In this document: in pieces, positions 1 through 35,142 of the stretch
How the letters are laid out: each line of letters starts with the position of its first letter
Position numbering within the stretch: the first letter of the stretch is position 1
Source: a virus
Lineage: Duplodnaviria > Heunggongvirae > Uroviricota > Caudoviricetes
Length of the DNA: 35,142 nt
Reading direction: 5' to 3' (one strand)
Virus record (IMG/VR): IMGVR_UViG_2526164668_000014
Notes under the pieces: model-generated
The model's input: the letters and a program-made list of their open reading frames with translations, nothing else
Told to the model about the DNA's origin: nothing
Databases searched by the model: none
Made by a program: the position numbers and the translations under genes

Positions 1-378
1 ACGTTCGTGCTGGATGCACTGGAGCAGGCGTTGTGGGCCCGTCGGCCGTCCGGCACAATCCATCACAGTGATAAAGGTTCTCAGTATGTATCGCTGGCCT
101 ACACGCAGCGGCTTAAGGAAGCCGGATTACTGGCATCAACAGGGAGTACTGGCGACTCGTATGACAACGCGATGGCTGAGAGCATCAATGGTCTTTACAA
201 AGCGGAGGTAATACACCGTAAGAGCTGGAAAAACCGGACAGAAGTGGAACTGGCCACACTAACGTGGGTGGACTGGTATAACAATCGACGATTGCTGGAA
301 AGGCTGGGCCATATTCCTCCGGCAGAAGCAGAAAAAGCTTATTATGCTTCCATCGGAAATAATGATCTGGCAGCCTGA
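1..378 (+). CDS. IS3-family transposase OrfB, C-terminal part (5' end lies outside the window)
   Basis: Open frame runs from nt 1 to the stop at 378; contains the YDNA..ES integrase-core motif (DSYDNAMAESINGLYKAE) typical of IS3-family OrfB. Confidence 0.8.
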   Translation, partial: TFVLDALEQALWARRPSGTIHHSDKGSQYVSLAYTQRLKEAGLLASTGSTGDSYDNAMAESINGLYKAEVIHRKSWKNRTEVELATLTWVDWYNNRRLLERLGHIPPAEAEKAYYASIGNNDLAA

Positions 379-609
379 GTTCACAGATAAAACACTCTCC
401 AGGAAACCCGGGGCGGTTCAGACCTCATTTCCCCTTAACGCCGGGGTAGCGGAACTGTTTGCTGAGAACACCGTGCGGTGTCTTGATGGAGGTAATTTAG
501 TTTTCTCATTATTTTTCGTCAAGGTTTTTTGATTAGAAAACTCAAGTGTTGGCGCAAGATAAAGCCAATACATTGAAATGTAAGGCTTTAAAATTTTGTG
601 AAGGGATGA

Positions 610-1017
610 TTATTGATGCTTGTTGCGTTTGCGAGCCTCTAATAGCTCGGTGAACAGGCGATTAAAATTCTCAACGCGGGCGCGGAGTTCGCTGAGTTGT
701 GCTTGTTGCTCTGATTTAGGAAGTGCGCGATACAAACGCAGCATCTCTAACTCATCTTCCGATAAGTCTAAGGCACTATCGAGTGAAACAGGGGGAGCTG
801 GTGTTTTGTCCTCGTCGCCAAACAGTATCCAAGTTGGTGAACATTGCAATACCTCGGCGAGGCGATGCAAATTTTGCCCGCGCGGGGCTGTATGGTCACT
901 TTCCCATAATGAAATTGATGAGCCAGATACGCCAGCAGCTTTGCTTAAACCGTTTTGACTTAAGCCTACCTGCTTACGTCTTTCTCTAATGCGTTGACCT
1001 AAAGTTTTCTCGTTCAT
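610..1017 (-). CDS. dicA: DicA-like HTH_XRE repressor (cI analogue)
   Basis: 135 aa from the internal Met (MNEKTLGQRIRERRK...); C-terminal LQCSPTWILFGDEDK...NFNRLFTELLEARKR matches remembered K-12 DicA; the upstream ATG at 1068 is an alternative start. Confidence 0.85.
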   Translation of the reverse strand: MNEKTLGQRIRERRKQVGLSQNGLSKAAGVSGSSISLWESDHTAPRGQNLHRLAEVLQCSPTWILFGDEDKTPAPPVSLDSALDLSEDELEMLRLYRALPKSEQQAQLSELRARVENFNRLFTELLEARKRNKHQ

Positions 1018-1094
1018 ATTTAGATATCTTAATAACCCTTGACTTGAGATTCCTTGAGTGATTAGCATTGAGAAAACTCAATATTGGAGGTGCG
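1018..1094. promoter_or_regulatory. Divergent dicA/dicC promoter-operator region
   Basis: 77-bp gap between divergent genes; TTGACT...TTAGCAT promoter-like elements; repeated TTGAG half-sites including palindrome TTGAGAAAACTCAA. Confidence 0.5.
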
Positions 1095-1322
1095 ATGTTT
1101 AAATCAGACGTAATTAATTTTTACGGTACGAAAGCCAAAGTAGCGAAAGCTGCTGGCGTTGACCCATCTGCTGTTTCTCAATGGCAAGAGCTGGTTCCTG
1201 AAGGTCGCGCGATGCGTCTACAGGAGGCATCTGGCGGCGAGCTTCTGTATGATCCCAAGGTTTATGACGAATATCGTAAGACGAAGCGGGCGGGGCGGTT
1301 GAACAATGAAAATCACTCCTGA
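1095..1322 (+). CDS. dicC: DicC-like Cro-type regulator
   Basis: ATG preceded by GGAGGTG; 75 aa; divergent from the repressor; C-terminus VPEGRAMRLQEASGGELLYDPKVYDEYRK. Confidence 0.7.
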   Translation: MFKSDVINFYGTKAKVAKAAGVDPSAVSQWQELVPEGRAMRLQEASGGELLYDPKVYDEYRKTKRAGRLNNENHS

Positions 1323-1827
1323 ACAGGCTCGTGAGGCTCTGGATGCCTGGATATGTCGACCAGGAATGACACAGGAGCAGGCGACGATATTAATCACTGA
1401 AGCATTCTGGGCTTTGAAAGAGCGCCCGAACATCGATGTTCAGCGTGTCACAGATGAAGGTGGCGCGGTTGATCAGCGAGCACTTGGCGTTAATCGAGTG
1501 AAGATATTCGAACGCTGGAAGGCTATCGACACCAGGGATAAGCGTGAAAAGTTCACGGCGCTAGTGCCTGCAATTATGGAGGCTATTCGGATTAATGATT
1601 TCAGGTTGTATCGTGAAATTAGTGACGGAAAAAGCATCACGTACATGATCGCCGGGTTAAACAAAGAATATGGCGATGTGGTGGAGTCCGGACTGCTTTT
1701 TGCTGATCCTGCCGTAGTGGATCGTGAAACTGACGAACTTATAGAAAAAGCAATTGCTTTCAAACTTGCGTATCGACAGCAATACCAACAAAAAGCTGGA
1801 TGGAATTATGAGCCTTCTTTTTGCTGA
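1306..1827 (+). CDS. YdaT/YdfX-like phage regulatory protein in the cII position
   Basis: 173-aa ORF overlapping the dicC stop (translational coupling); same position as ydfX in Qin and ydaT in Rac. Confidence 0.6.
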   Translation: MKITPEQAREALDAWICRPGMTQEQATILITEAFWALKERPNIDVQRVTDEGGAVDQRALGVNRVKIFERWKAIDTRDKREKFTALVPAIMEAIRINDFRLYREISDGKSITYMIAGLNKEYGDVVESGLLFADPAVVDRETDELIEKAIAFKLAYRQQYQQKAGWNYEPSFC

Positions 1828-2773
1828 ACGCCCACTGGTTATAAACACACAGCTTGCGATGAAGATTGGCTTAAATGAAGCCATTGTGTTGCAGCAGTTG
1901 CATTACTGGTTGAGAGATACCAATTCCGGCATGGAATGTGATGGTGTTCGCTGGATTTACAACACAACGGAACAATGGCTGGAACAGTTCCCATTCTGGT
2001 CAGAGTCAACGTTAAAGCGCGCGTTTGCAAGTCTGAAAACGCTGGGGCTTTTGCGTTGTGAAAAGCTCAATAAATCAAAGCGCGATATGACCAATTTCTA
2101 CACGATCAACTACGGGAGCGAGCTTTTAGATGGTGGCAAATTGAGCGAATCCATCGGTTTAAAATGCGCCGCTCCATCAGGTCAAAATGACACGATGGAA
2201 GAGGTCAAAATGAAACGCTCCATTGGTTCAAAACGACCCAATGTCATCGGGTCAAAATGGCCTGATGATCTTACAGAGAATACAACAGAGATTACTACAG
2301 AGAATAAAAACACTTTTCGTCCGGAAGCTTCGCAACCGGACCCGCAGACCGCTGAACAGGATTTTTTAACCCGGAACCCCGACGCGGTTGTGTTTAGTGC
2401 GAAAAAACGCCAGTGGGGTAGCAGGGAGGATTTGGCGTGTGCGCAGTGGATTTGGGGGCGGATCGTGAACCTTTACGAACAGGCTGCCAGCGACGATGGA
2501 GAGATCATGCGACCAAAAGAGCCTAACTGGACAGCCTGGGCCAATGACGTGCGCACAATGCGGATGCTGGATGGCAGAAGCCACAGACAAATTTGCGAAA
2601 TGTTTGGTCGGGTACAGCGAGATCAATTCTGGGTAAAAAACATCATGAGCCCGTCAAAACTCCGCGAAAAATGGGACGAACTGGTCATCCGCCTGGGACG
2701 TTCACCTGTAAAGCGTTGTGTGAATCATATTTCTGAACCGGATACAGAAATTCCGCCTGGTTTCAGGGGATAA
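1808..2773 (+). CDS. Phage replication initiation protein (O-like replisome organiser)
   Basis: Start MSLLFAERPLV overlaps the upstream gene; iteron array inside the gene as for lambda O/ori; N-terminal HTH-like region. Confidence 0.65.
   Translation: MSLLFAERPLVINTQLAMKIGLNEAIVLQQLHYWLRDTNSGMECDGVRWIYNTTEQWLEQFPFWSESTLKRAFASLKTLGLLRCEKLNKSKRDMTNFYTINYGSELLDGGKLSESIGLKCAAPSGQNDTMEEVKMKRSIGSKRPNVIGSKWPDDLTENTTEITTENKNTFRPEASQPDPQTAEQDFLTRNPDAVVFSAKKRQWGSREDLACAQWIWGRIVNLYEQAASDDGEIMRPKEPNWTAWANDVRTMRMLDGRSHRQICEMFGRVQRDQFWVKNIMSPSKLREKWDELVIRLGRSPVKRCVNHISEPDTEIPPGFRG
2156..2259. repeat. Iteron array, candidate origin of replication
   Basis: Five copies of GGT(C/T)(A/T)AAA(A/C)(T/C)G starting at 2156, 2180, 2203, 2225 and 2250 (22-25 bp spacing), followed by three ACAGAGA(A/T)TA repeats at 2270-2307. 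Confidence 0.55.
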
Positions 2774-2813
2774 GTGTTGATTTTAGGGTATAAAGTAATG
2801 TTCAGGAGGACTT

Positions 2814-3233
2814 GTGGCAAAAGTTTTTACACAAGAAGAGCGGGAAAAAATTAAAGGGCAGGTGGTGGAACTCGTACGCCAGAGTGGGCGCGAGACGTTA
2901 CGACAACTGGAAGCTAAAACTGGGGCAACAAGATATCTGATGAGCGTTCTGGCCAGAGAGCTGGTTGCCAGTGGCGATGTATACAGCTCTGGTTACGGGT
3001 TATTCCCGTCTGAACAGGCGCGTAAGGACTGGCAAAACGCCCGCAAAAAACTCTCGAGGGCAAAGGTGAAGAAACCTGCTGTGGTTGATCCGGACCTTAT
3101 CTGGTCATTACCTGACGGAGAAATACGTCGCTACGACAGTCGTCTAAACATAATCTGTCGCGAGTGCCGGAAGGCAAGGAGAAGCAGGCTATTGTTAACA
3201 TCAAGCTGTAATGTCCCCTTTGAACCATTCTAA
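2814..3233 (+). CDS. Hypothetical phage protein (GTG start); 3' end abuts the transposase insertion
   Basis: SD CAGGAGGA before GTG; 139 aa; stop lies 34 nt before the transposase ATG, so the C-terminus may be altered by the insertion. Confidence 0.5.
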   Translation: MAKVFTQEEREKIKGQVVELVRQSGRETLRQLEAKTGATRYLMSVLARELVASGDVYSSGYGLFPSEQARKDWQNARKKLSRAKVKKPAVVDPDLIWSLPDGEIRRYDSRLNIICRECRKARRSRLLLTSSCNVPFEPF

Positions 3234-4980
3234 AATGTCCCCAGACAATTCTCTGGGGGATTTTTCATGATCAAAGAGACTGTTACGATGAGTCATAAGG
3301 AACTCCACCGACTTCAGATTATTCAGGAGTCAATTAATCGACATATTACTCAGGAACAAGCTGCGGCACGCATTGGCATTTCTATTCGGCAGGTTAAACG
3401 TCTGGTGCAACGGTATAGAAATGAAGGGCCTTCTGGTCTGGTTTCCCACCGACGTGGAAAGCGTCCTAATAATTCCTTTTCTACTGAATTCAGAGCAACA
3501 GTAATTTCACTCCTCAAAGGCCGTTACGCTGATTTTGGACCTACGTTTGCGTGCGAAAAATTGCGCGAGATACACGGTTTATCTTTATCCGTTGAAACTC
3601 TCAGAAAGTGGATGATAGAAGAGGGGTTATGGCGTGAACGCCGTCGTAAAATTGCCCGTATATATCAACGCCGCATGCGACGACCATCTTACGGTGAACT
3701 GATCCAGATTGATGGCTCACCTCATGACTGGTTTGAAAATCGAGGCCCCAGATGTACACTGATCGTTTTCATTGATGATGCCACCAGTGCGTTGATGGCG
3801 TTGCGTTTTGTGCCTGCTGAAACAACCCGGGCTTACATGGAAACCCTCCGGGGTTACCTTAATGATCATGGCGTACCGCTCGCTCTCTACTCTGATAGAC
3901 ACAGTATATTCAGGGTAAATAACCCAGAGCGGGAAGGTGAGCTGACCCAGTTCACTCGTGCGATAAAGACACTGGGCATCGAGCCAATCCATGCCAACAG
4001 CCCGCAGGCAAAAGGGCGGGTAGAGCGCGCCAATCAGACACTACAGGACAGGCTGGTCAAAGAAATGTGGCTTCAGAATATCAGTGATATTGAAACAGCA
4101 AATGCATGGTTGCCGACCTTTATTGAAGCCTATAACAACCGGTTCGCTACGTCGCCTCGTACTACTGATAATGCTCATCTTGATGTGCACCATTCTGAAG
4201 AGGAACTGGGTTATATCTTCAGCCTACAGGCGAAGCGCGTTCTGTCTAAAAATCTCACTTTCCAGTACAAAAGCAGTGCGTTTCAGGTACGCAGTGAGGG
4301 CCGGGGATATCGACTTAGGCATTCGGTTGTTACTGTATGTGAGAACTTTGACGGTGAAATTAACGTTCTGTATGACGGGAAAGCGCTGGGCTGGGAAAAG
4401 TATGTTGATGGCCCGGAGCCTATACCACTGGATGATGAAAAGAGTGTCCATGAACGAGTGGATAATGCCCGTATTGATTTACGCTCAAAATACTATGTTA
4501 AATCTAAAGCTGACCATCCCTGGCCTACGCGCCGAACGCAAAGTCATCAGCAAGTTAAGCCCCCGAAGTTACCTAAAAAGAAGCCTGATCCCGATAAAAT
4601 AGATTGAAACCAAGATCGATTCGGTTGAGTGCATATCCATTCATAGGGTAGATTCTTAAGTCGCGTTTCTGGTGTTCATTTTCGGGTGGTTTGTTACTTG
4701 TTTTACCGGGGATATGCCAGAAACGCGCTGAGTCAGTCTGGGCGGTGCGCGTAATGAGGCGTTATGGTAAATAGCCTATGCTAATGTCCGCTAAGAGCAA
4801 GAAGCGGAAGTTGGCAGTTTTGTGGACTGTCCCCACAAAAGTGACTACAGAAATAGTTGCAATTCATAATTGATCATGGGTTGTCAGTTAAACTCGTGGC
4901 GATTTAAATAGACTAATTGGGAGTGCGTCCATTACTTATATCTTGTAATGTTAACTATCAGAAATGATACAAAGATAATA
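3200..4980 (+). mobile_element. Insertion sequence carrying the DDE transposase (termini not resolved)
   Basis: Transposase flanked by about 370 bp of non-coding DNA before the flxA terminator; imperfect 20-bp palindrome CCCCAGACAATTCTCTGGGG at 3239-3258. Confidence 0.35.
3267..4607 (+). CDS. DDE (rve integrase-core) transposase of a single-ORF IS (IS481/ISNCY-like)
   Basis: 446 aa; N-terminal HTH; candidate D-D-E residues in IQIDGSPHDW, YSDRHSIF and GRVERANQTLQDRL. Confidence 0.8.
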   Translation: MIKETVTMSHKELHRLQIIQESINRHITQEQAAARIGISIRQVKRLVQRYRNEGPSGLVSHRRGKRPNNSFSTEFRATVISLLKGRYADFGPTFACEKLREIHGLSLSVETLRKWMIEEGLWRERRRKIARIYQRRMRRPSYGELIQIDGSPHDWFENRGPRCTLIVFIDDATSALMALRFVPAETTRAYMETLRGYLNDHGVPLALYSDRHSIFRVNNPEREGELTQFTRAIKTLGIEPIHANSPQAKGRVERANQTLQDRLVKEMWLQNISDIETANAWLPTFIEAYNNRFATSPRTTDNAHLDVHHSEEELGYIFSLQAKRVLSKNLTFQYKSSAFQVRSEGRGYRLRHSVVTVCENFDGEINVLYDGKALGWEKYVDGPEPIPLDDEKSVHERVDNARIDLRSKYYVKSKADHPWPTRRTQSHQQVKPPKLPKKKPDPDKID

Positions 4981-5000
4981 TGTCTTTAAAGAAAAGGCTG

Positions 5001-5029
5001 ATGGCGAAAAGTGGCCCGATGAGGGCCAC
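5001..5029 (-). terminator. Rho-independent terminator downstream of flxA
   Basis: GTGGCCC-N5-GGGCCAC hairpin followed on the minus strand by a T-run. Confidence 0.55.
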
Positions 5030-5043
5030 AATACGGCTGTCAC

Positions 5044-5376
5044 TTAGACGTAAATATCAATGGTGCCAGCGGTATTTGTATCGTCTTTTTTCTCTTCTTT
5101 TTTATCAGGCTGAACTGTCGCGTCTTTATTCTTTTTCTCTGCCTGCTGCCTTAACAACTGCTCCAGTTGAGCCCTGAGGCTTTCAATTTGCTTCTGTACC
5201 AATGCAGCCATTTCTTTTTTCTGCTGTGTCGTCATCCCCTCTTCCGATGAGATTTTCCCAAGCTTTTCAGTCAGCACCTGAATTTGTCTTGTGATTTTGG
5301 CTATTTCTGATGTTCCTTCCGGGGCGGAGTTGTTTGAAATAACGGTTGAGGTATTTCCCTGAATTGTGACAGACAT
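5044..5376 (-). CDS. flxA: FlxA (flagellar-regulon protein of Qin prophage)
   Basis: 110 aa MSVTIQGNTSTVISNNSAPEG... matches remembered K-12 FlxA; SD AAGGAG. Confidence 0.9.
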   Translation of the reverse strand: MSVTIQGNTSTVISNNSAPEGTSEIAKITRQIQVLTEKLGKISSEEGMTTQQKKEMAALVQKQIESLRAQLEQLLRQQAEKKNKDATVQPDKKEEKKDDTNTAGTIDIYV

Positions 5377-5399
5377 AGATTTCTCCTTTTAAAAAAGCA

Positions 5400-5426
5400 C
5401 TATCGGCATGCACAAAAAAATCTTTA
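5400..5426 (-). promoter_or_regulatory. Sigma-28 (FliA)-type promoter for flxA
   Basis: Minus strand reads TAAAGATT-N11-GCCGATAG, 7/8 and 7/8 matches to the FliA consensus TAAAGTTT-N11-GCCGATAA, about 25 nt upstream of the ATG. Confidence 0.6.
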
Positions 5427-5871
5427 ATCGTATTTCTTGTGTCATTAATTGTTTGATGTTCAGATTGTTTTCCTCGCGGGCTGGCGCGCCTCAGAAAGTA
5501 AAGCTTGTTGACAGGGGTAAACGTTCGGCAATAATTTTCTGCCGCATGCGGGTGTTGCATAAAACGTGCTACGTTCCTTTATCGACAGGTCAGGTCACCG
5601 CTCACCCGCCGACGAGAAAGCAACACTGACATGCTAAAGCAAAAAATAGATGAATAAGTTGAGTTGTGCATATGTAGCCTGACCGTCACAAAGTATATGG
5701 TGTCTGTACCAGTAAGATGATGGCCGGACTCTTTAAAAGCGAGCTGACCTGCACAATACAGGATGGACTTAGCAATGGCTGCTCCTGGCACAAAGCGGAC
5801 AGTGATCACCGTTCTTACGACTACTTTCTGACTTCCTTCGTGACTTGCCCTAAGCATGTTGTAGTGCGATA

Positions 5872-5897
5872 CTTGTAATGACATTTGTAATTACAAG
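5872..5897. promoter_or_regulatory. relO-like operator palindrome upstream of relB
   Basis: CTTGTAAT-N10-ATTACAAG inverted repeat with TTGTAAT hexads directly upstream of the relB SD. Confidence 0.55.
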
Positions 5898-5908
5898 AGG
5901 TGTAAGAC

Positions 5909-6148
5909 ATGGGTAGCATTAACCTGCGTATTGACGATGAACTTAAAGCGCGTTCTTACGCCGCGCTTGAAAAAATGGGTGTAACTCCTTCTGAAGCGCT
6001 TCGTCTCATGCTCGAGTATATCGCTGACAATGAACGCTTGCCGTTCAAACAGACACTCCTGAGTGATGAAGATGCTGAACTTGTGGAGATAGTGAAAGAA
6101 CGGCTTCGTAATCCTAAGCCAGTACGTGTGACGCTGGATGAACTCTGA
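5909..6148 (+). CDS. relB: RelB antitoxin
   Basis: 79 aa MGSINLRIDDELKARSYA...; stop overlaps the relE start. Confidence 0.95.
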   Translation: MGSINLRIDDELKARSYAALEKMGVTPSEALRLMLEYIADNERLPFKQTLLSDEDAELVEIVKERLRNPKPVRVTLDEL

Positions 6149-6435
6149 TGGCGTATTTTCTGGATTTTGACGAGCGGGCACTAAAGGAATGGCGAAAGCT
6201 GGGCTCGACGGTACGTGAACAGTTGAAAAAGAAGCTGGTTGAAGTACTTGAGTCACCCCGGATTGAAGCAAACAAGCTCCGTGGTATGCCTGATTGTTAC
6301 AAGATTAAGCTCCGGTCTTCAGGCTATCGCCTTGTATACCAGGTTATAGACGAGAAAGTTGTCGTTTTCGTGATTTCTGTTGGGAAAAGAGAACGCTCGG
6401 AAGTATATAGCGAGGCGGTCAAACGCATTCTCTGA
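6148..6435 (+). CDS. relE: RelE mRNA-interferase toxin
   Basis: 95 aa MAYFLDFDERALKEWRKLGSTVREQLKKKL... Confidence 0.95.
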   Translation: MAYFLDFDERALKEWRKLGSTVREQLKKKLVEVLESPRIEANKLRGMPDCYKIKLRSSGYRLVYQVIDEKVVVFVISVGKRERSEVYSEAVKRIL

Positions 6436-6506
6436 ACCAAAGCATGACATCTCTGTTTCGCACCGAAGGTGACACTTCTGCTTTGCGTTGACAGGAGAAG
6501 CAGGCT

Positions 6507-6662
6507 ATGAAGCAGCAAAAGGCGATGTTAATCGCCCTGATCGTCATCTGTTTAACCGTCATAGTGACGGCACTGGTAACGAGGAAAGACCTCTGCGAGG
6601 TACGAATCCGAACCGGCCAGACGGAGGTCGCTGTCTTCACAGCTTACGAACCTGAGGAGTAA
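6507..6662 (+). CDS. hokD: HokD (RelF) Hok-family membrane toxin
   Basis: Hand-translated 51-aa ORF MKQQKAMLIALIVICLTVIVTALVTRKDLCEVRIRTGQTEVAVFTAYEPEE, below the ORF-track cutoff; Hok-family hydrophobic helix. Confidence 0.85.
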   Translation: MKQQKAMLIALIVICLTVIVTALVTRKDLCEVRIRTGQTEVAVFTAYEPEE

Positions 6663-6732
6663 GAGACCCGGCGGGGGAGAAATCCCTCGCCACCTCTGAT
6701 GTGGCAGGCATCCTCAACGCACCCGCACTTAA

Positions 6733-6759
6733 CCCGCTTCGGCGGGTTTTTGTTTTTAT
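6733..6759 (+). terminator. Rho-independent terminator after relBE-hokD
   Basis: CCCGCTTCGGCGGG hairpin followed by TTTTTGTTTTT. Confidence 0.65.
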
Positions 6760-6878
6760 TTTCAACGCGTTTGAAGTTCTGGACGGTGCCGGAATAGAAT
6801 CAAAAATACTTAAGTAGCGCGCAGGGATAAGAGGGATGGTCCCTTAAAGGGGAGAGCTAATTATCCGGAAGGATTCTG

Positions 6879-7130
6879 ATGATGAACATCGAAGAACTGC
6901 GTAAAATTTTTTGTGAAGATGGCCTCTATGCTGTGTGCGTTGAAAATGGAAATCTTGTTAGTCATTACCGCATTATGTGTTTGCGAAAGAATGGGGCTGC
7001 GTTAATTAATTTTGTGGATGCTCGGGTCACGGACGGATTTATCTTGCGCGAAGGTGAGTTTGTCACTTCATTACAGGCATTGAAAGAGATCGGAATAAAA
7101 GCTGGCTTTTCTGCTTTTTCAGGAGAATAA
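6879..7130 (+). CDS. rem: Rem (Qin prophage protein of unknown function)
   Basis: 83 aa MMNIEELRKIFCEDGLYAVCVENGNLVS... Confidence 0.85.
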   Translation: MMNIEELRKIFCEDGLYAVCVENGNLVSHYRIMCLRKNGAALINFVDARVTDGFILREGEFVTSLQALKEIGIKAGFSAFSGE

Positions 7131-7196
7131 ACTCATCTACAATCTTGCGCGGGGCTGAACTCCCGCTGAGTAACACCGTGCCACCGGAGAAAACCG

Positions 7197-7475
7197 ATGG
7201 CACGCAACGCAAAATATTACAATTCTGATAATTCGCCCGTTCTTGCCTGCACGCACGGGCGGTATTCTCACGCATTCAAGTCTGAATGGTTCCAGCACCC
7301 TCCATGCACTGCAGAACAGGCCGAATGGCTGATTCATTCTTACCGCAGGCGCGGGTTCGAGGTTAAGAAAGCTCTCAGTCTCGACTATCGGCACTGGATA
7401 ATCTCTGTCAGGCTGCCTTATTCCGAACGCCCACCACGTGCGTCCCGCACTTTCCAGCAACGGATCTGGAGGTAA
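7197..7475 (+). CDS. Hypothetical protein, coupled to ydfU
   Basis: 92-aa ORF with GGAG SD; its stop is 2 nt before the ydfU GTG start. Confidence 0.45.
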   Translation: MARNAKYYNSDNSPVLACTHGRYSHAFKSEWFQHPPCTAEQAEWLIHSYRRRGFEVKKALSLDYRHWIISVRLPYSERPPRASRTFQQRIWR

Positions 7476-7476
7476 C

Positions 7477-8526
7477 GTGCGGGTATTACTTAGACCTGTT
7501 CTGGTGCCTGAGCTTGGGCTGGTGGTCCTTAAGCCGGGCCGTGAATCCATACAGATATTTCATAATCCTCGAGTGCTGGTGGAACCGGAACCAAAAAGCA
7601 TGCGTAATCTGCCATCCGGAGTCGTTCCTGCCGTTCGCCAGCCGCTGGCGGAAGACAAAACATTGCTGCCGTTTTTTAGTAACGAACGGGTGATTCGTGC
7701 TGCTGGCGGCGTTGGCGCATTGTCCGACTGGCTATTACGTCATGTTACATCCTGCCAGTGGCCTAATGGCGATTACCATCACACTGAAACAGTCATTCAC
7801 CGTTATGGTACCGGCGCAATGGTGTTGTGCTGGCACTGCGACAACCAACTGCGTGACCAGACATCGGAATCACTGGAGCTGCTTGCTCAACAAAATCTGA
7901 CAGCATGGGTGATTGACGTCATCCGTCACGCAATAAGCGGTACGCAGGAGCGGGAATTATCTTTGGCTGAATTATCCTGGTGGGCGGTCTGCAATCAGGT
8001 GGTGGATGCACTACCTGAGGCTGTATCGCGTCGTTCGCTGGGATTACCAGCGGAAAAAATCTGCTCGGTGTACCGCGAAAGCGACATCGTACCGGGAGAG
8101 CAGACCGCCACCAGCATATTGAAACAACGCACAAAAAATCTTGCACCGTTGCCTTACGCCCACCAGCAACAAAAATCACCACAGGAAAAGACGGTGGTAA
8201 GCATCACCGTTGATCCAGAGTCTCCGGAATCTTTCATGAAGCTGCCTAAACGTCGCCGCTGGGTTAAGGAGAAATACACACGTTGGGTTAAGACACAGCC
8301 GTGTGCTTGCTGCGGTATGCCAGCCGACGATCCGCATCATCTGATTGGTCACGGGCAGGGCGGAATGGGAACAAAAGCACATGATCTCTTTGTGTTGCCT
8401 TTGTGCAGAAAGCATCACAACGAGCTGCATACGGATACAGTGGCATTTGAAGATAAGTATGGCTCCCAACTGGAGCTGATATTTCGTTTTATCGATCGCG
8501 CGCTGGCAATTGGCGTACTGGCGTAA
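7477..8526 (+). CDS. ydfU: YdfU (DUF968) protein with HNH-like Cys/His motif
   Basis: GTG start after GGAGGT; 349 aa; motif PCACCG...DDPHHLIGHGQ...CRKHHNELH. Confidence 0.85.
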   Translation: MRVLLRPVLVPELGLVVLKPGRESIQIFHNPRVLVEPEPKSMRNLPSGVVPAVRQPLAEDKTLLPFFSNERVIRAAGGVGALSDWLLRHVTSCQWPNGDYHHTETVIHRYGTGAMVLCWHCDNQLRDQTSESLELLAQQNLTAWVIDVIRHAISGTQERELSLAELSWWAVCNQVVDALPEAVSRRSLGLPAEKICSVYRESDIVPGEQTATSILKQRTKNLAPLPYAHQQQKSPQEKTVVSITVDPESPESFMKLPKRRRWVKEKYTRWVKTQPCACCGMPADDPHHLIGHGQGGMGTKAHDLFVLPLCRKHHNELHTDTVAFEDKYGSQLELIFRFIDRALAIGVLA

Positions 8527-8539
8527 GTGGAGAACGAGC

Positions 8540-9292
8540 ATGAACCTTGAAGCCTTACCAAAATATTACTCCCCAAAATCTCCAAAATTGAGCGATGACG
8601 CTCCAGCGACAGGCACCGGTTGTTTAACAATTACGGATGTAATGGCAGCGCAGGGGATGGTGCAGTCGAAAGCACCACTTGGGTTGGCCTTATTTCTGGC
8701 AAAAGTTGGTGTTCAGGACCCTCAGTTTGCGATTGAAGGCCTGCTAAATTACGCGATGGCACTGGATAACCCGACATTGAACAAATTGAGTGAAGAAATC
8801 CGGTTACAGATTATTCCTTACCTCGTGAGTTTTGCCTTTGCTGATTACTCCAGGTCTGCGGCAAGTAAGGCTCGCTGTGAGCATTGTTCAGGTACGGGAT
8901 TTTATAATGTATTGCGCGAAGTGGTGAAACACTACAGACGCGGGGAATCTGTAATCAAGGAAGAATGGGTGAAGGAACTATGTCAGCATTGCCATGGTAA
9001 GGGCGAAGCCAGCACAGCGTGCAGAGGGTGTAAGGGTAAAGGGATTGTTCTGGATGAAAAAAGAACCCGGTTTCATGGCGTACCGGTATATAAGATTTGT
9101 GGGCGTTGTAATGGAAACCGGTTTAGTCGTTTACCGACCACGCTGGCACGACGTCATGTCCAGAAGCTGGTACCAGACCTGACCGATTATCAGTGGTATA
9201 AGGGGTATGCGGACGTCATTGGTAAACTGGTAACAAAGTGCTGGCAGGAAGAAGCATACGCGGAAGCGCAATTGAGGAAGGTGACGAGATAA
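8540..9292 (+). CDS. quuQ: Late-gene antiterminator Q
   Basis: 250 aa MNLEALPKYYSPKSPKL...; Cys-rich zinc-binding region CEHCSGTG...CQHCHGKG...CRGCKGKG. Confidence 0.9.
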   Translation: MNLEALPKYYSPKSPKLSDDAPATGTGCLTITDVMAAQGMVQSKAPLGLALFLAKVGVQDPQFAIEGLLNYAMALDNPTLNKLSEEIRLQIIPYLVSFAFADYSRSAASKARCEHCSGTGFYNVLREVVKHYRRGESVIKEEWVKELCQHCHGKGEASTACRGCKGKGIVLDEKRTRFHGVPVYKICGRCNGNRFSRLPTTLARRHVQKLVPDLTDYQWYKGYADVIGKLVTKCWQEEAYAEAQLRKVTR

Positions 9293-9323
9293 ATGATTTT
9301 TGCTGAAGATGGCGACATGATGT

Positions 9324-9352
9324 TTGCATTCTTCAAAAAATATGGATAAAAT
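9324..9352 (+). promoter_or_regulatory. Candidate late promoter PR-prime
   Basis: TTGCAT-N17-TAAAAT immediately downstream of Q. Confidence 0.55.
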
Positions 9353-9398
9353 TTTTTCAACGATGGGCTTTGTATACCCGACGTTAAGAAAAAGTAGA

Positions 9399-9421
9399 AA
9401 ACCCGCTGATGAGCGGGTTTT
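9399..9421 (+). terminator. Candidate tR-prime terminator (Q antitermination target)
   Basis: CCCGC-TGATGA-GCGGG hairpin plus TTTTGTGCTTT, about 45 nt downstream of the candidate PR-prime -10. Confidence 0.6.
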
Positions 9422-9703
9422 GTGCTTTAAATGGGGCAATGGTAATGTCCCGGGACTCATGTCTGTTAACTTATTATTTAGCTGGTGACTTGGTTATTTG
9501 CCTGATGTTTAAAATGTTTTCTTCCAGTACAATGTCCCTAAACACAATGAGTCTGCTTATTATATTATTAGCAGAGCTATTACGGCCAAAGTACAGCATA
9601 AGCTTTTAAAGCCAATCAACCAGTCATCAAGACAGACGGGGTTATTCATAAAAACTCTCCATGTGTGATCCGATGGGGCCTGAAATTAAAGCTTTAATAT
9701 AGC

Positions 9704-9916
9704 TCATGAAAGGTAAACATTGGCAGCTGAAGGGCCACGCAGACCATTTATCCGGCAAAATTCCACGCGTAATCCGGTGGTAATTTCTTCTGCATCGCGG
9801 AGATTGAGCGCTGAAACATGAAGCTGGACATCGATACGACCATCGGATGGGGTGATAAGACCCTTGCCGCTTTTGCCGTCAAAGGTTTTGACAATTCCTG
9901 TCATTTTACGGGACAA
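9704..9916 (-). CDS. cspF: Cold-shock protein homologue CspF
   Basis: 70 aa [26 protein letters not shown]...; CspA-family OB fold. Confidence 0.9.
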
Positions 9917-10215
9917 AAAATTCCTTAATACTGATAACTTGGCGCACTATACACACGTTCCTGAAGAAAGCTATAGTTTTTTGATGGGGTTGAAGATGGC
10001 TGGATGTCTAAAATAAACATTGCTTCATATGTTCAACTATGCGTTAATGATTGCGTCGGTTTGAAGAACAGACGATATACGAAGTAGTTTACTAAAGCAG
10101 TTCTCATTTCAGGTGTTATTCACTTATTCCTTCTTTGAGTCTCTCCAATTAAGTACGAAGTCGTTTCTGTTATGCAAACCATTTATGCCGAAAGGCTCAA
10201 GTTAAGGAATGTAGA

Positions 10216-10431
10216 ATGTCAAATAAAATGACTGGTTTAGTAAAATGGTTTAACGCTGATAAAGGTTTCGGCTTTATTTCTCCTGTTGATGGTAGTAAAG
10301 ATGTGTTTGTGCATTTTTCTGCGATTCAGAATGATAATTATCGAACCTTATTTGAAGGTCAAAAGGTTACCTTCTCTATAGAGAGTGGTGCTAAAGGTCC
10401 TGCAGCAGCAAATGTCATCATTACTGATTAA
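10216..10431 (+). CDS. cspB: Cold-shock protein CspB
   Basis: 71 aa [37 protein letters not shown]...; long upstream leader typical of cold-shock genes. Confidence 0.9.
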
Positions 10432-10713
10432 AATTCATCGCTCGTCTGTATACGATAACGAAGAAGGCTGATGCCTGAGTAGAGATACGGACAGAGTAGT
10501 GAATATTGGATCTCTTTAATAAAAAGTAAGGAGGTCCAATACATGAAACAATGGCTAGCATATTTGGCAAAATCTTAATCAGGAAAAGTATGCTAACCAT
10601 TGTGGTGAAGTGCAGGTTTGCTGCATGAATAGTTTTACAGCAGAAGCTAACTGCTGGCATGGCAAAACAAAGTGCGTAAGTGGATGACTCCCACAAAAAG
10701 CACCACAATCTCA

Positions 10714-10737
10714 AACCCGCTCAGGCGGGTTTTTTAT
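10714..10737 (+). terminator. Rho-independent terminator after cspB
   Basis: ACCCGC-TCAG-GCGGGT hairpin followed by TTTTTTATT. Confidence 0.55.
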
Positions 10738-10794
10738 TATCTGCTTTAAATATATTATTAAAATATAAAAAATACTTGTTACTAATAAAATCAA

Positions 10795-10965
10795 TCAGGC
10801 TACAGCTTTAAGATTTGTCTGGAATACTTTGTTGCAATGAGGGCAGATCAAAAGGGCACCTTTTTGTACTCTTGAAAAACTGTGTTCTGACTCTTGGGTG
10901 CAGTTTGGGCAGGAACATTTAACGAGATAATTACGGCGTGATTTTGAGTTTTTACGTTCTGACAT
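10795..10965 (-). CDS. YdfK/YnaE-like small zinc-ribbon protein
   Basis: MSERKNSKSRRNYLVKCSCPNCTQ...CPHCNKVF with two CxxC pairs; SD AGGAAA before this ATG; an upstream ATG at 11016 would give 73 aa. Confidence 0.65.
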   Translation of the reverse strand: MSERKNSKSRRNYLVKCSCPNCTQESEHSFSRVQKGALLICPHCNKVFQTNLKAVA

Positions 10966-11184
10966 AGGCTTTTCCTGTATAAATGGCCGTATACAGTACA
11001 CTAAATATGAAAACATTTCTCGTATTATTATTTTATATATGACTTTCTTTCAAAATAATTACCCACATTTTTAATGTGTATGTTTTTTTAGCGCCGTTGA
11101 GAACAACGTGTGCTGTCAAAACTACCCCGTAGACTCCGATCTTTTCAAACATATTGCACCATCCGTGTACATCGGGGTGAGGAT

Positions 11185-11400
11185 ATGAAATCAATGGATA
11201 AGTTAACAACAGGTGTTGCCTATGGCACATCGGCGGGTAATGCTGGTTTCTGGGCATTGCAGTTACTCGATAAAGTAACTCCGTCACAGTGGGCTGCAAT
11301 CGGTGTGCTGGGTAGCCTGGTTTTTGGCCTGCTGACGTATCTGACAAATCTTTATTTCAAGATTAAAGAAGACAGGCGTAAGGCTGCGAGAGGAGAGTAA
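11185..11400 (+). CDS. essQ: Class II holin (phage-21 S-type pinholin)
   Basis: 71 aa [28 protein letters not shown]...; Met1-Lys-Ser-Met4 dual-start motif; two transmembrane segments. Confidence 0.9.
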
Positions 11401-11404
11401 TCCA

Positions 11405-11712
11405 ATGACTCAAGACTATGAACTGGTTGTGAAAGGAGTCCGTAATTTTGAGAATAAAGTTACGGTAACTGTAGCCTTACAGGACAAAGAACGCTTTGAC
11501 GGTGAAATTTTTGACCTGGATGTCGCCATGGACCGTGTTGAAGGAGCTGCGCTGGAGTTTTATGAGGCAGCAGCCAGAAGGAGCGTCCGGCAAGTCTTCC
11601 TGGAAGTAGCAGAAAAATTGTCAGAAAAAGTTGAGTCTTATCTGCAGCATCAGTACTCCTTTAAGATTGAAAATCCTGCCAATAAGCACGAGCGTCCTCA
11701 TCATAAATATCT

Positions 11713-11716
<4 letters not shown>
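11405..11716 (+). CDS. ydfR: YdfR (DUF1327) protein between holin and endolysin
   Basis: 103-aa ORF tightly packed between essQ and the lysozyme gene. Confidence 0.8.
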
Positions 11717-12740
<1,024 letters not shown>

Positions 12741-13101
12741 GGTAATATTAAATCGGAACATTTACATCGCGGAATGTAAAATTTGAATAAAAAGGACTCT
12801 TCCATGAGCCAAAATTCCTGAAATCTTAAGGGTAAGATAAAAGGTCTTAATCAGAATGACACGTTTTATTAATAAATAAAGCTATTCTTTCATTGCTGTG
12901 TTTTTCTTTACAAAAGTAATCCTTGCTATGGGTGGTTAATCATGCGTTAATGGTGTTCTGGTTTGTTACAAATTTATCTGAAGCAGTCATTGTTATAATT
13001 TTATTATTTGTACCTCTTGAGATTTCCTTGTTGGTTTTTCTCTCTGATATTTTTTTCGGACCATTCTGCCCAAGGGCTAATTTCTTCAAAAGGTAATAAT
13101 T

Positions 13102-13314
13102 ATGTCTAACAAAATGACTGGTTTAGTGAAATGGTTTAACCCTGAAAAAGGTTTTGGTTTCATCACGCCGAAAGATGGCAGCAAAGATGTGTTTGTCCAT
13201 TTCTCAGCAATTCAGAGCAACGATTTCAAAACATTAACTGAGAATCAGGAAGTTGAATTTGGTATTGAGAACGGACCTAAAGGTCCTGCCGCTGTTCATG
13301 TAGTGGCGCTTTGA
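13102..13314 (+). CDS. cspI: Cold-shock protein CspI
   Basis: 70 aa [37 protein letters not shown]... Confidence 0.9.
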
Positions 13315-13402
13315 GGTAGACAATATTACAAACCATATTCACTTTAGATGCCCGTGTTGTCATGGTTCCCAGTATAGAACATCATCTTTTGATGTTTCTG
13401 AC

Positions 13403-13513
13403 ATGAATCCTTTCGGGGCAAAATGTATCTTTTGTAAATCAATGATGATTACATTTGATAATATTTCACAATACTTAAATGCCAGCCGTCTGTCGTTGGA
13501 TTTAAAAAAGTGA
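13403..13513 (+). CDS. YnfN-like small zinc-ribbon ORF (start uncertain)
   Basis: Frame open from 13304 encodes ...RCPCCHGSQYRTSSFDVSDMNPFGAKCIFCKS...; first in-frame ATG is at 13403, after the first Cys pair. Confidence 0.35.
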   Translation: MNPFGAKCIFCKSMMITFDNISQYLNASRLSLDLKK

Positions 13514-13521
13514 AAATGAAG

Positions 13522-13541
13522 GCTCCTTCGGGAGCTTTTTT
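13522..13541 (+). terminator. Rho-independent terminator
   Basis: GCTCC-TTCG-GGAGC hairpin followed by TTTTTTG. Confidence 0.5.
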
Positions 13542-13585
13542 GCTTGGTGTCTATTCGATGGATACTCACATACTACGGTAACATC

Positions 13586-13816
13586 ATGAAAAAAATCATA
13601 GTTTTTTTTAACTCTGAACCAGCAGTGGTAGTGCCAGCGATGACTGGAGTTAACACCATCATGCGTGAATATCCAAATGGCGAAAAAACACACCTTACTG
13701 TAATGGCCGCAGGGTTTCCATCTCTGACCGGAGATCATAAAGTCATTTATGTAGCCGCGGATCGACATGTTACTTCAGAAGAAATTCTGGAAGCAGCAAT
13801 AAGGCTCTTGAGTTGA
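13586..13816 (+). CDS. Hypothetical small protein (76 aa)
   Basis: ORF MKKIIVFFNSEPAVVVPAMTG... downstream of the terminator; no strong SD. Confidence 0.4.
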   Translation: MKKIIVFFNSEPAVVVPAMTGVNTIMREYPNGEKTHLTVMAAGFPSLTGDHKVIYVAADRHVTSEEILEAAIRLLS

Positions 13817-13987
13817 TTTGATGCTATTGCATTGATAATTCAGGAAAATTCTCTTTGTCTGTTTGTGTAAAATTTAGACTATCGTATGTTGATTATTGCG
13901 ATGTTTCATCTTATCTTTTACACGTTTGCACCATATAATCGACTTACTGTGTAACTGGAAAGTCATAACAGACTAAAAGAGGAAATG

Positions 13988-14161
13988 ATGAATATTGAAG
14001 ACTTAAAAACAAAAGCAGAAGCAGATATTTCTGAATATATAACAAAAAAAATTATTGAACTTAAGAAAAAGACCGGGAAAGAAGTTACCAGTATTCAGTT
14101 TACCGCACGGGAAAAAATGACGGGTCTTGAAAGCTATGATGTCAAGATTAATTTAATCTGA
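13988..14161 (+). CDS. gnsB: GnsB (GnsA/GnsB family small protein)
   Basis: Hand-translated 57-aa ORF MNIEDLKTKAEADISEYITKKIIELKKKTGKEVTSIQFTAREKMTGLESYDVKINLI, below the ORF-track cutoff; an extra in-frame ATG at 13985. Confidence 0.8.
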   Translation: MNIEDLKTKAEADISEYITKKIIELKKKTGKEVTSIQFTAREKMTGLESYDVKINLI

Positions 14162-14312
14162 TGTATTCAATAATAAAATTTATCCATAAACCTCGTTTTT
14201 ACGGGGTTTTGTTATATTTGAATGGTTCCGAATATCTAAATCACAATTGTTGATGGTTTTTATTAAACCAATGCAGTCCGGCTCAGGAGTGAGAGAAGCC
14301 GGACGTTATGGT

Positions 14313-14744
14313 TTAGCGTGGTAAGATCTGTGTAGTTTTCTGGATGCTTTCAGTAATTTTCTGGATGCTTTCAGTAAATAGTAATGAGTTATCAAAGGCA
14401 TAGTAATATCTTTGGTGTTCCTGGATATTTGTAACCCATCGGAAAACTCCTGCTTTAGCAAGATTTTCCCTGTATTGTTGAAATGTGATTTCTTTTGATT
14501 TCAACTTATTATAGGAGGTCTCTATAAGATGTTTGTTTCTGGAGAATTTAACATTTACGACCTTTTTGAGTCCTTTTACTAACACTATGTTGTCGTTTTC
14601 TAACACAATGTGAATATTATCTGTGGCTAAATAGTAAATATAAAGTGAGACATTGTGACGTTTTAGCTCAGAATAAAATAATTCACAGTTTAAATCTTTA
14701 CGCACTTGATCGAATATTTCTTTAAAAATGGCAGCCTGAGCCAT
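14313..14744 (-). CDS. ydfO: YdfO (DUF1398) protein with a 7-codon C-terminal duplication
   Basis: [33 protein letters not shown]...; 143 aa versus a remembered 136 aa for K-12. Confidence 0.85.
14336..14377. repeat. Perfect 21-bp tandem duplication inside ydfO
   Basis: TTTTCTGGATGCTTTCAGTAA occurs twice in tandem, encoding [14 protein letters not shown]. Confidence 0.9.
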
Positions 14745-15044
14745 TGGTAAACCTTCCATGTGATACGATGGCGCGTAGTTAGCATTATCGTGTTTATTGT
14801 TTCAATCTGGTCTGACCTCTTTGTGTTTTGTTGATGATTTATGTCAAATATTAAGCCTGTTTTTAATGAATAGTGTTGATTGCGTAACAAAATTGAGCCT
14901 TGCTGGCATCCAGGAGGGATATGCAACCGACAGATGTATGTAAGGTCGATGTACTCAAACTTTCATACTTTTCCTCTTTTATGCAGTAAGATTTGAAGTA
15001 ATATTTTAACCGCTAGATGACGAGCAAACGCATGGAGCGACAAA

Positions 15045-15251
15045 ATGAATAAAGAACAATCTGCTGATGAACTCTCGTTGGATGTGATTCGTGTAAAAAA
15101 TATGCTTAATAGCACCATTTCTATGAGTTACCCGGATGTTGTAATTGCATGTATAGAACATCAGGTGTCTCTGGAAGCATTCAGGGCAATTGAGGCAGCG
15201 TTGGTGAAGCACGATAAGAATTCGAAGGATTATTCCCTGGTGGTTGACTGA
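15045..15251 (+). CDS. Hypothetical small protein (YnfO-position ORF)
   Basis: 68-aa [26 protein letters not shown]... Confidence 0.5.
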
Positions 15252-15271
15252 GCACCATAACTGCTAATCAT

Positions 15272-15439
15272 TCAAACTATTTCACCTGTGACAGAGTCAA
15301 TATCGCATTCTGTCACTGTCAGGCTAATACAGAGCTGCAATTCAACTACTGCAATGTCCTCGTAATTAGGTGAATTTACAATATCGTCCTGTTCGGATGC
15401 CGGTTGCATTGCTGAAGATGAGGCATTTATGGTTCGCAT
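15272..15439 (-). CDS. Candidate 55-aa ORF convergent with the previous gene
   Basis: Hand-translated MRTINASSSAMQPASEQDDIVNSPNYEDIAVVELQLCISLTVTECDIDSVTGEIV; SD-like GAGGGG before the ATG. Confidence 0.3.
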   Translation of the reverse strand: MRTINASSSAMQPASEQDDIVNSPNYEDIAVVELQLCISLTVTECDIDSVTGEIV

Positions 15440-15627
15440 ATTTTCCCCTCATGCTCGTCAGTCCTGTGCGTAGGAAGAAACAGGACACTCACACTAATTT
15501 GTGTGGGCATGCTGTGATGTCCTTCTGAATTATTCCTATGCCATTATGTAAAGCGCTGTATCAGATGCTCATCACGGCTGTCAGGCTGTCAGGCTGTCGG
15601 GTCCTCCCGGTGGGGGCCCCTGCCACG

Positions 15628-15639
15628 GGGCGGGAGCGT
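15628..15639. other. Candidate cosN cohesive-end site
   Basis: ACG-GGGCGGGAGCGT-CGCGG, GC-rich with partial dyad symmetry, resembles remembered lambda cosN GGGCGGCGACCT in its CGCGG context; about 175 bp upstream of the terminase small subunit. Confidence 0.5.
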
Positions 15640-15813
15640 CGCGGAAAAAGGCTAGTTTTTGAAATTTCATCCGTCATCACCACTACTGTAATAGATTGAT
15701 ATTACAGTATTTTTATTTTTGTGGTGTCGATTTTGATTGTTTTTTGTTCATCACTAACACCGTTTGCCTAAAGTCGTTCGCAAGATGCATGTTTAAAACA
15801 TTCTGGAGCGGGT

Positions 15814-16308
15814 ATGGATCGAGAGTTAAAAAATCTGACGCTGAATATCAGTCAATTGGCGGCACTGTCAGGTGTACATCGCCAGACTGCTGCGGCAAGG
15901 CTGCAAAATCTACCCGTTGCAGGGGGGCATGAAAGCAACCTCAAGCTTTATCGGGTGGTTGATATTGTGTCGGCATTTCTGGCATTACCACCGCCGGTTG
16001 CAGAAGGCGAAATGGACGCACATGAGCGCAAAGCCTGGTATCAGTCTGAACGTGAGCGTCTTAAGTTCGAACAGGAAACGGCACAACTCATTCCGGCCAG
16101 TGATGTCAGACGGGAGTTTGCCATCTGGGCAAAAGCGGTCGTGCAGGTGCTGGAGACATTACCGGATATTCTTGAACGTGACTGCGGTCTGCAGCCTGCC
16201 GCTGTGAGCCGTGTTCAGTCCATTATTGATGATCTGCGCGATCAGATAGCCCTGCGGGTGACTGAAGCAGGTGCGGATGATGAGGAGGAATTACAGCAGG
16301 AGGAGTAA
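15814..16308 (+). CDS. Terminase small subunit (Nu1/NohA-like)
   Basis: 164 aa; N-terminal HTH (LNISQLAALSGVHRQTAAARL), acidic C-terminus; stop overlaps the large-subunit ATG. Confidence 0.85.
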   Translation: MDRELKNLTLNISQLAALSGVHRQTAAARLQNLPVAGGHESNLKLYRVVDIVSAFLALPPPVAEGEMDAHERKAWYQSERERLKFEQETAQLIPASDVRREFAIWAKAVVQVLETLPDILERDCGLQPAAVSRVQSIIDDLRDQIALRVTEAGADDEEELQQEE

Positions 16309-18410
16309 TGCTGAATCAGGAAACCGCAAAGGCAGCACGAACCGATTCAGGTTATATCCTTCGCGCACCGAGACGAATGCGGGTTGCTGATGCCGTTGCT
16401 CAGTATATGCGGGTGCCCATGGGGGCAGGGAACTCAGTCCCGTGGGATCCGCTGGTGGCACCGTATGTTATTGAGCCTATGAACTGCCTGGCCTCGCGTG
16501 AATACGACGCAGTGATATTTGTTGGCCCGGCACGAACCGGCAAGACTATCGGCCTGATTGACGGCTGGGTGATTTACAACGTGATTTGCGATCCTGCTGA
16601 TATGCTGATCATTCAGATGACGGAGGAAAAAGCCCGCGAACACTCCAAAAAACGACTCGCCAGAACGTTTCGCGTCAGCCCGGAAGTGGTCAGTCGCCTG
16701 AGTCCGAACAAAAATGACAACAACGTTTATGACAGAACATTCCTTGCTGGCAACTACCTGAAAATCGGCTGGCCGTCAGTCAATATCATGTCTTCATCAG
16801 ATTATAAATGCGTGGCGCTGACGGATTATGACCGTTTTCCGGAAGATATTGATGGTGAGGGGGATGCCTTCTCTCTTGCCTCAAAACGTACCACCACATT
16901 TATGTCCAGTGGTATGACGCTTGTGGAGAGTTCCCCCGGCAGGGATGTGAAGGATGTGAAATGGCGACGGACTTCACCGCATGAGGCTCCACCAACCACG
17001 GGGATCCTGTCGCTCTATAACCGTGGCGATCGCCGTCGCTGGTACTGGCCCTGTCCACACTGTGGTGAGTATTTTCAGCCCTGCGGCGATGTGGTTGCTG
17101 GTTTCCGTGATATTGCCGATCCTGTGCTGGCAAGTGAGGCGGCTTATATTCAGTGTCCTTCCTGTTCAGGACGGATTTTGCCTGAACAAAAACGCGAGCT
17201 GAACGGACGTGGGGTCTGGTTACGGGATGGTGAATCCATCAATGCAGATGGCAGTCGTTATGGTGATCCCCGGCGTTCACGTATTGCGTCATTCTGGATG
17301 GAGGGTCCGGCAGCTGCTTATCAGACACTCTCGCAACTCGTTTACAAACTGCTTACTGCAGAACAGGAATACGAGACAACCGGAAGTGAAGAGACACTCA
17401 AGACGGTTATCAATACCGACTGGGGATTACCTTATCTTCCCCGCGCCAGCATGGAGCAACGAAAAAGTGAATTGCTTGAGCAGCGGGCAGAGCCAGTTCC
17501 TTCCCGCAGTGTGCCGGATGGCGTTAATTTCCTTGTGGCGACAGTGGATGTGCAGGCGGGACGTCATCGCCGTTTTGTGGTTCAGGTAACGGGCTATGGC
17601 AGCCGTGGCGAACGCTGGATTATTGATCGTTACAACATCACGCAGTCATTGCGCGGTGACAGCGACGGGGAGAGCCAGCGAATTGATCCGGCCAGCTATC
17701 CGGAAGACTGGGATGTCCTGCTGACGGATGTTTTTCATAAAAGCTGGCCGCTGGCCTCCGCCCCTTCTCAACAAATGCGACTGATGGCAATGGCGGTGGA
17801 CTCCGGCGGTGAAGACGGGGTCACTGATAATGCCTATAAATTCTGGCGTCGTTGCCGTCGTGATGGCCTTGGTAAACGTATTTACCTGTTTAAGGGCGAC
17901 AGCATCCGGCGAGCAAAACTGATCACCCGTACATTCCCTGATAACACCGGACGAACGGGCCGACGGGCGCAGGCCGCAGGTGATGTGCCGCTCTGGCTTC
18001 TTCAGACGGATGCCCTGAAAGACCGGGTGAATAACGCGTTATGGCGTGACTCGCCAGGTCCCGGCTATGTGCATTTCCCTGACTGGCTGGGGAGCTGGTT
18101 TTACGACGAACTGACGTATGAAGAGCGGAGCAGTGACGGGAAATGGAGTAAGCCGGGTCGCGGTGCCAACGAAGCTTTTGACCTGATGGTGTATGCCGAG
18201 GCTCTGGTCATTCTGCATGGATACGAAAAGATCCGCTGGCCGGATGCACCGGAGTGGGCGAGCCGGGAAACCTGGCTGGAGTGTGTCCCGGACAGTACCG
18301 AACCGTCACCCTCACCGGAACCGGTACCCACGCCTGTTAAAAAACAAAAACGGAAGAAAACAGTAACTGACGATGTTAACCCCTGGCTGACTTCCGGAGG
18401 ATGGTTATGA
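16308..18410 (+). CDS. Terminase large subunit (gpA family)
   Basis: 700 aa; Walker A-like GPARTGKT; Cys cluster CPHCGEYF...CPSCSGRI. Confidence 0.9.
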   Translation: MLNQETAKAARTDSGYILRAPRRMRVADAVAQYMRVPMGAGNSVPWDPLVAPYVIEPMNCLASREYDAVIFVGPARTGKTIGLIDGWVIYNVICDPADMLIIQMTEEKAREHSKKRLARTFRVSPEVVSRLSPNKNDNNVYDRTFLAGNYLKIGWPSVNIMSSSDYKCVALTDYDRFPEDIDGEGDAFSLASKRTTTFMSSGMTLVESSPGRDVKDVKWRRTSPHEAPPTTGILSLYNRGDRRRWYWPCPHCGEYFQPCGDVVAGFRDIADPVLASEAAYIQCPSCSGRILPEQKRELNGRGVWLRDGESINADGSRYGDPRRSRIASFWMEGPAAAYQTLSQLVYKLLTAEQEYETTGSEETLKTVINTDWGLPYLPRASMEQRKSELLEQRAEPVPSRSVPDGVNFLVATVDVQAGRHRRFVVQVTGYGSRGERWIIDRYNITQSLRGDSDGESQRIDPASYPEDWDVLLTDVFHKSWPLASAPSQQMRLMAMAVDSGGEDGVTDNAYKFWRRCRRDGLGKRIYLFKGDSIRRAKLITRTFPDNTGRTGRRAQAAGDVPLWLLQTDALKDRVNNALWRDSPGPGYVHFPDWLGSWFYDELTYEERSSDGKWSKPGRGANEAFDLMVYAEALVILHGYEKIRWPDAPEWASRETWLECVPDSTEPSPSPEPVPTPVKKQKRKKTVTDDVNPWLTSGGWL

Positions 18411-18619
18411 ATCAGAATGATATTGAAGCCATGATTCAGCGTTATACGGAAGCTGAAATGGCGGTGCTGGACGGAAAATCCGTCACTTTTAATGGTCAGC
18501 AGATGACCATGGAAAACTTATCTGAGATCCGGCAGGGGCGGCAGGAGTGGGAGCGCCGCCTTGCGGCTCTGATTACACGACGACGGGGGCATCCCGGGTA
18601 CCGGCTGGCGAGGTTCTGA
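18407..18619 (+). CDS. W: gpW-like head completion protein
   Basis: About 70 aa; GGAGG SD before the second ATG; ATGA overlap with the terminase stop and TGATG overlap with the portal start. Confidence 0.7.
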   Translation: MNQNDIEAMIQRYTEAEMAVLDGKSVTFNGQQMTMENLSEIRQGRQEWERRLAALITRRRGHPGYRLARF

Positions 18620-20127
18620 TGGCAATTCTTGATGATGTGATTGGCGTTTTTTCACCAGGATGGAAAGCGGCAAGGCTGCGTTCCCGTGCGGTGATCCAGG
18701 CTTATGAGGCCGTAAAAACGACGCGGACACACAAAGCCCGACGGGAGAACCGAACTGCCGACCAGTTAAGCCAGTACGGGGCCGTGTCGTTACGTGAGCA
18801 GGCTCGTTACCTTGATAACAACCACGATCTGGTCATTGGTGTATTTGACAAGCTGGAAGAACGGGTGGTGGGGAAAAACGGGATTATTGTCGAGCCACAT
18901 CCGGTATTACGCAATGGGGCCATTGCCCGTGATCTGGCAGCGGAGATACGTACCCGATGGAGTGAATGGTCTGTCAGTCCGGAGGTCACCGGGCAGTTTA
19001 CCCGTCCGATGCTGGAACGTCTGATGCTGCGTACCTGGCTGCGCGATGGTGAGGTGTTTGCCCAGATGGTTTCCGGGCGCATAAACAGCCTGACGCCTTC
19101 TGCCGGTGTTCATTTCTGGCTGGAGGCGCTCGAGCCGGACTTTATTCCCATGACCAGTGATGAGAGCAACAGGCTGAATCAGGGCGTGTTTGTTGATGAC
19201 TGGGGGCGTCCCGAAAAATATCTGGTGTATAAAAGCCGTCCCGTATCCGGGCGGCAGATGGAAACCAAAGAAGTGGATGCAGAGCGAATGCTGCATCTTA
19301 AATTTGTTCGCCGTCTGCACCAGATGCGCGGGACGTCTTTGTTGTCCGGTGTGCTGATCCGCCTCAGTGCTCTGAAAGAGTATGAAGATTCTGAGCTGAC
19401 TGCAGCAAGGATCGCCGCTGCTCTGGGGATGTACATCCGGAAAGGCGACGGACAGAGCTATGAAACGGATGGTAATGACAGCAAGGAGAATGAACGCGAG
19501 CTTACCATTCAGCCAGGCATTATTTACGACGATCTGAAACCCGGCGAAGAAATCGGAATGGTGAAGTCGGATCGCCCCAATCCTAACCTTGAAACTTTTC
19601 GTAATGGTCAGTTGCGTGCCGTGGCTGCGGGCAGTCGTCTGAGTTTTTCCAGTACAGCGCGCAACTATAACGGCACCTACAGCGCCCAGCGTCAGGAGCT
19701 GGTTGAATCTACTGATGGCTACCTGATCCTGCAGGACTGGTTTATTGGTGCCGTCACCCGCCCGATGTACCGTGCCTGGCTGAAACAGGCTGTGGTATCC
19801 GGTGTTATCAGGCTACCCCGCGATCTGGACCGATCTTCACTGTATACCGCGGTGTATTCCGGACCGGTGATGCCGTGGATTGACCCTGTTAAGGAGGCTG
19901 AGGCCTGGAAAATTCAGATTCGTGGTGGAGCGGCGACAGAATCAGACTGGGTACGTGCAGGTGGTCGTAATCCAGATGATGTCAAACGTCGGCGCAAGGC
20001 CGAAATTGATGAAAACCGCAAGCTGGATCTGGTATTTGATACCGATCCGGCCAGTGATAAAGGAGGCAGCAGTGCCGCAACGAAACGACAGGAGCCGCAG
20101 CACACCGACGACCAGTCCGAAGAATAA
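18619..20127 (+). CDS. B: Portal protein (lambda gpB family)
   Basis: 502 aa from MAILDDVIGVF...; positioned between W and the protease/capsid gene. Confidence 0.85.
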   Translation: MAILDDVIGVFSPGWKAARLRSRAVIQAYEAVKTTRTHKARRENRTADQLSQYGAVSLREQARYLDNNHDLVIGVFDKLEERVVGKNGIIVEPHPVLRNGAIARDLAAEIRTRWSEWSVSPEVTGQFTRPMLERLMLRTWLRDGEVFAQMVSGRINSLTPSAGVHFWLEALEPDFIPMTSDESNRLNQGVFVDDWGRPEKYLVYKSRPVSGRQMETKEVDAERMLHLKFVRRLHQMRGTSLLSGVLIRLSALKEYEDSELTAARIAAALGMYIRKGDGQSYETDGNDSKENERELTIQPGIIYDDLKPGEEIGMVKSDRPNPNLETFRNGQLRAVAAGSRLSFSSTARNYNGTYSAQRQELVESTDGYLILQDWFIGAVTRPMYRAWLKQAVVSGVIRLPRDLDRSSLYTAVYSGPVMPWIDPVKEAEAWKIQIRGGAATESDWVRAGGRNPDDVKRRRKAEIDENRKLDLVFDTDPASDKGGSSAATKRQEPQHTDDQSEE

Positions 20128-20140
20128 TTCCTGGTTCAGG

Positions 20141-22099
20141 ATGCAGGCAGGTCACCAGAGTGACGCGGATATTTATATTTATGACGAGATTGGTTTCTGG
20201 GGTGTTACGGCGAAGCAGTTTATCAGTGATCTGAATGCACTGGGCGATATCACCCACATTAATCTCCATATTAATTCACCGGGTGGCGATGTCTTTGAAG
20301 GCATCGCCATTTTTAATGCACTGAAAACACATGGTGCGTCCATTACCGTTTATGTCGACGGTGTGGCGGCGTCAATGGCGTCGGTCATTGCGATGGTGGG
20401 AAACCCGGTCATTATGCCGGAAAACTCCTTCATGATGATTCATAAACCATTTGGCTTTACGGGCGGTGATGCGGAGGACATGCGCACCTATGCCGACCTG
20501 CTCGATAAAGTTGAGGCGGTTCTGTTACCCGCTTATGCACAGAAAACCGGGAAAACCACAGATGAAATTGCTGCCATGCTGGCGGATGAGACCTGGATGT
20601 CCGGTGCCGAATGTCTGGCACAGGGATTTGCTGATCAGGTGACACCAGCCGTTAAGGCAATGGCATGTATTCAGTCAAAACGTACAGAGGAATTTAAAAA
20701 GATGCCGGAATCCATTCGAAATATGATTACTCCGCCACGCAACAGTGCTCCACGCGTACAGGATGATGGACCTGCAGCCTCCCGGACACCAGTGCAGGCA
20801 GCAGCACCCGTGGTGGATGAAAACAGCATCCGTGCGCAGGTCCTGGCAGAGCAAAAAGCGCGTGTAAACGGTATTAATGATCTGTTTGCCATGTTTGGCG
20901 GGCGTTATCAGTCGTTGCAGGCTCAGTGTCTTGCCGATCCTGAATGTTCGCTGGAGCAGGCCCGCGAAAAGCTGTTGAACGAGATGGGGCGCGAGTCCAC
21001 GCCATCCAATAAAAATACCCCGGCTCATATTTATGCCGGTAACGGTAATTTTGTGGGGGACGGGATCCGCCAGGCGCTGATGGCGCGCGCCGGGTTTGAA
21101 AAAACTGAACGTGATAATGTCTACAACGGGATGACCCTGCGTGAATATGCCCGTATGTCACTGACTGAACGTGGTATTGGTGTTTCCAGTTATAACCCGA
21201 TGCAGATGGTCGGTGCGGCGTTCACACACAGTACGTCTGACTTCGGTAATATTCTGCTGGATGTTGCGAACAAAGCCATTCTGCAGGGCTGGGAAGATGC
21301 CCCTGAAACCTATGAACAGTGGACGCGGAAAGGTCAGTTGTCTGATTTTAAAATTGCCCATCGTGTGGGTATGGGGGGCTTCAGTGCTCTGCGTCAGGTG
21401 CGTGAAGGGGCAGAATATAAATACGTCACCACCGGAGATAAACAGGCCACTATTGCACTGGCGACCTATGGCGAGCTGTTCAGTATCACCCGTCAGGCCA
21501 TTATCAATGATGATCTGAATATGCTGACCGATGTCCCGATGAAGCTGGGCCGTGCGGCGAAATCCACTATTGCCGATCTGGTTTATGCCATTCTGACGTC
21601 TAACCCGAAAATCTCCACAGATAATGTAAGTCTGTTCGATAAAGCGAAACATGCAAACGTACTGGAGAGCGCGGCAATGGACGTGGCATCGCTGGATAAA
21701 GCCCGCCAGTTGATGCGCGTTCAGAAAGAGGGTGAGCGTCATCTGAATATTCGTCCTGCGTTCGTACTGGTACCGACGGCGATGGAGTCTGTTGCTAACC
21801 AGGTCATTCGCTCCTCAAGTGTCAAGGGGGCTGACATTAACGCCGGTATTATTAACCCGGTGAAAGATTTTGCGACCGTTATTGCAGAGCCTCGTCTTGA
21901 TGATAACAGCCAGACCACCTTCTACCTGGCTGCGTCCAAAGGCTCCGATACGATTGAAGTGGCTTATCTCAACGGTGTGGATACGCCATATATTGATCAG
22001 ATGGAGGGCTTCAGTGTGGATGGCGTGACAACGAAAGTGCGTATTGACGCTGGTGTTGCGCCAGTTGATCACCGCGGCCTGGTGAAATGTACGGCGTAA
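20141..22099 (+). CDS. Prohead protease (ClpP/S14-like) fused to major capsid protein
   Basis: 652 aa; N-terminal ClpP-like region with GVAASMASVI serine motif; C-terminal region about 330 aa in the major-capsid position; followed by a terminator. Confidence 0.8.
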   Translation: MQAGHQSDADIYIYDEIGFWGVTAKQFISDLNALGDITHINLHINSPGGDVFEGIAIFNALKTHGASITVYVDGVAASMASVIAMVGNPVIMPENSFMMIHKPFGFTGGDAEDMRTYADLLDKVEAVLLPAYAQKTGKTTDEIAAMLADETWMSGAECLAQGFADQVTPAVKAMACIQSKRTEEFKKMPESIRNMITPPRNSAPRVQDDGPAASRTPVQAAAPVVDENSIRAQVLAEQKARVNGINDLFAMFGGRYQSLQAQCLADPECSLEQAREKLLNEMGRESTPSNKNTPAHIYAGNGNFVGDGIRQALMARAGFEKTERDNVYNGMTLREYARMSLTERGIGVSSYNPMQMVGAAFTHSTSDFGNILLDVANKAILQGWEDAPETYEQWTRKGQLSDFKIAHRVGMGGFSALRQVREGAEYKYVTTGDKQATIALATYGELFSITRQAIINDDLNMLTDVPMKLGRAAKSTIADLVYAILTSNPKISTDNVSLFDKAKHANVLESAAMDVASLDKARQLMRVQKEGERHLNIRPAFVLVPTAMESVANQVIRSSSVKGADINAGIINPVKDFATVIAEPRLDDNSQTTFYLAASKGSDTIEVAYLNGVDTPYIDQMEGFSVDGVTTKVRIDAGVAPVDHRGLVKCTA

Positions 22100-22185
22100 A
22101 CGTCGCAGACAACAACTCTGATGGCCCGTAAGGGCTTTTTTTGTACCTGAAATCAGCCCCTGAACGGGGCTGTGCGGAGACAGTT

Positions 22186-22509
22186 ATGGCAAAGAATTTT
22201 GTAGAAGAAGGAAAAACGGTGGCGATTGTTGCCAGTGCAGCCATCAGCAGCGGAGATCTGGTGCAGGTGGGTGATGTTTTTGCGGTGGCGCTGACCGATA
22301 TTCCACAGGGAGAAACAGGCGACGGCATAACCGAAGGTGTGTTTATGCTGCCTAAGCTGAAAACGGATGACATGAAAACGGGTAAGAAGGTTTATCTGAA
22401 GTCAGGAAAAGTTCAGCTGACTAACAGCGGCTCTGATCCGCTGGTCGGGGTTGTATGGGCAGATGCCGGAACCAGTGCAGAAGAAGTGCCGGTAAAACTC
22501 AATGTCTGA
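22186..22509 (+). CDS. Small head-associated protein (possible decoration or connector protein)
   Basis: 107 aa after GGAGA SD, directly downstream of the capsid gene. Confidence 0.5.
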   Translation: MAKNFVEEGKTVAIVASAAISSGDLVQVGDVFAVALTDIPQGETGDGITEGVFMLPKLKTDDMKTGKKVYLKSGKVQLTNSGSDPLVGVVWADAGTSAEEVPVKLNV

Positions 22510-22777
22510 TCCCTTTTCCCGGCTGGCAGCGCGTATGGATGCGATCACGGTCAGAAAGATGGGAAAGACAGCCTCGATTAATGATGTCGATATGACTGTG
22601 ATCCCGGGAGAAACACTGGCAGAGCTGAATGCTCTGTCCGGACCTGCGGTCTCTCTGGTGGTGTTTTCTTCGGGATACCGCCCACGGCGCGGGGATCGCG
22701 TTGTTTATGACGGACAACAATGGACGGTCACACGGCATGAACGTTTTAACAGTAAGCCAATGATCTTTATTGAGTAA
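22502..22777 (+). CDS. Head-tail joining protein (hypothetical)
   Basis: 91-aa ORF overlapping the previous stop. Confidence 0.5.
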   Translation: MSDPFSRLAARMDAITVRKMGKTASINDVDMTVIPGETLAELNALSGPAVSLVVFSSGYRPRRGDRVVYDGQQWTVTRHERFNSKPMIFIE

Positions 22778-22788
22778 AGAGGTGTGGG

Positions 22789-23367
22789 ATGAAGGGGCTT
22801 GAGAATGCCATCCGCAATCTGAACAGCCTTGATACCCGTATGGTGCCACAGGCCAGCGCATGGGCGATAAACCGTTTGGCACAGAAAGCGGTCTCGGTTG
22901 CCACCCGGCAGGTTGCCGGGAATACCGTTGCGGGAGATAACCAGGTGAAAGGGATCCCCCTGAAACTGGTACGTCAGCGTGTCCGGGTGTTTAAAGCCAG
23001 TCCGTCAGGAAAAATGACGGCCAGGATCCGCGTTAACCGGGGCAATCTGCCCGCCATTAAGCTGGGGACAGCCCGGGTCAGACTGGCCCGGCGTGGTGGA
23101 AAACTGCAGTACCGTGGCAGTGTGCTGAAGGTGGGTAAATATCTTTTCCGGGATGCGTTTATTCAGCAACTGGCGAATGGTCGCTGGCATGTGATGCGAC
23201 GTATTGATGGCAAAAATCGTTACCCCATTGATGTGGTGAAAATCCCGCTGTCCGGACCGCTGACACAGGCATTTGAAGATGCCCGCGACCACATCATTGC
23301 TGCGGAAATGCCGAAACAGCTTGGGTATGCACTGAAACAACAACTGAGGTTATGGCTGACCCGATGA
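22789..23367 (+). CDS. Z: Tail completion protein Z-like
   Basis: 192 aa; conserved GRWHVMRRIDGKNRYPIDVVKIP segment as in lambda Z; gene order. Confidence 0.7.
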   Translation: MKGLENAIRNLNSLDTRMVPQASAWAINRLAQKAVSVATRQVAGNTVAGDNQVKGIPLKLVRQRVRVFKASPSGKMTARIRVNRGNLPAIKLGTARVRLARRGGKLQYRGSVLKVGKYLFRDAFIQQLANGRWHVMRRIDGKNRYPIDVVKIPLSGPLTQAFEDARDHIIAAEMPKQLGYALKQQLRLWLTR

Positions 23368-23765
23368 ACCGACATACACAAATCCGCCAGGCCGTACTGG
23401 CACGCCTTCGGGAACAGTGTGGAGACAGCGCCACGTTTTTTGACGGGCTTCCGGCATTTATTGATGCGCAGGAACTGCCTGCCGTGGCGGTGTGGCTGAG
23501 TGATGCTCAGTACACCGGAAAAATGACGGATGAAGATGACTGGCAGGCTGTTCTGCATATTGCCGTCTTCATCCGGGCACAGGCACCGGATTCAGAGCTG
23601 GATATGTGGATGGAGAGCACCATTTTCCCTGCCCTGAATGATATACCGGCACTTTCCGGACTCATCGACACCCTGATCCCACTCGGTTTTAACTATCAAC
23701 GTGATAATGAGATGGCCACCTGGGCGATGGCGGAAATCACGTACCAGATCACGTACACGAATTAA
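23364..23765 (+). CDS. U: Tail terminator protein U-like
   Basis: MNRHTQIRQAVLARL...ATFFDG...PAVAVWL matches remembered lambda U; ATGA overlap with the Z stop. Confidence 0.75.
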   Translation: MNRHTQIRQAVLARLREQCGDSATFFDGLPAFIDAQELPAVAVWLSDAQYTGKMTDEDDWQAVLHIAVFIRAQAPDSELDMWMESTIFPALNDIPALSGLIDTLIPLGFNYQRDNEMATWAMAEITYQITYTN

Positions 23766-23775
23766 GGAGGTGGTA

Positions 23776-24519
23776 ATGACCACACCAAATCCACTGGCAA
23801 AGACGAAAGGTGCGGGGACGACGTTCTGGATGTATACCGGCAACGGCGATGCGTTTGCGAACCCTTTGTCGGACACTGACTGGCTGCGTCTTGCGATGGT
23901 GAAGGATCTGCAACCTGGCGAAATGACCGCTGATGCAGAAGATGACACTTATCTCGATGATGAAGATGCAGACTGGAAAACGACAACCCAGGGGCAGAAA
24001 TCCGTTGGTGATACTTCGGCGACGCTGGCCTGGCGTCCGGGTGACAGCGGGCAGAAAAAACTGGTTCAGTTGTTCGACTCCGGTGAAGTCTGCGCGTTTC
24101 GTATCAAATATCCCAACGGCACTGTTGATGTTTTCCGTGGCTGGCTGAGCTCACTGGGTAAAACCATTGCCTCAAAAGACGTGATGACCCGCACTGTGAA
24201 AATCAGCGGTGTGGGGCGTCCGTATCTGGCAGAGGAAGGCACTGAAACCGTGAGCGTTACCGGGCTGACAGTATCACCGGCGTCTGCCAGTGTAAAAGTG
24301 GGAGCAACCACCACGCTGACCTTTACAGTAAAACCTGACGGAGCCAGTGACAAAGCGATCAGTGTGCATTCGTCAGATCCACAGACTGCCACGGTTACCC
24401 TGAACGGACTTGTGGCCACGGTAAAAGGCGTGAAGCAGGGCAGTGTCAGCATTGTGGGCATGACCGCTGACGGGAATTTTGTGGCTGTGACTGCGGTGAC
24501 TGTCAGCGCAGCAGGTTAA
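23776..24519 (+). CDS. V: Major tail protein V with C-terminal Ig-like (Big_2) domain
   Basis: AAGGAGG SD; 247 aa; C-terminal TVSPASASVKVGATTTLTFTVKPDGASD... Ig-like repeat. Confidence 0.85.
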   Translation: MTTPNPLAKTKGAGTTFWMYTGNGDAFANPLSDTDWLRLAMVKDLQPGEMTADAEDDTYLDDEDADWKTTTQGQKSVGDTSATLAWRPGDSGQKKLVQLFDSGEVCAFRIKYPNGTVDVFRGWLSSLGKTIASKDVMTRTVKISGVGRPYLAEEGTETVSVTGLTVSPASASVKVGATTTLTFTVKPDGASDKAISVHSSDPQTATVTLNGLVATVKGVKQGSVSIVGMTADGNFVAVTAVTVSAAG

Positions 24520-24539
24520 CAGGACGATACTCATCATTT

Positions 24540-24563
24540 GCCCCGGTTATGCGGGGCTTTTTT
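24540..24563 (+). terminator. Rho-independent terminator between V and G
   Basis: GCCCCG-GTTATG-CGGGGC hairpin followed by TTTTTT. Confidence 0.6.
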
Positions 24564-24576
24564 GCAGGTGGAGAAC

Positions 24577-24966
24577 ATGATGTTTCTGAAACAGGACACG
24601 TTTAATTATGAAAAACAGTCCGTGGTGCTCAGTGAGCTGTCCGGGCTGCAGAGAATTGAATATCTGACGTTTGTTCAGCAGCGAACGGCAAAGTTTGATG
24701 CCGGGGAGGGAGAACTGCCGGAGGCTGAACGACAGATTGCTTTTCTGCGGATGGGGATGGATATCAATGCCTGGCTGGTTTCCCGCTCACTGTGGAATGC
24801 GGATCAGTCTAAGGATGTAGAGACGCTTTGCGCATCCGTTATTACAACATGGTCGTATGATGCCCTGGGTGCGGGGGCGGAGATGGTTCTGTCGCTGAGC
24901 GGTATGGGGGCCATTGATAATGCCGTGGATGATGAGCATGAGGCGCTGACGCCGGAAAAGTCCTGA
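24577..24966 (+). CDS. G: Tail assembly chaperone G
   Basis: MMFLKQDTFNYEKQSVVLSELSGLQRIEYL resembles remembered lambda G (MFLKTESFEHNGVTVTLSELSALQRIEHL). Confidence 0.8.
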   Translation: MMFLKQDTFNYEKQSVVLSELSGLQRIEYLTFVQQRTAKFDAGEGELPEAERQIAFLRMGMDINAWLVSRSLWNADQSKDVETLCASVITTWSYDALGAGAEMVLSLSGMGAIDNAVDDEHEALTPEKS

Positions 24967-25304
24967 CGCGGGAAATGCAGTTTGTCATGCGGCTTGCCCG
25001 GGAGTTCCGGCGGGCAGACTGGCGGCGGATGCTGTCGGAAATGTCTGCCACTGAGCTTGGTGAGTGGGGCGATTATTTCCGGATGCAGAGCTTCAGTGAT
25101 GTGTGGATGGATGCACAGTTTGCCTCGCTGAAGGCATTGATCGTGAGAATGGTGTCCGGCAGCAGTGATGCTGCGGTGGCTGATTTCAGCCTTTTACCGG
25201 AAGAGAACGGGATACCGGAGCGAACGGACGAAGAACTGATGCATCTTGGGGAAGGTATTTCCGGAGGTGTGCGTTATGGACCAGATAGCCAACCTGGTCA
25301 TTGA
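24942..25304 (+). CDS. T: T segment of the G-T chaperone, expected to be expressed by a -1 frameshift from G
   Basis: The -1 frame is open from 24942 and overlaps the last 8 codons of G; candidate slip site GGAAAAG at 24954-24960. Confidence 0.6.
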   Translation, partial: GADAGKVLTREMQFVMRLAREFRRADWRRMLSEMSATELGEWGDYFRMQSFSDVWMDAQFASLKALIVRMVSGSSDAAVADFSLLPEENGIPERTDEELMHLGEGISGGVRYGPDSQPGH

Positions 25305-28300
25305 TTTGGGGATTGATGCGGCAGAGTTTAAAAATGAAATTCCCCGTATCAAAAACCTTCTGAATGGTGCAGCCAGCGATGCAGAACGGTCTTCTGCCCG
25401 TATGCAGCGTTTTATGGAGCGTCAGACTCAGGCCGCCCGGCAGACAACGCAGGCAGCTTCTTCGGCTGCAACAGCCGCATCCGTCCATGCGCAGACGGTG
25501 GAGAAGAACGCACAGGCTCATGAACGCATGGCCCGCGAGGTGGAGAAAACCCGCCAGCGCATGGAGGCACTGAGCCAGAAAATGCGCGAGGAACAGGCGC
25601 AGGCCATGGCTCTGGCGGAGGCTCAGGATAAAGCGGCTGCTGCGTTTTATCGTCAGATTGACAGTGTGAAACAGGCCAGTGCGGGGCTGCAGGAATTACA
25701 GCGTATTCAGCAGCAGATCCGACAGGCCAGAAACAGTGGCGGGATTGGTCAGCAGGATTATCTGGCGCTGATTTCTGAGGTTACTGCGAAAACCCGTGTT
25801 CTTACACAGGCTGAGGAAGAGGCTACCCGACAGAAAGTGGCGTTTATCCGTCAGCTTAAAGAGCAGGCAACCCGCCTGAATCTTTCATCTTCTGAGTTGC
25901 TTCGTGCTAAGGCAGCCCAGTTGGGGGTAAGCAGTGCTGCAGAAGTGTATATCCGCAAAATGGAGCAGGCAGGAAAAGCCACGCATTCGCTGGGTCTGAA
26001 AAGTGCAGCAGCCCGCCAGGAGATAGGCGTTCTGATAGGTGAACTGGCCCGCGGCAATTTAGGGGCGCTGAGGGGATCCGGGATAACGCTGGCTAACCGT
26101 GCCGGATGGATAGACACACTGATGTCACCGAAAGGCATGATGCTTGGCGGGGTTATTGGCGGTATTGCCGCGGCCGTCTATGGTCTGGGTAAAGCCTGGT
26201 ATGACGGTCAGAAGGAGGGGGAAGAATTTAACCGCCAGTTGTCGCTGACGGGGCATTATGCCGGAGTCACTGCCGGGCAGCTGTGGACGCTCAGTCGTGC
26301 TATTTCCGGGAATGGTATCACGCAACATGCTGCAGCCGGTGCGCTGGCTCAGGTGGTGGGGAGTGGTGCATTTCGTGGAAACGATATCGGTATGGTGGCG
26401 AGAGCTGCCGCACAGATGGAGCGATCGGTTGGCCAGTCGGTCAGCGATACCATAAATCAGTTTAAGCGGCTGAAGGATGATCCTGTAAATGCCGCGAAGG
26501 CTCTGGACAATGAGCTGCATTTTCTTACTGCCACTCAGCTTGAGCAGATACGTGTCCTTGGGGATCAGGGACGGTCCAGTGATGCTGCACGGATAGCCAT
26601 GTCTGCACTGGCAGAGGAAACCGGTCGGCGTACTGCGGATATTGATAATAACCTCAATGCGCTTGGCAGTACGCTGAAGTATCTGTCTGATTTGTGGAGT
26701 CGTTTCTGGGATGCGGCCATGAATATTGGTCGTGAAGACTCGCTGGATGAACAGATTGCCGCTTTACAGGAGAAAGTGTCGCGGGCGAAAAGACTCCCCT
26801 GGACGGCATCATCTTCTCAGGTTGAATACGATCAGCAGCGTCTTAACGATCTTCAGGAGAAAAAACGCCAGAAGGATTTGCAGGATGCAAAAGAGCAGGC
26901 AGAGCGGAATTATCAGGAGCAACAGAAACGCCGTAATGCTGAAAATGCTGCACTGAACCGGATGAATGAAACGGAAGCAGCACGACATCAGCGTGAAATT
27001 GCGCGTATTAATTCCATGCAGTACGCCGATCAGACTGTCAGGGATGCAGCGATACAAAGTGAAAATGAACGTTACGAGAAAGCCCTAGCATCCGGTAAGA
27101 AAAAAACACGCGAAACCCGTAATGATGAGGCCACCCGGTTATTGCTGCAGTACAGTCAGCAACAGGCACAGGTGGAAGGACAGATTGCTGCTGCAAGACA
27201 GTCAGCAGGCATTGCCACTGAAAAGATGACAGAAGCGCATAAACAGCTTCTGGCTCTGCAGCAGCGCATCAGCGATCTGGACGGGAAAAAACTGACGGCA
27301 GATGAAAAGAGTGTGCTGGCCCGTAAAGATGAACTGATTCAGGCACTGACGCTGCTGGATGTAAAACAGCAGGAGCTTCAGAAACAGACGGCACTCAACG
27401 ATCTGAAGAAAAAAACAATTCAGCTGACCAGTCAACTGGCTGAAGAAGAGCGCGCTCAGCGTCAGCAACATGACCTGGATATCGCCACGGTGGGTATGGG
27501 TGATCAGCAGCGGCAGCGATATCAGGTACAACTGAGTCTTCGCCAGAAATACCAGCAACAGCTGGAGCAGTTGAGGCGGGATAGTGAGCAGAAAGGGACA
27601 TATAACACGGATGACTACAGAAAGGCCGAGCAGGCGCTGACGGAGAGCCTGAACCGACAACTGAATGAGAATCGCCGTTACTGGCAACAGCTTGAAGTTG
27701 TGCAGGGTAACTGGAAAAACGGAGTCCTGCGTGCATTTCAGGATTTTACCGTGGATGCAGACAATACGGCAGGAACAGCAGAACAGGTGTTCTCGTCAGC
27801 CTTCAGCAACATGGGAAATGGCCTGGCAACTTTTGTCACTACCGGCAAACTCAACTTCAAATCCTTCACCTCTTCGGTGCTGTCAGATATGGCGAAAATT
27901 CTGGCGCAGGCAACCATGATGAAATCGATAAAAGGGATTGGCAGTGTACTGGGATTTGATCTCAGCAGCCTTTCCCTGAATGCCAATGGGGGGATTTATC
28001 AGTCTGCTGATTTGAGTCGTTACAGTGGCACGGTGGTTAACCGTCCGACGTTTTTTGCTTTTGCAAAAGGCGCGGGTGTGATGGGGGAAGCTGGACCTGA
28101 AGCCATTCTGCCACTGCGTCGTGGTGCTGACGGTAAGCTGGGGGTTGTGGCGGATATTGGTGGTTCAGGTATGGCGATGTTTGCCCCGCAGTACAACATC
28201 GAGATCAATAACGATGGCACGAACGGGCAGATAGGTCCGGCTGCCCTGAAGGTGGTTTATGACCTTGGGAAAAAAGCAGCAGCGGACTTTATGCAACAGC

Positions 28301-28341
28301 AGGCCCGTGATGGTGGTCGGTTAAGTGGAGCATATCGGTAA
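25276..28341 (+). CDS. H: Tail tape measure protein H
   Basis: About 1021 aa, long coiled-coil Q/A/E/R-rich, positioned between G-T and M. Confidence 0.85.
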   Translation: MDQIANLVIDLGIDAAEFKNEIPRIKNLLNGAASDAERSSARMQRFMERQTQAARQTTQAASSAATAASVHAQTVEKNAQAHERMAREVEKTRQRMEALSQKMREEQAQAMALAEAQDKAAAAFYRQIDSVKQASAGLQELQRIQQQIRQARNSGGIGQQDYLALISEVTAKTRVLTQAEEEATRQKVAFIRQLKEQATRLNLSSSELLRAKAAQLGVSSAAEVYIRKMEQAGKATHSLGLKSAAARQEIGVLIGELARGNLGALRGSGITLANRAGWIDTLMSPKGMMLGGVIGGIAAAVYGLGKAWYDGQKEGEEFNRQLSLTGHYAGVTAGQLWTLSRAISGNGITQHAAAGALAQVVGSGAFRGNDIGMVARAAAQMERSVGQSVSDTINQFKRLKDDPVNAAKALDNELHFLTATQLEQIRVLGDQGRSSDAARIAMSALAEETGRRTADIDNNLNALGSTLKYLSDLWSRFWDAAMNIGREDSLDEQIAALQEKVSRAKRLPWTASSSQVEYDQQRLNDLQEKKRQKDLQDAKEQAERNYQEQQKRRNAENAALNRMNETEAARHQREIARINSMQYADQTVRDAAIQSENERYEKALASGKKKTRETRNDEATRLLLQYSQQQAQVEGQIAAARQSAGIATEKMTEAHKQLLALQQRISDLDGKKLTADEKSVLARKDELIQALTLLDVKQQELQKQTALNDLKKKTIQLTSQLAEEERAQRQQHDLDIATVGMGDQQRQRYQVQLSLRQKYQQQLEQLRRDSEQKGTYNTDDYRKAEQALTESLNRQLNENRRYWQQLEVVQGNWKNGVLRAFQDFTVDADNTAGTAEQVFSSAFSNMGNGLATFVTTGKLNFKSFTSSVLSDMAKILAQATMMKSIKGIGSVLGFDLSSLSLNANGGIYQSADLSRYSGTVVNRPTFFAFAKGAGVMGEAGPEAILPLRRGADGKLGVVADIGGSGMAMFAPQYNIEINNDGTNGQIGPAALKVVYDLGKKAAADFMQQQARDGGRLSGAYR

Positions 28342-28670
28342 TGGAGACGTTTCACTGGAAAGTGCGCCCGGATATGAATGTGGTATCAGAGCCGAAAGTG
28401 GTGACAGTGAAGCTGGGCGATGGTTATGAACAGCGTCGTGCGGCGGGACTGAATAACCAGTTGTCGACTTACAGCGTGACGATACGTGTTCGTAAATGTG
28501 AACACCCATCTTTAAAAGCCTTTCTGGAACGGCACGGTGGCGTCCGCGCATTTCAGTGGACGCCACCTTATGACTGGAAGCCGATCAGGGTGGTTTGTCG
28601 TAAATGGTCGGCAAGCGTGGGGGCGTTGTGGGTAACCATAACGGCAGATTTTGAACAGGTCGTGGCATAG
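28341..28670 (+). CDS. M: Minor tail protein M
   Basis: METFHWKVRPDMNVV...GDGYEQRRAAGLN...WTPPYDW...FEQVVA resembles remembered lambda M. Confidence 0.85.
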   Translation: METFHWKVRPDMNVVSEPKVVTVKLGDGYEQRRAAGLNNQLSTYSVTIRVRKCEHPSLKAFLERHGGVRAFQWTPPYDWKPIRVVCRKWSASVGALWVTITADFEQVVA

Positions 28671-28679
28671 GAGTCTCTG

Positions 28680-29378
28680 ATGCTGGATATTCCACAGGAA
28701 ACACATCATGAGACGACACGCCTCACTCAGTCAGCCCAGGTGGTGCTCTGGGAAATCGATCTGACAGTGGTCGGTGGAGAACGTTATTTTTTCTGTAATG
28801 AGCAGAACGAAAAAGGTGAGCCGGTCACCTGGCAGGGGCGACAGTATCAGGCCTATCCCATTCAGGGGACGGGATTTGAACTGAACGGCAAGGGCAGTGC
28901 TGCCCGTCCGACACTGACGGTTGCTAACCTGCACGGCATGGTCACCGGGATGGCGAAAGACCTGCAGAGTCTGGTCGGAGGAACGGTGGTCCGGCGTAAG
29001 GTTTACGCCCGTTTTCTGGATGCGGTGAACTTCGTCAACGGAAACAGTGACGCCGATCCGGAGCAGGAGGTGATCAGCCGCTGGCGCATCGAGCAGTGCA
29101 GCGAACTGAGCGCGGTGAGTGCCTCTTTTGTACTGTCCACGCCGACGGAAACGGACGGTGCCGTTTTTCCGGGACGTATCATGCTGGCCAACACCTGCAC
29201 CTGGACCTATCGCGGTGATGAGTGCGGTTATCACGGTCCGGCGGTCGCGGATGAATATGATCAGCCGACGTCCGATATCACGAAGGATAAATGCAGCAAA
29301 TGCCTGAGCGGCTGTAAGTTCCGCAATAACGTCGGCAACTTTGGCGGCTTCCTTTCCATTAACAAACTTTCGCAGTGA
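28680..29378 (+). CDS. L: Minor tail protein L
   Basis: 232 aa; Cys cluster CTWTYRGDECGY...CSKCLSGC; gene order. Confidence 0.85.
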   Translation: MLDIPQETHHETTRLTQSAQVVLWEIDLTVVGGERYFFCNEQNEKGEPVTWQGRQYQAYPIQGTGFELNGKGSAARPTLTVANLHGMVTGMAKDLQSLVGGTVVRRKVYARFLDAVNFVNGNSDADPEQEVISRWRIEQCSELSAVSASFVLSTPTETDGAVFPGRIMLANTCTWTYRGDECGYHGPAVADEYDQPTSDITKDKCSKCLSGCKFRNNVGNFGGFLSINKLSQ

Positions 29379-29383
29379 ATCCC

Positions 29384-30127
29384 ATGACAGAGACAGAATC
29401 AGCGATTCTGGCGCACGCCCGGCGATGTGCGCCAGCGGAGTCGTGCGGCTTCGTGGTAAGCACGCCGGAGGGGGAAAGATATTTCCCCTGCGTGAATATC
29501 TCCGGTGAGCCGGAGGCGTATTTCCGTATGTCGCCGGAAGACTGGCTGCAGGCAGAAATGCAGGGTGAGATTGTGGCGCTGGTCCACAGCCACCCCGGTG
29601 GTCTGCCCTGGCTGAGTGAGGCCGACCGGCGGCTGCAGGTGCAGAGTGATTTGCCGTGGTGGCTGGTCTGCCGGGGGACGATTCATAAATTCCGCTGTGT
29701 GCCGCATCTCACCGGGCGGCGCTTTGAGCACGGGGTGACGGACTGTTACACGCTGTTCCGGGACGCTTATCATCTGGCGGGGATTGAGATGCCGGACTTT
29801 CATCGTGAGGATGACTGGTGGCGTAACGGTCAGAATCTCTATCTGGATAATCTGGAGGCCACAGGGCTGTATCAGGTGCCGTTGTCATCAGCACAACCGG
29901 GCGATGTGCTGCTGTGCTGTTTTGGTTCATCGGTGCCGAATCATGCCGCCATTTACTGTGGCGACGGCGAGCTGCTGCACCATATTCCTGAACAACTGAG
30001 TAAACGAGAGAGGTACACCGACAAATGGCAGCGACGCACACACTCCCTCTGGCGTCACCGGGCATGGCACGCATCTGCCTTTACGGGGATTTGCAACGAT
30101 TTGGTCGCCGTATCGACCTTCGTGTGA
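29384..30127 (+). CDS. K: Tail tip assembly protein K (JAB/MPN plus NlpC/P60 domains)
   Basis: JAB motif EIVALVHSHPGG; C-terminal Cys/His peptidase-like region; GTG at 29375 is an alternative start. Confidence 0.85.
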   Translation: MTETESAILAHARRCAPAESCGFVVSTPEGERYFPCVNISGEPEAYFRMSPEDWLQAEMQGEIVALVHSHPGGLPWLSEADRRLQVQSDLPWWLVCRGTIHKFRCVPHLTGRRFEHGVTDCYTLFRDAYHLAGIEMPDFHREDDWWRNGQNLYLDNLEATGLYQVPLSSAQPGDVLLCCFGSSVPNHAAIYCGDGELLHHIPEQLSKRERYTDKWQRRTHSLWRHRAWHASAFTGICNDLVAVSTFV

Positions 30128-30672
30128 AAACGGGGGCTGAAGCCATCCGGGCACTGGCCACACAGCTCCCGGTGTTTCGTCAGAAACTGAATGAGGGCTG
30201 GTATCAGGTGCGCATTGCCGGGCGTGATGCAGGCGAAACTGAATTGTCTGCCCGTCTTAATGAGCCGCTGGCAAATGGTGCCGTGATCCACATCGTGCCG
30301 CGTCTGGCGGGAGCTAAAAGTGGCGGTGTGTTTCAGGTGGTGCTTGGGGCGGCGCTGATTGCGGTGGCATGGTGGAACCCTGTGGGCTGGCTGGGTGCCG
30401 CGGCTGTATCGGGCATGTATGCGGCAGGGGCCAGTATGATCCTGGGCGGAGTGGCGCAGATGCTGGCACCGAAAGCCAGGACGCCCACGGCAGCAAGTAC
30501 AGATAACGGCAAACAGAACACCTATTTCTCCTCACTGGATAACATGGTTGCCCAGGGCAATGTTCTGCCCGTTCTGTACGGTGAAATGCGCGTGGGGTCG
30601 CGGGTGGTCTCTCAGGAGATCAGCACGGCAGACGAAGGGGATGGTGGTCAGGTTGTGGTGATTGGTCGCTGA
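30025..30672 (+). CDS. I: Tail tip assembly protein I
   Basis: 215 aa; central hydrophobic Gly/Ala-rich segment; C-terminus NVLPVLYGEMRVGSRVVSQEIS; the 5' end overlaps K by about 100 nt. Confidence 0.8.
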   Translation: MAATHTLPLASPGMARICLYGDLQRFGRRIDLRVKTGAEAIRALATQLPVFRQKLNEGWYQVRIAGRDAGETELSARLNEPLANGAVIHIVPRLAGAKSGGVFQVVLGAALIAVAWWNPVGWLGAAAVSGMYAAGASMILGGVAQMLAPKARTPTAASTDNGKQNTYFSSLDNMVAQGNVLPVLYGEMRVGSRVVSQEISTADEGDGGQVVVIGR

Positions 30673-30691
30673 TGAAAAACGTTTATGTGAA

Positions 30692-30712
30692 ACCGCCTCA
30701 GGGCGGTTTTGT
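30692..30712 (+). terminator. Rho-independent terminator-like hairpin after I
   Basis: CCGCC-TCAG-GGCGG hairpin followed by TTTTGTCGTTT. Confidence 0.5.
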
Positions 30713-30731
30713 CGTTTCTGGAGCGTGAGGA

Positions 30732-33700
30732 ATGGGTAAAGGCAGCAGTAAGGGGCATACCCCGCGCGAAGCGAAGGACAACCTGAAATCATCCCAGATG
30801 CTGAGCGTGATAGACGCCATCAGCGAAGGGCCGGTTGAAGGTCCGGTGGACGGATTAAAAAGTGTGCTGCTGAACAGTACGCCAGTGCTGGACAGTGAGG
30901 GGAATACCAATATCTCCGGTGTCACGGTGGTTTTCCGGGCAGGTGAGCAGGAGCAGACACCGCCGGAGGGATTTGAATCCTCCGGCTCCGAGACGGTGCT
31001 GGGTACGGAAGTGAAGTACGACACGCCGATTACCCGGACCATCACGTCTGCAAACATCGACCGTCTGCGCTTTACCTTCGGTGTGCAGGCACTGGTGGAA
31101 ACCACCTCAAAGGGGGACCGGAATCCGTCGGAAGTCCGCCTGCTGGTTCAGATCCAGCGTAATGGTGGCTGGGTGACGGAAAAAGACATCACCATTAAGG
31201 GCAAAACCACCTCGCAGTATCTGGCCTCGGTGGTGGTGGGTAACCTGCCGCCGCGCCCGTTCAATATACGGATGCGCAGGATGACGCCGGACAGCACCAC
31301 AGACCAGCTGCAGAACAAAACGCTCTGGTCGTCATACACCGAAATCATCGATGTGAAACAGTGCTACCCGAACACGGCACTGGTCGGCGTGCAGGTGGAT
31401 TCGGAGCAGTTCGGCAGCCAGCAGGTGAGCCGTAATTATCATCTGCGCGGGCGCATTCTGCAGGTGCCGTCGAACTATAACCCGCAGACGCGGCAATACA
31501 GCGGTATCTGGGACGGAACGTTTAAGCCAGCATACAGCAACAACATGGCCTGGTGTCTGTGGGATATGCTGACCCATCCGCGTTATGGCATGGGGAAACG
31601 TCTTGGTGCAGCGGATGTGGATAAATGGGCGCTGTATGTCATCGGCCAGTACTGCGACCAGTCGGTGCCGGACGGCTCTGGCGGCACGGAGCCGCGCATC
31701 ACCTGTAATGCGTACCTGACCACACAGCGCAAGGCGTGGGATGTGCTCAGTGATTTCTGCTCTGCGATGCGCTGTATGCCGGTATGGAACGGGCAGACGC
31801 TGACGTTCGTGCAGGACCGACCGTCGGATAAGGTGTGGACCTATAACCGCAGTAATGTGGTGATGCCGGATGATGGTGCGCCGTTCCGCTACAGCTTCAG
31901 CGCCCTGAAGGACCGCCATAATGCCGTTGAGGTGAACTGGATTGACCCGAATAACGGCTGGGAGACGGCGACAGAGCTTGTGGAGGACACGCAGGCCATT
32001 GCCCGTTACGGTCGTAACGTCACGAAGATGGATGCCTTTGGCTGTACCAGCCGGGGGCAGGCACACCGAGCCGGGCTGTGGCTGATTAAAACGGAACTGC
32101 TGGAAACGCAGACCGTGGACTTCAGCGTGGGCGCCGAAGGGCTTCGCCATGTACCGGGCGATGTCATTGAAATCTGCGATGATGACTATGCCGGTATCCG
32201 CACCGGCGGGCGCGTGCTGGCGGTAAACAGCCAGACCCGGACGCTGACGCTCGACCGTGAAATCACGCTGCCATCTTCCGGCACCACGCTGATAAGCCTG
32301 GTTGACGGGCAGGGGAGTCCGGTCAGCGTGGAGGTTCAGTCCGTCACCGACGGCGTGAAGGTGAAAGTGAGCCGTGTTCCTGACGGCGTTGCTGAATACA
32401 GCGTATGGGGGCTGAAGCTGCCGACGTTGCGCCAGCGCCTGTTCCGCTGCGTGAGTATCCGTGAGAACGACGACGGCACGTATGCCATCACCGCCGTGCA
32501 GCATGTACCGGAAAAAGAGGCCATCGTGGATAACGGGGCGCACTTTGACGGCGACCAGAGCGGCACGGTAAATGGTGTCACGCCGCCAGCGGTGCAGCAC
32601 CTGACCGCAGAAGTCACCGCAGACAGCGGGGAATATCAGGTGCTGGCGCGCTGGGACACACCGAAGGTGGTGAAGGGCGTGAGCTTTATGCTTCGCCTGA
32701 CCGTGGCAGCGGACGACGGCAGTGAGCGGCTGGTCAGCACGGCCCGGACGACGGAAACCACATACCGCTTCACGCAACTGGCGCCGGGGAACTACAGGCT
32801 GACAGTCCGGGCGGCAAATGCCTGGGGACAGCAGGGCGATCCGGCGTCGGTATCGTTCCGGATTGCCGCACCGGCAGCACCGTCGCGGATTGAGCTGACG
32901 CCGGGCTATTTTCAGATAACCGCAACGCCGCATCTTGCCGTTTATGATCCGACGGTACAGTTTGAGTTCTGGTTCTCGGAAACGCGGATTACCGATATCA
33001 GGCAGGTTGAAACCACAGCCCGCTACCTTGGCACGGGGCTGTACTGGATAGCCGCCAGTATCAATATCAAACCGGGCCATGATTATTACTTTTATATCCG
33101 CAGTGTGAACACCGTTGGCAAATCGGCATTCGTGGAGGCCGTCGGTCGGGCGAGCGATGATGCGGAAGGTTACCTGGATTTTTTCAAAGGCAAGATAACC
33201 GAATCCCATCTCGGCAAGGAGCTGCTGGAAAAAGTCGAGCTGACGGAGGATAACGCCAGCAGACTGGAGGAGTTTTCGAAAGAGTGGAAGGACGCCAACG
33301 ATAAGTGGAATGCAATGTGGGCTGTCAAAATTGAGCAGACCAAAGACGGCAAACATTATGTCGCGGGTATTGGCCTCAGCATGGAGGACACGGAGGAAGG
33401 CAAACTGAGCCAGTTTCTGGTTGCCGCTAACCGTATCGCGTTTATTGACCCGGCAAACGGGAATGAAACGCCGATGTTTGTGGCGCAGGGCAACCAGATA
33501 TTCATGAACGACGTGTTCCTGAAGCGCCTGACGGCTCCCACCATTACCAGCGGCGGTAATCCTCCGGCATTTTCCCTGACACCGGACGGAAAGCTGACCG
33601 CTAAAAATGCAGATATCAGTGGCAGTGTGAATGCGAACGCCGGGACGCTCAACAATGTCACAATTAATGAGAACTGTCAGATTAAGGGGAAACTGTCAGC

Positions 33701-34127
33701 CAACCAGATTGAAGGCGATATAGTCAAAACAGTGGGTAAGGCTTTTCCGCGGGACTCCCGGGCACCGGAGCGGTGGCCATCAGGGACCATTACCGTCAGG
33801 GTTTATGACGATCAGCCGTTTGACCGGCAGATTGTTATTCCGGCGGTGGCATTCAGTGGCGCTAAGCATGAGAGAGAGCATACTGATATTTACTCCTCAT
33901 GCCGTCTGATAGTGCGGAAAAACGGTGCTGAAATTTATAACCGTACCGCGCTGGATAATACGCTGATTTACAGTGGCGTTATTGATATGCCTGCCGGTCA
34001 CGGTCACATGACGCTGGAGTTTTCGGTATCAGCATGGCTAGTGAATAACTGGTATCCCACAGCAAGTATCAGCGATTTGCTGGTTGTGGTGATGAAGAAA
34101 GCCACCGCAGGCATCAGTATCAGCTGA
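30732..34127 (+). CDS. J: Central tail fibre / host-specificity protein J
   Basis: 1131 aa; N-terminus [20 protein letters not shown] as in lambda J; fibronectin-III-like repeats; gene order. Confidence 0.9.
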
Positions 34128-34147
34128 ATTTTATAACCCATATACGG

Positions 34148-34171
34148 GCGCCAGAAATGGCGCCTTTTTTA
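34148..34171 (+). terminator. Rho-independent terminator after J
   Basis: GGCGCC-AGAAAT-GGCGCC hairpin followed by TTTTTT. Confidence 0.65.
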
Positions 34172-34194
34172 TTGCAGAAAAGCGAGAGGTAATT

Positions 34195-34797
34195 ATGCGT
34201 AAACTTTATGCCGCCATTTTGTCCGCAGCCATTTGTCTGGCCGTATCCGGTGCGCCTGCATGGGCGTCTGAACATCAGTCCACGCTGAGCGCGGGGTATC
34301 TTCATGCCTCGACGAACGTTCCCGGCAGCGATGAACTGAACGGGATTAACGTGAAATACCGTTATGAGTTTACGGACACACTGGGGATGGTGACGTCATT
34401 CAGCTATGCAGGAGACAAGAATCGCCAGCTGACCCATTACAGCGATACCCGCTGGCATGAAGATTCCGTGCGTAACCGCTGGTTCAGCGTGATGGCGGGG
34501 CCGTCTGTGCGCGTGAATGAATGGTTCAGCGCGTATGCGATGGCGGGTATGGCTTACAGCCGTGTGTCGACTTTCTCCGGGGATTATCTCCGCGTAACTG
34601 ACAACAAGGGGAAAACGCACGACGTGCTGACCGGAAGTGATGACGGTCGCCACAGCAACACGTCTCTGGCGGTGGGGAGCGTGGCGTGCACGTTTAACCC
34701 GACCGAATCCGTGGCCATTGATATTGCTTATGAAGGCTCCGGCAGTGGCGACTGGCGCACTGACGGTTTCATCGTGGGTGTCGGTTATAAGTTCTGA
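34195..34797 (+). CDS. lom: Lom (Ail/Lom-family outer-membrane beta-barrel protein)
   Basis: 200 aa; signal peptide MRKLYAAILSAAICLAVSGAPAWA; C-terminal GFIVGVGYKF beta-barrel signature. Confidence 0.9.
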   Translation: MRKLYAAILSAAICLAVSGAPAWASEHQSTLSAGYLHASTNVPGSDELNGINVKYRYEFTDTLGMVTSFSYAGDKNRQLTHYSDTRWHEDSVRNRWFSVMAGPSVRVNEWFSAYAMAGMAYSRVSTFSGDYLRVTDNKGKTHDVLTGSDDGRHSNTSLAVGSVACTFNPTESVAIDIAYEGSGSGDWRTDGFIVGVGYKF

Positions 34798-34823
34798 TTA
34801 GCCAGGTAACACAGTGTTATGAC

Positions 34824-34851
34824 AGCCCGCCGGTTCAGGCGGGCTTTTTTG
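34824..34851 (+). terminator. Rho-independent terminator after lom
   Basis: AGCCCGCC-GGTTCA-GGCGGGCT hairpin followed by TTTTTT. Confidence 0.65.
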
Positions 34852-34861
34852 TGGGGTGAAT

Positions 34862-35142
34862 ATGGCAGTAAAGATTTCAGGTGTACTGAAAGACGGCACA
34901 GGAAAACCGGTACAGAACTGCACAATCCAGCTGAAAGCAAAACGTAACAGCACCACGGTGGTGGTGAACACGCTGGCCTCAGAAAATCCGGATGAAGCCG
35001 GGCGTTACAGCATGGACGTTGAGTACGGGCAGTACAGCGTTATTCTGTTGGTGGAAGGATTCCCGCCGTCACATGCCGGGACCATCACCGTGTATGAAGA
35101 TTCTCAACCGGGGACGCTGAATGATTTTCTCGGTGCCATGTC
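34862..35142 (+). CDS. stf: Side tail fibre protein Stf, N-terminal part (runs off the window)
   Basis: MAVKISGVLKDGTGKPVQNCTIQLKAKRNS... matches the remembered N-terminus of lambda Stf; open to the window end. Confidence 0.8.
   Translation, partial: MAVKISGVLKDGTGKPVQNCTIQLKAKRNSTTVVVNTLASENPDEAGRYSMDVEYGQYSVILLVEGFPPSHAGTITVYEDSQPGTLNDFLGAM

Follow-up and report, generated by a model that had tools for sequence, protein, structure and literature searches.

The question raised by this locus is whether the tandem repeats within the gene for an O-like replication initiator in a lambdoid prophage form an origin of replication. The stretch of DNA that was analysed, referred to here as the window (35,142 bp), is a lambdoid prophage from an E. 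coli chromosome and belongs to the Qin/CP-933O type; its bases 421 to 25000 were 99 to 100% identical to prophages adjoining rspAB in several complete genomes. An earlier note on this DNA had suggested a lambdoid origin, embedded in the O gene. Sequence comparison supports that suggestion, because the position of the repeats in the gene, their period, and their order, with iterons followed by an A/T-rich segment, match those of ori-lambda. We consider it probable that the repeats are the vegetative replication origin of a Qin/CP-933O-type lambdoid prophage and that this origin lies in the linker-coding part of the initiator gene (Table 1). The placement of an origin within an initiator gene is well known; the type of initiator found here is uncharacterised.

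Table 1. Features of the initiator gene, its repeats, and the neighbouring genes (window coordinates)
Feature	Position	Strand	Sequence	Basis
Repressor gene	610-1068	minus		
Cro-like gene	1068-1322			
YdaT/CII-like gene	1306-1827			
O-like replication initiator gene, 321 aa, probable origin within	1808-2773	+		phrog_391, RefSeq CDS
N-terminal winged-helix domain coding region, ~aa 1-108, presumed iteron reader	1808-2130	+		AlphaFold2, Foldseek, residue 67 covariation
Degenerate upstream iteron (copy 0)	~2130-2152	+	GGTGGCAAATTG	Repeat family; arm symmetry 3/10
Iteron 1	2152-2174	+	CATCGGTTTA-AAA-TGCGCCGCTC	Arm symmetry 5/10
Iteron 2	2175-2197	+	CATCAGGTCA-AAA-TGACACGATG	8/10 palindrome
Iteron 3	2198-2220	+	GAAGAGGTCA-AAA-TGAAACGCTC	5/10; good left half-site only
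Iteron 4	2221-2243	+	CATTGGTTCA-AAA-CGACCCAATG	8/10 palindrome
Iteron 5	2245-2267	+	CATCGGGTCA-AAA-TGGCCTGATG	8/10 palindrome
Region homologous to C-terminal half of lambda O, aa 147-294	2246-2689	+		BLASTP
Candidate DNA-unwinding element, three 12-nt units	2271-2310	+	ACAGAGA(A/T)TAC	TRF, stability, conservation
C-terminal 21-residue tail like E. coli DnaT C-terminus, aa 301-321	2708-2770	+	VKRCVNHISEPDTEIPPGFRG	phmmer, NCBIfam
DUF977/Ren-like ('LygF') gene	2814-3233			
ISEsa1 transposase	3267-4607			

The claim that the array lies inside an O-like initiator open reading frame was borne out. The product matched the phrog_391 profile ('replication initiation O-like') with an E value of 1e-92 over nearly its full length (residues 17 to 321 against profile positions 11 to 298 of 298), and the array occupies nucleotides 345 to 460 of the 966-nucleotide gene. 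The same coordinates are annotated in identical genomes as a RefSeq coding sequence, WP_000054504.1, which is named 'hypothetical protein', and phage PhiR42_1 has a protein, listed as 'DNA replication protein O', with 98% identity to the initiator. Pfam assigned no domain to the initiator, and its sole NCBIfam match was the DnaT-like tail discussed below.

The two halves of the protein have different affinities. An AlphaFold2 model of residues 1 to 112, built with 32 homologues (pLDDT 80), is a winged helix with H-H-b-b-H-H-b-b topology. The best Foldseek matches of this model in the PDB, and thus its nearest solved folds, were the N-terminal domains of RepA_N initiators of staphylococcal plasmids (pSK41 and pTZ2162; 4pql, 4pt7, and 5kbj, one of them a Rep-DNA complex), matches that were weak (E ~1e-3, TM 0.48 to 0.55). 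The Pfam RepA_N model did not match the N-domain. The lambda O family model PF04492 (Phage_rep_O) did not match the initiator even at E values up to 10, whereas lambda O scores 5.7e-36; by sequence the N-domain is outside the lambda O family. Residues 147 to 294, however, aligned by BLASTP with residues 135 to 270 of lambda O (34% identity over 148 aa, E 3e-28), in an alignment whose start coincides exactly with the last iteron and the A-rich block and which extends through the C-terminal domain. As modelled, the initiator combines an N-domain that is RepA_N-like, rather than of the lambda type, with a C-domain like that of lambda O.

The five motif copies described in the earlier note are real and were found on the plus strand at 2156, 2180, 2203, 2225, and 2250. 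When both strands of the whole window were scanned for GGT(T)YAAAAYG, there were five matches, all on the plus strand and all between 2156 and 2259, within about 105 bp, compared with 0.34 on average, and never more than 3, in mononucleotide shuffles. The repeat unit had been taken to be 10 to 11 bp long, which proved to be incorrect. The repeats are contiguous iterons of 23 bp, each internally dyad-symmetric, in which two 10-bp arms flank a central AAA and the best form is CATCnGGTCA-AAA-TGnCCnGATG. Complementarity of 8/10 between arms was reached at just 0.07% of window positions. The regular period that had been reported holds, with the adjustment that the spacing of 22 to 25 bp given for the motif becomes 23, 23, 23, and 24 bp when measured from the core T[CT]AAAA[CT]G. 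A CCAT(C/T) element had been said to precede every copy; copies 1, 2, and 4 have it exactly, copy 5 has TCATC in its place, and copy 3 lacks it. This element is the outer left arm of the iteron palindrome. The degenerate copy 0 is better preserved in the homologues mEp460_4F5 and Kp4884-3 (GAGGTCAAAGTG).

The cores begin at 2159, 2182, 2205, 2228, and 2252, which correspond to codon phases 0, 2, 1, 0, and 0. Cores that fall in three codon phases indicate a repeat at the level of the DNA rather than the echo of a peptide repeat. No open reading frame of at least 50 aa was found on the opposite strand at 2149 to 2315, and Rfam at its gathering score gave no match in the segment holding the iterons and the ACAGAGA repeats. 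The iteron region of PhiR42_1 is identical to that of the window except at position 2160 in iteron 1, where the window has T (GGTTTAAAATG) and PhiR42_1 has the consensus C (GGTTCAAAATG), which gives a TCA half-site. The change away from the consensus is a Ser to Leu substitution in the initiator protein. This departure, and the poor arm symmetry of iterons 1 and 3, count against the reading as an origin. Among homologues of the initiator in the databases, many are cut short or change reading frame within the segment that codes for the iterons. Such arrays may be liable to indels or to errors of assembly, or a large number of prophage copies may have been inactivated at that point.

Three ACAGAGA(A/T)TA repeats directly follow the iterons, as the earlier note had stated, at 2273, 2285, and 2297 (span 2273 to 2306), and TRF reported a period of 12 with 2.8 copies. 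One other ACAGAGAWTA match is present in the window, on the minus strand at 7399, with 0.10 expected per window. The block is A-rich, and purine-rich on the plus strand, with 71% A+T and 50% A at 2268 to 2315. Among the 40-mers of the gene, that at 2271 to 2310 has the lowest stability (-44.3 kcal/mol versus a mean of -55.1 and an sd of 3.5, thus about 3 sd from the mean), and within 600 to 3300 a single 40-mer, that at 996 to 1035 at the repressor start codon, is less stable. The block is read as a candidate unwinding element.

The nucleotide sequence of the block is conserved beyond that of its surroundings. Positions 2268 to 2310 were 98% and 88% identical in two homologues in which the DNA encoding the N-domain was 72% identical. 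ACAGAGA was found on the plus strand at gene nucleotides 390 to 560 in 57 of 76 loci that were no more than 90% identical to the window, at a density of 9.2 per kb versus 0.06 elsewhere and 0.02 on the minus strand. The Thr-Glu dipeptide was encoded as ACAGAG in 119 of 127 instances in the block versus 11 of 60 elsewhere in the same open reading frames, which ranged from 33 to 66% GC (Fisher p 8.5e-26, uncorrected for kinship or horizontal transfer). This codon test was conditioned on the Thr-Glu dipeptide and replaced an earlier version, anchored on ACAGAGA, that was partly circular. The choice of ACAGAG codons is fixed in the block, and therefore the nucleotide sequence is under selection. 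In the window the units are in frame and encode TENTTEITTEN, and some constraint at the protein level on the acidic, Thr-rich linker is possible.

Arrays of the same kind are found with homologues of the N-domain. With tblastn, 155 phage records were found to contain the N-domain (from Klebsiella, Pseudomonas, Erwinia, Hafnia, Staphylococcus, Listeria, Bacillus, Vibrio, Bacteroides, and others), and arrays at the same gene position and with the same period accompanied the homologues of 76 further species and of about 15 phages. In every one of the loci that were read directly, 20 in number, the array was just 3' of the N-domain. An unbiased search placed the densest 9-mer cluster at gene nucleotides ~315 to 450, with 21- to 24-bp spacing, in 14 of 20 phage loci, which included lambda, a Stx1 phage, and phages of Staphylococcus, Bacillus, Hafnia, Burkholderia, and Stenotrophomonas. 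Among 80 species-level genomic loci of 3.3 kb each, the densest cluster was inside the 240-nt region of interest in 43, when about 6 would be expected by length. Protein-database homologues of the N-domain were mostly short or truncated and were used for the structure alignment rather than for gene-level comparison, and the 80 loci from a scan of viral contigs with the N-domain were all 99 to 100% identical and thus of no use for divergence.

The check on homologues that the earlier note had called for was made in these loci. The ~23-bp nucleotide periodicity was kept while the encoded amino acids differed, the opposite of amino acids conserved with the periodicity lost. Staphylococcus phage fPfSau02, the N-domain of which is ~50% identical (45% by BLASTP, 52% by tblastn), has the identical core GGTCAAAATG three times. 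The iteron arms differ among homologues (GGTCA, GGGCA, GGACA, and GTATCA). In ~90 homologous loci, residue 67, in the first turn of the predicted helix 66-79, covaried with the base 5' of CA(W3). Of the distinct helix sequences, all 14 with Asp were paired with G, 22 of the 31 with Ser were paired with T, and 3 of the 5 with Lys were paired with A, counts that are uncorrected for kinship and horizontal transfer. Of the computational evidence available, this covariation speaks most strongly for the N-domain as the reader of the iterons, and it makes residue 67 a candidate specificity-determining residue.

Three other explanations for the repeats need to be weighed. One is that the periodicity of the DNA arises incidentally from a repeated linker peptide and has no function as DNA. 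Copies 1, 4, and 5 are in one frame and encode IG(L/S)K, and the in-frame 12-nt units encode TE(N/I)T repeats, as such an explanation would have it. However, 23 is not a multiple of 3, the cores are in three codon phases, the nucleotide motif is kept in homologues that have different peptides, the choice of ACAGAG for Thr-Glu is fixed in this block only, and a base of the iterons covaries with a residue of the DNA-binding domain. The protein-repeat explanation was rejected on the evidence from codon phase and codon choice, and we regard it as extremely improbable. Another explanation sees in the ACAGAGA block, perhaps together with the rest of the segment, chiefly a recombination junction at which N- and C-terminal modules are swapped, its conservation resulting from frequent exchange. 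Phage matches to the gene do split at the block, with query positions 58 to 544 matching one set of phages and 497 to 875 another. The block CTTACAGAGAATACAACAGAGATTAC (window 2267 to 2306) is common to the O genes of Stx1 and Stx2 phages (97.5% over 40 nt; Stx locus 1201 to 1240), the iterons of which are of the GGGAAAC type and, like both protein domains, otherwise unrelated. In a Stx1 phage O gene it is the only part shared with the window gene and the sole significant protein alignment. Kp4884-3 likewise keeps the N-domain, iterons, and block with a different C-terminal domain, Phg_2220_C. As judged by these alignments, the block marks a mosaic junction. Nevertheless, the motif persists, against host codon bias, in elements of Staphylococcus, Bacillus, and Pseudomonas, between which and E. 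coli phages exchange is implausible; the units of Bacillus phage TP21-L are 10 to 11 nt apart, with one of them read in another frame. A junction also leaves the iterons unaccounted for, and it does not compete with an origin, with which it is compatible. That recombination is the main explanation is therefore very unlikely.

It is also conceivable that the array is a true initiator-binding site that serves regulation (autorepression, copy control, or handcuffing) or the exclusion of related phages, with opening and replisome loading elsewhere in the prophage. Plasmid iteron arrays act in copy control too, the SPP1 initiator binds two distant regions (as cited in PMC5499656), and plasmid-borne copies of ori-lambda inhibit lambdoid phages (PMC3349717, PMC4488673). 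Furthermore, the residue 67 covariation bears on the specificity of binding and not on origin firing. Against this, an array with the gene's least stable segment directly after it, itself conserved at the DNA level, is the canonical layout of an origin, and neither the 800 bp upstream nor the 500 bp downstream of the gene contained another repeat cluster comparable to it. We consider a purely regulatory or exclusion role unlikely.

The reading of the repeats as an origin can be compared with known systems, of which ori-lambda is the closest in layout. A lambdoid origin consists of iterons and an AT-rich tract in the middle of O, and O binds the bent iterons and single-stranded AT-rich DNA (PMC7466680). 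The annotated lambda iterons are at gene nucleotides 348 to 432, spaced 20, 24, and 23 bp (ATCCCTCAAAACGAGGGA, then ACACAAAAGACACTATTACAAAAGAAAAAAGAAAAGA), and their centre, TCAAAACG, is common to lambda and the window. Both have tandem, dyad-symmetric iterons with a central TCAAAAYG and a ~23-bp period, followed by an A-rich, purine-skewed, unstable tract. In both, the array is inside the initiator gene between the parts coding for the DNA-binding domain and the C-terminal domain, the latter being homologous. The six-iteron origins of the Stx phages 933W and P27 have the same in-gene layout. There are also differences. The lambda iteron arms are ATCCCTC rather than CATCnGGTCA, lambda has four iterons whereas the window has five or six, and the A/T tract of the window, unlike that of lambda, consists of three exact 12-nt ACAGAGAWTAC units. 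Unlike in lambda, the N-domain is not PF04492, no P gene is downstream, and the protein has a DnaT-like tail.

RepA_N replicons, the initiators of which supplied the nearest solved folds, also have the origin inside the rep gene. Their iterons take the form of semi-palindromic direct repeats with a poly-A tract as their point of convergence (PMC7145576), and the window iterons show this same pattern of semi-palindromic repeats converging on an A-tract. Unlike the RepA_N replicons, the window element is a phage with a lambda-O-like C-domain, and the structural match is weak (TM ~0.5), with no match to the Pfam RepA_N model. The replisome organisers of Gram-positive phages (SPP1 G38P with oriL; 80alpha ORF20) have their own origin within the initiator gene, as proposed for the window, and a deletion of 80alpha ORF20 was not complemented in trans (PMC5499656). 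N-domain homologues in Staphylococcus, Listeria, and Bacillus phages (46 to 52% identity) are accompanied by the same kind of array, one of which has the identical core. These Gram-positive homologues have C-terminal domains of the DnaD/DnaB_2 type and adjoin phage helicase genes, unlike the window initiator.

On the origin reading, a mechanism can be proposed. Winged-helix dimers of the N-domain would bind the five or six contiguous 23-bp semi-palindromic iterons, an interaction that the protein-DNA covariation supports, with each iteron offering two half-sites that converge on the central A-tract. By analogy with lambda, the 23-bp spacing (~2.2 helical turns) and the A-tracts may lead to an O-some-like wrapped nucleoprotein complex. 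The stress of wrapping would then open the adjacent least stable segment at 2271 to 2310, an opening that we infer, while its low stability and its conservation at the DNA level were computed. Transcription rightward from the cro promoter would pass through the origin, as in lambda. More speculatively, the lambda-O-like C-domain and the DnaT-like tail may recruit the host helicase machinery with no phage loader of the P/DnaC type.

The genes next to the initiator gene are consistent with the last step. No gene like lambda P, DnaC, or DnaB was found 3' of the initiator gene (2774 to 4607), where the DUF977/Ren-like gene comes next and then ISEsa1. PhiR42_1 and mEp460_4F5 have no annotated loader adjoining the initiator gene, and mEp460_ev081 has no P/DnaC-like loader 3' of it. 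Judged by this gene content, the replication module appears to rely on host loading functions. The tail VKRCVNHISEPDTEIPPGFRG matched residues 159 to 179 of DnaT by phmmer (PDB 2ru8, 9zbt; E 0.005 to 0.02) and the DnaT model of NCBIfam (E 0.003), and kindred tails (IPAGFRG, VPAGFRS, and VPAGFRN) close homologous initiators that have other C-terminal domains. The tail may be a mimic of a host primosome motif, and it is speculation that it recruits host primosome or helicase components. A 2026 preprimosome paper contains no statement on the role of the last 20 residues of DnaT. The tail offers a hint of how lambdoid phages that lack a loader might connect with the replication machinery of the host.

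ACAGAGA units were found in initiator genes of phages and prophages of both Proteobacteria and Firmicutes with N- and C-terminal domains that are not homologous. It is possible, and we put this forward as a tentative and rather doubtful proposal, that ACAGAGA(N)TAC units at 10- to 12-nt spacing are a sequence-specific, portable origin element, beyond an A/T-rich melting tract. If so, a common factor would read the units, probably as single-stranded DNA, and candidates are the initiator oligomer, the replicative helicase or its loader, and primase. Among known elements, the 13-mers or DnaA-trios found in origins of bacteria and plasmids would then come closest, and together with the covariation of residue 67 and its base, the units would make predictable the 'recognition code' of a large class of phage origins that is uncharacterised. 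A full-text search of the open literature returned nothing relevant on the core GGTCAAAATG or on ACAGAGA with iteron.

The module is widespread. Megablast found it in 4,638 of 5,426 complete E. coli genomes, with at least 80% of the 2.3-kb module in 1,385, and thus the present analysis provides a base-level origin annotation for a module common in E. coli genomes in which the gene is listed in RefSeq as a hypothetical protein. The conservation of array position and period across phyla, the candidate specificity residue, and the conserved 12-mer could together allow origins to be predicted from sequence in many uncharacterised temperate phages. The gene and array are 98 to 99.7% identical in genomes deposited as phages (PhiR42_1 and mEp460_ev081, the latter 99.7% identical at the DNA level), which suggests that the module is still in use.

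The copy in the window itself has lost part of the prophage. A C-terminal fragment of an IS3-family transposase (ORF 7 to 378) occupies 1 to 420, where related genomes carry ydfA, ydfB, dicB, exo, xis, and int, and likeness to related prophages begins at 421. The window copy is thus without the early-left arm and the integrase side, and as an IS-flanked prophage copy it may never replicate at all. RelBE and HokD toxin-antitoxin modules are located at ~5900 to 6700, by homology with a related prophage (its 10910 to 11663), between the replication and late-regulation regions as in the Qin prophage of K-12, and the open reading frame at 5909 to 6148 is RelB-like. Two Rfam cspA thermoregulator 5' leaders were found at 10055 to 10447 and 12957 to 13341 (158.8 and 114.2 bits), and by offset from an annotated near-identical prophage these cover the cspB and cspI loci.

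Follow-up and report, generated by a model that had tools for sequence, protein, structure and literature searches.

In a 35,142-nucleotide stretch of virus DNA (IMG/VR record IMGVR_UViG_2526164668_000014, called the window throughout), an intact transposase gene directly follows a phage reading frame. This raises the questions of what the transposase belongs to, where the mobile DNA begins and ends, and which gene it has struck. The initial annotation had proposed an element at 3190-4980 that hit the replication or early-right operon, at a place where a helicase-loader or nin gene would be expected. The gene order it had described was verified, including the rve-type transposase between a 139-aa phage ORF and flxA. 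The genes concerned are the following:

2814-3233, plus strand: chimeric DUF977 ORF, 139 aa; codons 1-120 (2814-3173) are native, while the last 19 codons and the stop consist of a hok-leader remnant and the left terminal inverted repeat (IRL)
3267-4607, plus strand: transposase gene (tnp), 446 aa, intact, HTH followed by DDE
5044-5376, minus strand: flxA, a passenger gene (ORF list, RefSeq annotation)

The transposase combines N-terminal HTH_28/HTH_29/HTH_32 matches with an rve_3 integrase core (Pfam), and its score with the NCBIfam model NF033594 'ISNCY family transposase' was 460.8 bits (cut-off 250). IS1202-family transposases have been defined by 400-500 aa, an N-terminal HTH plus DDE, two extra D between the first two D, and a Q at E+7 (bioRxiv 10.1101/2022.12.17.520857). 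The protein in the window has the signature D..DD..D..E with a Q seven residues after the E (D149, DD170/171, D210, E253, Q260), and identical DNA is annotated in RefSeq as 'IS1202-like element ISEsa1 family transposase'. A PDB sequence search yielded a marginal match to a retroviral integrase only. The last 49 codons correspond to 'ydfW' of E. coli K-12, which is a transposase C-terminus.

A repeat search within 2700-5500 yielded inverted repeats at chance level only; the right end of the element lies outside the span that had been considered initially. The sequence ...GCGGACA at 4804-4810 was tried as right end and rejected, as it matches the IRL poorly, has no duplication and is flanked by cargo; a direct similarity, TGTAATGT, at 3208 and 4945 was dismissed as chance. 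The conserved left flank of plasmid copies was considered as an IS3-family end (ISKpn8 and ISSen4 lie upstream), and turned out to be a hok leader. No hok ORF was found directly after the 1.6-kb segment that contains the transposase gene, and therefore the distal end was searched for. The following ends were found:

3178-3192: left copy of the target-site duplication, 15 bp, GGAGAAGCAGGCTAT; exact repeat of 6494-6508, single in the empty site
3193-3218, plus strand: IRL, TGTTAACATCAAGCTGTAATGTCCCC; the point at which 33 different left flanks converge
6468-6493, minus strand: right terminal inverted repeat (IRR), GGTGACACTTCTGCTTTGCGTTGACA on the plus strand; 18 of 26 positions match the IRL
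6494-6508: right copy of the duplication, covering the Shine-Dalgarno sequence of hokD and the first two bases (AT) of its start codon

In the 35 kb of the window, no inverted match is better than the pairing of IRL and IRR, and no other reaches 17 matching positions; about 0.09 such matches would be expected by chance. The perfect 15-bp direct repeat abuts the TGT... at 3193 and the ...ACA at 6493. Terminal inverted repeats and a duplication, which the initial annotation had not recognized, are thus present. Repeats in the IS1202 family are imperfect, about 24-29 bp long and end with 5'-TGT/ACA-3', and the 26-bp TGT...ACA repeats fit this description; relatives share such ends. The 15-bp duplication falls within the 15-17 bp of the ISTde1-type subgroup. 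A second AAATGTCCCC motif was observed at 3233-3242, inside the element on its IRL side. From the ends, the mobile unit appears to be 3193-6493, a passenger-carrying transposon of 3301 bp that belongs to the ISEsa1 lineage of the IS1202 family, with the order IRL TGTTAACATCAAGCTGTAATGTCCCC, tnp, flxA, ydfV, relB, relE and IRR ...CTTCTGCTTTGCGTTGACA. All claims on this transposon rest on comparative sequence.

The struck gene is located directly to the right of the unit:

6507-6662, plus strand: hokD (relF), the target gene; ORF intact, downstream of relBE

The Qin-type prophages L006 and L007 have the empty site, which reads ...gtgccgaaaggcaaGGAGAAGCAGGCTATGaagcag with the 15-mer in single copy. 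By comparison with them, the Shine-Dalgarno-to-AT(G) stretch of the prophage hokD is the insertion site, duplicated as GGAGAAGCAGGCTAT. The lack of empty-site alleles had been named beforehand as a sign of a domesticated phage gene; an uninterrupted hokD junction (scored as present at ≥80% coverage) was found in 3696 of 5426 complete E. coli genomes, and the filled right junction in 1168.

These results bear on the view that a simple IS of about 1.6-1.8 kb (~3190-4980) entered the replication/early-right module, and that flxA, ydfV and relBE are ordinary prophage neighbours. It agrees with the ISfinder entry of ISEsa1, for which a length of 1609 bp and 15/22 terminal repeats have been published, and neither a duplication nor a target (PMC10132070, Table 7). 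Moreover, 3193-4808 is common to all copies, with divergence thereafter, and RefSeq marks the transposase alone as IS-derived. However, among more than 170 copies, none has 3193-4808 flanked by a duplication, and neither an inverted repeat nor a duplication bounds 3190-4980. The reverse complement of 4785-4810 matches the IRL at about 10 of 26 positions by eye, compared to the 18 of 26 given by 6468-6493. What is missing from the empty site is the full 3301 bp rather than 1.6 kb (or the ~1.8 kb of the initial annotation), and the 1609 bp coincide with an ISEsa2 insertion point that is 1610 bp away from the IRL in many copies. In addition, the left end was joined to DUF977 by a deletion and not by an insertion, as described below. 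A simple IS is thus regarded as very unlikely.

To place the junction, the window was aligned with two references, namely the intact DUF977 of L006 and L007 and the complete hok leader of WG5 (L005) and L006. Two features emerged:

3164-3173: deletion junction, a 10-bp microhomology GTGCCGGAAG that the hok leader (GTGCCGAAAG) has in common with the 3' region of DUF977
3174-3192, plus strand: what is left of the hokD mRNA leader, 19 bp, GCAAGGAGAAGCAGGCTAT, up to and including the first two bases (AT) of the hokD start codon; identical to the leader of L006/L007

Pfam DUF977 spans aa 1-122, and the intact 140-aa homologues in L006/L007 diverge past window position 3173. Other copies of the transposon retain at least 100 bp of hok leader. 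The contact with DUF977 is the product of a later deletion at the microhomology and not of an insertion into the replication module. The transposase appears to lie in that module because the deletion left no more than the final 19 bp of the leader, fused to DUF977. The damage on the replication side is confined to the last 20 DUF977 codons. Homologous prophages have the order O-like gene, DUF977, variable cargo, hokD, rem, a helicase-loader or nin gene not being expected at this place, and their alignment puts the empty site into the hokD leader. The proposed hit in the replication or early-right operon was therefore replaced by a hit at the hokD Shine-Dalgarno/start codon, with the loss from DUF977 as a separate event.

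The insertion severed hokD from its own promoter and leader, of which just the 19 bp at 3174-3192 are left. At a complete hok locus, roughly 170 nt of leader with the mok/Sok-target region precede the ORF, together with a promoter for hok; such a complete locus is present in the empty-site prophages and lacking at the hokD of the window. A promoter scan of the intact hokD locus revealed a candidate hok promoter and no sok promoter, and an Rfam scan of the window yielded two cspA thermoregulators only, with no match to a Sok or hok RNA family. The relBE genes are oriented to read out through the IRR into hokD, and no terminator was predicted between relE and hokD. Co-transcription of relBEF has been reported (PMC5120126). 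The insertion would thereby have created the known relB-relE-hokD operon arrangement; in E. coli K-12, relBE-hokD is found at the transposon's right end. A further feature lies just upstream of the transposase start and probably blocks read-in from the hok promoter:

3238-3259, plus strand: terminator-like hairpin with T-run (consensus scan, 8-bp stem)

A comparison of copies revealed that the unit has three parts, i.e., a constant left arm of 1.6 kb (IRL and tnp), a swappable middle, and a constant right arm of 0.7 kb (relBE and IRR). The left arm (3193-4808) and the right arm (5781-6493) are the sole stretches that copies elsewhere have in common with the window. The parts are:

4785-4810: palindromic site 1, TGTCCGC-N12-GCGGA(AG), end of the constant left arm; all copies are alike up to this point and differ in cargo beyond it
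4809-5780: swappable cargo segment, here flxA and the 3' two-thirds of ydfV
5579-5884, minus strand: ydfV, whose 5' end overlaps the constant region upstream of relB (all copies)
5776-5801: palindromic site 2, (GGCTGC)-N12-GCGGACA, start of the constant right arm
5909-6148, plus strand: relB antitoxin gene (NCBIfam NF008412, 133 bits, cut-off 96), in the constant right arm of every copy examined
6148-6435, plus strand: relE toxin gene (NCBIfam TIGR02385, 54.7 bits, cut-off 27.9), likewise in every copy examined

The cargo alternatives have identical boundaries and include ncr+chr (L065), cyt b with a CDF transporter (L216, L118, L069), and other DNA. In many copies ISEsa2 is inserted in the spacer of palindromic site 1. 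About 370 bp of non-coding DNA had been assigned to the element behind the transposase; this held for the first ~200 bp (4608-4808), which are conserved in the element, while the rest is the start of the swappable cargo. In a relBE type II toxin-antitoxin system, the RelB/DinJ antitoxin gene overlaps the RelE/StbE toxin gene behind it; relB and relE of the window have this arrangement, and relB was found with 95-100% identity in 17 of 17 unit-length classes. An insertion sequence of the IS1202 family has 1.3-2.0 kb, a single transposase ORF and no passengers; the unit in the window has 3301 bp with flxA, ydfV, relB and relE, and other copies reach 12,843 bp. The element is better called a transporter IS or transposon than a simple IS.

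Copies with about 99% identity were found on plasmids of Enterobacter, Klebsiella, Phytobacter and Salmonella. They carry other cargo (nickel/chromate resistance, CDF transporter), and different 15-16-bp duplications in other hok genes flank them. The units compared, with their duplications, are:

L008, 3307 bp: duplication GGAGAAGAAGGCCAT
L065, 12,843 bp, ncr+chr cargo: in a plasmid hok, with the same 15-mer as the window (GGAGAAGCAGGCTAT)
L216, 6093 bp: in another hok, duplication of 15 or 16 bp
L138, 4237 bp: 16-bp duplication GGAGAAGAAGGCCATG
L069, 7694 bp: 16-bp duplication
L052: non-hok site, repeats GGATTCACGACGGAT / GGATTCACAGCGGAT, 13/15 identical

Of 33 left-flank clusters, 21 were hok start regions, all of which end at the hok AT or ATG. 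One of the copies (L024) is inverted at the same hok position, and in two cases a tandem arrangement IRR-duplication-IRL was found. Members of the ISEsa1 lineage have thus struck the same position, within 1 bp, in many hok genes of plasmids and prophages, and these repeated insertions indicate a preference of the lineage for the hok start site. There are exceptions, as 12 of the 33 clusters are not hok, in a sample that is biased to clinical Enterobacteriaceae plasmids, which often carry hok. For most of these 12, the right end lies beyond the compared DNA, and the non-hok flanks have no sequence consensus. No publication linking the ISEsa1 lineage to hok was found in the literature searched. 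Simple-IS relatives of 1464-1466 bp are present in Rhabdochlamydiaceae MAGs. Their transposases are 47-53% identical, their terminal inverted repeats match at 19 of 26 positions, and they also end with the IRR motif CAyTTCT..TTTGCGTTGACA. The duplications of some are perfect at 15 bp, and in others there is a shift of one base, as would fit 16 bp.

The same distribution might have arisen from one ancient hok insertion followed by homologous recombination among hok loci, without target preference and with flanking repeats that are merely conserved hok sequence. Hok leaders are indeed mutually homologous, the similarity of pEnt261 to the window extends from leader to leader, and L008 and L065 have the same flank and 15-mer with different cargo, which fits recombination between copies. 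In contrast, the 15-16-mers on the two sides of a copy always agree with each other and differ between loci (GGAGAAGCAGGCTAT, GGAGAAGAAGGCCAT(G), GGAGATGTATGGGTCC), with lengths of both 15 and 16 bp. Inspection of the alignment by eye puts the identity of the flanks at only about 70-85%, compared to 91-99% for the elements. The inverted L024 copy and the non-hok site L052 with its own repeat also speak against it, as do more divergent elements (L025, L030, L053; 78-86% protein identity) that likewise abut hok-type starts, and the distant simple-IS relatives that generate 15-16-bp duplications at unrelated sites. As a complete explanation, recombination is considered to be very unlikely. Part of the spread could nevertheless be due to recombination between hok loci or transposon arms instead of fresh insertion, because several hok-site copies have a flank type in common (e.g., L008, L065).

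A third possibility is that the transposase gene was domesticated and fixed in the prophage lineage and is no longer part of a mobile element. It is present at the same locus in 785 E. coli genomes, many strains have a 27-bp in-frame deletion or larger deletions, and the window copy has a T instead of the C of nearly all other copies at IRL position 9 as well as four substitutions relative to the plasmid consensus (R268W, P413S, L420P, K445I). However, empty sites are common, near-identical copies with other duplications exist on plasmids of other genera, and the frequent truncation, as in K-12, points to decay rather than selection. Domestication is thus extremely unlikely, and the initial view of a true mobile element was confirmed. 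Because of the C-to-T change in the IRL and the four substitutions, the window copy itself may be inactive.

Taken together, the observations are best explained by a 3.3-kb IS1202-family transposon with passengers that would have inserted at the hokD start, belongs to a hok-preferring lineage, and was followed by a deletion in DUF977 (probability roughly 0.88). Of this, the ends, the duplication, the empty site, independent insertions and the variation in cargo are shown by the sequences themselves. For the chemistry of transposition and the hok targeting we infer that a single HTH-DDE transposase would bind the 26-bp terminal repeats and nearby ATGTCC-type motifs, and would insert the whole unit at target cuts staggered by 15-16 bp. 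The unit would have entered the hokD Shine-Dalgarno/start codon with relBE facing hokD, duplicated GGAGAAGCAGGCTAT, and cut hokD from its promoter and leader, yielding the relB-relE-hokD operon; the deletion at the 10-bp microhomology would have occurred later in this strain. It is tempting to extend this to a general picture, which seems somewhat more probable than its opposite. The ISEsa1 lineage would consist of site-selective transposons homing to hok Shine-Dalgarno/start regions, the fixed relBE would take over transcription of the captured hok, and cargo cassettes (metal resistance, flxA, others) would be exchanged at two GTCCGC-N12-GCGGACA palindromes. The textbook K-12 relBE(F) operon would be the right end of such a transposon.

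Long-studied K-12 genes would thereby obtain a mechanistic origin, namely relB-relE-hokD as one operon, hokD without a mok/Sok control region, and ydfW as a transposase fragment. A transposon that homes to the toxin gene of another addiction system while bringing its own would add a new case of mobile elements in conflict or in cooperation, and hok, its target, is in turn spread by plasmids and prophages. Among Enterobacteriaceae plasmids, this backbone is also the vehicle of nickel, chromate and cation-efflux genes, and the true limits of the element matter for annotation and for the tracking of resistance islands.

ISEsa1 as defined in ISfinder is an element of Cronobacter sakazakii in the IS1202 group of ISNCY with a 439-aa transposase. 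The transposase lineage is the same as here, and the left 1610 bp (IRL to ISEsa2 insertion point) compare with the published 1609 bp. In contrast, the units described here have 3.3-12.8 kb, 18/26 repeats, a 15-16-bp duplication, relBE and cargo, a hok preference and a transposase of 446 aa. Judged by its published length, the 1609-bp entry probably ends at an ISEsa2 insertion, and the reference entry seems to be a fragment; the subgroup, which had been reported without duplication or target, gains both.

The ISTde1 subgroup of the IS1202 family shares HTH plus DDE, the extra DD, the Q at E+7, the TGT...ACA ends and a long duplication (15-17 bp, here 15-16), but is described as comprising single-gene IS of 1.3-1.7 kb without target preference, whereas the element described here has passengers and is site-selective. 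The ISAjo2/ISAba32 subgroup of the same family also uses a single transposase with strict, oriented targeting (pdif/dif) and no Tn7-like helpers; its members insert 5 bp from the XerC side of dif-like sites with 5-bp duplications, in contrast to the hok Shine-Dalgarno/ATG and 15-16 bp here. In transporter IS (ISKpn21, ISShal2, others) and ISEcp1-type units, an IS-type transposase likewise moves adjacent passengers, from a fixed end to a distal end. Here, however, the distal end is a conserved true IRR and not a surrogate, relBE is constant, and the cargo swaps at two palindromic sites. Tn7, which inserts at attTn7 downstream of glmS, is similar in its selection of a conserved, widespread 'safe' site, and Harmer and Hall modelled the IS1202-family transposase on TnsB. 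In contrast to Tn7, the element has no TnsA/C/D-like proteins, its target hok is itself mobile, and its insertion rewires the expression of the target gene.

The window, which shows 100% identity to E. coli strain C7, is a lambdoid prophage of the Qin type. Its genes lie in the order DicA-like repressor, cro, a YdaT-like gene, a 339-aa O-like gene, DUF977 (2814-3233), a 446-aa ORF (3267-4607), flxA, ydfV, relB, relE, hokD and rem. A 123-aa IS3-type transposase fragment (rve, rve_2, rve_3) is present at the left edge, upstream of the repressor (7-378), and two cspA-type thermoregulator RNA elements scored above the Rfam gathering threshold in a cold-shock gene region (10055-10447 and 12957-13341). 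The 446-aa ORF had initially been annotated as a transposase gene, and it was verified that it is real and intact. A domain search revealed an rve_3 core together with HTH domains, the ORF scored 460.8 bits against the NCBIfam model for ISNCY transposases (cut-off 250 bits), and the RefSeq name is "IS1202-like element ISEsa1 family transposase". The protein carries the signature D149, DD170/171, D210, E253 and Q260, which defines the IS1202 family (bioRxiv 10.1101/2022.12.17.520857). In strain C7 (locus L001, 6568-7638, identical to the window) RefSeq/PGAP marks the gene as a pseudogene "missing C-terminus" despite its 446 intact codons, only because it retains the K-12 name ydfW, which was given to the last 49 codons. 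Plasmid annotations treat this ORF as intact.

The initial annotation had confined the insertion to 3190-4980 and had identified neither convincing terminal repeats nor a target-site duplication; within 2700-5500 a repeat search indeed yielded matches at chance level only. Numerous plasmids from Enterobacter, Klebsiella, Phytobacter, Salmonella and E. coli carry copies with about 99% identity. All left flanks converged at TGTTAACA(C/T)CAAGCTGTAATGTCCCC, starting at 3193, and on the right side the copies agreed only up to about 4808 and diverged beyond. The 15-mer GGAGAAGCAGGCTAT, directly left of 3193, was exactly repeated at 6494-6508, right after ...TTTGCGTTGACA. The reverse complement of 6468-6493 matched the left terminal inverted repeat (IRL, 3193-3218) at 18 of 26 positions, and no inverted match elsewhere in the window is better (about 0.09 matches of this quality expected by chance). 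The exact repeat at both ends and the inverted match together define a transposon of 3301 bp (3193-6493) with TGT...ACA ends and a 15-bp duplication, so that both features are present after all. The right repeat (IRR, 6468-6493) is the true right end of the family; its core motif CAyTTCT..TTTGCGTTGACA also terminates simple IS of 1464-1466 bp in Rhabdochlamydiaceae MAGs, the transposases of which are 47-53% identical to that of the window. These simple IS have terminal repeats matching at 19/26 positions, and perfect 15-bp duplications in three cases; others are offset by one base, fitting 16 bp.

Two homologous prophages, from STEC316 (L006) and L26 (L007), have the same left-hand genes through DUF977, but no insertion splits their hokD, a hok-type toxin gene also called relF; the locus reads ...gtgccgaaaggcaaGGAGAAGCAGGCTATGaagcag and contains a single copy of the 15-mer. 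Empty sites, for which the initial annotation had proposed to search, thus exist, and of 5426 complete E. coli genomes 3696 have the uninterrupted junction and 1168 the filled right junction. The duplicated 15 bp comprise the hokD Shine-Dalgarno (SD) sequence plus A and T of the start codon. The target was therefore hokD and not the replication module assumed initially, and the contact with DUF977 is a deletion joint. Intact DUF977 has 140 codons; the window matches it up to 3173, beyond which only the final 19 bp of the hok leader follow, and GTGCCG(G/A)AAG is found at the joint in both partners. Elsewhere in E. coli (WG5, Shigella L023), a leader stretch of about 100 bp or more persists left of IRL. 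The shared motif and the longer leader elsewhere show that a later deletion took the DUF977 3′-end, the intervening DNA, and the hok promoter and leader, and that this deletion, instead of the insertion, placed the transposase gene beside the replication genes. The helicase-loader or nin gene that the initial annotation had expected at this locus is absent from the related prophages, which there encode an Sll1717-family P-loop ATPase (L006 6255-7742) or a SMEK-domain protein, a methyltransferase and a hypothetical gene (L007 6190-8765) between DUF977 and hokD. This interval looks like a variable hotspot, possibly related to defence. Taken together, the initial observation held for the transposase but not for its span, and its interpretation held in part, without the replication-module target.

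Units with this IRL and IRR are found at other loci as independent insertions with different duplications, and in the hok-located copies the right flank encodes a Hok-family peptide.

Related insertions (copy; unit; duplication; site)
pEnt261 (L008); 3307 bp; GGAGAAGAAGGCCAT; the plasmid's own hok
CP032294 (L065); 12,843 bp, nickel and chromate resistance cargo; 15-mer as in L008; plasmid hok
p22AR0118A (L216); 6093 bp with cyt b, CDF transporter and ISEsa2 insertion; perfect 15 bp; another hok
L138; 4237 bp; 16 bp; hok
L069; 7694 bp; 16 bp; site without recognisable Hok ORF
L052; 2575 bp; GGATTCACGACGGAT / GGATTCACAGCGGAT; non-hok chromosomal site

Genomes, metagenomes and viral contigs provided 174 IRL junctions, the left flanks of which were clustered at 88% identity into 33 types, 21 of them hok start regions. 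Recognisable hok leaders make up 14 of these, and each of the 14 stops at AT or ATG of hok; the rest are the deleted version of the window, leaders of greater divergence, tandem arrangements and, in L024, a copy inverted at the same position. Elements whose proteins are no more than 78-86% identical (L025, L030, L053) likewise abut hok-type starts. In L025 (2896-2952) and L136 two elements occupy one hok site, the IRR being followed by 10-15 bp of hok SD-ATG and the IRL of a second family member. Because the flanks are less alike (about 70-85% identical, by eye) than the elements (91-99%), repeated homing is a better explanation than a single old insertion. The preference for hok starts is strong but not absolute, because 12 of the 33 types are non-hok.

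A structural comparison of eight units revealed a constant left arm (3193-4808) and a constant right arm (5781-6493; relBE upstream region, relB, relE and IRR), while the middle segment differs from copy to copy. The cargo boundaries are nucleotide-identical in at least five cargo types (copies L065, L216, L118, L138 and L199 among them), and in every copy each coincides with an imperfect palindrome, GTCCGC-N12-GCGGACA (4785-4810 and 5776-5801). The variation of arms and spacers with the cargo resembles site-specific exchange of cassettes by crossover within the spacer, but no recombinase besides the DDE transposase is encoded. In many copies ISEsa2 (IS110 family) interrupts the first palindrome at a distance of 1610 bp from IRL. 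Its identical insertion point (about 4802) in copies with different flanks (L002, L013, L014, L016-L019, L216) suggests that it targets this spacer. For ISEsa1, Harmer & Hall list a length of 1609 bp, 15/22 repeats and the absence of a duplication (PMC10132070); given 1609 versus 1610 bp, that entry probably stops at the ISEsa2 junction. For the ISEsa1 subgroup, neither of the two family surveys identified a target. A second TGT-ended element (TGTGAGTTCAAC... / ...GTGAACTTACACA) was inserted in the site-1 palindrome spacer in L015 and L026. As its end adjoins the hok GGAG, i.e., the same hok position, in L096 and L116, another element may share the hok target.

The prophage copies look as if they were decaying, and the plasmid copies look recent. 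Compared with the plasmid consensus, the copy in the window has a change at IRL position 9 and four residue substitutions, one of which, R268W, is near the catalytic E. In E. coli, many copies (e.g., in WG5) are 3274-bp units with an in-frame 27-bp deletion in the transposase HTH region (window 3328-3354), between short direct repeats (3315-3327 and 3342-3354). In K-12 everything left of 4423 is gone, and ydfW, flxA, ydfV, relBE, IRR and the right duplication remain. There ydfW represents the last 49 transposase codons (window 4461-4607; C600 locus L215, 2536-2685), and ydfX is a truncated YdaT-like gene fused to it by deletion.

On sequence grounds, the element is an IS1202-family cargo-carrying transposon with relBE that prefers hok start sites. 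A passage of a review (PMC6379469, citing Ramisetty & Santhosh 2016) describes relBE as plasmid-derived and integrated into hokD with shortening of the ancestral frame, and gives no mechanism there. The literature search yielded no paper naming IS1202 with hok, and among the papers listed for ISEsa1 in combination with relB, relE or hok, none connecting them. The transposase would most likely pair IRL with IRR and make cuts staggered by 15-16 bp across the SD-ATG of the hok target, and insertion would be oriented so that relBE reads towards hok. After insertion, the hok ORF retains SD and ATG, restored by the right duplication copy, but loses its promoter and, presumably, mok coupling and the Sok target, and it joins the relBE operon as third gene. 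In line with this order, relBEF has been reported to be co-transcribed (PMC5120126). A terminator-like hairpin is predicted between IRL and the transposase start, and a terminator scan predicted none between relE and hokD. Near each end of the transposon two ATGTCC-type motifs are present, and these doubled motifs match the additional binding sites described for the family by Harmer & Hall.

Follow-up and report, generated by a model that had tools for sequence, protein, structure and literature searches.

The relBE locus is the founding member of its own toxin-antitoxin (TA) family, and its operator, relO, serves as a model for conditional cooperativity. The window analyzed here (the whole stretch of 35,142 nucleotides of viral DNA, to which all positions refer) carries such a locus directly followed by hokD, a gene of the Hok toxin family. 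A preliminary description had read this arrangement as two stacked modules, one of type II (relBE) and one of type I (hokD), in a single operon. This raises the question of whether hokD is a type I system in its own right or only a toxin gene attached to a type II operon. On the evidence given below, the region is almost certainly the relB-relE-hokD (relBEF) operon of a Qin-type lambdoid prophage of Escherichia coli, in which hokD is not an independent type I system. Nothing that contradicts the relBEF identification was found.

Alignment showed that every base of 5780-6762 is the same (100%) as in the Qin cryptic prophage of E. coli K-12 MG1655, where the counterparts of the three genes are relB (b1564), relE (b1563), and hokD (b1562). 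The promoter, relO, the three open reading frames (ORFs), the 3' untranslated region (UTR), and the terminator are all included in this identity; therefore, published experiments on the K-12 locus apply directly to the window. A megablast search with 5700-6900 as query yielded 100% matches in E. coli chromosomes annotated with ydfV, relB, relE, hokD, and rem, and at least 80% of the query was present in 1162 of 5426 complete genomes. An identical module was also detected in one deposited phage genome, PhiR42_1 from ECOR13. Compared with K-12 Qin, only the surroundings differ: the window is a fuller Qin-like lambdoid prophage that has an O-like gene, an intact transposase, and head and tail genes, whereas K-12 Qin is deleted there. 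In order, the prophage carries genes for cI/Cro/CII-like regulators, followed by those for an O-like replication initiator, a Ren-like/DUF977 protein, and an IS1202-family transposase. Then come flxA, ydfV, relBE-hokD, rem, ydfU (DUF968/HNH), and the gene for a Q-like antiterminator, past which csp genes, lysis genes, and morphogenesis genes are found. The module had been placed between the replication genes and Q, and this is where it lies, with the O-like and Ren-like/DUF977 genes on one side and the Q-like gene on the other (Table 1). The locus is thus already known, textbook material that has been heavily studied, and the preliminary description is a correct re-identification with one overstatement, namely the treatment of hokD as a type I module.

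Table 1. Positions of the features discussed in the text
Feature	Position	Strand	Description
O-like replication initiator	1754-2773		
Ren-like/DUF977 gene	2814-3233		
IS1202-family (ISEsa1-like) transposase	3267-4607		Intact
Cassette left end	5777-5800	.	GGCTGCTC-CTGGCACA-AAGCGGAC, degenerate copy of GTCCGCTT-CTGGCACA-AAGCGGAC, the left-end hairpin of cassettes in other genomes
relBE promoter	5845-5873	+	-35 TTGCCC (5845-5850), 17-nt spacer, -10 GATACT (5868-5873)
Operator relO	5873-5896	.	Half-sites TTGTAATGACAT (5873-5884, imperfect) and TTGTAATTACAA (5885-5896, perfect)
relB	5909-6148	+	79 aa; ribbon-helix-helix antitoxin and repressor; Pfam PF04221 RelB, E=1e-32, full length; K-12 b1564
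relE	6148-6435	+	95 aa; ribosome-dependent mRNA interferase toxin; PF05016 ParE_toxin (RelE/ParE superfamily), E=2e-13; K-12 b1563
relBE cassette tail	6436-6493	+	58 nt, ends ...CTTCTGCTTTGCGTTGACA; stands in place of the hok leader
mok frame remnant	6488-6655	+	Native start and first 14 codons missing, compared with annotated mok/hok of MN652886
hokD Shine-Dalgarno sequence and ORF	6493-6662	+	AGGAG (6493-6497); ORF 6507-6662, 51-aa Hok-family membrane toxin
Post-stop hairpin	6670-6691	+	9 bp, GAAA loop, just past the hokD stop; conserved 3' stem of hok mRNAs
fbi-like element	6712-6726	+	CCTCAACGCACCCGC; complement of GCGGGTGCTTGAGG, the tac 5' end in intact hok mRNAs
Intrinsic terminator	6731-6762	+	Hairpin AACCCGC-TTCG-GCGGGTT and T-run
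Q-like antiterminator	8510-9292		

The gene names relB, relE, and hokD were upheld by matches in Pfam, NCBIfam, and PDB as well as by the K-12 identity, all at the coordinates in Table 1. RelB reached 133 bits against the NCBIfam model NF008412 (RelB/DinJ equivalog), for which the cut-off is 96, and RelE matched TIGR02385 (RelE_StbE) and, over its full length (residues 1-95), the RelE chains of PDB entries 4FXE and 4V7K. The two genes form an antitoxin-first bicistron, in which the TGA codon of relB (6146-6148) and the ATG codon of relE have base 6148 in common. Hence a RelB/DinJ antitoxin, a RelE-subfamily toxin, overlapping stop and start codons, and a hexad operator over the promoter, by which RelBE type II systems are recognized, are all present.

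The relBE promoter scores 8 of 12 and falls under the threshold of the promoter scan. In an alignment of 14 diverged relBE loci, the operator hexads, the TTGC of the -35 element (5845-5848), and the -10 element (gATAcT, 5868-5873) are conserved and the spacer drifts; this comparison independently backs the assignment of promoter and operator. We infer a transcription start at about 5880. The palindrome that had been pointed out upstream of relB, with arms CTTGTAAT (5872-5879) and ATTACAAG (5890-5897) around a 10-nt spacer, is present exactly at 5872-5897; it is the sole match in 35 kb even when two mismatches are allowed, and 0.01 matches are expected from shuffled sequences. Its interpretation as a site of RelB/RelE autoregulation was right in that the palindrome belongs to relO (PMC2812701), of which it is the outer frame, but the operator is not one 8-N10-8 unit: it consists of two abutting 12-bp half-sites, and within it there are a direct TTGTAAT repeat at a distance of 12 bp and a perfect 12-mer. 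These bases are the ones that were mutagenized and footprinted in K-12 relO (PMC2812701), and they are conserved in diverged loci. The K-12 operator was defined by mutagenesis and hydroxyl-radical footprinting, with protection from about -10 to +17, over the -10 box (PMC2812701). It is composed of four hexads, [A/T]TGT[A/C]A, and each half-site is bound by one RelB dimer, with no spacing tolerated between the half-sites; RelE acts as a co-repressor, but as a de-repressor when in excess (PMC2812701; PMC12301738). Binding of RelB/RelE to the sequence at 5873-5896 was thus positive in published K-12 work on an identical sequence.

The three genes had also been described as one operon closed by a strong terminator, and both statements are well founded. 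The genes are arranged head to tail, and northern blots with probes for relB, relE, and relF (hokD) revealed a single full-length relBEF transcript (PMC3598666). Deletion of the relBEF promoter led to a loss of induction and abolished inducible relF transcripts, and of the fragments left once the toxin has acted on the mRNA by cleavage, the relF part builds up to the highest abundance (PMC3598666). Our scan detected neither promoter-like nor terminator-like sites in the 71-nt gap between relE and hokD, and since the cassette tail that fills most of this gap has no terminator, transcription reads on into hokD. The only terminator-like site within 5400-7200 is that at 6731-6762, whose hairpin (6731-6748) has 7 bp with five G-C pairs and is followed by TTTTTGTTTTTATTTT (dG -11.8 kcal/mol, z = -3.9). 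A single sigma-70 promoter drives the three cistrons up to this terminator, and RelB dimers bind the four hexads of relO, over the -10 box and the transcription start. At a low RelE:RelB ratio, RelE co-represses, and excess RelE breaks the complex (conditional cooperativity); RelB is unstable because Lon degrades it. These steps of operon control (the promoter, repression at relO, conditional cooperativity, and the role of Lon) have been demonstrated experimentally for the identical K-12 sequence.

The description as stacked type II and type I modules holds for relBE, which is complete, but not for hokD, which was found without a sok gene, a mok start, tac, or a promoter of its own. A hok/sok system is defined by a Sok antisense RNA with its target, an overlapping mok frame, a fold-back pair made up of tac and fbi, and an own promoter (PMC9841398). 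As judged by model and consensus scans, sok is absent at hokD: the Rfam model RF01794 (sok), which covers the 157-nt hok leader/sok region, gave no match there when run over 5500-7000 at E<=10. The same model scored 118, 110, and 84 bits for hokC, hokB, and hokE of K-12, respectively, and 115 and 111 bits for two phage hok loci (mEp460 and Rac-type). Of the sok genes, sokC, sokB, and sokE are annotated in K-12, and a sokD is not. A search of the operon for the tac complement of fbi with up to three mismatches was negative, and only a 7-nt partial complement was seen at 6484-6490. No promoter-like site was detected near hokD on either strand. According to the alignment with MN652886, the mok start corresponds to about 6449, left of the junction with the cassette, and is thus lost; only the frame from 6488 remains, and its first possible start is a TTG without a Shine-Dalgarno sequence.

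The place where the type I parts end could be located by comparison with intact phage hok/sok loci, such as those of mEp460 (LR597641), a Rac-type phage (MN652886), PPompW, and Stx phages, which occupy the same position, just upstream of rem and Q. The hokW-sokW type of the Sakai prophage Sp5 (PMC8621323) represents the same class of intact phage locus. Homology to these loci begins exactly at 6493, the A of the Shine-Dalgarno sequence AGGAG, and continues through rem, with no similarity left of 6493. Over 6493-6900, the Shine-Dalgarno sequence, the ORF, the 3' hairpins, fbi, the terminator, and rem are 97-99% identical. The intact loci keep a 157-nt leader with the promoter, tac, the mok start, and sok (111-115 bits with the Rfam model), whereas the window has relE and the 58-nt tail in place of this leader with its Sok target and sok promoter. 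Homology between hokD and hokC of K-12 likewise covers only 6493-6686. The breakpoint at 6493 is visible from both sides, as relBE cassettes elsewhere stop at this base and phage hok/sok loci begin to match there. The lack of Sok, the mok start, tac, and an own promoter, together with homology that starts only at 6493, identifies hokD at the sequence level as an orphan toxin cistron, that is, a leftover Hok gene without an antisense-RNA antidote of its own. In line with this, hokD has been called 'inactivated by genomic rearrangement' in the literature (PMC12214031). In addition, a passage of PMC6379469, citing Ramisetty and Santhosh 2016, describes a plasmid-derived relBE that integrated into an ancestral hokD/mok ORF.

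Most likely, a phage hok/sok locus was resident here, and a plasmid-type relBE cassette (about 5781-6493) took the place of its promoter, tac, mok start, Sok target, and sok gene. This left hok with its Shine-Dalgarno sequence and ORF, along with the 3' hairpins and fbi. HokD would then be made from the relBEF mRNA only, which would place it under the transcriptional control of RelB/RelE. Plasmid R1's hok/sok locus (parB), the type I paradigm, has the Hok-family toxin, the 3' fold-back element, and the terminal hairpins in common with hokD. Unlike it, hokD lacks a Sok RNA, translation coupled to mok, a tac/ucb switch, and a promoter of its own, and therefore the R1-type mechanism of post-segregational killing cannot operate here as described (PMC9841398). 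A parallel in operon structure is offered by mazEFG-like type II TA operons, in which a horizontally acquired promoter/operator and TA pair without a terminator are likewise co-transcribed with a resident downstream gene (PMC5120126); the difference is that in relBEF the downstream gene is a toxin stripped of its antidote.

The retained parts of hokD are well preserved. HokD belongs to the Hok/Gef family (Pfam PF01848 HOK_GEF, E=1e-23), its gene is 99% identical to intact phage hok genes, and AGGAG lies at a good spacing of 9 nt. Among the 1162 E. coli genomes in which the locus occurs, the listed matches have an undamaged, identical ORF, and the post-stop hairpin is conserved in hokC and in phage hok loci. 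A TACG motif for A-to-I editing is present at 6645-6648 (Tyr47), and editing of 6% of hokD mRNA, with a change from Tyr to Cys, has been reported (PMC12214031). Rfam scans of the 3' UTR produced no acceptable family: isrK scored 25 bits against a gathering score of 50, and rsmX and others were likewise below threshold. HokD is probably poorly translated, owing to the loss of mok coupling and to a predicted structure, local or long-range, over part of the Shine-Dalgarno sequence. The minimum free energy fold of 6436-6758 is more stable than those of shuffled sequences (z = -3.15), and it contains a predicted long-range pair between GCGUUGA (6484-6490, just 5' of the Shine-Dalgarno sequence) and UCAACGC of fbi, which might restrain hokD translation. 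Two other candidates were rejected. A local hairpin formed by the tail and the Shine-Dalgarno sequence of hokD was no better than in shuffled sequences (z = -1.4). A 15-codon mini-ORF in the tail (ATG at 6444 to TGA at 6489-6491) was considered as a substitute for mok; its ATG is AGG in seven diverged cassettes and is kept in the Klebsiella locus L092.

The other side of the breakpoint is the relBE cassette of 713 bp (about 5781-6493), which also occurs on plasmids of many enterobacteria. A RelE scan with one genome per species returned 80 loci, among which the block corresponding to 5773/5788-6493 of the window, with the end given in Table 1 for the tail, recurs at 82-99.9% identity. The hosts include Kluyvera, Enterobacter, Citrobacter, Klebsiella, Pantoea, Buttiauxella, and other genera, and homology to cassettes of other genera begins at 5773-5788. 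Almost no variation is seen in the last 20 nt or so of the tail, including in cassettes at only 82% identity. On the right-hand side, 20 different forms of flank were observed among the 26 species-representative loci with the exact cassette end. In PLSDB, the cassette was present in roughly half of 1319 matches, or some 650 plasmids by extrapolation from sampled rows. Plasmid relBE(-hok) cassettes of Enterobacterales, such as those of Enterobacter pECC3473_01 (L008) and Klebsiella michiganensis (L013), have the same 713-bp unit and ends, with 98.6-99.6% identity in the sampled plasmids, and commonly a Sok-less hok directly past TTGACA, as in the window. They differ from the window in that the hok genes are other paralogues (R1-like or HokE-like) and the flanks are unrelated.

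Several signs of mobility were sought at the cassette ends. A gapped 20-nt terminal inverted repeat, CAAAGCGGACAGTGATCACC / GGTGACACTTCTGCTTTG, is found in the window-type copy, with a score that was reached by 2 of 2000 shuffles; as terminal repeats of the cassette, these sequences were rejected, for they are not kept in two diverged cassettes (L036 and L025). Inspection by eye of 12 contexts showed no target-site duplications, and a joined-flank query from one plasmid (L091) found no uninterrupted site in PLSDB. An apparent empty site in E. coli S1-INA-02-A turned out to be a single-strain deletion instead, in which flxA-ydfV' is joined to pin-adjacent DNA via a 20-nt look-alike of the cassette left end (L090).

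In half of the species representatives with the exact end (13 of 26), a hok gene begins 3-14 nt past the cassette. These relBE-hok junctions are of eight types and involve at least six different Hok sequences (HokD, several R1-like, one HokE-like, and one HokD-like). A Hok gene also follows about two thirds of the sampled PLSDB cassettes. None of six representative loci scanned has a sok leader in the sense orientation; in one locus (L017), the cassette adjoins an inverted intact leader. Damaged linked hok genes were seen in other genera, one having lost its stop codon (L020) and one having a premature stop (L035), and a Klebsiella IncF plasmid (L092) carries the tail and hok without relBE. 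We tentatively propose, as one possible and rather speculative account, that the 713-bp relBE is a discrete mobile cassette with nucleotide-precise ends that has repeatedly been fused to different leaderless hok genes and that, if the linkage is selected, relBE-hok would form a hybrid two-toxin module. Some novelty can be claimed for this pattern alone: that relBE integrated into the hok locus of Qin is already described in the passage of PMC6379469 mentioned above, and relative to that passage only the recurrence, the precise ends, and the idea of a functional hybrid would be new. The pattern could be read in two ways. In one, the cassette has site-specific ends and frequently inserts into hok leaders or recombines with them; in the other, an old relBE-tail-hok unit has had its hok part repeatedly converted by paralogues or lost.

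What the orphan hokD does, if anything, has to be weighed on this background. A serious possibility, though somewhat short of probable, is that it is a dead passenger, transcribed in the 3' part of relBEF, never meaningfully translated, and kept only by its linkage to relBE and to the terminator it supplies. The activators of hok translation, tac and mok coupling, are gone; chromosomal hok loci that were tested are described as inactive, with no post-segregational killing reported (bioRxiv 10.1101/2025.08.07.668861); and two of the relBE-linked hok genes of other genera, in L020 and L035, are damaged. However, the hokD ORF is intact and identical in the E. coli matches referred to above, other genera have several distinct intact hok genes behind their relBE cassettes, expression of HokD is toxic according to the literature, and the relF part is the mRNA fragment that becomes most abundant after toxin cleavage (PMC3598666). 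For the putative roles of the module in prophage maintenance or phage exclusion, two published findings are relevant: the lack of post-segregational killing just mentioned, and the report that a strain with multiple TA deletions, relBE included, had no fitness defect.

A less likely explanation, which we judge doubtful, is that relBE-hok is a selected hybrid, in which Hok would be under the RelB/RelE switch, possibly with the tail as a leader, and the membrane toxin would fire only on loss of RelB. The frequency of a closely following hok gene among the exact-end loci, the variety of junctions and Hok sequences, the missing sense sok leader in the scanned loci, the Hok genes behind most sampled plasmid cassettes, and the near invariance of the tail end in cassettes of only 82% identity are consistent with it. 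On the other hand, the linkage is not obligatory, since at least 12 unrelated flanks without hok adjoin the same cassette end; a constant junction could arise without selection through gene conversion between the many hok paralogues, bounded by the end of homology; and some of the linked hok genes are damaged. Finally, two complete modules side by side, with hokD guarded by its own Sok-like antitoxin, are suggested by a Hok-family ORF with a good Shine-Dalgarno sequence, a conserved 3' UTR, and the RefSeq name 'type I toxin-antitoxin system toxin HokD', but are highly improbable given a sok/hok-leader model that is silent here and gives 84-118 bits for five positive controls, a 157-nt leader replaced by relE and the tail, no promoter-like site on either strand, and no sokD beside the annotated sokC, sokB, and sokE.

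The reading of hokD as an orphan cistron of the relBEF operon has consequences for how the locus is used. The annotation as a type I toxin suggests a complete system, and yet hokD has neither an antidote nor any of the leader control; hence studies in which relBE is deleted or expressed also touch an unguarded membrane toxin. If the hybrid idea were true, Hok would be controlled by the RelB/RelE switch and a conserved cassette tail instead of an antisense RNA. If the relBE-hok linkage proved to be selected, it would show a type I toxin re-wired under a type II switch and would offer a tractable case for how TA cassettes move.

The relBE genes behave like a 713-bp cassette whose ends are nucleotide-precise (5773/5788-6493 in the window; loci L007-L041, L091 and L092 in other genomes and plasmids) and which is commonly carried by large enterobacterial plasmids. 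Its right flanks took 20 different forms in 26 species-representative loci, and various hok genes lacking the antisense-RNA leader (Sok-less hok) are often located directly 3' of it. In K. pneumoniae plasmid CP067517 (L092, 1185-1400), the cassette tail precedes a hok gene with relBE absent; this hok has no sok leader, and its neighbour is a type II toxin-antitoxin pair (GNAT/DUF1778) in divergent orientation. In E. coli S1-INA-02-A (L090, 2900-2925), a 20-nt look-alike of the cassette left end, GCTCCTGGCACATAGCAGAC, marks a deletion by which flxA-ydfV' has been joined to the pin/tail-fibre region, and the same look-alike adjoins pin invertase genes in more than 2000 E. coli genomes.

Upstream of relBE, the annotated ydfV is probably a chimeric, spurious ORF. 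Its start codon (ATG, complement of 5882-5884) is contained in relO, the RelB/RelE operator, and its first 34 codons belong to the cassette. In other genomes, the reading frame runs from the same start into unrelated flanks; for example, the corresponding ORF in Enterobacter pECC3473_01 (L008) has 64 aa and a different C-terminus. No matches to ydfV were found in Pfam, PHROG or NCBIfam, and no Shine-Dalgarno sequence is evident at its start. Antisense to ydfV lies a promoter-like site that is directed at relBE and precedes the relBE promoter by approximately 340 nt, with no obvious gene downstream of it.

Additional features of the window
Feature	Position	Strand	Description
Transposase	3267-4607		Intact, 446 aa; HTH and rve_3 domains
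Sigma-70 promoter-like site	5508-5535	+	TTGACA, 16 nt, AATAAT; 11/12, near-consensus
ydfV	5579-5884	-	Annotated ORF
TACG motif at hokD Tyr47	6645-6648		Reported TadA A-to-I mRNA editing site
cspA-type thermoregulator 5' UTR	10055-10447		Rfam RF01766, 159 bits
cspA-type thermoregulator 5' UTR	12957-13341		Rfam RF01766, 114 bits

Elsewhere in the prophage, the transposase gene lies between the replication genes and flxA. It is missing from K-12 Qin and truncated in strain AR_0369, whose homologue is named IS1202-like ISEsa1-family transposase in RefSeq. The two thermoregulator 5' UTRs precede prophage cold-shock genes homologous to cspB and cspI.

At the hokD 3' end, A-to-I editing of the mRNA by TadA, which recodes Tyr to Cys, has been reported at 6% in K-12 (PMC12214031). 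The hok 3' UTR and terminator resemble isrK, a Salmonella prophage sRNA family, with sub-threshold scores (gathering score 50) of 25 bits in the window (6671-6752) and 33 bits in locus L088 (1679-1759). This resemblance could be due to chance; alternatively, the hok 3' ends of lambdoid prophages could be the origin of isrK-like RNAs.

Follow-up and report, generated by a model that had tools for sequence, protein, structure and literature searches.

The three genes that precede the late antiterminator gene Q in a Qin-type lambdoid prophage of Escherichia coli comprise, on the reading that we favor at a probability of roughly 60%, an antirepressor gene, rem, and a nonessential nin-region DNA-processing module made up of orf92 and ydfU. 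All three are real, conserved, ordinary, and mostly already described genes, and the impact of their analysis on the field is small: the K-12 genes are annotated, the role of Rem is published, and so is the assignment of YdfU to the HNH class. The family to which orf92 belongs, a group of ~66-aa proteins designated PHROG 1212, sits in many temperate enterobacterial phages with unusual constancy before four different nin-region nucleases, which provides a hypothesis that is cheap to test; we found no earlier description in the papers that we consulted of this constancy of a PHROG 1212 gene ahead of different nin nucleases before Q.

Gene content of the locus

Over the 2 kb from position 6700 to position 8700, the window (the whole 35,142-nucleotide stretch of DNA that was analyzed) is 100% identical to K-12-type Qin strains, 99.8% identical to Escherichia phage PhiR42_1, and 93.5% identical to phage HannyBb. 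In K-12-type Qin, RefSeq gives the order relB, relE, hokD, rem, WP_012304870.1, ydfU, and ydfT/Q, and PGAP retains the name rem, calls the orf92 counterpart WP_012304870.1 a “hypothetical protein,” and calls ydfU a “DUF968 domain-containing protein.” An earlier note on this DNA had placed three co-directional ORFs ahead of Q, and rem, orf92, and ydfU are found there, intact and each 100% identical to K-12-type Qin, among the following features.

6731-6748: hokD terminator
6771-6800, + strand: sigma-70-like site TTGAAG-18-TAGAAT between the hokD terminator and rem, 9 of 12 consensus matches, a candidate rem promoter only
6879-7130, + strand: rem, 83 aa, antirepressor of the Qin repressor DicA; equals K-12 Rem WP_000980994.1; phrog_340 at 4e-21
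7197-7475, + strand: orf92, 92 codons, PHROG 1212 family, a real gene
7197-7274, + strand: orf92 codons 1 to 26, fast-evolving disordered tail
7275-7472, + strand: orf92 codons 27 to 92, conserved beta-alpha-beta-beta core plus basic C-terminal tail PPRxSRTFQQRIWR
7468-7472, + strand: GGAGG Shine-Dalgarno sequence for ydfU, within the last orf92 codons (TGG AGG TAA)
7477-8526, + strand: ydfU, 349 aa, GTG start as in RefSeq
7477-8151, + strand: ydfU N-terminal domain, residues 1 to 225, with a conserved Cys/His cluster
7753-7839, + strand: N-terminal Cys/His cluster of ydfU (C93, H101/H102, C118, C121), on a beta-hairpin plus helix
8152-8211, + strand: low-confidence linker of ydfU, residues 226 to 245 (pLDDT below 50 at residues 230 to 240), its length varying among homologues
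8212-8526, + strand: C-terminal zinc-finger HNH (His-Me finger) domain of ydfU
8302-8313, 8335-8340, and 8404-8430, + strand: parts of the HNH domain, respectively the CxxC pair C276/C279, the HH pair 287-288, and C310/H313/H314/H318, with D303 between the last two
8540-9292, + strand: Q (ydfT/quuQ), late antiterminator, the downstream neighbor at which the nin region ends (Pfam Antiterm, 3.6e-54; RefSeq)

A coupled gene pair and a separate insert

The stop codon of orf92 (TAA, 7473 to 7475) is separated by a single base, C7476, from the ydfU GTG at 7477, so that the reported distance of 2 nt is accurate when counted from the last base of the stop codon to the GTG. The mechanical ORF list starts ydfU at another GTG, at 7438 (362 aa), and RefSeq at 7477 (349 aa); the longer model, which overlaps orf92, was dropped because the N termini of 28 homologues (26 to 61% identity) all align with the start at GTG 7477. 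Queries with orf92 and one diverged relative recovered 160 related loci from IMG/VR, and in every one of the 157 in which ydfU is visible (those whose contigs reach far enough past orf92), orf92 is followed by ydfU with the same 1-nt spacing. orf92 and ydfU are a translationally coupled pair.

rem stands apart from this pair. Its GC content (0.40 to 0.44, with a strong G>C skew) differs from that of orf92 and ydfU (0.50 to 0.57); it went undetected in most loci recovered with the diverged orf92, where the layout is hok-orf92-ydfU; and in distant relatives the slot upstream of the YdfU homologue is filled by antirepressor-type genes of the ANT, pRha, or KilA-N kinds. Because its composition is distinct, it is absent from many related loci, and its slot is variable in relatives, rem is a separate mosaic insert that lies outside any three-gene unit. 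The tightly coupled three-gene block described in the earlier note thus reduces to orf92 and ydfU, with rem excluded on both composition and occurrence.

Rem is a published antirepressor

The same note held that none of the three genes has an established function, which for rem is incorrect. Rem, which came to light in iterative searches that started from the Gifsy-1 antirepressor GfoA (Ragunathan 2023, J Bacteriol, PMC10448788), is a published antirepressor of DicA: its expression derepressed the DicA-controlled promoter dicBp 165-fold and caused filamentation that was DicB and DicF dependent, and this relief of DicA was shown experimentally with a protein of identical sequence to the one encoded here (PMC10448788). 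Rem thus inactivates the CI-like Qin repressor DicA and turns on the dicBF early-left operon, and its gene occupies the nin slot that ANT, pRha, or KilA-N antirepressor-type genes fill in related phages. Between hokD and rem (6660 to 6880) there is no LexA box (CTGT-N8-ACAG, at most 1 mismatch), and the sigma-70-like site in this interval is weak, its 9 of 12 matches not exceeding the shuffle expectation. The PADLOC and NCBIfam models gave no significant match; that of Rem to SocB had an E value of 0.0099 (14.9 bits against a cutoff of 210).

Purifying selection on all three genes

Median pairwise dN/dS values (Nei-Gojobori) are 0.13 for rem, 0.10 for codons 27 to 92 of orf92, and 0.13 for ydfU overall, with 0.12 in its N-terminal domain and 0.07 in its HNH domain; only codons 1 to 26 of orf92 reach 0.63. 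rem, the orf92 core, and ydfU are under purifying selection. Among 55 distinct DNA sequences of orf92, not one is disrupted, and variable sites fall 37/43/73 at codon positions 1/2/3. The C-terminal 26 codons are nearly invariant, and since their variable sites are distributed 6/7/20, this segment is conserved at the protein level.

These data contradict a reading, very improbable in our estimation, in which a cryptic prophage is decaying and the genes left in it serve no present function. That Qin is defective in K-12, where a strong Rho-dependent terminator has been reported upstream of ydfU, would fit such decay, but all three genes are under purifying selection, every distinct orf92 version is undisrupted, the sequenced genomes of phages HannyBb, PhiR42_1, and mEp460_ev081 share the trio (mEp460_ev081 is reported to be a functional temperate phage), and large ORFs elsewhere in the window resemble a full structural module. 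Owing to the terminator, the orf92-ydfU pair may nevertheless be poorly expressed in the K-12 cryptic prophage. Older K-12 annotations show 346 bp of “intergenic” DNA between rem and ydfU; this gap is in fact a coding gene under selection, orf92, and its coding status bears on how the Rho-dependent terminator mapped there is read.

orf92 belongs to a family that usually precedes nin-region nucleases

Residues 27 to 92 of orf92 match the PHROG 1212 profile over its full length (positions 1 to 66 of 66; E of 1.7e-35), and orf92 is the Qin version of this widespread ~66-aa phage protein, extended at its N terminus by a disordered tail. Only Escherichia and Shigella have close homologues (129 clusters), and tblastn recovered more distant ones of ~66 aa, at 33 to 48% identity, in Gifsy-1/2, N15, PY54, SPN3UB, mEp237, and phiES15 as well as in phages of Klebsiella, Edwardsiella, Hafnia, Erwinia, and Pantoea. 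The C-terminal motif of the family (PRPSRTxQQRIW) is conserved and basic, and it is best kept in Qin-type and phiES15-type members. No relationship was detected between orf92 and lambda NinD, NinE, NinF, or NinH, P1 PdcA, or Rem, nor between orf92 and the small ORFs that precede the genes of two distant YdfU homologues.

The genes that follow the PHROG 1212 gene vary. It abuts the gene for NinG in Gifsy-2 and Edwardsiella GF-2, a YbcO-family HNH gene (then rusA and Q) in mEp237 and phiES15, and a DUF968 gene in Klebsiella phage ST846-OXA48phi9.1, and in N15 it precedes an RNase T-type exonuclease. Two single-protein scans with PHROG 1212 members returned 111 further IMG/VR loci with the order DUF1367 or YbcN, small gene, and then NinG (95 loci), YbcO (13), or RusA (1). 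The IMG/VR counts, here and above, are dominated by prophages of Salmonella and E. coli that are nearly identical to one another, and they do not represent independent observations. By exception, a Dcm methylase follows the PHROG 1212 gene of Erwinia Eho59, and in PY54 and Enterobacter MII_001 the gene is followed by unknown ORFs; conversely, no PHROG 1212 gene lies upstream of the mEp460/SfV-type YdfU homologues (57% identity).

Judging from these gene neighborhoods, we conclude that orf92 is a genuine gene of the nin region and moves together with the nuclease slot, and, because PHROG 1212 genes usually lie directly upstream of the slot nuclease (YdfU, YbcO, NinG, or RusA), orf92 is most likely an accessory factor of a nuclease-slot DNA-processing module. 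A direct partnership with the nuclease is not obligatory, since mEp460/SfV-type YdfU proteins lack the small gene and a methyltransferase or unknown gene sometimes follows it, and the association may amount to conserved gene order only.

The arrangement of a small gene followed by a nuclease, translationally coupled in the manner of type II toxin-antitoxin operons, would also suit a toxin-antitoxin, nuclease-immunity, abortive-infection, or superinfection-exclusion module in which orf92 neutralizes a toxic HNH nuclease, particularly as the pair adjoins relBE and hokD, the P1 homologue adjoins phd-doc, and HNH domains are common as defense effectors (Cap5 and McrA). We regard this possibility as improbable: PADLOC returned no match for any of the three proteins other than PglZ at an E value of 0.078, YdfU homologues both at 57% identity and more distant occur without any PHROG 1212 gene (co-occurrence of the two is therefore not obligate), the same small protein accompanies the unrelated, nontoxin nucleases NinG, YbcO, and RusA, and the genes are placed and oriented like ordinary delayed-early nin genes, with readthrough toward Q.

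YdfU carries a zinc-finger HNH domain

The Cys/His-rich, HNH-like motif noted earlier in YdfU is present, with PCACCG at residues 275 to 280, DDPHH at 284 to 288, and CRKHHNELH at 310 to 318. Residues 160 to 346 cover the whole Pfam model PF06147 (DUF968) at 256.8 bits (cutoff, 27.8; E of 1.4e-76), and two further Pfam models, HNHc_6 and RecA_dep_nuc (the Ref family), match below threshold. The full-length protein corresponds to phrog_96, labeled “HNH endonuclease” in PHROGs, and phrog_11007 spans residues 2 to 134. This classification was already known: DUF968 together with DUF1364 (YbcO; PDB 3G27) makes up group 7 of the His-Me finger superfamily, in a survey in which YdfU is named (PMC5714182). 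A search of 1.84 billion representative proteins returned 2,885 relatives of YdfU, and ~30 of the matches listed are full-length homologues at 26 to 58% identity.

Two clusters of residues are conserved in the homologue alignment. (i) The N-terminal cluster reads C93-Q...(C/H)101...C118-W-(H)-(C/H)121-D-N, with C93, C118, W119, and D122 invariant or kept in at least 90% of 29 to 36 homologues. (ii) The C-terminal cluster, preceded by a basic lead-in at residues 255 to 272, reads PK...WV..QPC276xxC279G...D-P-H287-H288...D303...P308-L-C310-R-x-H313-H314-x-E-L-H318; across 36 homologues, C276 and D303 never vary, H287 and H288 are kept in at least 90%, and C279, C310, H313, H314, and H318 are also present. 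The catalytic and zinc residues C276, H287, H288, D303, and P308 are conserved in homologues at 26 to 87% identity. Loss of the HH dyad in three very distant homologues (P0199, P0211, and P0266) means that catalysis is not a uniform property of the family.

An AlphaFold2 model built from 36 sequences (mean pLDDT, 87.6) has an N-terminal alpha/beta domain at residues 1 to 225 (pLDDT of 81 to 96 up to residue 190 and 70 to 87 over residues 191 to 225), a low-confidence linker at 230 to 240, and a C-terminal beta-beta-alpha unit formed by strands 285-288 and 306-309 and helix 311-319. The catalytic His at the end of strand 1, the metal-ligand residues on the helix, and the CxxC...C..H zinc knuckle are all in place. 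Structure prediction, which had been proposed as a check on the nuclease assignment, returned a beta-beta-alpha-metal nuclease fold as expected of a DUF968/HNH protein. The HNH domains of IscB, McrA, Cap5, and GVE2 were named alongside the model.

Against the PDB, neither Foldseek (no match with an E value below 0.68) nor sequence comparison of YdfU (no profile matches; one nonsignificant single-sequence match at an E value of 0.32) gave anything significant, and the N-terminal domain has no convincing relative among solved structures. In the model, the hairpin and helix bearing C93, H101, C118, and C121 resemble a treble-clef-type zinc site, and we infer that this putative site may bind zinc. 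From its predicted fold and its neighborhood, YdfU would be a DNA nuclease, its activity and substrate being predictions from these two sources; our literature search found no published nuclease assay of YdfU, YbcO, or PdcB.

YdfU homologues occupy a fixed place before the late regulator

The position of ydfU had been likened to that in which lambdoid phages keep recombination or nuclease nin genes, and the wider comparison agrees: homologues are the last or near-last gene before the late regulator, or lie beside rusA. The order is RusA, KilA-N, YdfU-like, and Q in mEp460 and SfV; small ORF, DUF968, and Q in a Klebsiella phage; and ANT or pRha, YdfU-like, and then Q or RusA in metagenomic and genomic contigs. 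One protein (P0055) is a RusA+DUF968 fusion, and DUF968 fusions to Erf, Rad52, and RusA have been noted (PMC4118853). A mosaic boundary falls within ydfU, whose 3' third, together with Q, shares 89% DNA identity with mEp460/SfV-type phages, while the rest shares 57% protein identity with that type.

This boundary, and a patchy distribution among lambdoid phages, are what might be seen if ydfU were a selfish mobile gene that does nothing for the phage and encodes a free-standing homing HNH endonuclease. Such an origin strikes us as unlikely, given that the gene keeps a fixed site, either beside RusA or as the final nin gene ahead of Q, across phages of Escherichia, Klebsiella, Vibrio, and Serratia and P1-like phages, that conservation of the 225-residue N-terminal domain extends over this whole range, that YdfU resembles Ref and YbcO and not the I-HmuI-type homing enzymes, and that dN/dS is 0.07 to 0.13. 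As an HNH protein of a phage, YdfU might also be the terminase-associated one that serves cos cleavage and packaging, like HK97 gp74, and the structural module of this lambdoid genome is apparently intact. We consider this role extremely unlikely for YdfU, since packaging HNH proteins are small and adjoin terS, whereas ydfU lies ~8 kb upstream of the presumed, unannotated large terminase (a 700-aa ORF at 16308), with Q, csp genes, and the lysis cassette in between, and the P1 homologue PdcB is nonessential.

A proposed DNA-processing module in the nin region

We return to the reading of orf92-ydfU as a nonessential DNA-processing module. The two would be delayed-early genes, the last before the late regulator Q. 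The N-terminal domain of YdfU (~225 residues) would bind zinc and recognize DNA or a partner protein, and a flexible linker ties it to a zinc-finger HNH (beta-beta-alpha-metal) nuclease domain of the DUF968/YbcO/Ref type. YdfU would then act as a nonessential DNA endonuclease on recombination or replication intermediates during lytic growth, as lambda Rap/NinG, RusA, and P1 Ref do, and would be neither a sequence-specific nor a packaging nuclease. Such a recombination- or replication-associated, structure-directed role is supported by the pre-Q/RusA context, the dispensability of PdcB, the resemblance to Ref and YbcO, and the RusA-DUF968 fusion. orf92 may interact with YdfU in this process.

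A more speculative extension, which we think doubtful, is that PHROG 1212 proteins are dedicated, interchangeable accessory subunits of nin-region structure-specific nucleases and that the N-terminal domain of YdfU is a new zinc-binding, substrate-reading fold, together constituting a new two-component phage recombination nuclease. If this were so, the C-terminal motif of PHROG 1212 would dock on a conserved target, whether a host replication or recombination factor or DNA, and the docked protein would recruit or license whichever nuclease is cotranslated with it. In any case, YdfU/PdcB is a widespread nuclease-like protein of temperate phages (Escherichia, Klebsiella, Salmonella, Vibrio, Yersinia, and Serratia phages and P1) with an N-terminal domain that has no structural match.

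Comparison with known systems

Rem is like the small GfoA-type antirepressors of the Gifsy phages in relieving a short, noncleavable CI-type repressor, but the Gifsy antirepressors are LexA controlled, whereas rem has no upstream LexA box.

For YdfU, several nucleases bear comparison. The Gram-positive DUF968 proteins, such as phiETA Orf20, have been described as Orf (NinB)-HNH fusions (Curtis 2014, PMC4118853); they share with YdfU the Pfam family name and the C-terminal HNH motif, and an Orf-like RAGNYA N-terminal domain was not detected in YdfU, which we accordingly do not class as such a fusion. YbcO of DLP12 and phage 82 (DUF1364; PDB 3G27) consists of the ~96-aa HNH core alone, whereas YdfU has an additional N-terminal region of 245 residues. 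Lambda NinG/Rap and RusA, the junction-specific nucleases of the nin region, occupy the same pre-Q slot as YdfU, and NinG has a similar CxxC...H motif. Membership of YdfU in the NinG/Rap family was considered and rejected (no PF05766 match; hhalign probability of 6%, over a 19-residue zinc-knuckle motif only), and because YdfU often co-occurs with RusA, it is no simple replacement for RusA.

Phage P1 supplies two further comparisons, as it carries both ref and a true YdfU homologue, pdcB. Ref, a RecA-dependent HNH endonuclease (PDB 3PLW; PF16786), matches the YdfU profile over the zinc knuckle and HH core with an hhalign probability of 77% (E of 2e-5), the PF16786 model itself scoring below its cutoff on YdfU (17.8 bits against 26.9; E of 0.0037). 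The N terminus of Ref is a disordered, basic segment of 76 residues (Gruber 2015); YdfU has in its place no such highly basic, disordered segment but a confidently folded Cys/His domain of ~225 residues, and only the short basic stretch at 255 to 272 leads into its core. PdcB, in contrast, is a full-length homologue of YdfU (residues 32 to 348, 26% identity, E of 6e-29; DUF968 at 3.6e-50), and in the P1 order phd-doc, pdcA, pdcB, lpa its gene has a toxin-antitoxin module and then a 66-aa ORF ahead of it and the late-gene activator immediately behind. The late regulator differs (Lpa in P1, Q in Qin), and PdcA has no detectable kinship to orf92 (hhalign probability of 0). PdcB is nonessential, as evidenced by CRISPRi knockdown and by recovery of a pdcB::kan insertion mutant, and this dispensability matches the behavior of the lambda nin genes.

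A Rho-dependent terminator within orf92

In K-12, a terminator described as lying "upstream of ydfU" ranked among the strongest Rho-dependent terminators (PMC9160355), and the supplement to that study shows that in Rho-impaired cells the expression of ydfU rises and that of rem does not. This places the terminator, which lies between rem and ydfU (window 7130-7476), inside the orf92 coding sequence, where the strand carries an excess of C over G (about 7100-7450).

In some deposited phage annotations (ON470583, ON470612, and ON470619; matches H131-H133), the orf92 homologue is labeled "toxin to Rem," a label for which we found no supporting evidence. Small ORFs precede distant YdfU homologues (37-42% identity) at two other loci, one of 114 aa at L165 (3653-3997) and one of 57 aa at L168 (2828-3001), and these stop 0-3 nt ahead of the YdfU-homologue start; neither has any sequence relationship to orf92.

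Flanking genes and the prophage at large

Gifsy antirepressors are LexA controlled, whereas no LexA box was found before Qin rem (6771-6878). Two features precede the gene:

6731-6748, hokD terminator
6771-6800, weak sigma-70-like site, the only element found between the hokD terminator and rem

Besides its Antiterm domain, Qin Q contains a match to the DnaJ-type CXXCXGXG zinc finger (1.3e-08; 8986-9180), and precomputed Pfam also assigns PF27659 (CHP02642) to Q-containing proteins.

Upstream of flxA and ydfV is an ORF that is missing from the K-12-like Qin locus:

3267-4607, 446-aa transposase with HTH domains and an rve_3 integrase core

At 16308-34797, large ORFs (700, 526, 739, 1031, and 1131 aa) point to an intact set of terminase, portal, head, and tail genes, and the prophage is therefore far less decayed than its K-12 counterpart, Qin. 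Across 6700-8700 it is 99.8% identical to Escherichia phage PhiR42_1 (ECOR13), which it resembles.

Comparison with phage P1

The P1 locus (L173) has the following order:

1592-3989, the toxin-antitoxin module phd-doc, the 66-aa pdcA, the YdfU homologue pdcB, and the late activator lpa

This layout mirrors the Qin series of relBE/hokD, small ORF, ydfU, and Q, although PdcA and orf92, which occupy the same place in the gene order, are unrelated proteins.

What the first reader, a model, noticed from the sequence alone, without database searches (positions are those of the whole stretch)
9293..9430. Compact late promoter and terminator pair downstream of Q
TTGCAT-N17-TAAAAT is followed about 45 nt later by a strong intrinsic terminator. 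This fits a PR-prime/tR-prime unit where Q loads at a qut site and suppresses termination. The leader would be short, as in phage-21/82-type Q systems rather than lambda.
Basis: partly seen in the sequence, partly recalled or inferred. Interest (0 to 1): 0.4.

Follow-up and report, generated by a model that had tools for sequence, protein, structure and literature searches.

The report
Lambda-type late promoter and terminator
This is the late-gene switch of a Qin-like lambdoid prophage of E. coli: a promoter, a built-in pause signal and a terminator just after the Q antiterminator gene. It is a textbook lambda-type device, not a phage 21/82-type one, and in E. coli K-12 an RNA 3' end maps exactly at this terminator.

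Summary
TTGCAT (9324-9329), a 17-bp spacer and TAAAAT (9347-9352) are followed 45 nt later by a strong hairpin (9398-9421) and a U-tract.

The PR'/tR' interpretation is well supported. The upstream gene is a Q antiterminator. The unit aligns without gaps to lambda PR' (32 of 44 identical; next best in the window 25). It carries lambda's sigma-dependent pause element AACGAT-GGG in lambda's register. A complete late operon follows on the same strand. The layout recurs in 75 distinct leaders downstream of Q genes of this family.

Published Term-seq in K-12 (1 mismatch in 148 nt) shows a strong 3' end at the equivalent of window 9425. That is +67 on the Q strand, in all three growth conditions.

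The "phage 21/82-type rather than lambda" part is wrong. Q belongs to Pfam PF03589, the lambda Q family, and the pause element sits where lambda's does. Short leaders (median about 61-68 nt) are the norm in this family, and lambda's 194 nt is the outlier.

Differences from lambda: there is no -35-like TTGACT beside the pause element, and Q has an enlarged arm with two predicted zinc sites. No transcription start data could be reached.

An ordinary, unannotated member of a known system.

The parts
8540..9292 (+). Q antiterminator gene (ydfT/quuQ type, 250 aa), lambda Q family
   Evidence: Pfam PF03589 at 181 bits, the same family as lambda Q. BLASTP to lambda Q: 33% identity, E = 2e-40, with a 48-aa insert in the zinc-ribbon arm. 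RefSeq annotates it as antitermination protein Q.
9324..9329 (+). -35 hexamer TTGCAT of the late promoter PR'
   Evidence: Same register as lambda TTGACT. TTGCAT/TTGCAA is conserved across the QuuQ clade, mean 1.68 bits.
9330..9346 (+). 17-bp promoter spacer, the putative Q binding element. Constrained blocks are TTC (9332-9334) with the A-tract, and TGG (9343-9345).
   Evidence: Per-position information is 1.6-2.0 bits at spacer positions 3-5 and 1.7-1.8 at positions 14-16, but 0.3-0.45 at positions 2, 12, 13 and 17. Lambda has TTG and TGG at the same positions. The lambda QBE lies between -35 and -10 (PMC6606751) and is contacted at its positions 1-4 and 11-13 (PMC9388147). Q binding here is inferred.
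9347..9352 (+). -10 hexamer TAAAAT of PR'
   Evidence: 5 of 6 to consensus. Aligns with lambda TAAATT. A TAnnnT hexamer is kept in nearly all of the 75 unique leaders.
9359..9367 (+). Predicted start site (A at 9359) and sigma-dependent pause element: -10-like AACGAT (+1..+6) plus GGG discriminator (+7..+9)
   Evidence: Identical in sequence and register to lambda. Lambda pR' has 'AACGAT' at +1 to +6 and a GGG discriminator-like sequence (PMC4005639, PMC5001585). It is the most conserved block, 1.9 bits. AACGAT occurs in 66 of 75 and GGG in 66 of 75 unique leaders. The start site itself is inferred by homology.
9371..9375 (+). Predicted promoter-proximal pause region (+13..+17, TGTAT)
   Evidence: Inferred from lambda, where sigma engages at RNA length 13 and the pause is at +16/+17 (PMC5001585). 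TTGT at +12..+15 is conserved in the clade. Not tested.
9359..9385 (+). Predicted 5'-terminal RNA stem-loop: +1..+4 AACG pairs with +24..+27 CGTT, and +6..+9 pairs with +19..+22
   Evidence: Present in the MFE of the leader. At least 4 of positions +1..+5 are paired in the MFE in 24 of 28 non-redundant leaders, against 14% of shuffles. The pooled covariation test is only suggestive.
9386..9397 (+). A-rich single-stranded linker (AAGAAAAAGTAG). It also supplies the U-tract for the minus-strand reading of the terminator.
   Evidence: Unpaired or only weakly paired in the folds. Its reverse complement gives the tail CTACTTTTTC.
9398..9428 (+). Intrinsic terminator tR': 10-bp stem, GATG loop, U-tract TTTTGTGCTTT. 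The measured 3' end in K-12 corresponds to window 9425 (+67).
   Evidence: -22.1 kcal/mol, z = -8.0. Term-seq 3' end at K-12 1642356 (-) in all three conditions (PMC7815308 supplementary file 1), mapped to window 9425. The equivalent site in phage SfV is annotated as a putative rho-independent terminator.
11185..34797 (+). Late operon served by PR': holin, YdfR, lysozyme, Rz-like protein, then terminase, portal, protease/head, major tail, tape measure, minor tail, J and Lom
   Evidence: Pfam P21-type holin, lysozyme and DUF2514. PHROGs terminase large subunit, portal, head protease, tail proteins and Lom, all on the + strand.

Best explanation
The segment 9324-9428 is the late-gene control cassette (PR' promoter, qut site and tR' terminator) of a Qin-like lambdoid prophage. 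It is a homologue of the lambda cassette. Proposed mechanism, with shown and inferred steps marked. RNA polymerase with sigma-70 starts constitutively at about 9359 (inferred). Sigma region 2 rebinds the -10-like AACGAT/GGG at +1..+9 and the complex pauses around +13..+17 (inferred from lambda). Without Q, transcription ends at the hairpin and U-tract, giving an RNA of about 67 nt (the 3' end is shown in K-12; the 5' end is inferred). When Q, encoded immediately upstream, accumulates, it binds the conserved promoter spacer (TTC...TGG blocks), loads onto the paused polymerase, and makes it read through tR' and later terminators. Transcription then runs across the cspF/cspB insertion into the lysis and morphogenesis genes (inferred). 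Compared with lambda the leader is compact. The -35-like TTGACT beside the pause element is replaced by a T-rich stretch. Q carries a duplicated CxxCxGxG zinc module in its DNA- and sigma-contacting arm.
For: Q is PF03589 and aligns end to end with lambda Q, including the N-terminal segment that forms the RNA-exit-channel nozzle in lambda (PMC9388147). The ungapped match to lambda PR' is 32 of 44, with the same -35/17 bp/-10/6 bp/AACGATGGG register. AACGAT at +1..+6 plus GGG is the experimentally defined lambda pause element (PMC4005639, PMC5001585). The layout is conserved downstream of PF03589 Q genes in 28-29 diverse Enterobacterales loci and in 75 unique leaders overall. A hairpin with T-tract was found within 200 nt in 65 of the 75, and 61 of those predict RNAs of 80 nt or less. 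The promoter spacer has two constrained blocks one helical turn apart. The same unit, at 80-99% identity, follows Q in phages SfV, mEp460, 2H10, Tritos, PhiR42_1 and Stx2c phages. SfV and mEp460 have only plus-strand genes downstream. The terminator is strong. In K-12, which differs at 1 of 148 nt, Term-seq finds a high-count 3' end on the Q strand at the exact U-tract position in LB OD 0.4, LB OD 2.0 and M63. A complete late operon lies downstream on the same strand.
Against: No 5'-end (TSS) data for this promoter could be reached, so initiation at 9359 is inferred. The Term-seq 3' end could in principle come from ydfU-ydfT read-through or from processing. The promoter hexamers are only 8-9 of 12 to consensus, and such matches are at chance frequency in this region. 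The lambda -35-like element, described as required for lambda Q recruitment (PMC6606751), is absent here (TTTTTT in place of TTGACT). Loading may therefore differ, or in principle be impaired. There is no direct evidence that this Q binds the spacer or is active. The K-12 copy sits in a cryptic prophage.
Confidence: 0.85

Rival explanations
1. The hairpin is simply the shared terminator of the convergent genes ydfT (Q) and cspF-ynfS, and the promoter-like hexamers upstream are a chance match.
For: cspF (9704-9916) and ynfS (9560-9649) are on the minus strand and point at the hairpin. The scan called the terminator on the minus strand. The minus-strand fold is stable (-14.0 kcal/mol, z = -6.3) with the tail UUUUCUACUUUUUC. 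Promoter-like hexamers are at chance density.
Against: The same unit is kept in SfV and mEp460, where there is no convergent gene. The SfV and Stx2c versions have 7 U on the plus strand and no U-tract on the minus strand. The AACGATGGG element and the lambda register cannot be explained by a terminator-only role. K-12 Term-seq lists no plus-strand (cspF-direction) 3' end at 16423xx: all three entries are the minus-strand site. As an additional function in Qin-type prophages it remains plausible (about 0.4). As the sole explanation it does not.
Confidence: 0.05
2. The unit is a phage 21- or 82-type Q cassette.
For: I did not check the phage 21 or 82 leader lengths. No other evidence was found.
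Against: Q is PF03589, not PF06530 (Q21) or PF06323 (Q82) (family definitions in PMC9388147). The pause element is at +1..+9 as in lambda, not 9 bp further downstream as in phage 82 (PMC5001585). There is no TGAGCA direct-repeat QBE near the promoter (PMC6606751). Short leaders are typical of the lambda Q family itself.
Confidence: 0.01
3. The main biological role of the segment in the lysogen is to produce a stable regulatory small RNA of about 67 nt that acts in trans, like StxS of Stx phages. Antitermination control would be a shared or ancestral role.
For: There is a high-count 3' end at tR' in uninduced K-12 in three conditions. The predicted RNA has a 5' stem-loop, an A-rich (AAG/AAA/AAG) linker and a terminator with a U-tail. 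[quoted passage not shown] An RNA named cspF.ydfT.IGR appears among Hfq RIL-seq RNAs (PMC8175672 supplement).
Against: The RIL-seq-based classifier gives that RNA an sRNA probability of only 0.0024, and the strand is not stated. No Rfam family matches the leader here or in 18 relatives. No target, phenotype or Hfq dependence is known. The loop and linker sequences are poorly conserved across the clade.
Confidence: 0.15
4. The segment encodes a small protein. Phage PhiR42_1 annotates a hypothetical CDS over it, and the window has a 54-aa TTG ORF at 9324-9488.
For: An ORF exists, and PhiR42_1 lists a hypothetical protein at the equivalent place.
Against: The ORF starts at the -35 hexamer and runs through the terminator. 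The only in-transcript ATG (+5, part of AACGATGGG) is followed by a stop after two codons in lambda (ATG GGT TAA). No reading frame is therefore conserved across the family, and conservation follows the promoter, pause and hairpin elements rather than codons.
Confidence: 0.02

Closest known systems
Bacteriophage lambda Q - PR' - qut - tR' cassette (the 6S RNA leader)
   Same: Same Q protein family (PF03589). Same position immediately after Q. Same -35/17 bp/-10/6 bp register. Identical pause element AACGAT+GGG at +1..+9. Spacer blocks TT(G/C) and TGG at the same positions. Intrinsic terminator before the lysis genes. A 5'-terminal stem that uses the pause-element bases is predicted in both.
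   Different: The leader is about 67 nt here and 194 nt in lambda. The -35-like TTGACT 1 bp upstream of the pause element is replaced by TTTTTT. Q is 250 aa with a 48-aa insert that adds two CxxCxGxG motifs to the zinc-ribbon arm. The terminator is usable on both strands. A cspF/ynfS/cspB insertion separates tR' from the holin gene.
Shigella phage SfV, coliphage mEp460 and Stx2c-converting phages (QuuQ-type Q with the same downstream unit)
   Same: Q at 94% identity. The PR'-tR' unit is 82-85% identical with the same layout. The SfV record already annotates the hairpin as a putative rho-independent terminator.
   Different: Their terminator has a 7-U tract and works on one strand only. The downstream cargo differs: orf47/48 in SfV, a methylase plus tRNA-Met and tRNA-Arg in the Stx2c phage, and no csp genes.
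StxS, the sRNA made by termination of the Stx-phage PR' transcript at tR' (PMC7547250)
   Same: The concept is the same: a constitutive late promoter terminated just downstream in the lysogen yields an abundant short RNA. A strong 3' end at tR' is seen in uninduced K-12.
   Different: StxS is processed by RNase E into a 74-nt species and has shown Hfq binding and targets. Here, no function, no clear Hfq association and no sequence relationship has been shown.
Phage 21 and phage 82 Q cassettes
   Same: Same logic (QBE, sigma-dependent pause, terminator) and the same genomic position.
   Different: They use unrelated Q protein families (PF06530, PF06323). Q21 uses a TGAGCA direct-repeat QBE. The phage 82 pause element lies 9 bp further downstream, with the pause at +25 (PMC6606751, PMC5001585). 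None of these features is present here.

Membership tests
Lambda-type (PF03589) Q antitermination cassette | Q protein of Pfam family PF03589 encoded immediately upstream | tested here: met
   181.3 bits against a cut-off of 26.7. Lambda Q scores in the same family. BLASTP E = 2e-40 over the full length.
Lambda-type (PF03589) Q antitermination cassette | Sigma-70 promoter just downstream of Q on the same strand | tested here: inconclusive
   The hexamers are present and homologous to lambda PR' (32 of 44) and are conserved. No TSS dataset could be reached, so initiation is not shown.
Lambda-type (PF03589) Q antitermination cassette | -10-like pause element AACGAT at +1..+6 followed by a GGG discriminator | tested here: met
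   AACGATGGG at 9359-9367, 6 bp after the -10 as in lambda. Defined for lambda in PMC4005639 and PMC5001585.
Lambda-type (PF03589) Q antitermination cassette | Q binding element between the -35 and -10 hexamers | tested here: inconclusive
   The spacer has two constrained blocks (TTC, TGG) about one helical turn apart, at the positions of TTG and TGG in lambda.
Lambda-type (PF03589) Q antitermination cassette | -35-like element (TTGACT) immediately upstream of the pause element, required for lambda Q recruitment (PMC6606751) | tested here: not met
   The window has TTTTTT at the equivalent position, 3 of 6 matches. The QuuQ clade has T-rich TTTYCY there. The same paper says this element is absent from the late promoters of other lambdoid phages, so it may be specific to lambda rather than defining for the family.
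Lambda-type (PF03589) Q antitermination cassette | Intrinsic terminator between the pause site and the late genes | tested here: met
   Hairpin at -22.1 kcal/mol, z = -8.0. Term-seq 3' end at the U-tract in K-12.
Lambda-type (PF03589) Q antitermination cassette | Lysis and morphogenesis genes downstream on the same strand | tested here: met
   Holin, lysozyme, Rz-like protein, terminase, portal, head and tail genes, all on the + strand.
Lambda-type (PF03589) Q antitermination cassette | Q-dependent, NusA-stimulated read-through of the terminator | not testable with these tools
   Needs in vitro transcription or reporter assays.
Phage 21-type Q cassette | Q protein of PF06530, and a QBE made of two TGAGCA direct repeats | tested here: not met
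   There is no PF06530 hit. With up to 2 mismatches, TGAGCAnnTGAGCA matches only at 16595, 18496, 29989 and 30936, at chance frequency and nowhere near the promoter.
Phage 82-type Q cassette | Q protein of PF06323, with the pause element about 9 bp further downstream (pause at +25/26) | tested here: not met
   There is no PF06323 hit. The pause element starts at +1 (PMC5001585).
PR'-derived regulatory sRNA (StxS-like) | A short tR'-terminated RNA accumulates in the uninduced lysogen | tested here: inconclusive
   The 3' end is present at high counts in three conditions in K-12. The 5' end and transcript size have not been measured.
PR'-derived regulatory sRNA (StxS-like) | Hfq binding and trans-encoded targets | tested here: inconclusive
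   cspF.ydfT.IGR is listed among RIL-seq RNAs, but with an sRNA probability of 0.0024 and no strand given. No targets are known.

The most novel reading that the evidence does not exclude
Three linked possibilities are not excluded. (1) The pause element does double duty. Its RNA copy (+1..+4/5) forms the 5' arm of a 5'-terminal stem-loop conserved across the lambda Q family, which could protect the late transcript and the short RNA from 5'-end-dependent decay, or help keep Q on the nascent RNA. (2) The abundant ~67-nt terminated RNA of the cryptic Qin prophage is an unannotated riboregulator in E. coli K-12. (3) QuuQ-type Q proteins, which have a DnaJ-like arm with two predicted zinc sites and no -35-like element next to the pause site, load onto RNA polymerase in a way that differs from lambda Q.
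Probability: 0.25. Interest if true: 0.5.

Novelty: new member of a known kind. Interest (0 to 1): 0.22.

Why it matters
It puts a precise, testable annotation (promoter, pause element, terminator, and a measured 3' end) on a stretch that RefSeq leaves blank in K-12 and that a phage record mis-annotates as a protein gene. It shows that compact leaders of about 60-70 nt are the norm for lambda-family Q cassettes. The same cassette follows a 94%-identical Q in Stx2c-converting phages. The toxin genes themselves were not checked here. Beyond that it is an ordinary member of a textbook system.

Tried and rejected
1. TSS evidence. I searched the supplements of ROSE (PMC10301672), Cappable-seq (PMC4782308), the RNA-seq compendium (PMC10392735) and Conway 2014 (PMC4161252) for K-12 coordinates around 1642422 (v3) and 1640446 (v2). 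Nothing was held or found. Three ids entered from memory returned 'no paper held': PMC4288677 (for Thomason 2015), PMC415771 (Guo & Roberts 2004, id from a reference list) and PMC6980735 (for Melamed 2020).

2. Rfam. No family hits the leader in the window (E <= 1) or in 18 relatives. I rejected the idea that STnc100/PasD, reported next to PF03589 Q genes, is the PR' leader RNA. Those hits lie hundreds of bases further downstream.

3. The 5' stem. MAFFT gave an ungapped alignment with the 3' arms out of register. An ungapped-stem statistic was weakly discriminating (96% against a 48% null), and a few leaders break the stem. The stem is reported as suggestive only.

4. Small-ORF reading: rejected, because there is no conserved frame and lambda stops after two codons.

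5. Phage 21/82 reading: rejected on protein family and on the position of the pause element.

6. The first locus collection from viral contigs was 94-100% identical to the window and gave no information about constraint.

Full report
**What the window is.** The 1.8 kb around the finding is 100% identical to chromosomes of bovine E. coli strains, and about 99% identical copies occur in more than a thousand complete genomes. The annotated neighbourhood is that of the Qin prophage: relBE, hokD, rem, ydfU, ydfT (antitermination protein Q), ynfS and cspF on the opposite strand, cspB, ynfU, then holin, ydfR, rrrQ and rzpQ. K-12's Qin is cryptic. This window goes on to a complete plus-strand late operon: terminase, portal, head protease, major tail, tape measure, minor tail proteins, J and Lom. 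Phage PhiR42_1 has the same gene order from relBE to rzpQ.

**Observation.**
- TTGCAT at 9324-9329, a 17-bp spacer, and TAAAAT at 9347-9352.
- 45 nt later, a hairpin with a 10-bp stem at 9398-9421 and a U-tract running to 9428.

The hexamers alone are not significant. The scan found 12 promoter-like sites in 5 kb against 8.2 expected. The hairpin is significant: -22.1 kcal/mol, z = -8.0.

**Identity with lambda PR'.** I fetched the lambda Q-to-S region. Without gaps, lambda reads TTGACT-17 bp-TAAATT-TGACTC-AACGAT-GGG. The window reads TTGCAT-17 bp-TAAAAT-TTTTTC-AACGAT-GGG. From -35 to +9, 32 of 44 bases are identical. The best of all other positions on both strands of the window is 25 of 44.

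AACGAT at +1 to +6, followed by a GGG discriminator-like sequence, is the experimentally defined sigma-70-dependent pause element of lambda pR' (PMC4005639). It gives the +16/+17 pause at which Q loads (PMC5001585). By homology the start site here is A at 9359.

**The Q protein.** The upstream ORF (8540-9292, 250 aa) scores 181 bits on Pfam PF03589, as does lambda Q. It aligns with lambda Q from end to end (E = 2e-40). The alignment includes the N-terminal segment that forms the RNA-exit-channel nozzle in lambda (PMC9388147). That paper assigns Q-lambda to PF03589, Q21 to PF06530 and Q82 to PF06323, so this is a lambda-family Q.

It differs from lambda Q by a 48-aa insert in the zinc-ribbon arm. 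The insert adds two CxxCxGxG motifs, making four in all, and gives a DnaJ_CXXCXGXG hit above threshold.

**Why not phage 21 or 82.**
- The protein family does not fit either.
- The phage 82 pause element lies 9 bp further downstream, with the pause at +25 (PMC5001585).
- The Q21 binding element is a TGAGCA direct repeat (PMC6606751), and nothing like it lies near this promoter.
- The short leader does not discriminate (see the next section).

**Conservation.** I collected DNA downstream of PF03589 Q genes from one genome per species and from viral contigs. In 28-29 non-redundant loci from Escherichia, Enterobacter, Kosakonia, Mangrovibacter, Phytobacter, Pectobacterium, Edwardsiella, Erwinia and others, the order is the same. 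It runs -35, a 16-17 bp spacer, -10, 6-7 bp, AACGAT(GGG), then a hairpin with a T-tract.

Pooled over 75 unique leaders:
- AACGAT is present in 66 and GGG in 66.
- 65 have a hairpin with a T-tract within 200 nt.
- 61 of those 65 predict terminated RNAs of 80 nt or less, with a median of 61 nt. In the species set the median is 68 nt.

Lambda's 194-nt leader is therefore the outlier.

Within the QuuQ clade the pause element is the most conserved block, at 1.9 bits. The promoter spacer has two constrained blocks, TTC at 9332-9334 with the following A-tract and TGG at 9343-9345, separated by unconstrained positions. Lambda has TTG and TGG at the same spacer positions. This fits a Q binding element contacted at its two ends (PMC9388147), but binding is inferred, not shown.

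**Experimental support.** The K-12 sequence differs from the window at 1 of 148 positions, an unconstrained spacer base. Term-seq of MG1655 (PMC7815308, supplementary file 1) lists an 'orphan' 3' end at 1642356 on the minus strand. Its flanking sequence is exactly this terminator, and it is present in all three conditions, with values of 103,591 and 55,368 in the two rows displayed.

That coordinate maps to window 9425. It is 8 nt after the last G-C pair of the stem and 67 nt from the predicted start. ydfT is on the minus strand in K-12, so this is the Q/PR' strand. All three entries beginning 16423 are this minus-strand site, and none begins 16424, so the table holds no cspF-strand 3' end at the hairpin.

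I could not reach any TSS table covering this site. The 5' end therefore remains inferred.

**Rival: a convergent-gene terminator.** cspF and ynfS point at the hairpin, and the minus-strand fold is respectable (-14.0 kcal/mol, tail UUUUCUACUUUUUC). However, the unit is kept in SfV and mEp460, where all downstream genes are on the plus strand. The SfV and Stx2c versions have a 7-U tract on the plus strand and none on the minus strand. The hairpin is therefore primarily tR'. In Qin-type prophages the A-rich linker may let it also serve the inserted csp module.

**Differences from lambda.** The -35-like TTGACT, 1 bp upstream of the pause element, is described as required for lambda Q recruitment and as absent from other lambdoid late promoters (PMC6606751). 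Here it is replaced by TTTTTT, and by T-rich TTTYCY across the clade. In lambda the Q arm contacts sigma region 4 repositioned on that DNA (PMC9388147). The arm is exactly where QuuQ carries its insert, so loading may differ in detail.

**A possible 5' RNA stem.** The leader folds with +1..+4 (AACG) paired to +24..+27 (CGTT). At least 4 of positions +1..+5 are paired in the MFE in 24 of 28 non-redundant leaders, lambda included, against 14% of shuffles. Variant sequences follow a compensatory path:
- C3-G, then U3.G (L096, L105), then U3-A (L131).
- G4-C, then G4.U (L088), then A4-U (L100).

A pooled ungapped test was weak, 96% against a 48% null, and a few leaders break the stem. I rate this as suggestive only.

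**Short RNA function.** The predicted RNA is a 5' stem-loop, an A-rich linker and a terminator with a U-tail. It recalls StxS, the Hfq-binding sRNA made from the tR'-terminated PR' transcript of Stx phages (PMC7547250). An RNA called cspF.ydfT.IGR is listed among Hfq RIL-seq RNAs, but with an sRNA probability of only 0.0024. No Rfam family matches the leader. A trans role is possible but unsupported.

**Verdict.** The PR'/qut/tR' interpretation is supported. The 21/82-type attribution is wrong. This is an unannotated but ordinary member of the lambda-type Q cassette, in the QuuQ/SfV subtype also found in an Stx2c-converting phage.

Noticed in passing
window 8540-9292 (Q residues about 121-168): Relative to lambda Q, this Q has a 48-aa insert in the zinc-ribbon arm that adds two CxxCxGxG motifs. 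That makes four motifs and eight Cys, like the two-zinc DnaJ domain (Pfam DnaJ_CXXCXGXG 35.4 bits, above the cut-off). In lambda the arm contacts the QBE and sigma region 4.
   Followed up: partly
window 9359-9385, and leaders in L001, L003, L084-L135: The RNA copy of the pause element (AACG) is predicted to pair with a conserved CGTT about 20 nt downstream. This would form a stem-loop at the very 5' end of the transcript across the lambda Q family, lambda included. The covariation is suggestive but not conclusive.
   Followed up: partly
window 9316-9322: A CATGATG block abutting the -35 hexamer is conserved in the QuuQ clade, and CATGAT precedes the -35 in lambda (GGCATGATATTGACT). Its function is unknown. 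It could be an upstream promoter element.
   Followed up: no
window about 9583 (K-12 1642188, minus strand): Term-seq lists a second 'orphan' 3' end on the PR' strand about 158 nt past tR', antisense to ynfS, in one displayed condition. It could reflect read-through of tR', processing, or a separate start such as the promoter-like site at 9539-9566.
   Followed up: no
window 10055-10447: cspB carries a full cspA-type thermoregulator 5' UTR (Rfam RF01766, 158.8 bits). Term-seq shows a 3' end inside this UTR (K-12 1641634, about window 10136).
   Followed up: no
window 10713-10732: A second strong hairpin (AAACCCGC-TCAG-GCGGGTTT) lies between cspB and the opposite-strand ynfU. K-12 Term-seq has a 3' end there on the ynfU strand (1641060). 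Only sub-threshold Rfam hits (isrK, Trp leader, P9) overlap it.
   Followed up: no
L089, L093, L102, L105, L107, L134, L106, L149 (downstream of tR'): In relatives, the region between tR' and the lysis genes holds tRNA-Met/tRNA-Arg genes, one or more STnc100 copies, isrI and a Sib RNA. All are on the late strand and so sit behind the Q-controlled terminator.
   Followed up: partly
L150 3545-3700 (PhiR42_1), window 9324-9488: The phage record annotates a 'hypothetical protein' CDS that starts at the -35 hexamer and runs through the terminator. It is almost certainly a spurious gene call over the PR'-tR' unit.
   Followed up: yes
L111-L133, L136-L146 (genome-contig hits): Many assemblies of unrelated organisms (Bradyrhizobium, Kitasatospora, Oceanobacillus, Shewanella, Segatella and others) contain short contigs encoding what appears to be lambda Q itself. 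Their identity to the query (33%) and match length (207 aa) equal lambda Q's, and L111's downstream sequence equals lambda PR'. This looks like lambda DNA contamination of the assemblies.
   Followed up: no
L130 (E. coli ECGI0523): A decayed copy of the cassette. The Q reading frame ends about 180 codons early (in-frame stop at locus 1704, where the full-length match runs to 2250). The pause element is mutated to AACCAT and the CGTT partner to TGTT. This is consistent with loss of constraint once Q is dead.
   Followed up: no
L149 (Stx2c-converting phage Stx2c_PV98-693): The same QuuQ-type Q and PR'-tR' unit is followed by a lipoprotein-like ORF, a DNA methylase, tRNA-Met and tRNA-Arg. The locus ends before any stx gene, so the toxin genes were not examined. 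This subtype of cassette may sit upstream of Stx2c expression.
   Followed up: partly

Follow-up and report, generated by a model that had tools for sequence, protein, structure and literature searches.

Cold-shock genes of a Qin-type prophage as probable passengers between the late antiterminator and the holin gene

In the stretch of DNA analysed here, 35,142 nucleotides that we refer to as the window, a cluster of cold-shock genes stands between the gene of the late antiterminator Q and the first lysis gene, the holin gene, and so across the path of a Q-antiterminated late transcript. The question that this locus raises, and that the earlier note had put, is whether the layout couples late-gene expression with cold-shock output in either direction. 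We think, with a probability of roughly 0.8, that ynfS-cspF (minus strand), cspB (plus strand) and ynfU (minus strand) are self-contained passenger genes ('morons') in the hypervariable Q-to-holin slot of a Qin-type prophage, and that the late polymerase simply crosses them.

We identify the window as a lambdoid prophage of E. coli belonging to the Qin family. Its 1.9-kb segment between the stop codon of Q and the start of the holin gene (9293-11184) is 100% identical with E. coli strain C7 and 99.4% identical with the Qin prophage of K-12, where the gene order is the same, and at least 80% of this segment was found in 1617 of 5426 complete E. coli genomes. Gene order and orientation were the same in all of the best 80 IMG/VR loci, while among sampled IMG/VR contigs bearing the late promoter pR' the csp cargo was present in 45 of 105. 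Full arrangements were also found in the sequenced phage genomes 2H10, PhiR42_1, HannyBb, PhiR63_1 and Tritos, the last of which was isolated as a plaque-forming phage (PMC9928086). The cluster is made up of the well-known cold-shock genes of the E. coli Qin-type prophage, and as such is ordinary and already known. The identities of the genes, the lambda-like promoter and pause sequences, the terminators, the modular break points and the wide spread of the layout are established; all transcriptional events at the Qin csp locus we infer.

The features considered are collected in Table 1. Much of the gene content given before holds: cspF, recognised by both Pfam CSD and NCBIfam CspF (9704-9916), lies on the minus strand between the terminator tR' and the holin gene, cspB (10216-10431) lies on the plus strand with an intrinsic terminator of its own (10713-10732), and the P21-type holin gene follows the cluster from 11185. 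The list of cspF, cspB and a zinc-ribbon ydfK-like gene had, however, missed ynfS (9560-9649, minus strand), whose small protein product has been experimentally detected in K-12 (PMC6001520); K-12 annotation calls ynfS 'hypothetical protein', and YnfS had no match in NCBIfam or PHROGs. The zinc-binding gene does exist, but it is ynfU on the minus strand rather than ydfK: BLASTP failed to align its product with YdfK of K-12 at E<=100, and YdfK has no cysteines. The translated YnfU shows two zinc knuckles of the CPxC type, CPNC and CPHC. The open frame of ynfU extends to 11016. The YnfU protein has been detected in K-12, where it ranks with the most strongly expressed of the newly found small proteins (bioRxiv 10.1101/511675), and has no PHROGs match; for termination of its transcript there is just a weak minus-strand U-tract beyond the 10713-10732 hairpin. 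Neither the holin nor YdfR had a match in NCBIfam.

Table 1. Features of the late promoter region, the cargo slot and the flanking genes; positions are those of the window.
Feature	Position	Strand	Evidence
Late antiterminator Q (ydfT/quuQ), 250 aa	8540..9292	+	Pfam PF03589 E=4.2e-54; PHROG 127; ydfT annotated in K-12
pR'-like late promoter	9323..9352	+	-35 TTTGCA, 18-nt spacer, -10 TAAAAT; promoter scan, 9/12 matches
Initial transcribed region TCAACGATGGG	9357..9367	+	invariant in all five aligned phages including lambda
tR' hairpin AAAACCCGCT-GATG-AGCGGGTTTT	9398..9421	both	terminator scan flagged minus strand
ynfS, 29-aa small hydrophobic protein, downstream of cspF	9560..9649	-	translation identical to published YnfS
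cspF, cold-shock-domain protein	9704..9916	-	Pfam CSD E=5.6e-22; NCBIfam CspF 160.4 bits
Putative divergent promoter region common to cspF and cspB	9917..10054	both	299-bp spacer left of the Rfam leader match
cspB 5' leader, cspA-type thermoregulator, 161 nt	10055..10215	+	Rfam RF01766 158.8 bits
cspB, cold-inducible CspA-family protein	10216..10431	+	Pfam CSD E=9.8e-32; NCBIfam CspA subfamily 144.3 bits; annotated cspB
Structured cspB trailer	10432..10712	+	MFE -105.2 vs -71.2 kcal/mol for shuffles, z=-6.3
cspB intrinsic terminator, 8-bp stem then six T	10713..10732	+	terminator scan; -14.2 kcal/mol, z=-4.5
ynfU, 56-aa zinc-knuckle protein (CPNC...CPHC)	10795..10965	-	Pfam YnfU PF23499 E=6.4e-31; NCBIfam NF038384 E=1.1e-22; ynfU in K-12
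Overlapping divergent promoter-like sites	11024..11059	both	promoter scan
Holin essQ, P21 S type, first lysis gene	11185..11400	+	Pfam Phage_holin_2_1 E=4.4e-34; annotated
cspI with own cspA-type thermoregulator leader	12957..13341	+	Rfam RF01766 114.2 bits; Pfam CSD E=1.6e-31 for 13102-13314

The regulatory DNA around the csp genes also differs from the leaders of 300 bp that had been described: there is a 299-bp divergent spacer, within which lies the 161-nt leader of cspB, and in addition a trailer of about 300 nt before the cspB terminator. The thermoregulator match of cspB, for a model with a gathering score of 78, covers model positions 1-428 over 10055-10447; cspF has no cspA-type leader, since RF01766, searched on the minus strand up to E<=1, matched nothing. 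The unit of cspF, spacer and cspB aligns with the chromosomal cspH-cspG unit at 73.6% identity over 716 nt; it is the en-bloc paralogue of that unit and so arrived with its own regulatory DNA. The structured trailer is present wherever phages have cspB, in copies that are 95-100% identical. It contains an 11-codon open reading frame (10543-10578), with a perfect Shine-Dalgarno sequence (10527-10535) buried in a hairpin, which we set aside as a coding gene, since 3 of the 11 codons change the amino acid in 2H10. A permissive Rfam search over 9293-11184 gave nothing credible except the cspA thermoregulator; Trp_leader (21.7 bits), P9 (19.3), isrK (18.3) and Pseudomonadales-1 (16.2) scored far under their gathering scores and overlap terminator hairpins, and are therefore treated as chance matches. 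The csp set previously listed was incomplete in another respect, for a third gene in the path of the late transcript, cspI, lies downstream of the spanin gene and brings a second thermoregulator match (12957-13341). cspB and cspI, both with a thermoregulator leader, unlike cspF, thereby bracket the lysis cassette.

Whether the late transcript has to cross the cluster depends on where it starts. Judging from PF03589 and the PDB matches, Q belongs to the Q-lambda family: it matches Q-lambda in PDB 7UBM (E=4.6e-36) over two stretches flanking an insertion of ~40 aa, and PDB 4MO1 and 7UBJ match as well. The insertion carries an extra CxxCxGxG zinc finger (DnaJ_CXXCXGXG, E=1.5e-08). Our literature search on the function of QuuQ/YdfT found nothing, and we assume that the insertion-bearing Q is active at the adjoining pR'. 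When the pR' region is aligned with lambda, SfV, a Stx2k phage and 2H10, the promoter stands directly 3' of Q in register with lambda pR', and its spacer shares scattered invariant positions (TT.TT.AA.AAA..TGG) with the lambda pR' spacer, the site of the lambda Q-binding element. The initial transcribed region TCAACGATGGG contains a -10-like AACGAT, the element to which the sigma-70-dependent pause at lambda pR' is due, and AACGAT/GGG is invariant with lambda at the level of sequence. The conserved pause element CAACGATGGG is thus present in a lambda-like pR' after Q. The promoter scan as a whole ran at chance, with 12 sites against 12.2 expected; the 27-nt motif of promoter plus pause element occurs a single time in the 35-kb window, and a search of the same 35 kb for a second qut/pR' copy closer to the holin gene found none.

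The resemblance to lambda accordingly extends from a Q of the same family, through a promoter adjoining Q whose spacer and TCAACGATGGG align, to an intrinsic terminator followed by the holin gene. There are also differences. The Q of Qin has the insertion with the additional zinc motif, and its terminator is symmetric and lies ~40-65 nt from the predicted start; lambda 6S RNA is 194 nt long. Moreover, about 1.76 kb of cargo with four genes precedes the Qin holin gene, whereas the ~680 bp between Q and S of lambda hold only orf-64. The tR' hairpin folds on both strands, at -23.9 kcal/mol (z=-8.4) on the plus and -15.1 kcal/mol (z=-6.3) on the minus strand; in phage SfV, its homologue carries a terminator annotation. 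Being symmetric (A4/U4), the hairpin probably serves two transcripts, ending the rightward pR' RNA at ~65-70 nt and also the leftward cspF-ynfS RNA. Its plus-strand U-tract is short, 4 T as against 6-7 T in alleles with other cargo. The linkage of the csp cargo to the symmetric tR' allele is a small lead; the difference in allele may reflect simple common descent.

All of the holin, endolysin, spanin, terminase, head and tail genes are downstream of pR' on the same strand. With a Q of the lambda family, a single lambda-like pR' and co-oriented late genes beyond the cluster, the part of the original proposal by which the Q-antiterminated transcript crosses the csp genes holds as an inference from sequence, and there is hardly any doubt that the late transcript must pass through them. 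We would picture the events as follows. In the lysogen, by analogy with lambda, pR' would fire constitutively, and its RNA would end at 9398-9421 after ~65-70 nt. The cargo genes would meanwhile be driven by promoters of their own: cspB with its thermoregulated leader and strong terminator, cspF-ynfS by a leftward transcript that would terminate at the bidirectional symmetric hairpin (A4/U4), and ynfU by a leftward transcript from the promoter adjoining the holin gene. Upon induction, Q would load at the pR' pause site, and the now terminator-resistant polymerase would traverse the 1.76 kb of cargo and enter the holin gene, having read ynfS, cspF and ynfU in antisense and cspB with its terminator in the sense direction, and would run on through cspI to the terminase and structural genes. 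Any effect on the cargo would be a one-way by-product, with cspB sense RNA going up and the expression of cspF, ynfS and ynfU suffering interference. The stx genes that occupy the same slot in other phages are co-transcribed with the late genes in like manner.

The comparison with these other phages bears most directly on the nature of the cluster. The Q-pR'-tR' module recurs with ~90% identity in SfV, mEp460, Ayreon and the Stx2c and Stx2k phages, where it is followed by other cargo (orf47, a methylase gene and a terminator in SfV; tRNAs, stx2k and an iraM-like gene in the Stx2k phage, on which our literature search found nothing). In phages with other cargo, homology with the window ends exactly at the hairpin, at position 9421. 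The same break is seen in E. coli genomes whose matches end at the hairpin; a query spanning the junction matched 2461 genomes, 1365 of which carry the contiguous Q-to-cspF junction. Because the same module stands before stx2, methylase or other cargo and homology breaks off at the hairpin, we regard the csp cluster as cargo in the usual slot. Stx2k, Stx2c and SfV phages share with Qin the insertion of cargo before the holin gene and the break point at the hairpin; SfV, like Qin, has a further terminator ahead of the holin gene, and phiSTEC1575-Stx2k likewise has an antisense gene, the iraM-like one, directly before it. What sets Qin apart from the Stx phages and SfV is that its cargo consists of cold-shock and small-protein genes, that three of the four (ynfS, cspF and ynfU) are antisense to the late transcript, and that cspB carries a thermoregulated leader of its own.

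Several properties of the csp genes agree with their being morons. In the Tritos lysogen, the expression of cspB exceeds the prophage background 59-fold and that of cspI 93-fold; both genes are autonomously transcribed and have been listed as morons (PMC9928086), and the Tritos csp copy is near-identical to the Qin cluster. Terminators of their own are found for both csp units, at 10713-10732 for cspB and on the minus-strand face of the 9398-9421 hairpin for cspF-ynfS, and presence is variable, as sister phages with the same Q module lack the csp cargo. Cold-shock-domain proteins are besides a recognised phage-borne family (PHROG 729). Like bor and lom of lambda, the csp genes would have their own promoter and lysogen expression while embedded in the late transcription unit; unlike bor and lom, they occupy the Q-to-holin slot, not a place in the tail region or behind the lysis genes, and are regulated by temperature at the post-transcriptional level. 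Our literature search for discussion of the csp genes as Q-to-holin cargo found nothing.

Could the layout nevertheless have been selected for mutual control of cold-shock and late or lysis expression? Two routes can be imagined. The cold-active cspB promoter, aided by Csp antitermination, might drive Q-independent read-through of 10713-10732 into the genes for holin, endolysin and spanin, or cspF-ynfS transcription converging on pR' might modulate Q loading. Just one good plus-strand terminator stands between cspB and the holin gene, the lysis cassette is flanked by the thermoregulator-led cspB and cspI, CspA-family proteins are described as transcription antiterminators in a passage of PMC9765468 that cites Bae et al. 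2000, and a csp-linked symmetric tR' allele would fit a shielding of pR' from convergent transcription. Yet in the single terminator reporter that was assayed, overproduction of CspB and CspF made no significant difference (PMC9765468), the cspB terminator combines a strong stem with six U, ynfU is transcribed head-on between cspB and holin, and the tR' allele difference may, as noted, be mere descent. The decay of cspF in the viable phage Tritos, where a 245-bp deletion and a frameshift have left a pseudogene, argues in the same direction and means that cspF is dispensable, and the unrelated cargo in the same slot of sister phages points to a generic position. In long-term stationary phase of K-12, cspB, cspF, cspI and ynfN rise while the lysis genes in between are not listed (PMC7406224), which we count as weak negative evidence against coupling; a literature search for cold-shock induction of essQ, rrrQ or ydfR found nothing. 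With autonomous cspB and cspI, terminators of their own and a pseudogene for cspF in Tritos, the proposed coupling has found no support in either direction, and we consider it quite improbable. We would similarly give little credence to its most explicit form, in which cspB and cspI make lysis and late expression temperature-sensitive, be it by Q-free read-through from cspB or by a need of the late genes for CspB and CspI in the cold, and in which selection favoured the symmetric tR' because it protects the paused complex at pR' against oncoming cspF transcription.

The cluster would not need to be crossed at all if the lysis cassette had a sigma-70 promoter of its own before the holin gene, and the promoter scan does detect a plus-strand site, TTTATA-16-AATAAT (11032-11059), facing it. 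In genomic SELEX, RpoD holoenzyme bound the spacer between cspB and essQ, and the binding was read as an essQ promoter at this same pair of hexamers (PMC3946193), and minor-sigma SELEX peaks lie in that spacer, too (PMC5493296). SELEX binding, however, gives no direction, and the assignment to essQ, made in 2014, predates the annotation of ynfU; the spacer is also marked as H-NS bound (PMC3946193). The plus-strand site, with 9/12 matches, is no better than chance sites, and an overlapping and better one on the opposite strand, TTGAAA-18-AATAAT (11053-11024, 10/12 matches), faces the well-expressed ynfU. In sister phages that share the Q module, the DNA before the holin gene is unrelated. Under the lambda paradigm a 20-kb late operon behind terminators requires antitermination, which further counts against such an insulated arrangement, and we hold it to be very improbable. 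Lastly, the cargo might serve the phage itself, Q-driven CspB and CspI serving as RNA chaperones through which the long late mRNAs stay translatable and terminator-free in the cold, so that the lytic temperature range widens. Both genes run in the direction of late transcription, cspB with its leader hardly varies from phage to phage while the DNA around it does, and cold-shock-domain proteins recur in phages (PHROG 729). Sister phages manage without csp genes, though, and expression in the lysogen together with an effect on host survival in long-term stationary phase rather fits a benefit to the host (PMC9928086; PMC7406224); a helper function seems to us unlikely.

The kinship of the cluster with the chromosome deserves mention. 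The chromosomal islet cspH-cspG-ymcF-ymcE-gnsA has a divergent csp pair with a common intergenic region, as the prophage has, and its downstream genes match those after prophage cspI. It differs in lying outside any recognisable prophage and in that a single csp gene takes the place of the whole prophage stretch of cspB, ynfU, lysis cassette and cspI. Its cspG is apparently chimeric, with a cspB-like 5' end and a cspI-like 3' end. A possible prophage origin of the chromosomal cspG islet is a second small lead; for a prophage origin of the cspG-gnsA islet our literature search found nothing.

We return to the cluster as a set of passengers, and to what follows from it. The practical gain lies in corrections: ynfU in place of ydfK, ynfS added, and the leader and trailer structure revised. 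Were the coupling true, prophage lysis would take temperature as an input, by way of a module that ~30% of complete E. coli genomes possess. On present evidence, these are textbook passenger genes between late antiterminator and lysis genes, in a slot that is used elsewhere by the Shiga toxin genes.

Between the Q stop codon and the holin start codon (9293-11184), the window is 100% identical to the corresponding region of E. coli C7 and 99.4% identical to that of K-12 Qin; of the 5426 complete E. coli genomes searched, 1617 contain at least 80% of this stretch. The annotated gene order in both K-12 and C7 is ydfU, ydfT (Q), a 29-aa hypothetical gene, cspF, cspB, ynfU, holin, ydfR and rrrQ, followed by rzpQ, cspI, ynfQ, ynfR, ynfN and gnsB; the locus is the annotated, already known cold-shock cargo cluster of Qin. 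Unlike K-12 Qin, the window runs on, on the same strand, into complete-looking terminase, portal, head and tail ORFs. Compared to K-12 and phage 2H10, 10 bp (TTGAATCTCA) are absent from the window at 9448/9449, ~27 nt past the tR' hairpin, and the A-run beside the cspF start codon (9917-9922; a T-run on the coding strand) is one A shorter, which reduces the spacing between the cspF Shine-Dalgarno sequence and its start codon.

Features of the late control module and its cargo
Feature	Coordinates	Strand	Evidence or description
Q, 250 aa	8540-9292		Q-lambda family; Pfam PF03589 E=4.2e-54; PDB 7UBM E=4.6e-36
pR'-like promoter, TTTGCA-18-TAAAAT	9323-9352		directly 3' of Q; aligns with lambda pR'
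tR' GC-rich hairpin	9398-9421		-23.9 kcal/mol, z=-8.4; SfV homologue annotated as rho-independent terminator
ynfS, 29 aa	9560-9649	-	small protein with experimental detection (PMC6001520)
cspF	9704-9916	-	CSD E=5.6e-22; NCBIfam CspF 160 bits
cspB	10216-10431	+	CSD E=9.8e-32
cspB terminator	10713-10732		8-bp stem and six U; strong
ynfU, 56 aa	10795-10965	-	PF23499 E=6.4e-31; NF038384; CPNC and CPHC knuckles
Holin gene	start 11185		P21 holin family E=4.4e-34
cspI with second cspA-type thermoregulator	12957-13341		Rfam 114.2 bits; directly after the spanin gene, late-operon orientation

The earlier note had placed cspF on the minus strand and cspB and the holin gene correctly, as the CSD and P21 holin family matches confirm, while three of its details need revision. 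The zinc-ribbon gene it called ydfK-like is ynfU by PF23499 and NF038384; BLASTP gave no alignment of YnfU with K-12 YdfK, which is encoded at the far end of Qin and has no cysteines. What it described as 300-bp leaders corresponds to the 299-bp divergent intergenic region plus a ~300-nt trailer that separates the cspB stop codon from the terminator; the cspB leader itself is 161 nt, with an Rfam cspA thermoregulator match (158.8 bits) beginning at 10055 within the 299-bp spacer. It had also overlooked ynfS, the protein product of which has been detected in K-12 (PMC6001520). YnfU protein is likewise detectable in K-12.

Relative to lambda Q, the Q protein carries an insertion of ~40 aa (residues about 121-159), and with it an additional zinc motif, CxxCxGxG, of the DnaJ-like kind. 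The sequence following the promoter, TCAACGATGGG, aligns with the lambda initial transcribed region, and the AACGAT/GGG stretch is invariant in the alignment of lambda, SfV, one Stx2k phage, 2H10 and the window. In lambda, Q loads at a sigma-70-dependent pause that is brought about by the -10-like element of this region. A search of all 35 kb of the window found the 27-nt promoter plus pause motif at this one position.

Within the phage collection searched, SfV, mEp460, Ayreon and Salmonella phages, as well as many Stx2c and Stx2k phages, share the Q-pR'-tR' module (window 8540-9421) at ~90% identity, and the homology ends at 9421, the final base of the hairpin. Past this point the SfV holin is preceded by orf47, a DNA methylase and a further terminator, and phiSTEC1575-Stx2k carries several ORFs, three tRNAs and the stx2k A and B genes, with an antisense iraM-like gene preceding a holin of the same class. 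Homology with other phages returns only ~4-12 nt upstream of the holin start codon, and the cargo therefore spans roughly 9422-11172. The junction query matched 2461 of the 5426 E. coli genomes, 1365 of them with a contiguous Q-to-cspF junction; in the others, among the matches listed, the match stops at the hairpin. The full Q-ynfS-cspF-cspB-ynfU-holin order was found in the phage genomes PhiR42_1, 2H10, HannyBb, PhiR63_1 and Tritos. Order and orientation are also identical in all 80 best IMG/VR loci, although these, at ~99% identity, count as a single widespread module and not as independent lines of evidence. The csp cluster is, in short, cargo in an ordinary, generic slot of a lambda-type late operon.

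In a sample of 105 IMG/VR contigs carrying the pR' pause motif of the window, 45 have cspF downstream and 60 have other cargo. Over the region compared (window 9386-9435), the csp-linked tR' allele has the 5' flank GTAGAAAA (A4) and T4-T5 after the stem, making it symmetric, whereas the alleles linked to other cargo mostly have the flank TTTAAGAA (A2) and T6-T7, making them one-directional. The symmetric allele fits a bidirectional terminator that also serves convergent cspF transcription; the difference may, on the other hand, simply reflect shared descent. In the HannyBb locus (L006, 1196-1268 and 2890-3076), a diverged pR'-like stretch after Q is followed by ~1.7 kb of additional DNA and then by 73 nt left over from a Q 3' end (77% identity to the upstream Q 3' end). 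A second, window-type pR'-tR' comes next, just ahead of the csp cluster, which suggests that the csp cargo moves together with a pR'-tR' copy of its own.

By analogy with lambda, pR' would be constitutively active in the lysogen, yielding an RNA of ~65-70 nt that ends at the tR' hairpin (9398-9421), where the convergent cspF-ynfS transcript would stop as well. The cspB leader undergoes Rho-dependent attenuation at 37 °C (reviewed in PMC12360218). After induction, the Q-modified polymerase would be expected to pass the tR' hairpin, this attenuation and the cspB terminator, reading antisense through ynfS and cspF, sense through cspB and antisense through ynfU into the holin gene, and then onward via cspI to the structural genes. 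Because cspI is co-oriented after the spanin gene, three csp genes would be crossed, two of them in sense. That the late transcript crosses the csp cluster, as the earlier note proposed, is well supported by this analogy and is a sound reading of the topology, normal for cargo between Q and holin, as with stx. A separate promoter close to the holin gene, which would exempt the cluster from this path, appears very improbable. The TTTATA-16-AATAAT site at 11032-11059 (+) in our promoter scan is the one that a study by genomic SELEX attributed to essQ (PMC3946193), but it has only 9 of 12 matches, and the total for the scan is at chance level (12 sites versus 12.2 expected). The overlapping minus-strand site, TTGAAA-18-AATAAT, is better (10/12) and faces ynfU, the divergent pair spanning 11024-11059 in the interval from ynfU to the holin gene; ynfU was unannotated at the time of that study, and the binding peak may belong to it.

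The cargo itself appears equipped for expression of its own, cspB with a thermoregulated leader and a strong terminator. As a unit, shared intergenic region included, cspF-cspB is paralogous en bloc to chromosomal cspH-cspG (73.6% over 716 nt), and so brought its own promoters along. In the transcriptome of a lysogen of Tritos, a plaque-forming LF82 prophage, cspB and cspI were 59-fold and 93-fold over prophage background and were listed as expressed morons (PMC9928086). In long-term stationary phase of K-12, cspB, cspF, cspI and ynfN rise jointly (PMC7406224), and the lysis genes lying between these csp genes are absent from that list, which is weak negative evidence. In the Tritos locus (L008, 3900-4130), a deletion of ~245 bp has removed ynfS together with the cspF 3' end, and what is left of cspF contains many substitutions as well as a frameshift; cspF is thus dispensable to a working phage. 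The Tritos cspB and its leader hardly differ from those of the window. The cspB trailer (10432-10740, +), ~300 nt, is unusually structured, with a predicted fold of -105.2 kcal/mol versus -71.2 kcal/mol for shuffled sequences (z=-6.3). Within it lies an 11-codon ORF (10543-10578, MKQWLAYLAKS), the perfect Shine-Dalgarno sequence of which, TAAGGAGGT (10527-10535), is sequestered in a hairpin; in 2H10 the peptide is not conserved. The phage-plasmid Cyrano has part of this trailer (10597-10739), there too located 3' of a csp gene.

The chromosomal islet cspH-cspG-ymcF-ymcE-gnsA (L009, 1501-2775) is colinear with cspF-cspB plus cspI-ynfQ...gnsB of the window (9708-10415 and 13090-14162). The cspG 5' leader is closer to that of cspB (77.6%) than of cspI (60.2%), the 3' flank is closer to that of cspI (70.5%) than of cspB (57.0%), and informative coding sites switch from cspB-like (10 to 5) to cspI-like (12 to 32; Fisher p=0.012), so that cspG looks chimeric. 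In the prophage, cspB and cspI are direct repeats on either side of ynfU and the lysis cassette, and the comparison suggests that the islet arose from an ancestral Qin-like element by a cspB x cspI deletion of this interval. It is possible that the events ran in the reverse direction. Our literature search did not find a paper on such an origin of the cspG islet.

The reverse coupling raised in the earlier note, in which cold shock acts on the lysis genes, is improbable and unsupported. Of terminator reporters, a single one has been assayed with CspB and CspF in excess, and neither protein changed its output significantly (PMC9765468). The terminator of cspB is also a strong one, and between cspB and the lysis genes ynfU is transcribed in the opposite direction, head-on. 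Functional coupling of late expression with cold-shock output is likewise unsupported. It is possible that CspB and CspI help lytic growth in the cold. Should the late transcript affect the cargo, that effect would be incidental and run in one direction.

Follow-up and report, generated by a model that had tools for sequence, protein, structure and literature searches.

Genes and features between the spanins and cos

The DNA analysed here (the window) is the whole 35,142-nucleotide record of a Caudoviricetes virus, an E. coli prophage. Between its lysis genes and its packaging site lies a cargo slot that is real and swappable and whose genes already carry names. The slot holds an island that consists of a cold-shock/membrane-lipid cassette followed by the phage lambda p78/p79 pair (Table 1). 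The first part, module A (12957-14215), would be a captured enterobacterial cold-shock cassette, and the second, module B (14313-15323), would correspond to the lambda pair.

Table 1. Features from the spanins to the terminase genes, in window coordinates
Feature	Position	Strand	Evidence or remark
rzpQ (spanin)	12243-12740		embedded lipoprotein ORF 12418-12690; upstream of island
cspA-type thermoregulator (cspI 5' leader and coding region)	12957-13341	+	Rfam RF01766, 114.2 bits (gathering score 78), E = 1e-28
cspI, cold-shock protein, 70 aa	13102-13314	+	identical to K-12 CspI; Pfam CSD 1.6e-31; RefSeq
ymcF/ynfQ, YmcF-like, 62 aa, CxxC...CxxC	13325-13513	+	Pfam PF23641 6.9e-32, full length; RefSeq
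ynfR, 21 aa	13516-13581	+	identical to K-12 YnfR; ~9 initial codons coincide with the terminator hairpin
Intrinsic terminator between ymcF and ynfN (AAGGCUCC-UUCG-GGAGCUUU, then U run)	13518-13541	+	-12.5 kcal/mol, z = -2.2
ynfN, full-length, 76 aa	13586-13816	+	phrog_3425 7e-54
TATAAT, perfect -10 hexamer, candidate gnsB promoter	13934-13939	+	motif scan
gnsB, GnsA/GnsB family, 57 aa	13988-14161	+	Pfam PF08178 5.1e-35; PDB GnsA 4XO2 2.7e-20
Intrinsic terminator after gnsB	14188-14215	+	centroid hairpin -10.8 kcal/mol (whole-stretch MFE -11.1, z = -2.3), then U run
Hairpin just past DUF1398 stop, terminator-like, weak U tract	14276-14304	-	-21.7 kcal/mol, z = -6.0, 0/200 shuffles as stable
DUF1398 protein (YdfO/YbcV/lambda p78 family), 143 aa	14313-14744	-	Pfam PF07166 1.7e-43; PDB 2HH8 (YdfO) 6.6e-64
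PdhR box ATCTGGTCTGACCTCTT, DUF1398/ybcW divergent spacer	14805-14821	+	exact match to DLP12 ybcV/ybcW site (PMC7660256)
FNR box TGTTGATGATTTATGTCAAATATT	14829-14852	+	exact match to FNR ChIP-chip target upstream of DLP12 ybcW (PMC1802558)
ybcW, lambda p79 homologue, 68 aa	15045-15251	+	phrog_657 1.5e-46; 90% identical to lambda p79
55-aa ORF, not conserved coding sequence	15272-15439	-	absent from RefSeq
Inverted repeat (GTGACAGA...TCTGTCAC) ending in CTGTCAGG, just past ybcW stop	15285-15323		-17 kcal/mol, z = -2.2
Three tandem CTGTCRGG octamers just left of cosN	15576-15601	+	TRF period 8, 2.9 copies
cosN region GGGCGGGAGCGT, lambda-like left cohesive end, putative extent	15628-15639	+	Tritos ends 15627, cdtI starts 15628
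Small terminase (DUF1441)	15814-16308		downstream of island
Large terminase	16308-18410		downstream of island

An earlier note on this DNA had listed a series of small ORFs 3' of the spanins and 5' of cos, and their existence and placement hold, with rzpQ upstream and the record of phage Tritos ending just before the cosN region. The range assigned to the island in that note, 13544-15440, leaves out cspI and ymcF/ynfQ, both of which its own text names; the YnfN-like ORF and the 76-aa ORF, listed there separately, are both ynfN; the ATT-start YmcF-like gene was missed or mislabelled in its ORF list, and ynfR was absent from it. The description of several ORFs as uncharacterised or below annotation cutoffs was overstated, since RefSeq annotates every one except the 55-aa ORF. 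Nor are the functions undescribed, because cspI, ymcF/ynfQ, ynfR, ynfN, gnsB, the DUF1398 gene and ybcW are all named and several have an experimental literature. The genes are separated by terminators only in part: a canonical hairpin with a U run follows ymcF and gnsB, and none follows cspI or ynfN, while the terminator scan and folding place strong hairpins lacking a U-run after the DUF1398 gene and ybcW. A permissive Rfam search of 12700-15900 returned no RNA family beyond the cspA leader. Matches to the sigma-70 consensus were fewer than in shuffled sequence, and neither ybcW nor the DUF1398 gene gained a convincing promoter from these scans.

The convergent 55-aa ORF, also on that list, proved spurious. 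It is intact in near-identical genomes only and is broken in every homologue of 88-96% identity, with 1-nt or 7-nt indels that destroy the frame in lambda, mEp460_ev081, L036, L076 and L007, and its substitutions by codon position (5/7/5 and 2/6/6) lack a third-position bias. A match to phrog_4035 was set aside as gene evidence, since it reflects ORF calls in near-identical phages, and that family is itself probably not a gene. The inverted repeat that the ORF overlaps is kept in lambda and other homologues, whereas the frame is not. The ORF is non-coding DNA beside cos, in which the repeat shares the CTGTCAGG motif that recurs near cosN. Five of the nine matches to CTGTCRGG in the window fall within 15316-15872, with 1.8 expected for the window as a whole. 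The cosN sequence GGGCGGGAGCGT resembles that of lambda, GGGCGGCGACCT.

Known counterparts and the variability of the slot

RefSeq-annotated E. coli chromosomes match the island DNA at 100% identity, and phage Tritos is 98.8% identical over 94% of the queried region (window 13000-15800). Of 5,426 complete genomes, 440 contain at least 80% of the region and 3,384 contain parts of it. The region is common and annotated among E. coli lambdoid prophages and, as found, matters little.

Two known loci of E. coli K-12 resemble module A. The Qin prophage carries cspI-ynfQ-ynfR-ynfN-gnsB-ydfO, the same genes in the same order and orientation, 3' of essQ-ydfR-rrrQ-rzpQ/rzoQ; CspI, YnfQ and YnfR are identical in sequence to those of the island, and GnsB is one residue off. 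Qin is cryptic, whereas the prophage of the island is undecayed, with terminase and portal genes following. Qin ynfN has a T7 run and a 51-aa annotation where the island has T8 and an intact 76-aa gene, the island DUF1398 gene carries a 21-bp duplication unlike Qin ydfO, and the next gene is ynfO (DUF3950) in Qin but the ybcW/lambda p79 homologue here. The second locus, cspG-ymcF-ymcE-gnsA, is a paralogue of the island's cold-shock cassette, with 74% DNA identity over cspI and ymcF and likewise 74% between gnsB and gnsA, the same ATT start of ymcF, and the same terminator after it. In its middle, a 194-nt spacer annotated as ymcE stands where the island has ynfR and ynfN, and the two are unrelated save for the hairpin-encoded peptide. 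A Citrobacter chromosomal locus, which includes ynfN, matches the island more closely than the K-12 cspG locus does. The CSD-YmcF-YnfN-Gns cassette forms a unit in the Citrobacter farmeri chromosome, and elsewhere the same cassette follows various lysis cassettes and precedes various terminases. It is a clear case of a host stress operon that moves whole between chromosomes and unrelated phage backbones.

Module B corresponds to the accessory region at the right end of lambda (bor, lambdap78, lambdap79) and to ybcV-ybcW of DLP12, with ~89% DNA identity over the DUF1398 gene, the spacer, ybcW and 145 bp beyond; against lambda 47061-48090 the identity is 89%. The divergent layout, the PdhR and FNR boxes and the place just before cos are all as in the island. 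In contrast to lambda, the island is without bor, and a DUF1441 small terminase takes the place of lambda's cos and Nu1-type small terminase. The annotation of lambda p78 is 34 codons longer, runs across the regulatory boxes, and is probably over-extended.

Tritos, a functional phage of adherent-invasive E. coli LF82, has the same gene set with small sequence differences only. In the paper that describes it, cspI, cspB and a neighbouring gene are called morons from RNA-seq. The gene labels in its tables are shifted by one gene at this point, and the entry "YnfN" (LF82_0907, 174 bp) is gnsB by coordinates and length.

The view that this position is a cargo hotspot is borne out by a set of 80 prophage loci from IMG/VR whose small terminase is 100% identical; in 58 of them a lysozyme match delimits the interval. 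In the 58 delimited loci, the lysozyme-to-terminase interval takes at least 18 configurations of 1.25-3.5 kb and holds nothing extra, Bor, Rha, KilA-N, unknown proteins, an IS element, or parts of the island, and modules A and B assort independently. Prophages with the same small terminase lack part or the whole of the island gene set, and lambda p78 and p79 are non-essential, as is typical of morons. Terminators follow ymcF and gnsB and host-regulator boxes are present, while the consensus promoter scans are weak.

The best explanation, to which we give a probability of roughly 80%, is that the island consists of two accessory (moron) modules of named genes, inserted between the spanins and cos of a Qin/Tritos-type lambdoid prophage. 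The two modules would be carried independently by related prophages and would respond to host regulators.

Expression and regulation of the two modules

CspI has a single cold-shock domain (Pfam PF00313, 1.6e-31, residues 5-69), as in the CspA family, and the match of its leader to RF01766 covers the full-length model. K-12 cspI is induced on temperature downshift (Wang et al. 1999, as cited in PMC7406224). The cspI product would be an RNA chaperone whose gene is controlled through a cspA-type thermoregulator leader. The YmcF-like protein, which has both cysteine pairs (CPCC and CIFC), would be translated from a conserved ATT 10 nt past the cspI stop; in all eight loci compared, including cassettes where gene callers overlooked the ORF, this ATT lies 10-11 nt past the csp stop.

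The stem and T-run of the terminator that follows ymcF recur in the corresponding position of the K-12 cspG locus and of the Citrobacter and other prophage cassettes, with variable loops. Covariation in the stem amounts to one compensatory pair, T-A to C-G, read directly from the hairpins because a MAFFT alignment of the terminator regions was out of register. YnfR and the YmcE N-terminus represent translated sequence of this conserved hairpin, and the ynfR ORF is absent from Citrobacter and other cassettes. SPA-tagged YnfR is strongly induced by cold shock (PMC6001520).

The gene ynfN really encodes 76 residues, and the K-12 reference copy is frameshifted. A T8 run at 13602-13609 holds the ATG in frame; T8 is present in 19 loci and T7 in K-12 Qin only. 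The coding signature is clear, with a third-position substitution bias and no indels, and the N-terminal residues K3, F7, F8 and N9 do not vary across an alignment of 17 sequences, Citrobacter proteins among them. The AF2 model of YnfN (pLDDT 87.6) has five strands and a C-terminal helix and matched no known fold, and PDB sequence searches with YnfN and YbcW returned nothing meaningful. YnfN was also considered as a homologue of YmcE and rejected, as the proteins lack sequence similarity and the DNA from ymcF to gns is unalignable between the two loci.

GnsB is one residue away from K-12 GnsB, gnsB has a third-position bias, and crystal structures of GnsA are available in the PDB (4XO1 and 4XO2). 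Overexpression of GnsA or GnsB increases unsaturated fatty acids; K-12 gnsB is reported to have this effect and to suppress fabA6(Ts) and secG-null as well (Sugai 2001). The lipid effect is an overexpression phenotype of the K-12 protein and would extend to the island's GnsB by analogy.

Expression in lysogens, on which the proposal of host-modulating cargo had been made to depend, is documented by cspI, gnsB and ybcW transcripts in the near-identical Tritos prophage of LF82; further data come from K-12 Qin and DLP12. In LF82, cspI and gnsB stand far above the prophage background, cspI exceeds ynfN by roughly 10- to 30-fold, gnsB reaches very high levels, and ybcW rises ~30-fold in macrophages (log2FC 4.94). 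In K-12, AZT co-induces cspI, ynfQ and ynfN (6.5-, 5.9- and 5.8-fold), cspI and ynfN increase in parallel during long-term stationary phase, and loss of cspI leads to poorer competitive survival in that phase (PMC7406224). As the genes lie in the path of pR' late transcription, some expression in lytic growth is expected as well, and a part in the lytic cycle is conceivable. Since gnsB RNA is far above ynfN RNA in LF82, a separate gnsB promoter is called for, and gnsB would be transcribed chiefly from such a promoter, for which the TATAAT hexamer is a candidate. We infer that the conserved terminator passes only a minority of transcripts into ynfR and ynfN in this strain. Together, the genes of module A may benefit a lysogen at low temperature and during long-term stationary phase.

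Bae et al. are said to have described CspA-family proteins in 2000 as RNA-melting transcription antiterminators. The csp-ymcF-terminator-ynfN layout, which E. coli phages and the Citrobacter chromosome have conserved, could be viewed as a self-gated antitermination switch, an idea that we regard as possible but unlikely. Once the Csp encoded by the first gene has accumulated in the cold, it would melt the hairpin of the nearby downstream terminator, and only then would YnfR and YnfN become plentiful; YnfR and the YmcE N-terminus would be by-products of hairpin translation.

In module B, the DUF1398 protein matches PF07166 over its full length (profile positions 1-119 of 119), and 2HH8 is the NMR structure of YdfO. 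The gene shows a third-position bias and a 21-bp tandem duplication at 14332-14377 (TRF period 21); the predicted structure (pLDDT 51, from a shallow alignment in which the listed relatives are all at least 74% identical) was too poor for a fold search. The length of ybcW is constant, with no indels, and the gene is divergent from the DUF1398 gene just before cos, as in the phrog_657 family. Both boxes in the divergent spacer are single matches in the window where none is expected by chance; the lambda copy of the PdhR box has one mismatch, and that of the FNR box is identical. In a pdhR mutant, ybcV and ybcW mRNA fall ~10-fold (PMC7660256). Given the two boxes, host pyruvate and oxygen sensors should therefore drive the DUF1398 gene and ybcW, which would be transcribed divergently from this spacer.

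Defence, addiction and late-gene readings

The earlier note saw in the island the most plausible place in the window for undescribed anti-phage functions, for which superinfection exclusion or abortive infection may stand. In its favour, the slot is a true cargo hotspot and no activity is known for YnfN, DUF1398 or YbcW. Cold-shock domains are also encountered in defence settings, and CspI gives weak matches to TOTE S1/CSD and to the retron Se72 effector, and CSD_V at 3e-15 (Pfam, PADLOC). This reading is nevertheless improbable. PADLOC, run on eight ORFs, returned a generic CSD_V for CspI, weak and implausible DUF1398 matches to REase_II (2e-4) and Csx23 (7e-3), and nothing else, and three alternative cargo proteins of the same slot gave nothing convincing. 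CspI is identical to a K-12 cold-shock protein, the cassette is also chromosomal in Citrobacter among housekeeping neighbours, and the regulators are cold and stress, PdhR and FNR rather than infection.

The sole link to defence runs the opposite way. Lambda p79 activates the Vulcan NIR-NADase defence system, and p79 is deleted in Vulcan-escaper lambda (bioRxiv 10.64898/2026.09.04.749371). The family of the 68-aa protein is therefore sensed by defence and not known to provide it: the p79 homologue is a trigger of defence and no defence protein. By analogy with lambda p79, the homologue in the window would be sensed likewise. A possible but unlikely reading is that YbcW/p79 serves host takeover or counters defence, and that Vulcan is a guard against it. 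Co-expression of Vulcan and lambda p79 is toxic, so lysogens with this homologue may be affected by Vulcan-type systems, an effect that could shape which prophages and defence systems coexist in one cell.

Very improbable, too, is the proposal that gnsB and the upstream ynfN form a prophage-stabilising toxin-antitoxin (addiction) pair, by comparison with the proposed GnsA-YmcE pair. It draws on the family name in Pfam and RefSeq, "GnsA/GnsB toxin of toxin-antitoxin system", on the inclusion of ymcE-gnsA among E. coli type II TA pairs, and on the position of ynfN upstream of a gns gene, the same place as ymcE. A type II pair consists of small genes that adjoin or overlap and are co-transcribed, with antitoxin in excess to neutralise the toxin, whereas ynfN and gnsB depart from this in spacing (a gap of 171 nt with a candidate promoter inside), in RNA ratio (gnsB ~10- to 80-fold over ynfN in raw reads from Tritos in LF82, where cells are unharmed), and in K-12, where gnsB is intact beside a frameshifted ynfN. 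The comparison with YmcE also falters, as the two proteins are unrelated and the YmcE ORF, unconserved outside E. coli, starts with the translated terminator hairpin, so that YmcE is a weaker candidate for a dedicated antitoxin. GnsA and GnsB are, moreover, recurrent multicopy suppressors that rescue growth.

That the island genes are ordinary late-operon genes for lysis, packaging or virion assembly, with no host-benefit cargo, is scarcely credible, even though they lie between lysis and terminase in the path of late transcription, phrog_413 bears the label "head protein", which PHROGs and RefSeq apply to lambda p78, and a CRISPRi screen scored lambda p79 as essential, since some or all of them are missing from prophages with a 100% identical small terminase, p78 is non-essential (CRISPRi and literature), Vulcan escapers without p79 still plaque, the DUF1398 gene opposes late transcription, DUF1398 paralogues such as ycgX occupy non-phage chromosomal positions, and the cold-shock cassette is chromosomal in Citrobacter. 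The older literature, against the CRISPRi score, reports p79 as non-essential; in our opinion the score is due to a polar effect on late transcription. In the two-module reading, the module B homologues p78 and p79 are both dispensable in lambda.

YbcW differs from lambda p79 mostly in the variable N-terminal residues 2-17, and in general the first 17 residues of YbcW are far more variable than the remaining ones. When YbcW was searched exhaustively with phmmer against 1.8 billion representatives, only relatives of ~50% identity or closer emerged. Most of the "divergent" YbcW matches look frameshifted and noisy, and many YbcW and DUF1398 homologues from a companion search lie on ~3.5 kb ENA contigs that are probably lambda control DNA.

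Accessory genes in a variable slot before cos

The cargo region between the spanins and cos is real but ordinary: it holds accessory genes, annotated already, and the slot ahead of cos in which they lie is truly variable. What is new is minor, namely that the 55-aa ORF is not a gene, the length of ynfN, and the conservation of a terminator. The window is a lambdoid prophage of E. coli. Its 2.8-kb stretch 13000-15800 has 100% matches in the chromosomes of O157:H7 493/89 and of strains C3, C7, and OkiPb01675. Of 5,426 complete E. coli genomes, 3,384 contain at least part of this stretch and 440 contain 80% of it or more. The functional phage Tritos (strain LF82) is 98.8% identical to the stretch, and 14353-15397 shares about 89% identity with phage lambda 47061-48090. 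The linear genome of Tritos ends at 15627 and that of phage cdtI starts at 15628, which places cosN there. An earlier note had listed the ORFs largely correctly, but it left out ynfR and counted a single gene as both a "YnfN-like ORF" and a "76-aa ORF". Its limits for the island excluded cspI and ymcF, and all of the ORFs but the 55-aa one are annotated in RefSeq.

Genes of the region and coding tests. Gene order follows the RefSeq annotation, with the 55-aa ORF added. In the coding test each ORF was compared with homologues of graded divergence and substitutions were tallied per codon position (1/2/3).
Feature	Position	Strand	Description	Indels	Substitutions 1/2/3	Outcome
essD, ydfR, rrrQ, rzpQ	rzpQ end 12740	+	lysis genes, upstream of island			
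cspI	13102-13314	+	cold-shock protein			
ymcF/ynfQ	13325-13513	+	ATT start			
ynfR	13516-13581	+	21 aa			
ynfN	13586-13816	+	76 aa	0	12/6/39 (example)	coding
gnsB	13988-14161	+	57 aa	0	9/5/30 (example)	coding
DUF1398	14313-14744	-	143 aa	0	15/14/40 (example)	coding
ybcW / lambda p79 homologue	15045-15251	+	68 aa, RefSeq label "hypothetical"	0, length constant	7/6/11	coding; changes concentrated in residues 2-17
55-aa ORF	15272-15439	-		frame-breaking	5/7/5 and 2/6/6	not coding
DUF1441 small terminase	15814-16308	+				
large terminase	16308-18410	+				

The proposal that this position is a cargo hotspot is borne out. A set of 80 IMG/VR prophage loci has a 100% identical small terminase, and in 58 of them a lysozyme match delimits the interval. 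From lysozyme to terminase, at least 18 sequence classes of 1.25-3.5 kb occur, of which the window's is the longest. Other classes carry Rz/Rz1 alone, or additionally Bor, Rha, KilA-N, an IS element, or unknown proteins of 230, 112, and 95 aa. The two modules of the island occur independently: some loci have cspI-gnsB and ybcW without DUF1398 and others have DUF1398 and ybcW without the cold-shock genes. The K-12 cryptic prophage Qin has ynfO where the island has ybcW, and in lambda bor accompanies p78/p79. For CspI, PADLOC reported just a generic cold-shock-domain match, for DUF1398 weak matches, and for the remaining island ORFs and three alternative cargo proteins nothing, which leaves the suggested anti-phage function without support. 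Elsewhere, beside an identical small terminase, the slot holds a 230-aa minus-strand ORF (loci L020 and L042), one of 112 aa (L011), or 95-172 aa (L044). These alternative cargo proteins had no Pfam or PADLOC match, and they are less described than any gene of the window's island.

A captured cold-shock and membrane-lipid cassette

The first module (12957-14215) comprises cspI, ymcF/ynfQ, ynfR, ynfN, and gnsB. CspI is identical in sequence to that of K-12, and its gene has a full-length cspA thermoregulator (Rfam RF01766, 114 bits). A second thermoregulator match (158.8 bits, 10055-10447) belongs to cspB, upstream of the holin gene, so that two cold-shock csp genes flank the lysis cassette; ynfU, a small zinc-binding gene, lies at about 10795-10965 on the strand opposite to cspB. 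The 62-aa YmcF-like protein (PF23641, 6.9e-32) starts 10 nt past the cspI stop, and its ATT start and spacing are constant in all eight homologous loci examined, including three in which the gene caller missed the ORF.

Directly 3' of the ymcF stop lies an intrinsic terminator, AAGGCUCC-UUCG-GGAGCUUU plus a U run (13518-13541; -12.5 kcal/mol). A stem and T-run occur at the same site in the K-12 cspG locus, the Citrobacter farmeri chromosome, and other prophages, with loops of TTCG, CTCGT, TTTG, TTAT, TTTTT, or TTTAA and one stem pair changed from T-A to C-G. Translated, the hairpin of this conserved terminator gives YnfR and the beginning of YmcE: the K-12 YmcE N-terminus (…RLPRGAFFI…; K-12 cspG-gnsA locus L003, 1848-1900) is the same hairpin in the same frame as YnfR (MKAPSGAFLL…; 13516-13545). 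Because the ynfR start codon is at the foot of the hairpin, transcription must pass the terminator to yield an mRNA for YnfR. Cold shock strongly induces the SPA-tagged protein (PMC6001520). Antitermination by the Csp protein at the terminator downstream of its own gene is a possible but rather unlikely reading. The ynfR ORF is confined to the E. coli Qin-type cassette, and neither it nor the YmcE ORF is conserved in Citrobacter or other cassettes. These findings make it doubtful that YmcE is a dedicated antitoxin gene.

The ynfN gene encodes 76 aa, and the K-12 reference copy is frameshifted. A run of eight T (13602-13609) is present in 19 loci, the window, O157:H7 493/89, and Tritos among them, whereas K-12 Qin has seven; its ATG is therefore out of frame, hence the 51-aa annotation in K-12. 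The first 25 residues are conserved in Citrobacter and other enterobacterial relatives, with K3, F7, F8, and N9 invariant. A confident AF2 model (pLDDT 87.6) predicts five strands and a C-terminal helix, and it matched nothing among solved and viral predicted structures. GnsB (PF08178, 5e-35) differs from K-12 GnsB by one residue; its gene is preceded by a perfect TATAAT (13934-13939), a candidate -10 element, and ends in a canonical terminator (14188-14215). Cold-sensitive or fabA6 strains are rescued by overexpression of GnsA or GnsB, which also increases unsaturated fatty acids.

The module is a captured, mobile enterobacterial cassette. Compared with K-12 cspG-ymcF and gnsA, cspI-ymcF and gnsB each show 74% DNA identity, whereas the middles of the loci are unalignable. 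In C. farmeri, CSD-YmcF-YnfN-Gns is chromosomal, among GGDEF, DUF1543, and molybdopterin oxidoreductase genes; elsewhere it stands behind differing lysis cassettes and ahead of HNH/Terminase_4 or DUF1441/GpA terminases. These varied settings show that it moves as a unit. A 60%-identical YnfN likewise lies downstream of a csp-ymcF pair.

In K-12, AZT raises cspI 6.5-, ynfQ 5.9-, and ynfN 5.8-fold, and their SspA dependence is 38-, 42-, and 51-fold, respectively (PMC11228462). In long-term stationary phase cspI and ynfN rise jointly, and cspI loss lowers competitive survival (PMC7406224). When Tritos/LF82 RNA-seq is read by coordinates, cspI is very high, ynfN about 10- to 30-fold lower, and gnsB very high again, a profile that fits attenuation at the terminator and a separate gnsB promoter. 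The labels in the LF82/Tritos expression tables (PMC9928086 Table 1, S1/S4) are off by one gene over the equivalent of 13100-15300: LF82_0907, labelled YnfN, is by coordinates the 174-bp gnsB, LF82_2580, labelled YbcV in S1, is the 207-bp ybcW, and LF82_3578, labelled cold-shock protein, is the 156-bp ynfN.

The lambda p78/p79 pair and the 55-aa ORF

The second module (14313-15323) is the lambda p78/p79 pair under host metabolic regulators. The minus-strand protein belongs to DUF1398 (1.7e-43) and matches the YdfO NMR structure 2HH8 (6.6e-64). A 21-bp tandem duplication in its gene (14332-14377) adds seven residues (ESIQKIT) near the C-terminus, and this 143-aa form is common, with 1,577 member sequences in one 90%-identity cluster. 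Stress induces YdfO, and resistance to oxidative stress is reported to increase when it is overexpressed. The 68-aa protein and lambda p79 share 90% identity. In the 300-bp divergent spacer lie a PdhR box (14805-14821) and an FNR box (14829-14852), which correspond letter for letter to those mapped in the ybcV-ybcW spacer of the K-12 prophage DLP12 and are both present in lambda. In a pdhR mutant, mRNA falls 10-fold for ybcV and 8.9-fold for ybcW (PMC7660256). In LF82 within macrophages relative to LB, ybcW is up (log2FC 4.94) and ybcV remains low (PMC9928086 tables).

Lambda p78 is non-essential. The literature says the same of p79, yet a CRISPRi screen scored it as essential, which we read as a polar effect. 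All lambda-vir escapers of the Vulcan NIR-NADase defence system have lost lambdap79 by recombination with Qin, and co-expression of p79 and Vulcan is toxic (bioRxiv 10.64898/2026.09.04.749371). YbcW homologues are near-invariant from residue 18, and residues 2-17 (window 15045-15100) diverge strongly, one version reading MHKDQYTDAPSQEQVRV; this variation could reflect selection by a sensor such as Vulcan. For lambda p78 (lambda locus L085, 1143-1676), the annotated start is a GTG that lies 34 codons ahead of the conserved MAQ… start; this CDS therefore spans the PdhR and FNR boxes and is probably over-extended. The "head protein" label of p78 (RefSeq, PHROGs) has no visible support. ENA contigs of about 3.5 kb are the source of hundreds of "divergent" YbcW and DUF1398 homologues that look frameshifted and noisy; these are probably error-rich assemblies of lambda control DNA, which inflate the apparent family diversity in metagenome protein databases.

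The 55-aa ORF does not hold as a gene, its frame being broken in all comparisons beyond near-identical genomes. Indels of 1 nt occur in lambda, mEp460_ev081, and two further loci (L036, L076), and L007 has 7-nt and 1-nt deletions. The DNA is conserved but the frame is not, which rules out a protein-coding gene; phrog_4035, the PHROGs family of this ORF, arises from ORF calls made in near-identical phages. The conserved feature within this DNA is an inverted repeat, GTGACAGA...TCTGTCAC (15285-15323).

The octamer CTGTCRGG occurs in three tandem copies at 15576-15601, 27-50 nt left of cosN, and singly at 15316-15323 (in the inverted repeat after ybcW) and 15865-15872 (within the small terminase gene). 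These are five of the window's nine matches, the whole-window expectation being 1.8, and they may be binding sites for terminase or accessory proteins.

Follow-up and report, generated by a model that had tools for sequence, protein, structure and literature searches.

What kind of packaging site, if any, lies directly upstream of the terminase genes in the viral sequence IMGVR_UViG_2526164668_000014, and which of the repeats and AT-rich sequences found there belong to it? We addressed this question by computational analysis of the whole stretch of 35,142 nt, referred to below as the window. A preliminary description of this DNA had placed a cos-like packaging site 5' of the terminase genes. 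The claim was borne out, since the core proved to be a lambda-type cosN directly upstream of terS and terL, and all four elements described there (the GC-rich core, the upstream repeats, a hairpin and an AT-rich stretch) exist, with coordinates within 1-3 nt. Very probably, a lambdoid prophage of the mEp460/cdtI/Tritos type has its cohesive-end (cos) site at 15599-15813, with the layout of lambda and with terS and terL directly after it. The predicted order of the elements is cosQ - cosN - I2 - cosB (R3 - I1 - inverted R2 - R1), as in lambda. The elements are listed below; bp numbers start at the first base of the predicted cohesive end (15628).

15599..15605, plus strand: cosQ equivalent GGGTCCT, 22 bp upstream of the predicted top-strand nick
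15626..15641, plus strand: predicted cosN, CG-GGGCGGGAGCGT-CG, recognized from its lambda match, flanking CG pairs and conservation
15645..15672 (bp 18-45), plus strand: I2-like spacer AAAAAGGCTAGTTTTTGAAATTTCATCC, with A5 and T5 tracts and conserved
15674..15683 (bp 47-56), plus strand: R3 candidate TCATCACCAC, from the triple search and a position match to relatives
15684..15709, no strand assigned: I1 equivalent, a perfect 10-bp palindrome TACTGTAATA-N6-TATTACAGTA that holds an IHF consensus
15689-15701 (bp 62-74), minus strand: IHF consensus TATCAATCTATTA, inside the palindrome and between R3 and R2
15721..15730 (bp 94-103), minus strand: R2 candidate GTGGTGTCGA (minus-strand reading TCGACACCAC), inverted relative to R3 and R1
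15748..15757 (bp 121-130), plus strand: R1 candidate TCATCACTAA, from the triple search and a position match to relatives
15814..16308, plus strand: small terminase TerS, DUF1441 family, 164 aa (Pfam PF07278, E = 2.7e-41; PHROG 141, E = 7e-74)
16308..18410, plus strand: large terminase TerL, gpA family, 700 aa (Pfam GpA_ATPase, PF05876, E = 1.7e-71; GpA_nuclease, PF20454, E = 1.5e-85)

The cosN core and the cosQ heptamer

The 12-mer GGGCGGGAGCGT occupies 15628-15639, occurs only once in the window and lies within the sequence ACG-GGGCGGGAGCGT-CGCGG, which spans 15625-15644. When compared with the lambda sequence GGGCGGCGACCT, 8 of its 12 bases were equal; bp 1-6 were the same and the differences were found solely at bp 7, 8, 9 and 11. 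At both nick positions the flanking CG pairs agree with lambda, and two-fold symmetry within cosN was found at 8 of 16 positions, versus 10 of 16 in lambda. By analogy, the top strand would be nicked at 15627/15628 and the bottom strand at 15639/15640, giving 5' cohesive ends of 12 nt (15628-15639).

The conservation of the core was examined in a sample of 80 IMG/VR loci encoding an identical TerS. Base pairs 1-6 were invariant in 79 of these loci, the exception (L048) having an altered core, and all variation in the remaining 79 was located in bp 7-12 or in the right flank. Natural variation of cosN has been described in the same half of the cohesive end in which the window differs from lambda (Feiss et al., PMC4669245). 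The GenBank records of the E. coli phages Tritos (OV696610, linear) and cdtI (NC_009514) start exactly at GGGCGGGAGCGT and end with GGGTCCT followed by a terminal CCACG, and the linear record of the Hafnia phage yong2 begins at the CGCGG after its 12-mer; the paper on Tritos and LF82 contains no statement on how the record ends were chosen. For the cyanophage Cr-LKS3, 5' cohesive ends were determined experimentally (PMC9303873). These mapped ends correspond to the site homologous to the cosN of the window, and the TerS of Cr-LKS3 is homologous, with 40% identity. A full-text literature search for the 12-mer GGGCGGGAGCGT returned only unrelated eukaryotic papers.

The heptamer GGGTCCT is located in lambda at 48473-48479, 23 bp upstream of the nick (22 bp in the window), and is presumably the cosQ that was defined genetically by Wieczorek and Feiss (2001). 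Lambda, cdtI, mEp213, yong2, PhiR40_1 and the window all have this heptamer unchanged. For the composite pattern GGGTCCT-N(18-26)-CGGGGCGG-N6-CG, one match was obtained in the window and none in 100 dinucleotide shuffles. In the 80 loci with identical TerS, similarity to the window started exactly at GGGTCCT, and at least six unrelated upstream families were joined to the same cos. Judged from its sequence and position, GGGTCCT at 15599-15605 is the true cosQ equivalent. The 7-bp cosQ is highly conserved and required for the termination of packaging (PMC4669245). A full-text search for papers containing cosQ and GGGTCCT together retrieved only unrelated ones.

The I2-like spacer and cosB

The A+T content was 70.7% over 15645-15760, versus 49.9% in the whole window and just 15% over 15599-15644. 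The AT-rich stretch after cosN leads into the small-terminase gene, which is followed by the gpA-type large terminase gene. The preliminary description had regarded this stretch as a possible cosB equivalent, and rightly so, as it corresponds to the cosB region with an I2-like spacer ahead of it. Among 67 distinct variants the spacer contained just two columns (bp 41 and 44) that were variable at the 10% level. A motif CGCGG..GGCT.GTTTTT is common to the window, mEp213, yong2, Chris1, Gifsy-2 and Cr-LKS3, and is looser in Fels-1 and lambda. The I2 segment is the same as that of cdtI through bp 33 and that of Tritos through bp 34, despite the different TerS encoded there. In lambda, I2 is an AT-rich, essential element of about 33 bp (bp 18-50) with a static bend (PMC4856287).

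The R sites were found by an unbiased search for direct-inverted-direct triples, for which recovery of the known R3, R2 and R1 of lambda served as a positive control. Significant triples were detected in five relatives at bp ~45-50, 93-97 and 119-123. The best triple of the window lies at bp 47, 94 and 121, and when the positions were fixed from the relatives only 1 of 5000 shuffles contained one as good; the unconstrained search in the window alone was not significant (p = 0.54). The same search detected no R triple in cdtI/Tritos or Cr-LKS3. The R3 candidate, which we propose as the putative primary TerS-binding site, was unchanged in 49 of 55 variants and starts at bp 47, compared with bp 47 in Fels-1, 50 in Gifsy-2, 49 in Chris1 and yong2, 45 in mEp213 and 53 in lambda; the literature value for the R site of N15 is bp 48-60. 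For lambda, the literature gives an I2 spacer and an R3 that lies some 47-50 bp away from the nick (PMC4856287, PMC9026076). The core of the R2 candidate, GGTGTCGA, was kept in 51 of 55 variants, with the two bases just 5' of it varying freely. In Fels-1, Gifsy-2, Chris1, yong2 and mEp213 the inverted R2 is found at bp 93-97 and R1 at bp 119-123. The R-core motif TCRWCACYA was also enriched in the window (6 matches, three of which lie in cosB, versus 2.3 expected); we did not count this enrichment as independent evidence, since these sites had themselves served to define the motif.

Between the R3 and R2 candidates lies the palindrome, which contains the sole exact match to WATCAANNNNTTR in the 35-kb window. 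The IHF consensus was kept in 54 of 55 variants and was found, on the same strand and with 0-1 mismatch, at bp 61-76 in PhiR40_1, mEp213, Chris1, Fels-1, cdtI and Tritos. In the I1 region of lambda the IHF score was obtained at bp 79-91.

The terminase genes

The genes are arranged in the lambdoid order Q - lysis - cos - terS - terL - adaptor - portal - protease/capsid - tail. TerL is 25% identical to lambda gpA (E = 6e-19) and 87% identical to the TerL of Tritos. Terminases of the gpA family are linked to 5' cohesive ends.

The gene following the site had been called Nu1-like. Its position agreed with this name and its fold did so weakly, but its sequence did not. PHROG 141 is annotated as 'terminase small subunit'; by sequence, however, the protein falls outside the Nu1 family, its sole Pfam match being DUF1441. 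BLASTP revealed no similarity between TerS and lambda Nu1, the profile comparison of the two (hhalign) yielded a probability of 5.8%, and sequence and profile searches against the PDB returned no meaningful relative of TerS. An AF2 model computed with an alignment (pLDDT 79) had an N-terminal strand-helix-helix-wing-helix arrangement. In a Foldseek search against the PDB its best match was 6HN7 chain B (E = 0.038), which we take from its length of 72 residues to be the lambda TerS(1-98) fragment, followed by winged-HTH proteins of the MerR type. The model thus weakly suggests a likeness of TerS to Nu1 at the level of the fold. A single-sequence AF2 model was discarded, as its N-terminal region had a pLDDT of 44-68.

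Comparison with known cos systems

The sequence features by which Feiss and colleagues recognize a lambda-like cos were found here: a cosN match, flanking CG pairs, cosQ, the I2/R3 spacing, a predicted complex cosB and an adjacent TerL of the gpA family. The window and lambda share GGGTCCT, the flanks ACG and CGCGG, bp 1-6 of the cohesive end, a spacer with A/T tracts, R sites in direct-inverted-direct arrangement, an IHF consensus between R3 and R2, and a gpA-type TerL close downstream; R3 lies at about bp 47-56 in the window and 50-65 in lambda. The two differ, apart from bp 7, 8, 9 and 11 of the cohesive end and the 1-bp difference in cosQ-nick spacing, in their R sites, which are unrelated in sequence (TCATCAC-type in the window, CGTTTCC-type in lambda), and in cosB, which is more compact in the window (R1 at bp 121-130 versus 155-164). 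Furthermore, I1 of the window lies inside a perfect palindrome, and its TerS is a DUF1441 protein with no detectable sequence similarity to Nu1.

In cdtI and Tritos (prophage 3 of strain LF82) the 12-mer, its flanks and the cosQ heptamer are the same as in the window, whereas their TerS is only about 42% identical and cosB diverges from about bp 34-45 onward, with the IHF consensus still at bp 64-76. In mEp460, mEp460_4F5, Ayreon, phi458 and vB_EcoS-569R4 TerS is 99-100% identical and the same cosQ-cosN-I2-cosB arrangement is present, whereas the upstream (right-end) module is of another sub-type with fewer copies of the repeat GGCTGTCA. The viable phage mEp460 encodes a 99.4% identical TerS and has the same cos with the change T12G (GGGCGGGAGCGG) and a variant R1. 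The published records of the mEp460 group carry no cos annotation. For Ayreon, cos packaging was predicted by its authors from TerL phylogeny only (PMC5764929).

The lambda-like phages mEp213/LLS, Fels-1, Gifsy-2, Chris1 and yong2 share with the window the TerS family (DUF1441), the cosN-I2 block and, within about 3 bp, the R3-I1-R2-R1 geometry, but differ in the right halves of their cohesive ends. A putative mEp213/LLS cohesive end, GGGCGGCGCGCT, has been discussed (PMC12315714). The R-site sequences track the TerS variant, being TCATCATC in Fels-1, Chris1 and yong2 and TCGACACTGA in Gifsy-2, and at the cosQ position of Fels-1, Gifsy-2 and Chris1 GGTACTCC replaces GGGTCCTCC. The 'simple' cos of N15 and that of the PICI EcCICFT073 have a lambda-like cosQ and cosN with conserved spacing, and their cosB is swapped according to the DNA-recognition protein (PMC4669245, PMC9026076, PMC6739421). 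N15 differs from the window in its single R site and the lack of an IHF site, and PICIs differ in their use of Rpp-TerS heterodimers. Since the window combines a complex, tripartite cosB with a complete head and tail module, it represents a phage and not a PICI.

Taken together, these comparisons lead us to a tentative reading, to which we give somewhat less than even chances. Phages with a DUF1441 TerS may keep the cosB geometry of lambda within about 3 bp despite the absence of sequence similarity between their TerS and Nu1 and despite their differing R sites, and cos may at the same time be a three-part mosaic. Its sharp recombination joints would lie at the left edge of cosQ, where at least six right-end modules are attached, and at the I2/R3 boundary at about bp 34-45, with a TerS-specific cosB being exchanged along with terS and the N-terminal half of terL. 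Provided that it is true and new to the literature, this reading would add modestly to what is known of cos sites in nature. The site itself is of an already known kind, a lambda-type cos, and does not alter the understanding of cos packaging. Its practical value is one of annotation: it fixes the predicted genome ends and the direction of packaging for a very common class of E. coli prophages, shows which flanking sequences lie outside cos and provides testable coordinates of cosQ, cosN, I2, R3, I1, R2 and R1 for terminases with a DUF1441 small subunit. Such coordinates could help to predict which prophages, PICIs and cosmids are packaged by each helper phage.

Packaging model and alternative interpretations

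By analogy with lambda, packaging from this site could proceed as follows. On concatemeric DNA, dimers of the DUF1441 TerS would occupy R3 and the inverted R2 on either side of an IHF-induced bend at I1, to which the flanking T-tracts would contribute, and would thereby anchor the gpA-type TerL on cosN. TerL would cut the top strand 3' of G15627, and its bottom-strand nick would lie 12 bp further to the right, so that the left virion end would start with 5'-GGGCGGGAGCGT and the right end would have the complementary 5' overhang 5'-ACGCTCCCGCCC. The terminase would stay with the cosB-bearing end, dock on the portal and translocate the DNA rightward until it met the next cos, where cosQ (GGGTCCT), cosN and I2 would jointly trigger the terminating cut.

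Headful (pac) packaging, with a merely coincidental resemblance to cosN, is extremely improbable. We found no point in its support, and it conflicts with a TerL containing both the gpA ATPase and the gpA nuclease domain, with the absence of the composite cosQ and cosN pattern from all 100 shuffles and with the related phage records that are laid out with the site at their ends. It is also very unlikely that the elements upstream of the core act as cosQ or cosB equivalents, as the preliminary description had suggested. These elements are real and lie directly 5' of cosN: the GGCTGTCA repeats at 15576-15599 consist of two exact copies and GGCTGTCG, the third repeat overlapping the first G of GGGTCCT, and the inverted repeat GTCCTGT/ACAGGAC is located at 15461-15467 and 15480-15486. 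However, both are confined to one of the at least six upstream families found among the 80 loci and are missing from at least five others that have the same cosQ-cosN-cosB and an identical TerS, and therefore they are not cos elements. The repeats also vary in copy number among relatives, from about 1.5 (GGCTGTCAGGCTGA) to 4, the folding of the hairpin was not above chance (z = -0.56; 55 of 200 shuffles folded at least as well), the window has the canonical GGGTCCT at a distance like that in lambda, and cosB of lambda lies downstream of cosN and not upstream (PMC4669245). The hairpin falls within the leader of a conserved ORF on the minus strand (15439-15272, phrog_4035) and is more plausibly assigned to that ORF than to cos. 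When 15200-15850 was scanned for promoters and terminators, a single weak promoter-like site was detected, which does not exceed the yield of shuffled sequence, and no terminator; neither the hairpin nor the cosB palindrome is therefore an intrinsic terminator.

A less remote, though still unlikely, interpretation is that an intact cos is carried by a defective or cryptic prophage, which would not use it for its own packaging, the site being at most cut in trans by the terminase of a related helper. Many such E. coli prophages are defective; an IS-type transposase ORF (3267-4607) directly follows the O-like replication gene in the window, and related cos regions were found in 2109 of 5426 complete E. 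coli genomes, with up to 7 per genome. Against this, many other genomes contain a cos region 100% identical to this one, those of viable phages resemble it closely (near-identical in mEp460, 98.3% in 4F5, 98.1% in phi458), and the ORFs for terS, terL, adaptor, portal and capsid are all of full length. This interpretation concerns the activity of the prophage and not the identity of the site. As to the palindrome at 15684-15709, it appears improbable that it is not mainly an IHF site and instead forms an RNA hairpin in a late transcript running through cos into terS, or an operator for a dimeric protein. Its perfect 10-bp arms fold with z = -4.7 (none of 200 shuffles was as stable), I1 of lambda is to our knowledge not a palindrome, and pairing is preserved by a few double changes (TA to CG at bp 57/82 in 9 variants, and several G-T combinations). 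Most of the variation, however, is located in the loop and at the ends of the arms, several variants break pairs and a comparison with Rfam gave only one hit, at chance level, whereas the IHF consensus is the retained feature and recurs at the same position in phages without the palindrome. The covariation was mixed, and too weak for an RNA structure to be claimed from it. The role as an IHF site and that as an RNA hairpin or operator are not mutually exclusive.

A lambda-type cos in a lambdoid prophage

The window is a lambdoid prophage, and the site lying before its terminase genes is a lambda-type cos; the lineage to which the prophage belongs is known and very common. The 391-bp cos region was found with 100% identity in several E. 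coli chromosomes, including those of O157:H7 strain 493/89 and the bovine strains C7 and C3, and its relatives were present in 2109 of 5426 complete E. coli genomes. The genes surrounding the site were as follows.

1754-2773, O-like replication gene, early region
3267-4607, IS-type transposase ORF just after the O-like gene (phrog_8463, E = 5e-137)
8510-9292, Q-like antiterminator
11713-12246, endolysin
12243-12740, Rz spanin
listed between the Rz spanin and DUF1398 genes, cold-shock protein gene
14313-14759, minus strand, DUF1398 ybcV-like gene
last listed gene before cos, ybcW-like gene
15814-16308, TerS (Pfam DUF1441, PHROG 141)
16308-18410, TerL (gpA ATPase and nuclease domains)
after TerL, head-tail adaptor, lambda-family portal, fused ClpP-protease/major-capsid gene, tape measure and tail genes

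With an IS inserted in its early region, this copy of the prophage may be disrupted or defective.

cosN and the ends of phage records

The 12-mer GGGCGGGAGCGT occurs only once in the window, as the core of ACG-GGGCGGGAGCGT-CGCGG (15625-15644). Numbering bp rightward from the predicted top-strand nick (bp 1 = 15628), it differs from the lambda cohesive end GGGCGGCGACCT at bp 7, 8, 9 and 11, whereas bases 1-6 and the CG pairs beside both nick positions are common to both. According to Feiss and colleagues, natural cosN variants of lambda-like phages keep the left half together with the flanking CGs and can differ anywhere in bp 7-12, as Gifsy-1 does at 8, 9 and 11 (PMC4669245); the window shows exactly this pattern. 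Conservation was sampled in 80 IMG/VR loci whose encoded TerS was 100% identical. ACG followed directly, across the nick position, by GGGCGG was kept in 79 of them, the exception (L048) having an altered core, and all cosN differences among the 79 fell within bp 7-12 or the right flank.

Records of related phages end at this site. The linear Tritos record (OV696610) starts with GGGCGGGAGCGTCGCGG and ends with ...GGGTCCTCCCGGTGGGGGCCCCTGCCACG, the latter identical to 15599-15627 of the window; Tritos is prophage 3 of strain LF82, forms plaques and has been imaged by EM (PMC9928086). The cdtI record (NC_009514) is laid out like that of Tritos, with cos at its ends, and that of Hafnia phage yong2, a linear record, begins at CGCGG after its own 12-mer and terminates with that 12-mer. 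The starts of the Tritos and cdtI records may have been set by the depositors on analogy with lambda. The 5' cohesive ends of Cyanophage Cr-LKS3, whose TerS is 40% identical to that of the window, were mapped experimentally (PMC9303873) and lie at the position homologous to the window cosN, GGGCTCGCG then CGG. The viable phage mEp460 has the same cos as the window with a T12G change. The preliminary description, which had pointed to a GC-rich element resembling lambda cosN, placed it correctly.

The virion-derived record of mEp460_4F5 (LR595868; L003 1-30) opens with CCACG, the 5 nt that precede the predicted nick, and 3 nt are missing from its cosN, which reads GGGCGGGAG, the gap and then CGCGG. 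An assembly artefact at physical cohesive ends is the most likely cause, and if so the record is indirect evidence for DNA ends here. Upstream of terS in Gifsy-2 (L090) the interval from CCACG to CGCGG is 14 nt (GGTGGCTTCGGGCT) rather than 12 and is without the GGGCGG left half, and GGTACTCC replaces in Gifsy-2, Fels-1 and Chris1 the GGGTCCTCC of the others. This may reflect divergence of cosQ and cosN within the sub-lineage, or else a degenerate cos in Gifsy-2.

cosQ and the variable upstream module

All the elements described beforehand are present in the window: the core, the repeats, the inverted repeat and an AT-rich stretch before the terminase genes. Those to the left of cosN are the following.

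15461-15467 and 15480-15486, 7-bp inverted repeat GTCCTGT/ACAGGAC
15576-15599, repeats GGCTGTCA, GGCTGTCA and GGCTGTCG
15599-15605, heptamer GGGTCCT

The real cosQ is the heptamer directly right of the repeats. It is common to the right end of lambda (...ACGGGTCCTTTCCGGTGATCCGACAGGTTACG) and the window (...GTCGGGTCCTCCCGGTGGGGGCCCCTGCCACG), lying 23 bp before the nick in lambda (48473-48479) and 22 bp before it in the window, and the pattern GGGTCCT-N18-26-CGGGGCGG-N6-CG matched the window once and none of 100 dinucleotide shuffles.

The repeats and the hairpin had been proposed as cosQ-like elements. Among the 80 loci there were at least six unrelated upstream families, in each of which similarity to the window begins at GGGTCCT; this rules out both as cos elements. 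They are confined to one family, where GGCTGTCA varies from about 1.5 copies (GGCTGTCAGGCTGA) to 4, 4F5 being another example, and so belong to the variable right-end module. The stability of the hairpin was at shuffle level (z = -0.56; 55 of 200 shuffles folded as well or better). It is more plausibly a leader element of a minus-strand gene: 14 nt downstream of it, in the minus-strand sense, lies the Shine-Dalgarno (GAGGGG, a good one, with ATG) of a conserved 55-aa ORF (15439-15272, minus strand; phrog_4035, E = 1e-41), whose region has 86% similarity to an unannotated stretch of the lambda right end (47996-48090). In relatives the hairpin arms are kept and the loop varies in length (G-runs).

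We also observed a Fur-box-like palindrome in lambda (48453-48466, L006 954-967, GATGATAATCATTATCAC), mEp213 (L092 524-537, GCAAATGATAATCATTATCATTTGC), cdtI (46972-46985, L096 373-386) and several IMG/VR upstream families, where it precedes cosQ by 5-8 bp. It is absent from the window, where the upstream module has the GGCTGTCA repeats.

I2 and cosB

The stretch leading into the two terminase genes is AT-rich (70.7% A+T over 15645-15760 vs 49.9% in the whole window). Bases 13-40 of cos, counted from the nick (CGCGGAAAAAGGCTAGTTTTTGAAATTT), were nearly invariant among 67 distinct variants, and in this I2 block the agreement with cdtI is complete as far as bp 33, and that with Tritos as far as bp 34, despite their different TerS. 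It is recognisable in mEp213, yong2, Chris1, Gifsy-2 and Cr-LKS3, and more loosely in Fels-1 and lambda (CGCGGGTTTTCGCTATTTATG). The lambda I2 (bp ~18-50), which is essential, has a high A+T content, contains dA and dT tracts and forms a static bend (PMC4856287); it sets the cosN-cosB spacing, and termination needs I2, cosQ and cosN (PMC4856287, PMC4669245).

The interval from cosN to the terS start codon was searched without bias for its best triple of 10-mers in direct-inverted-direct order. Lambda, the positive control, yielded its known R3 (bp 53-62), R2 (111-120) and R1 (155-164), with none of 200 shuffles as good. Five relatives gave significant triples: in Fels-1 at bp 47, 93 and 119 (TCATCATC-type; p = 0), in Gifsy-2 at 50, 94 and 121 (TCGACACTGA-type; p = 0.01), in Chris1 and yong2 at 49, 97 and 123 (p = 0.02 and 0.04) and in mEp213 at 45, 96 and 122 (p = 0.02). 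The best triple of the window and the palindrome within it were as follows.

15674-15683 (bp 47-56), R3 candidate TCATCACCAC
15684-15709, perfect palindrome TACTGTAATA-N6-TATTACAGTA between R3 and R2, folding z = -4.7
15721-15730 (bp 94-103), inverted, R2 candidate GTGGTGTCGA
15748-15757 (bp 121-130), R1 candidate TCATCACTAA

The window triple is weak alone in the unconstrained search (p = 0.54); with positions restricted beforehand to those of the relatives, 1 of 5000 dinucleotide shuffles equalled it. The R cores were conserved in 55 variants, the two bases directly 5' of the R2 core varying freely. Inside the palindrome lies the sole exact match in the 35-kb window to the IHF consensus WATCAANNNNTTR (15689-15701, minus strand; bp 62-74), kept in 54 of the 55 variants. 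With 0-1 mismatch, PhiR40_1, mEp213, Chris1, Fels-1, cdtI and Tritos also carry the consensus within bp 61-76 and on the same strand, and in the lambda I1 region it scores at bp 79-91. The predicted layout is that of the 'complex' cosB, R3-I1-R2(inverted)-R1, known from lambda, 21, phi80 and Gifsy-1 (PMC9026076). The suggestion that the AT-rich stretch is a cosB equivalent was borne out, with the stretch holding cosB together with I2: the R triple is at the family positions and the IHF consensus is conserved. The R sequence differs according to the TerS variant, as expected of a specificity determinant.

Within 15684-15722 (bp 57-95), bp 57, 66, 67, 82, 83 and 94 were highly variable among loci with 100% identical TerS while their neighbours were invariant. 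They belong to the loop of the palindrome, to the ends of its arms and to the sequence directly 5' of R2, and could reflect relaxed constraint or diversification around I1.

Terminase proteins and the proposed packaging mechanism

TerL is a clear homologue of gpA (25% identity over 623 residues, E = 6e-19) and is 87% identical to Tritos TerL (L001 799-2829), against which it is seen to be a mosaic: residues 24-383 show 73-85% identity and residues 384-700 show 97-100%. The divergent N-terminal half travels with the different TerS and cosB, a pattern that would fit an exchange of terS, cosB and the TerS-interacting part of TerL as one block. TerS, described previously as the product of a Nu1-like gene, falls outside the Nu1 family by sequence: DUF1441 was its sole Pfam match, BLASTP against lambda Nu1 gave no match, and hhalign aligned the two collinearly end to end with a probability of only 5.8%. 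In that alignment the N-terminal LNISQLAALSGVHRQTAAARL of TerS stands opposite what we take to be the N-terminal helix-turn-helix region of Nu1.

The homology, layout, conservation pattern and positional covariation are established here, and from the homology with lambda we infer a mechanism. TerL would nick the top strand after G15627 and the bottom strand 12 bp rightward, and terminase would stay on the cosB-bearing end. Packaging would proceed to the right, across terS, terL and the genes for head and tail, and would end when the next cos is recognised via cosQ, cosN and I2.

Among the head genes, 19880-22099 is one ORF of 739 aa in which a ClpP-type prohead protease is fused with a major capsid protein domain, and such a protease-capsid fusion is the Gifsy-2-type head arrangement (PMC12315714).
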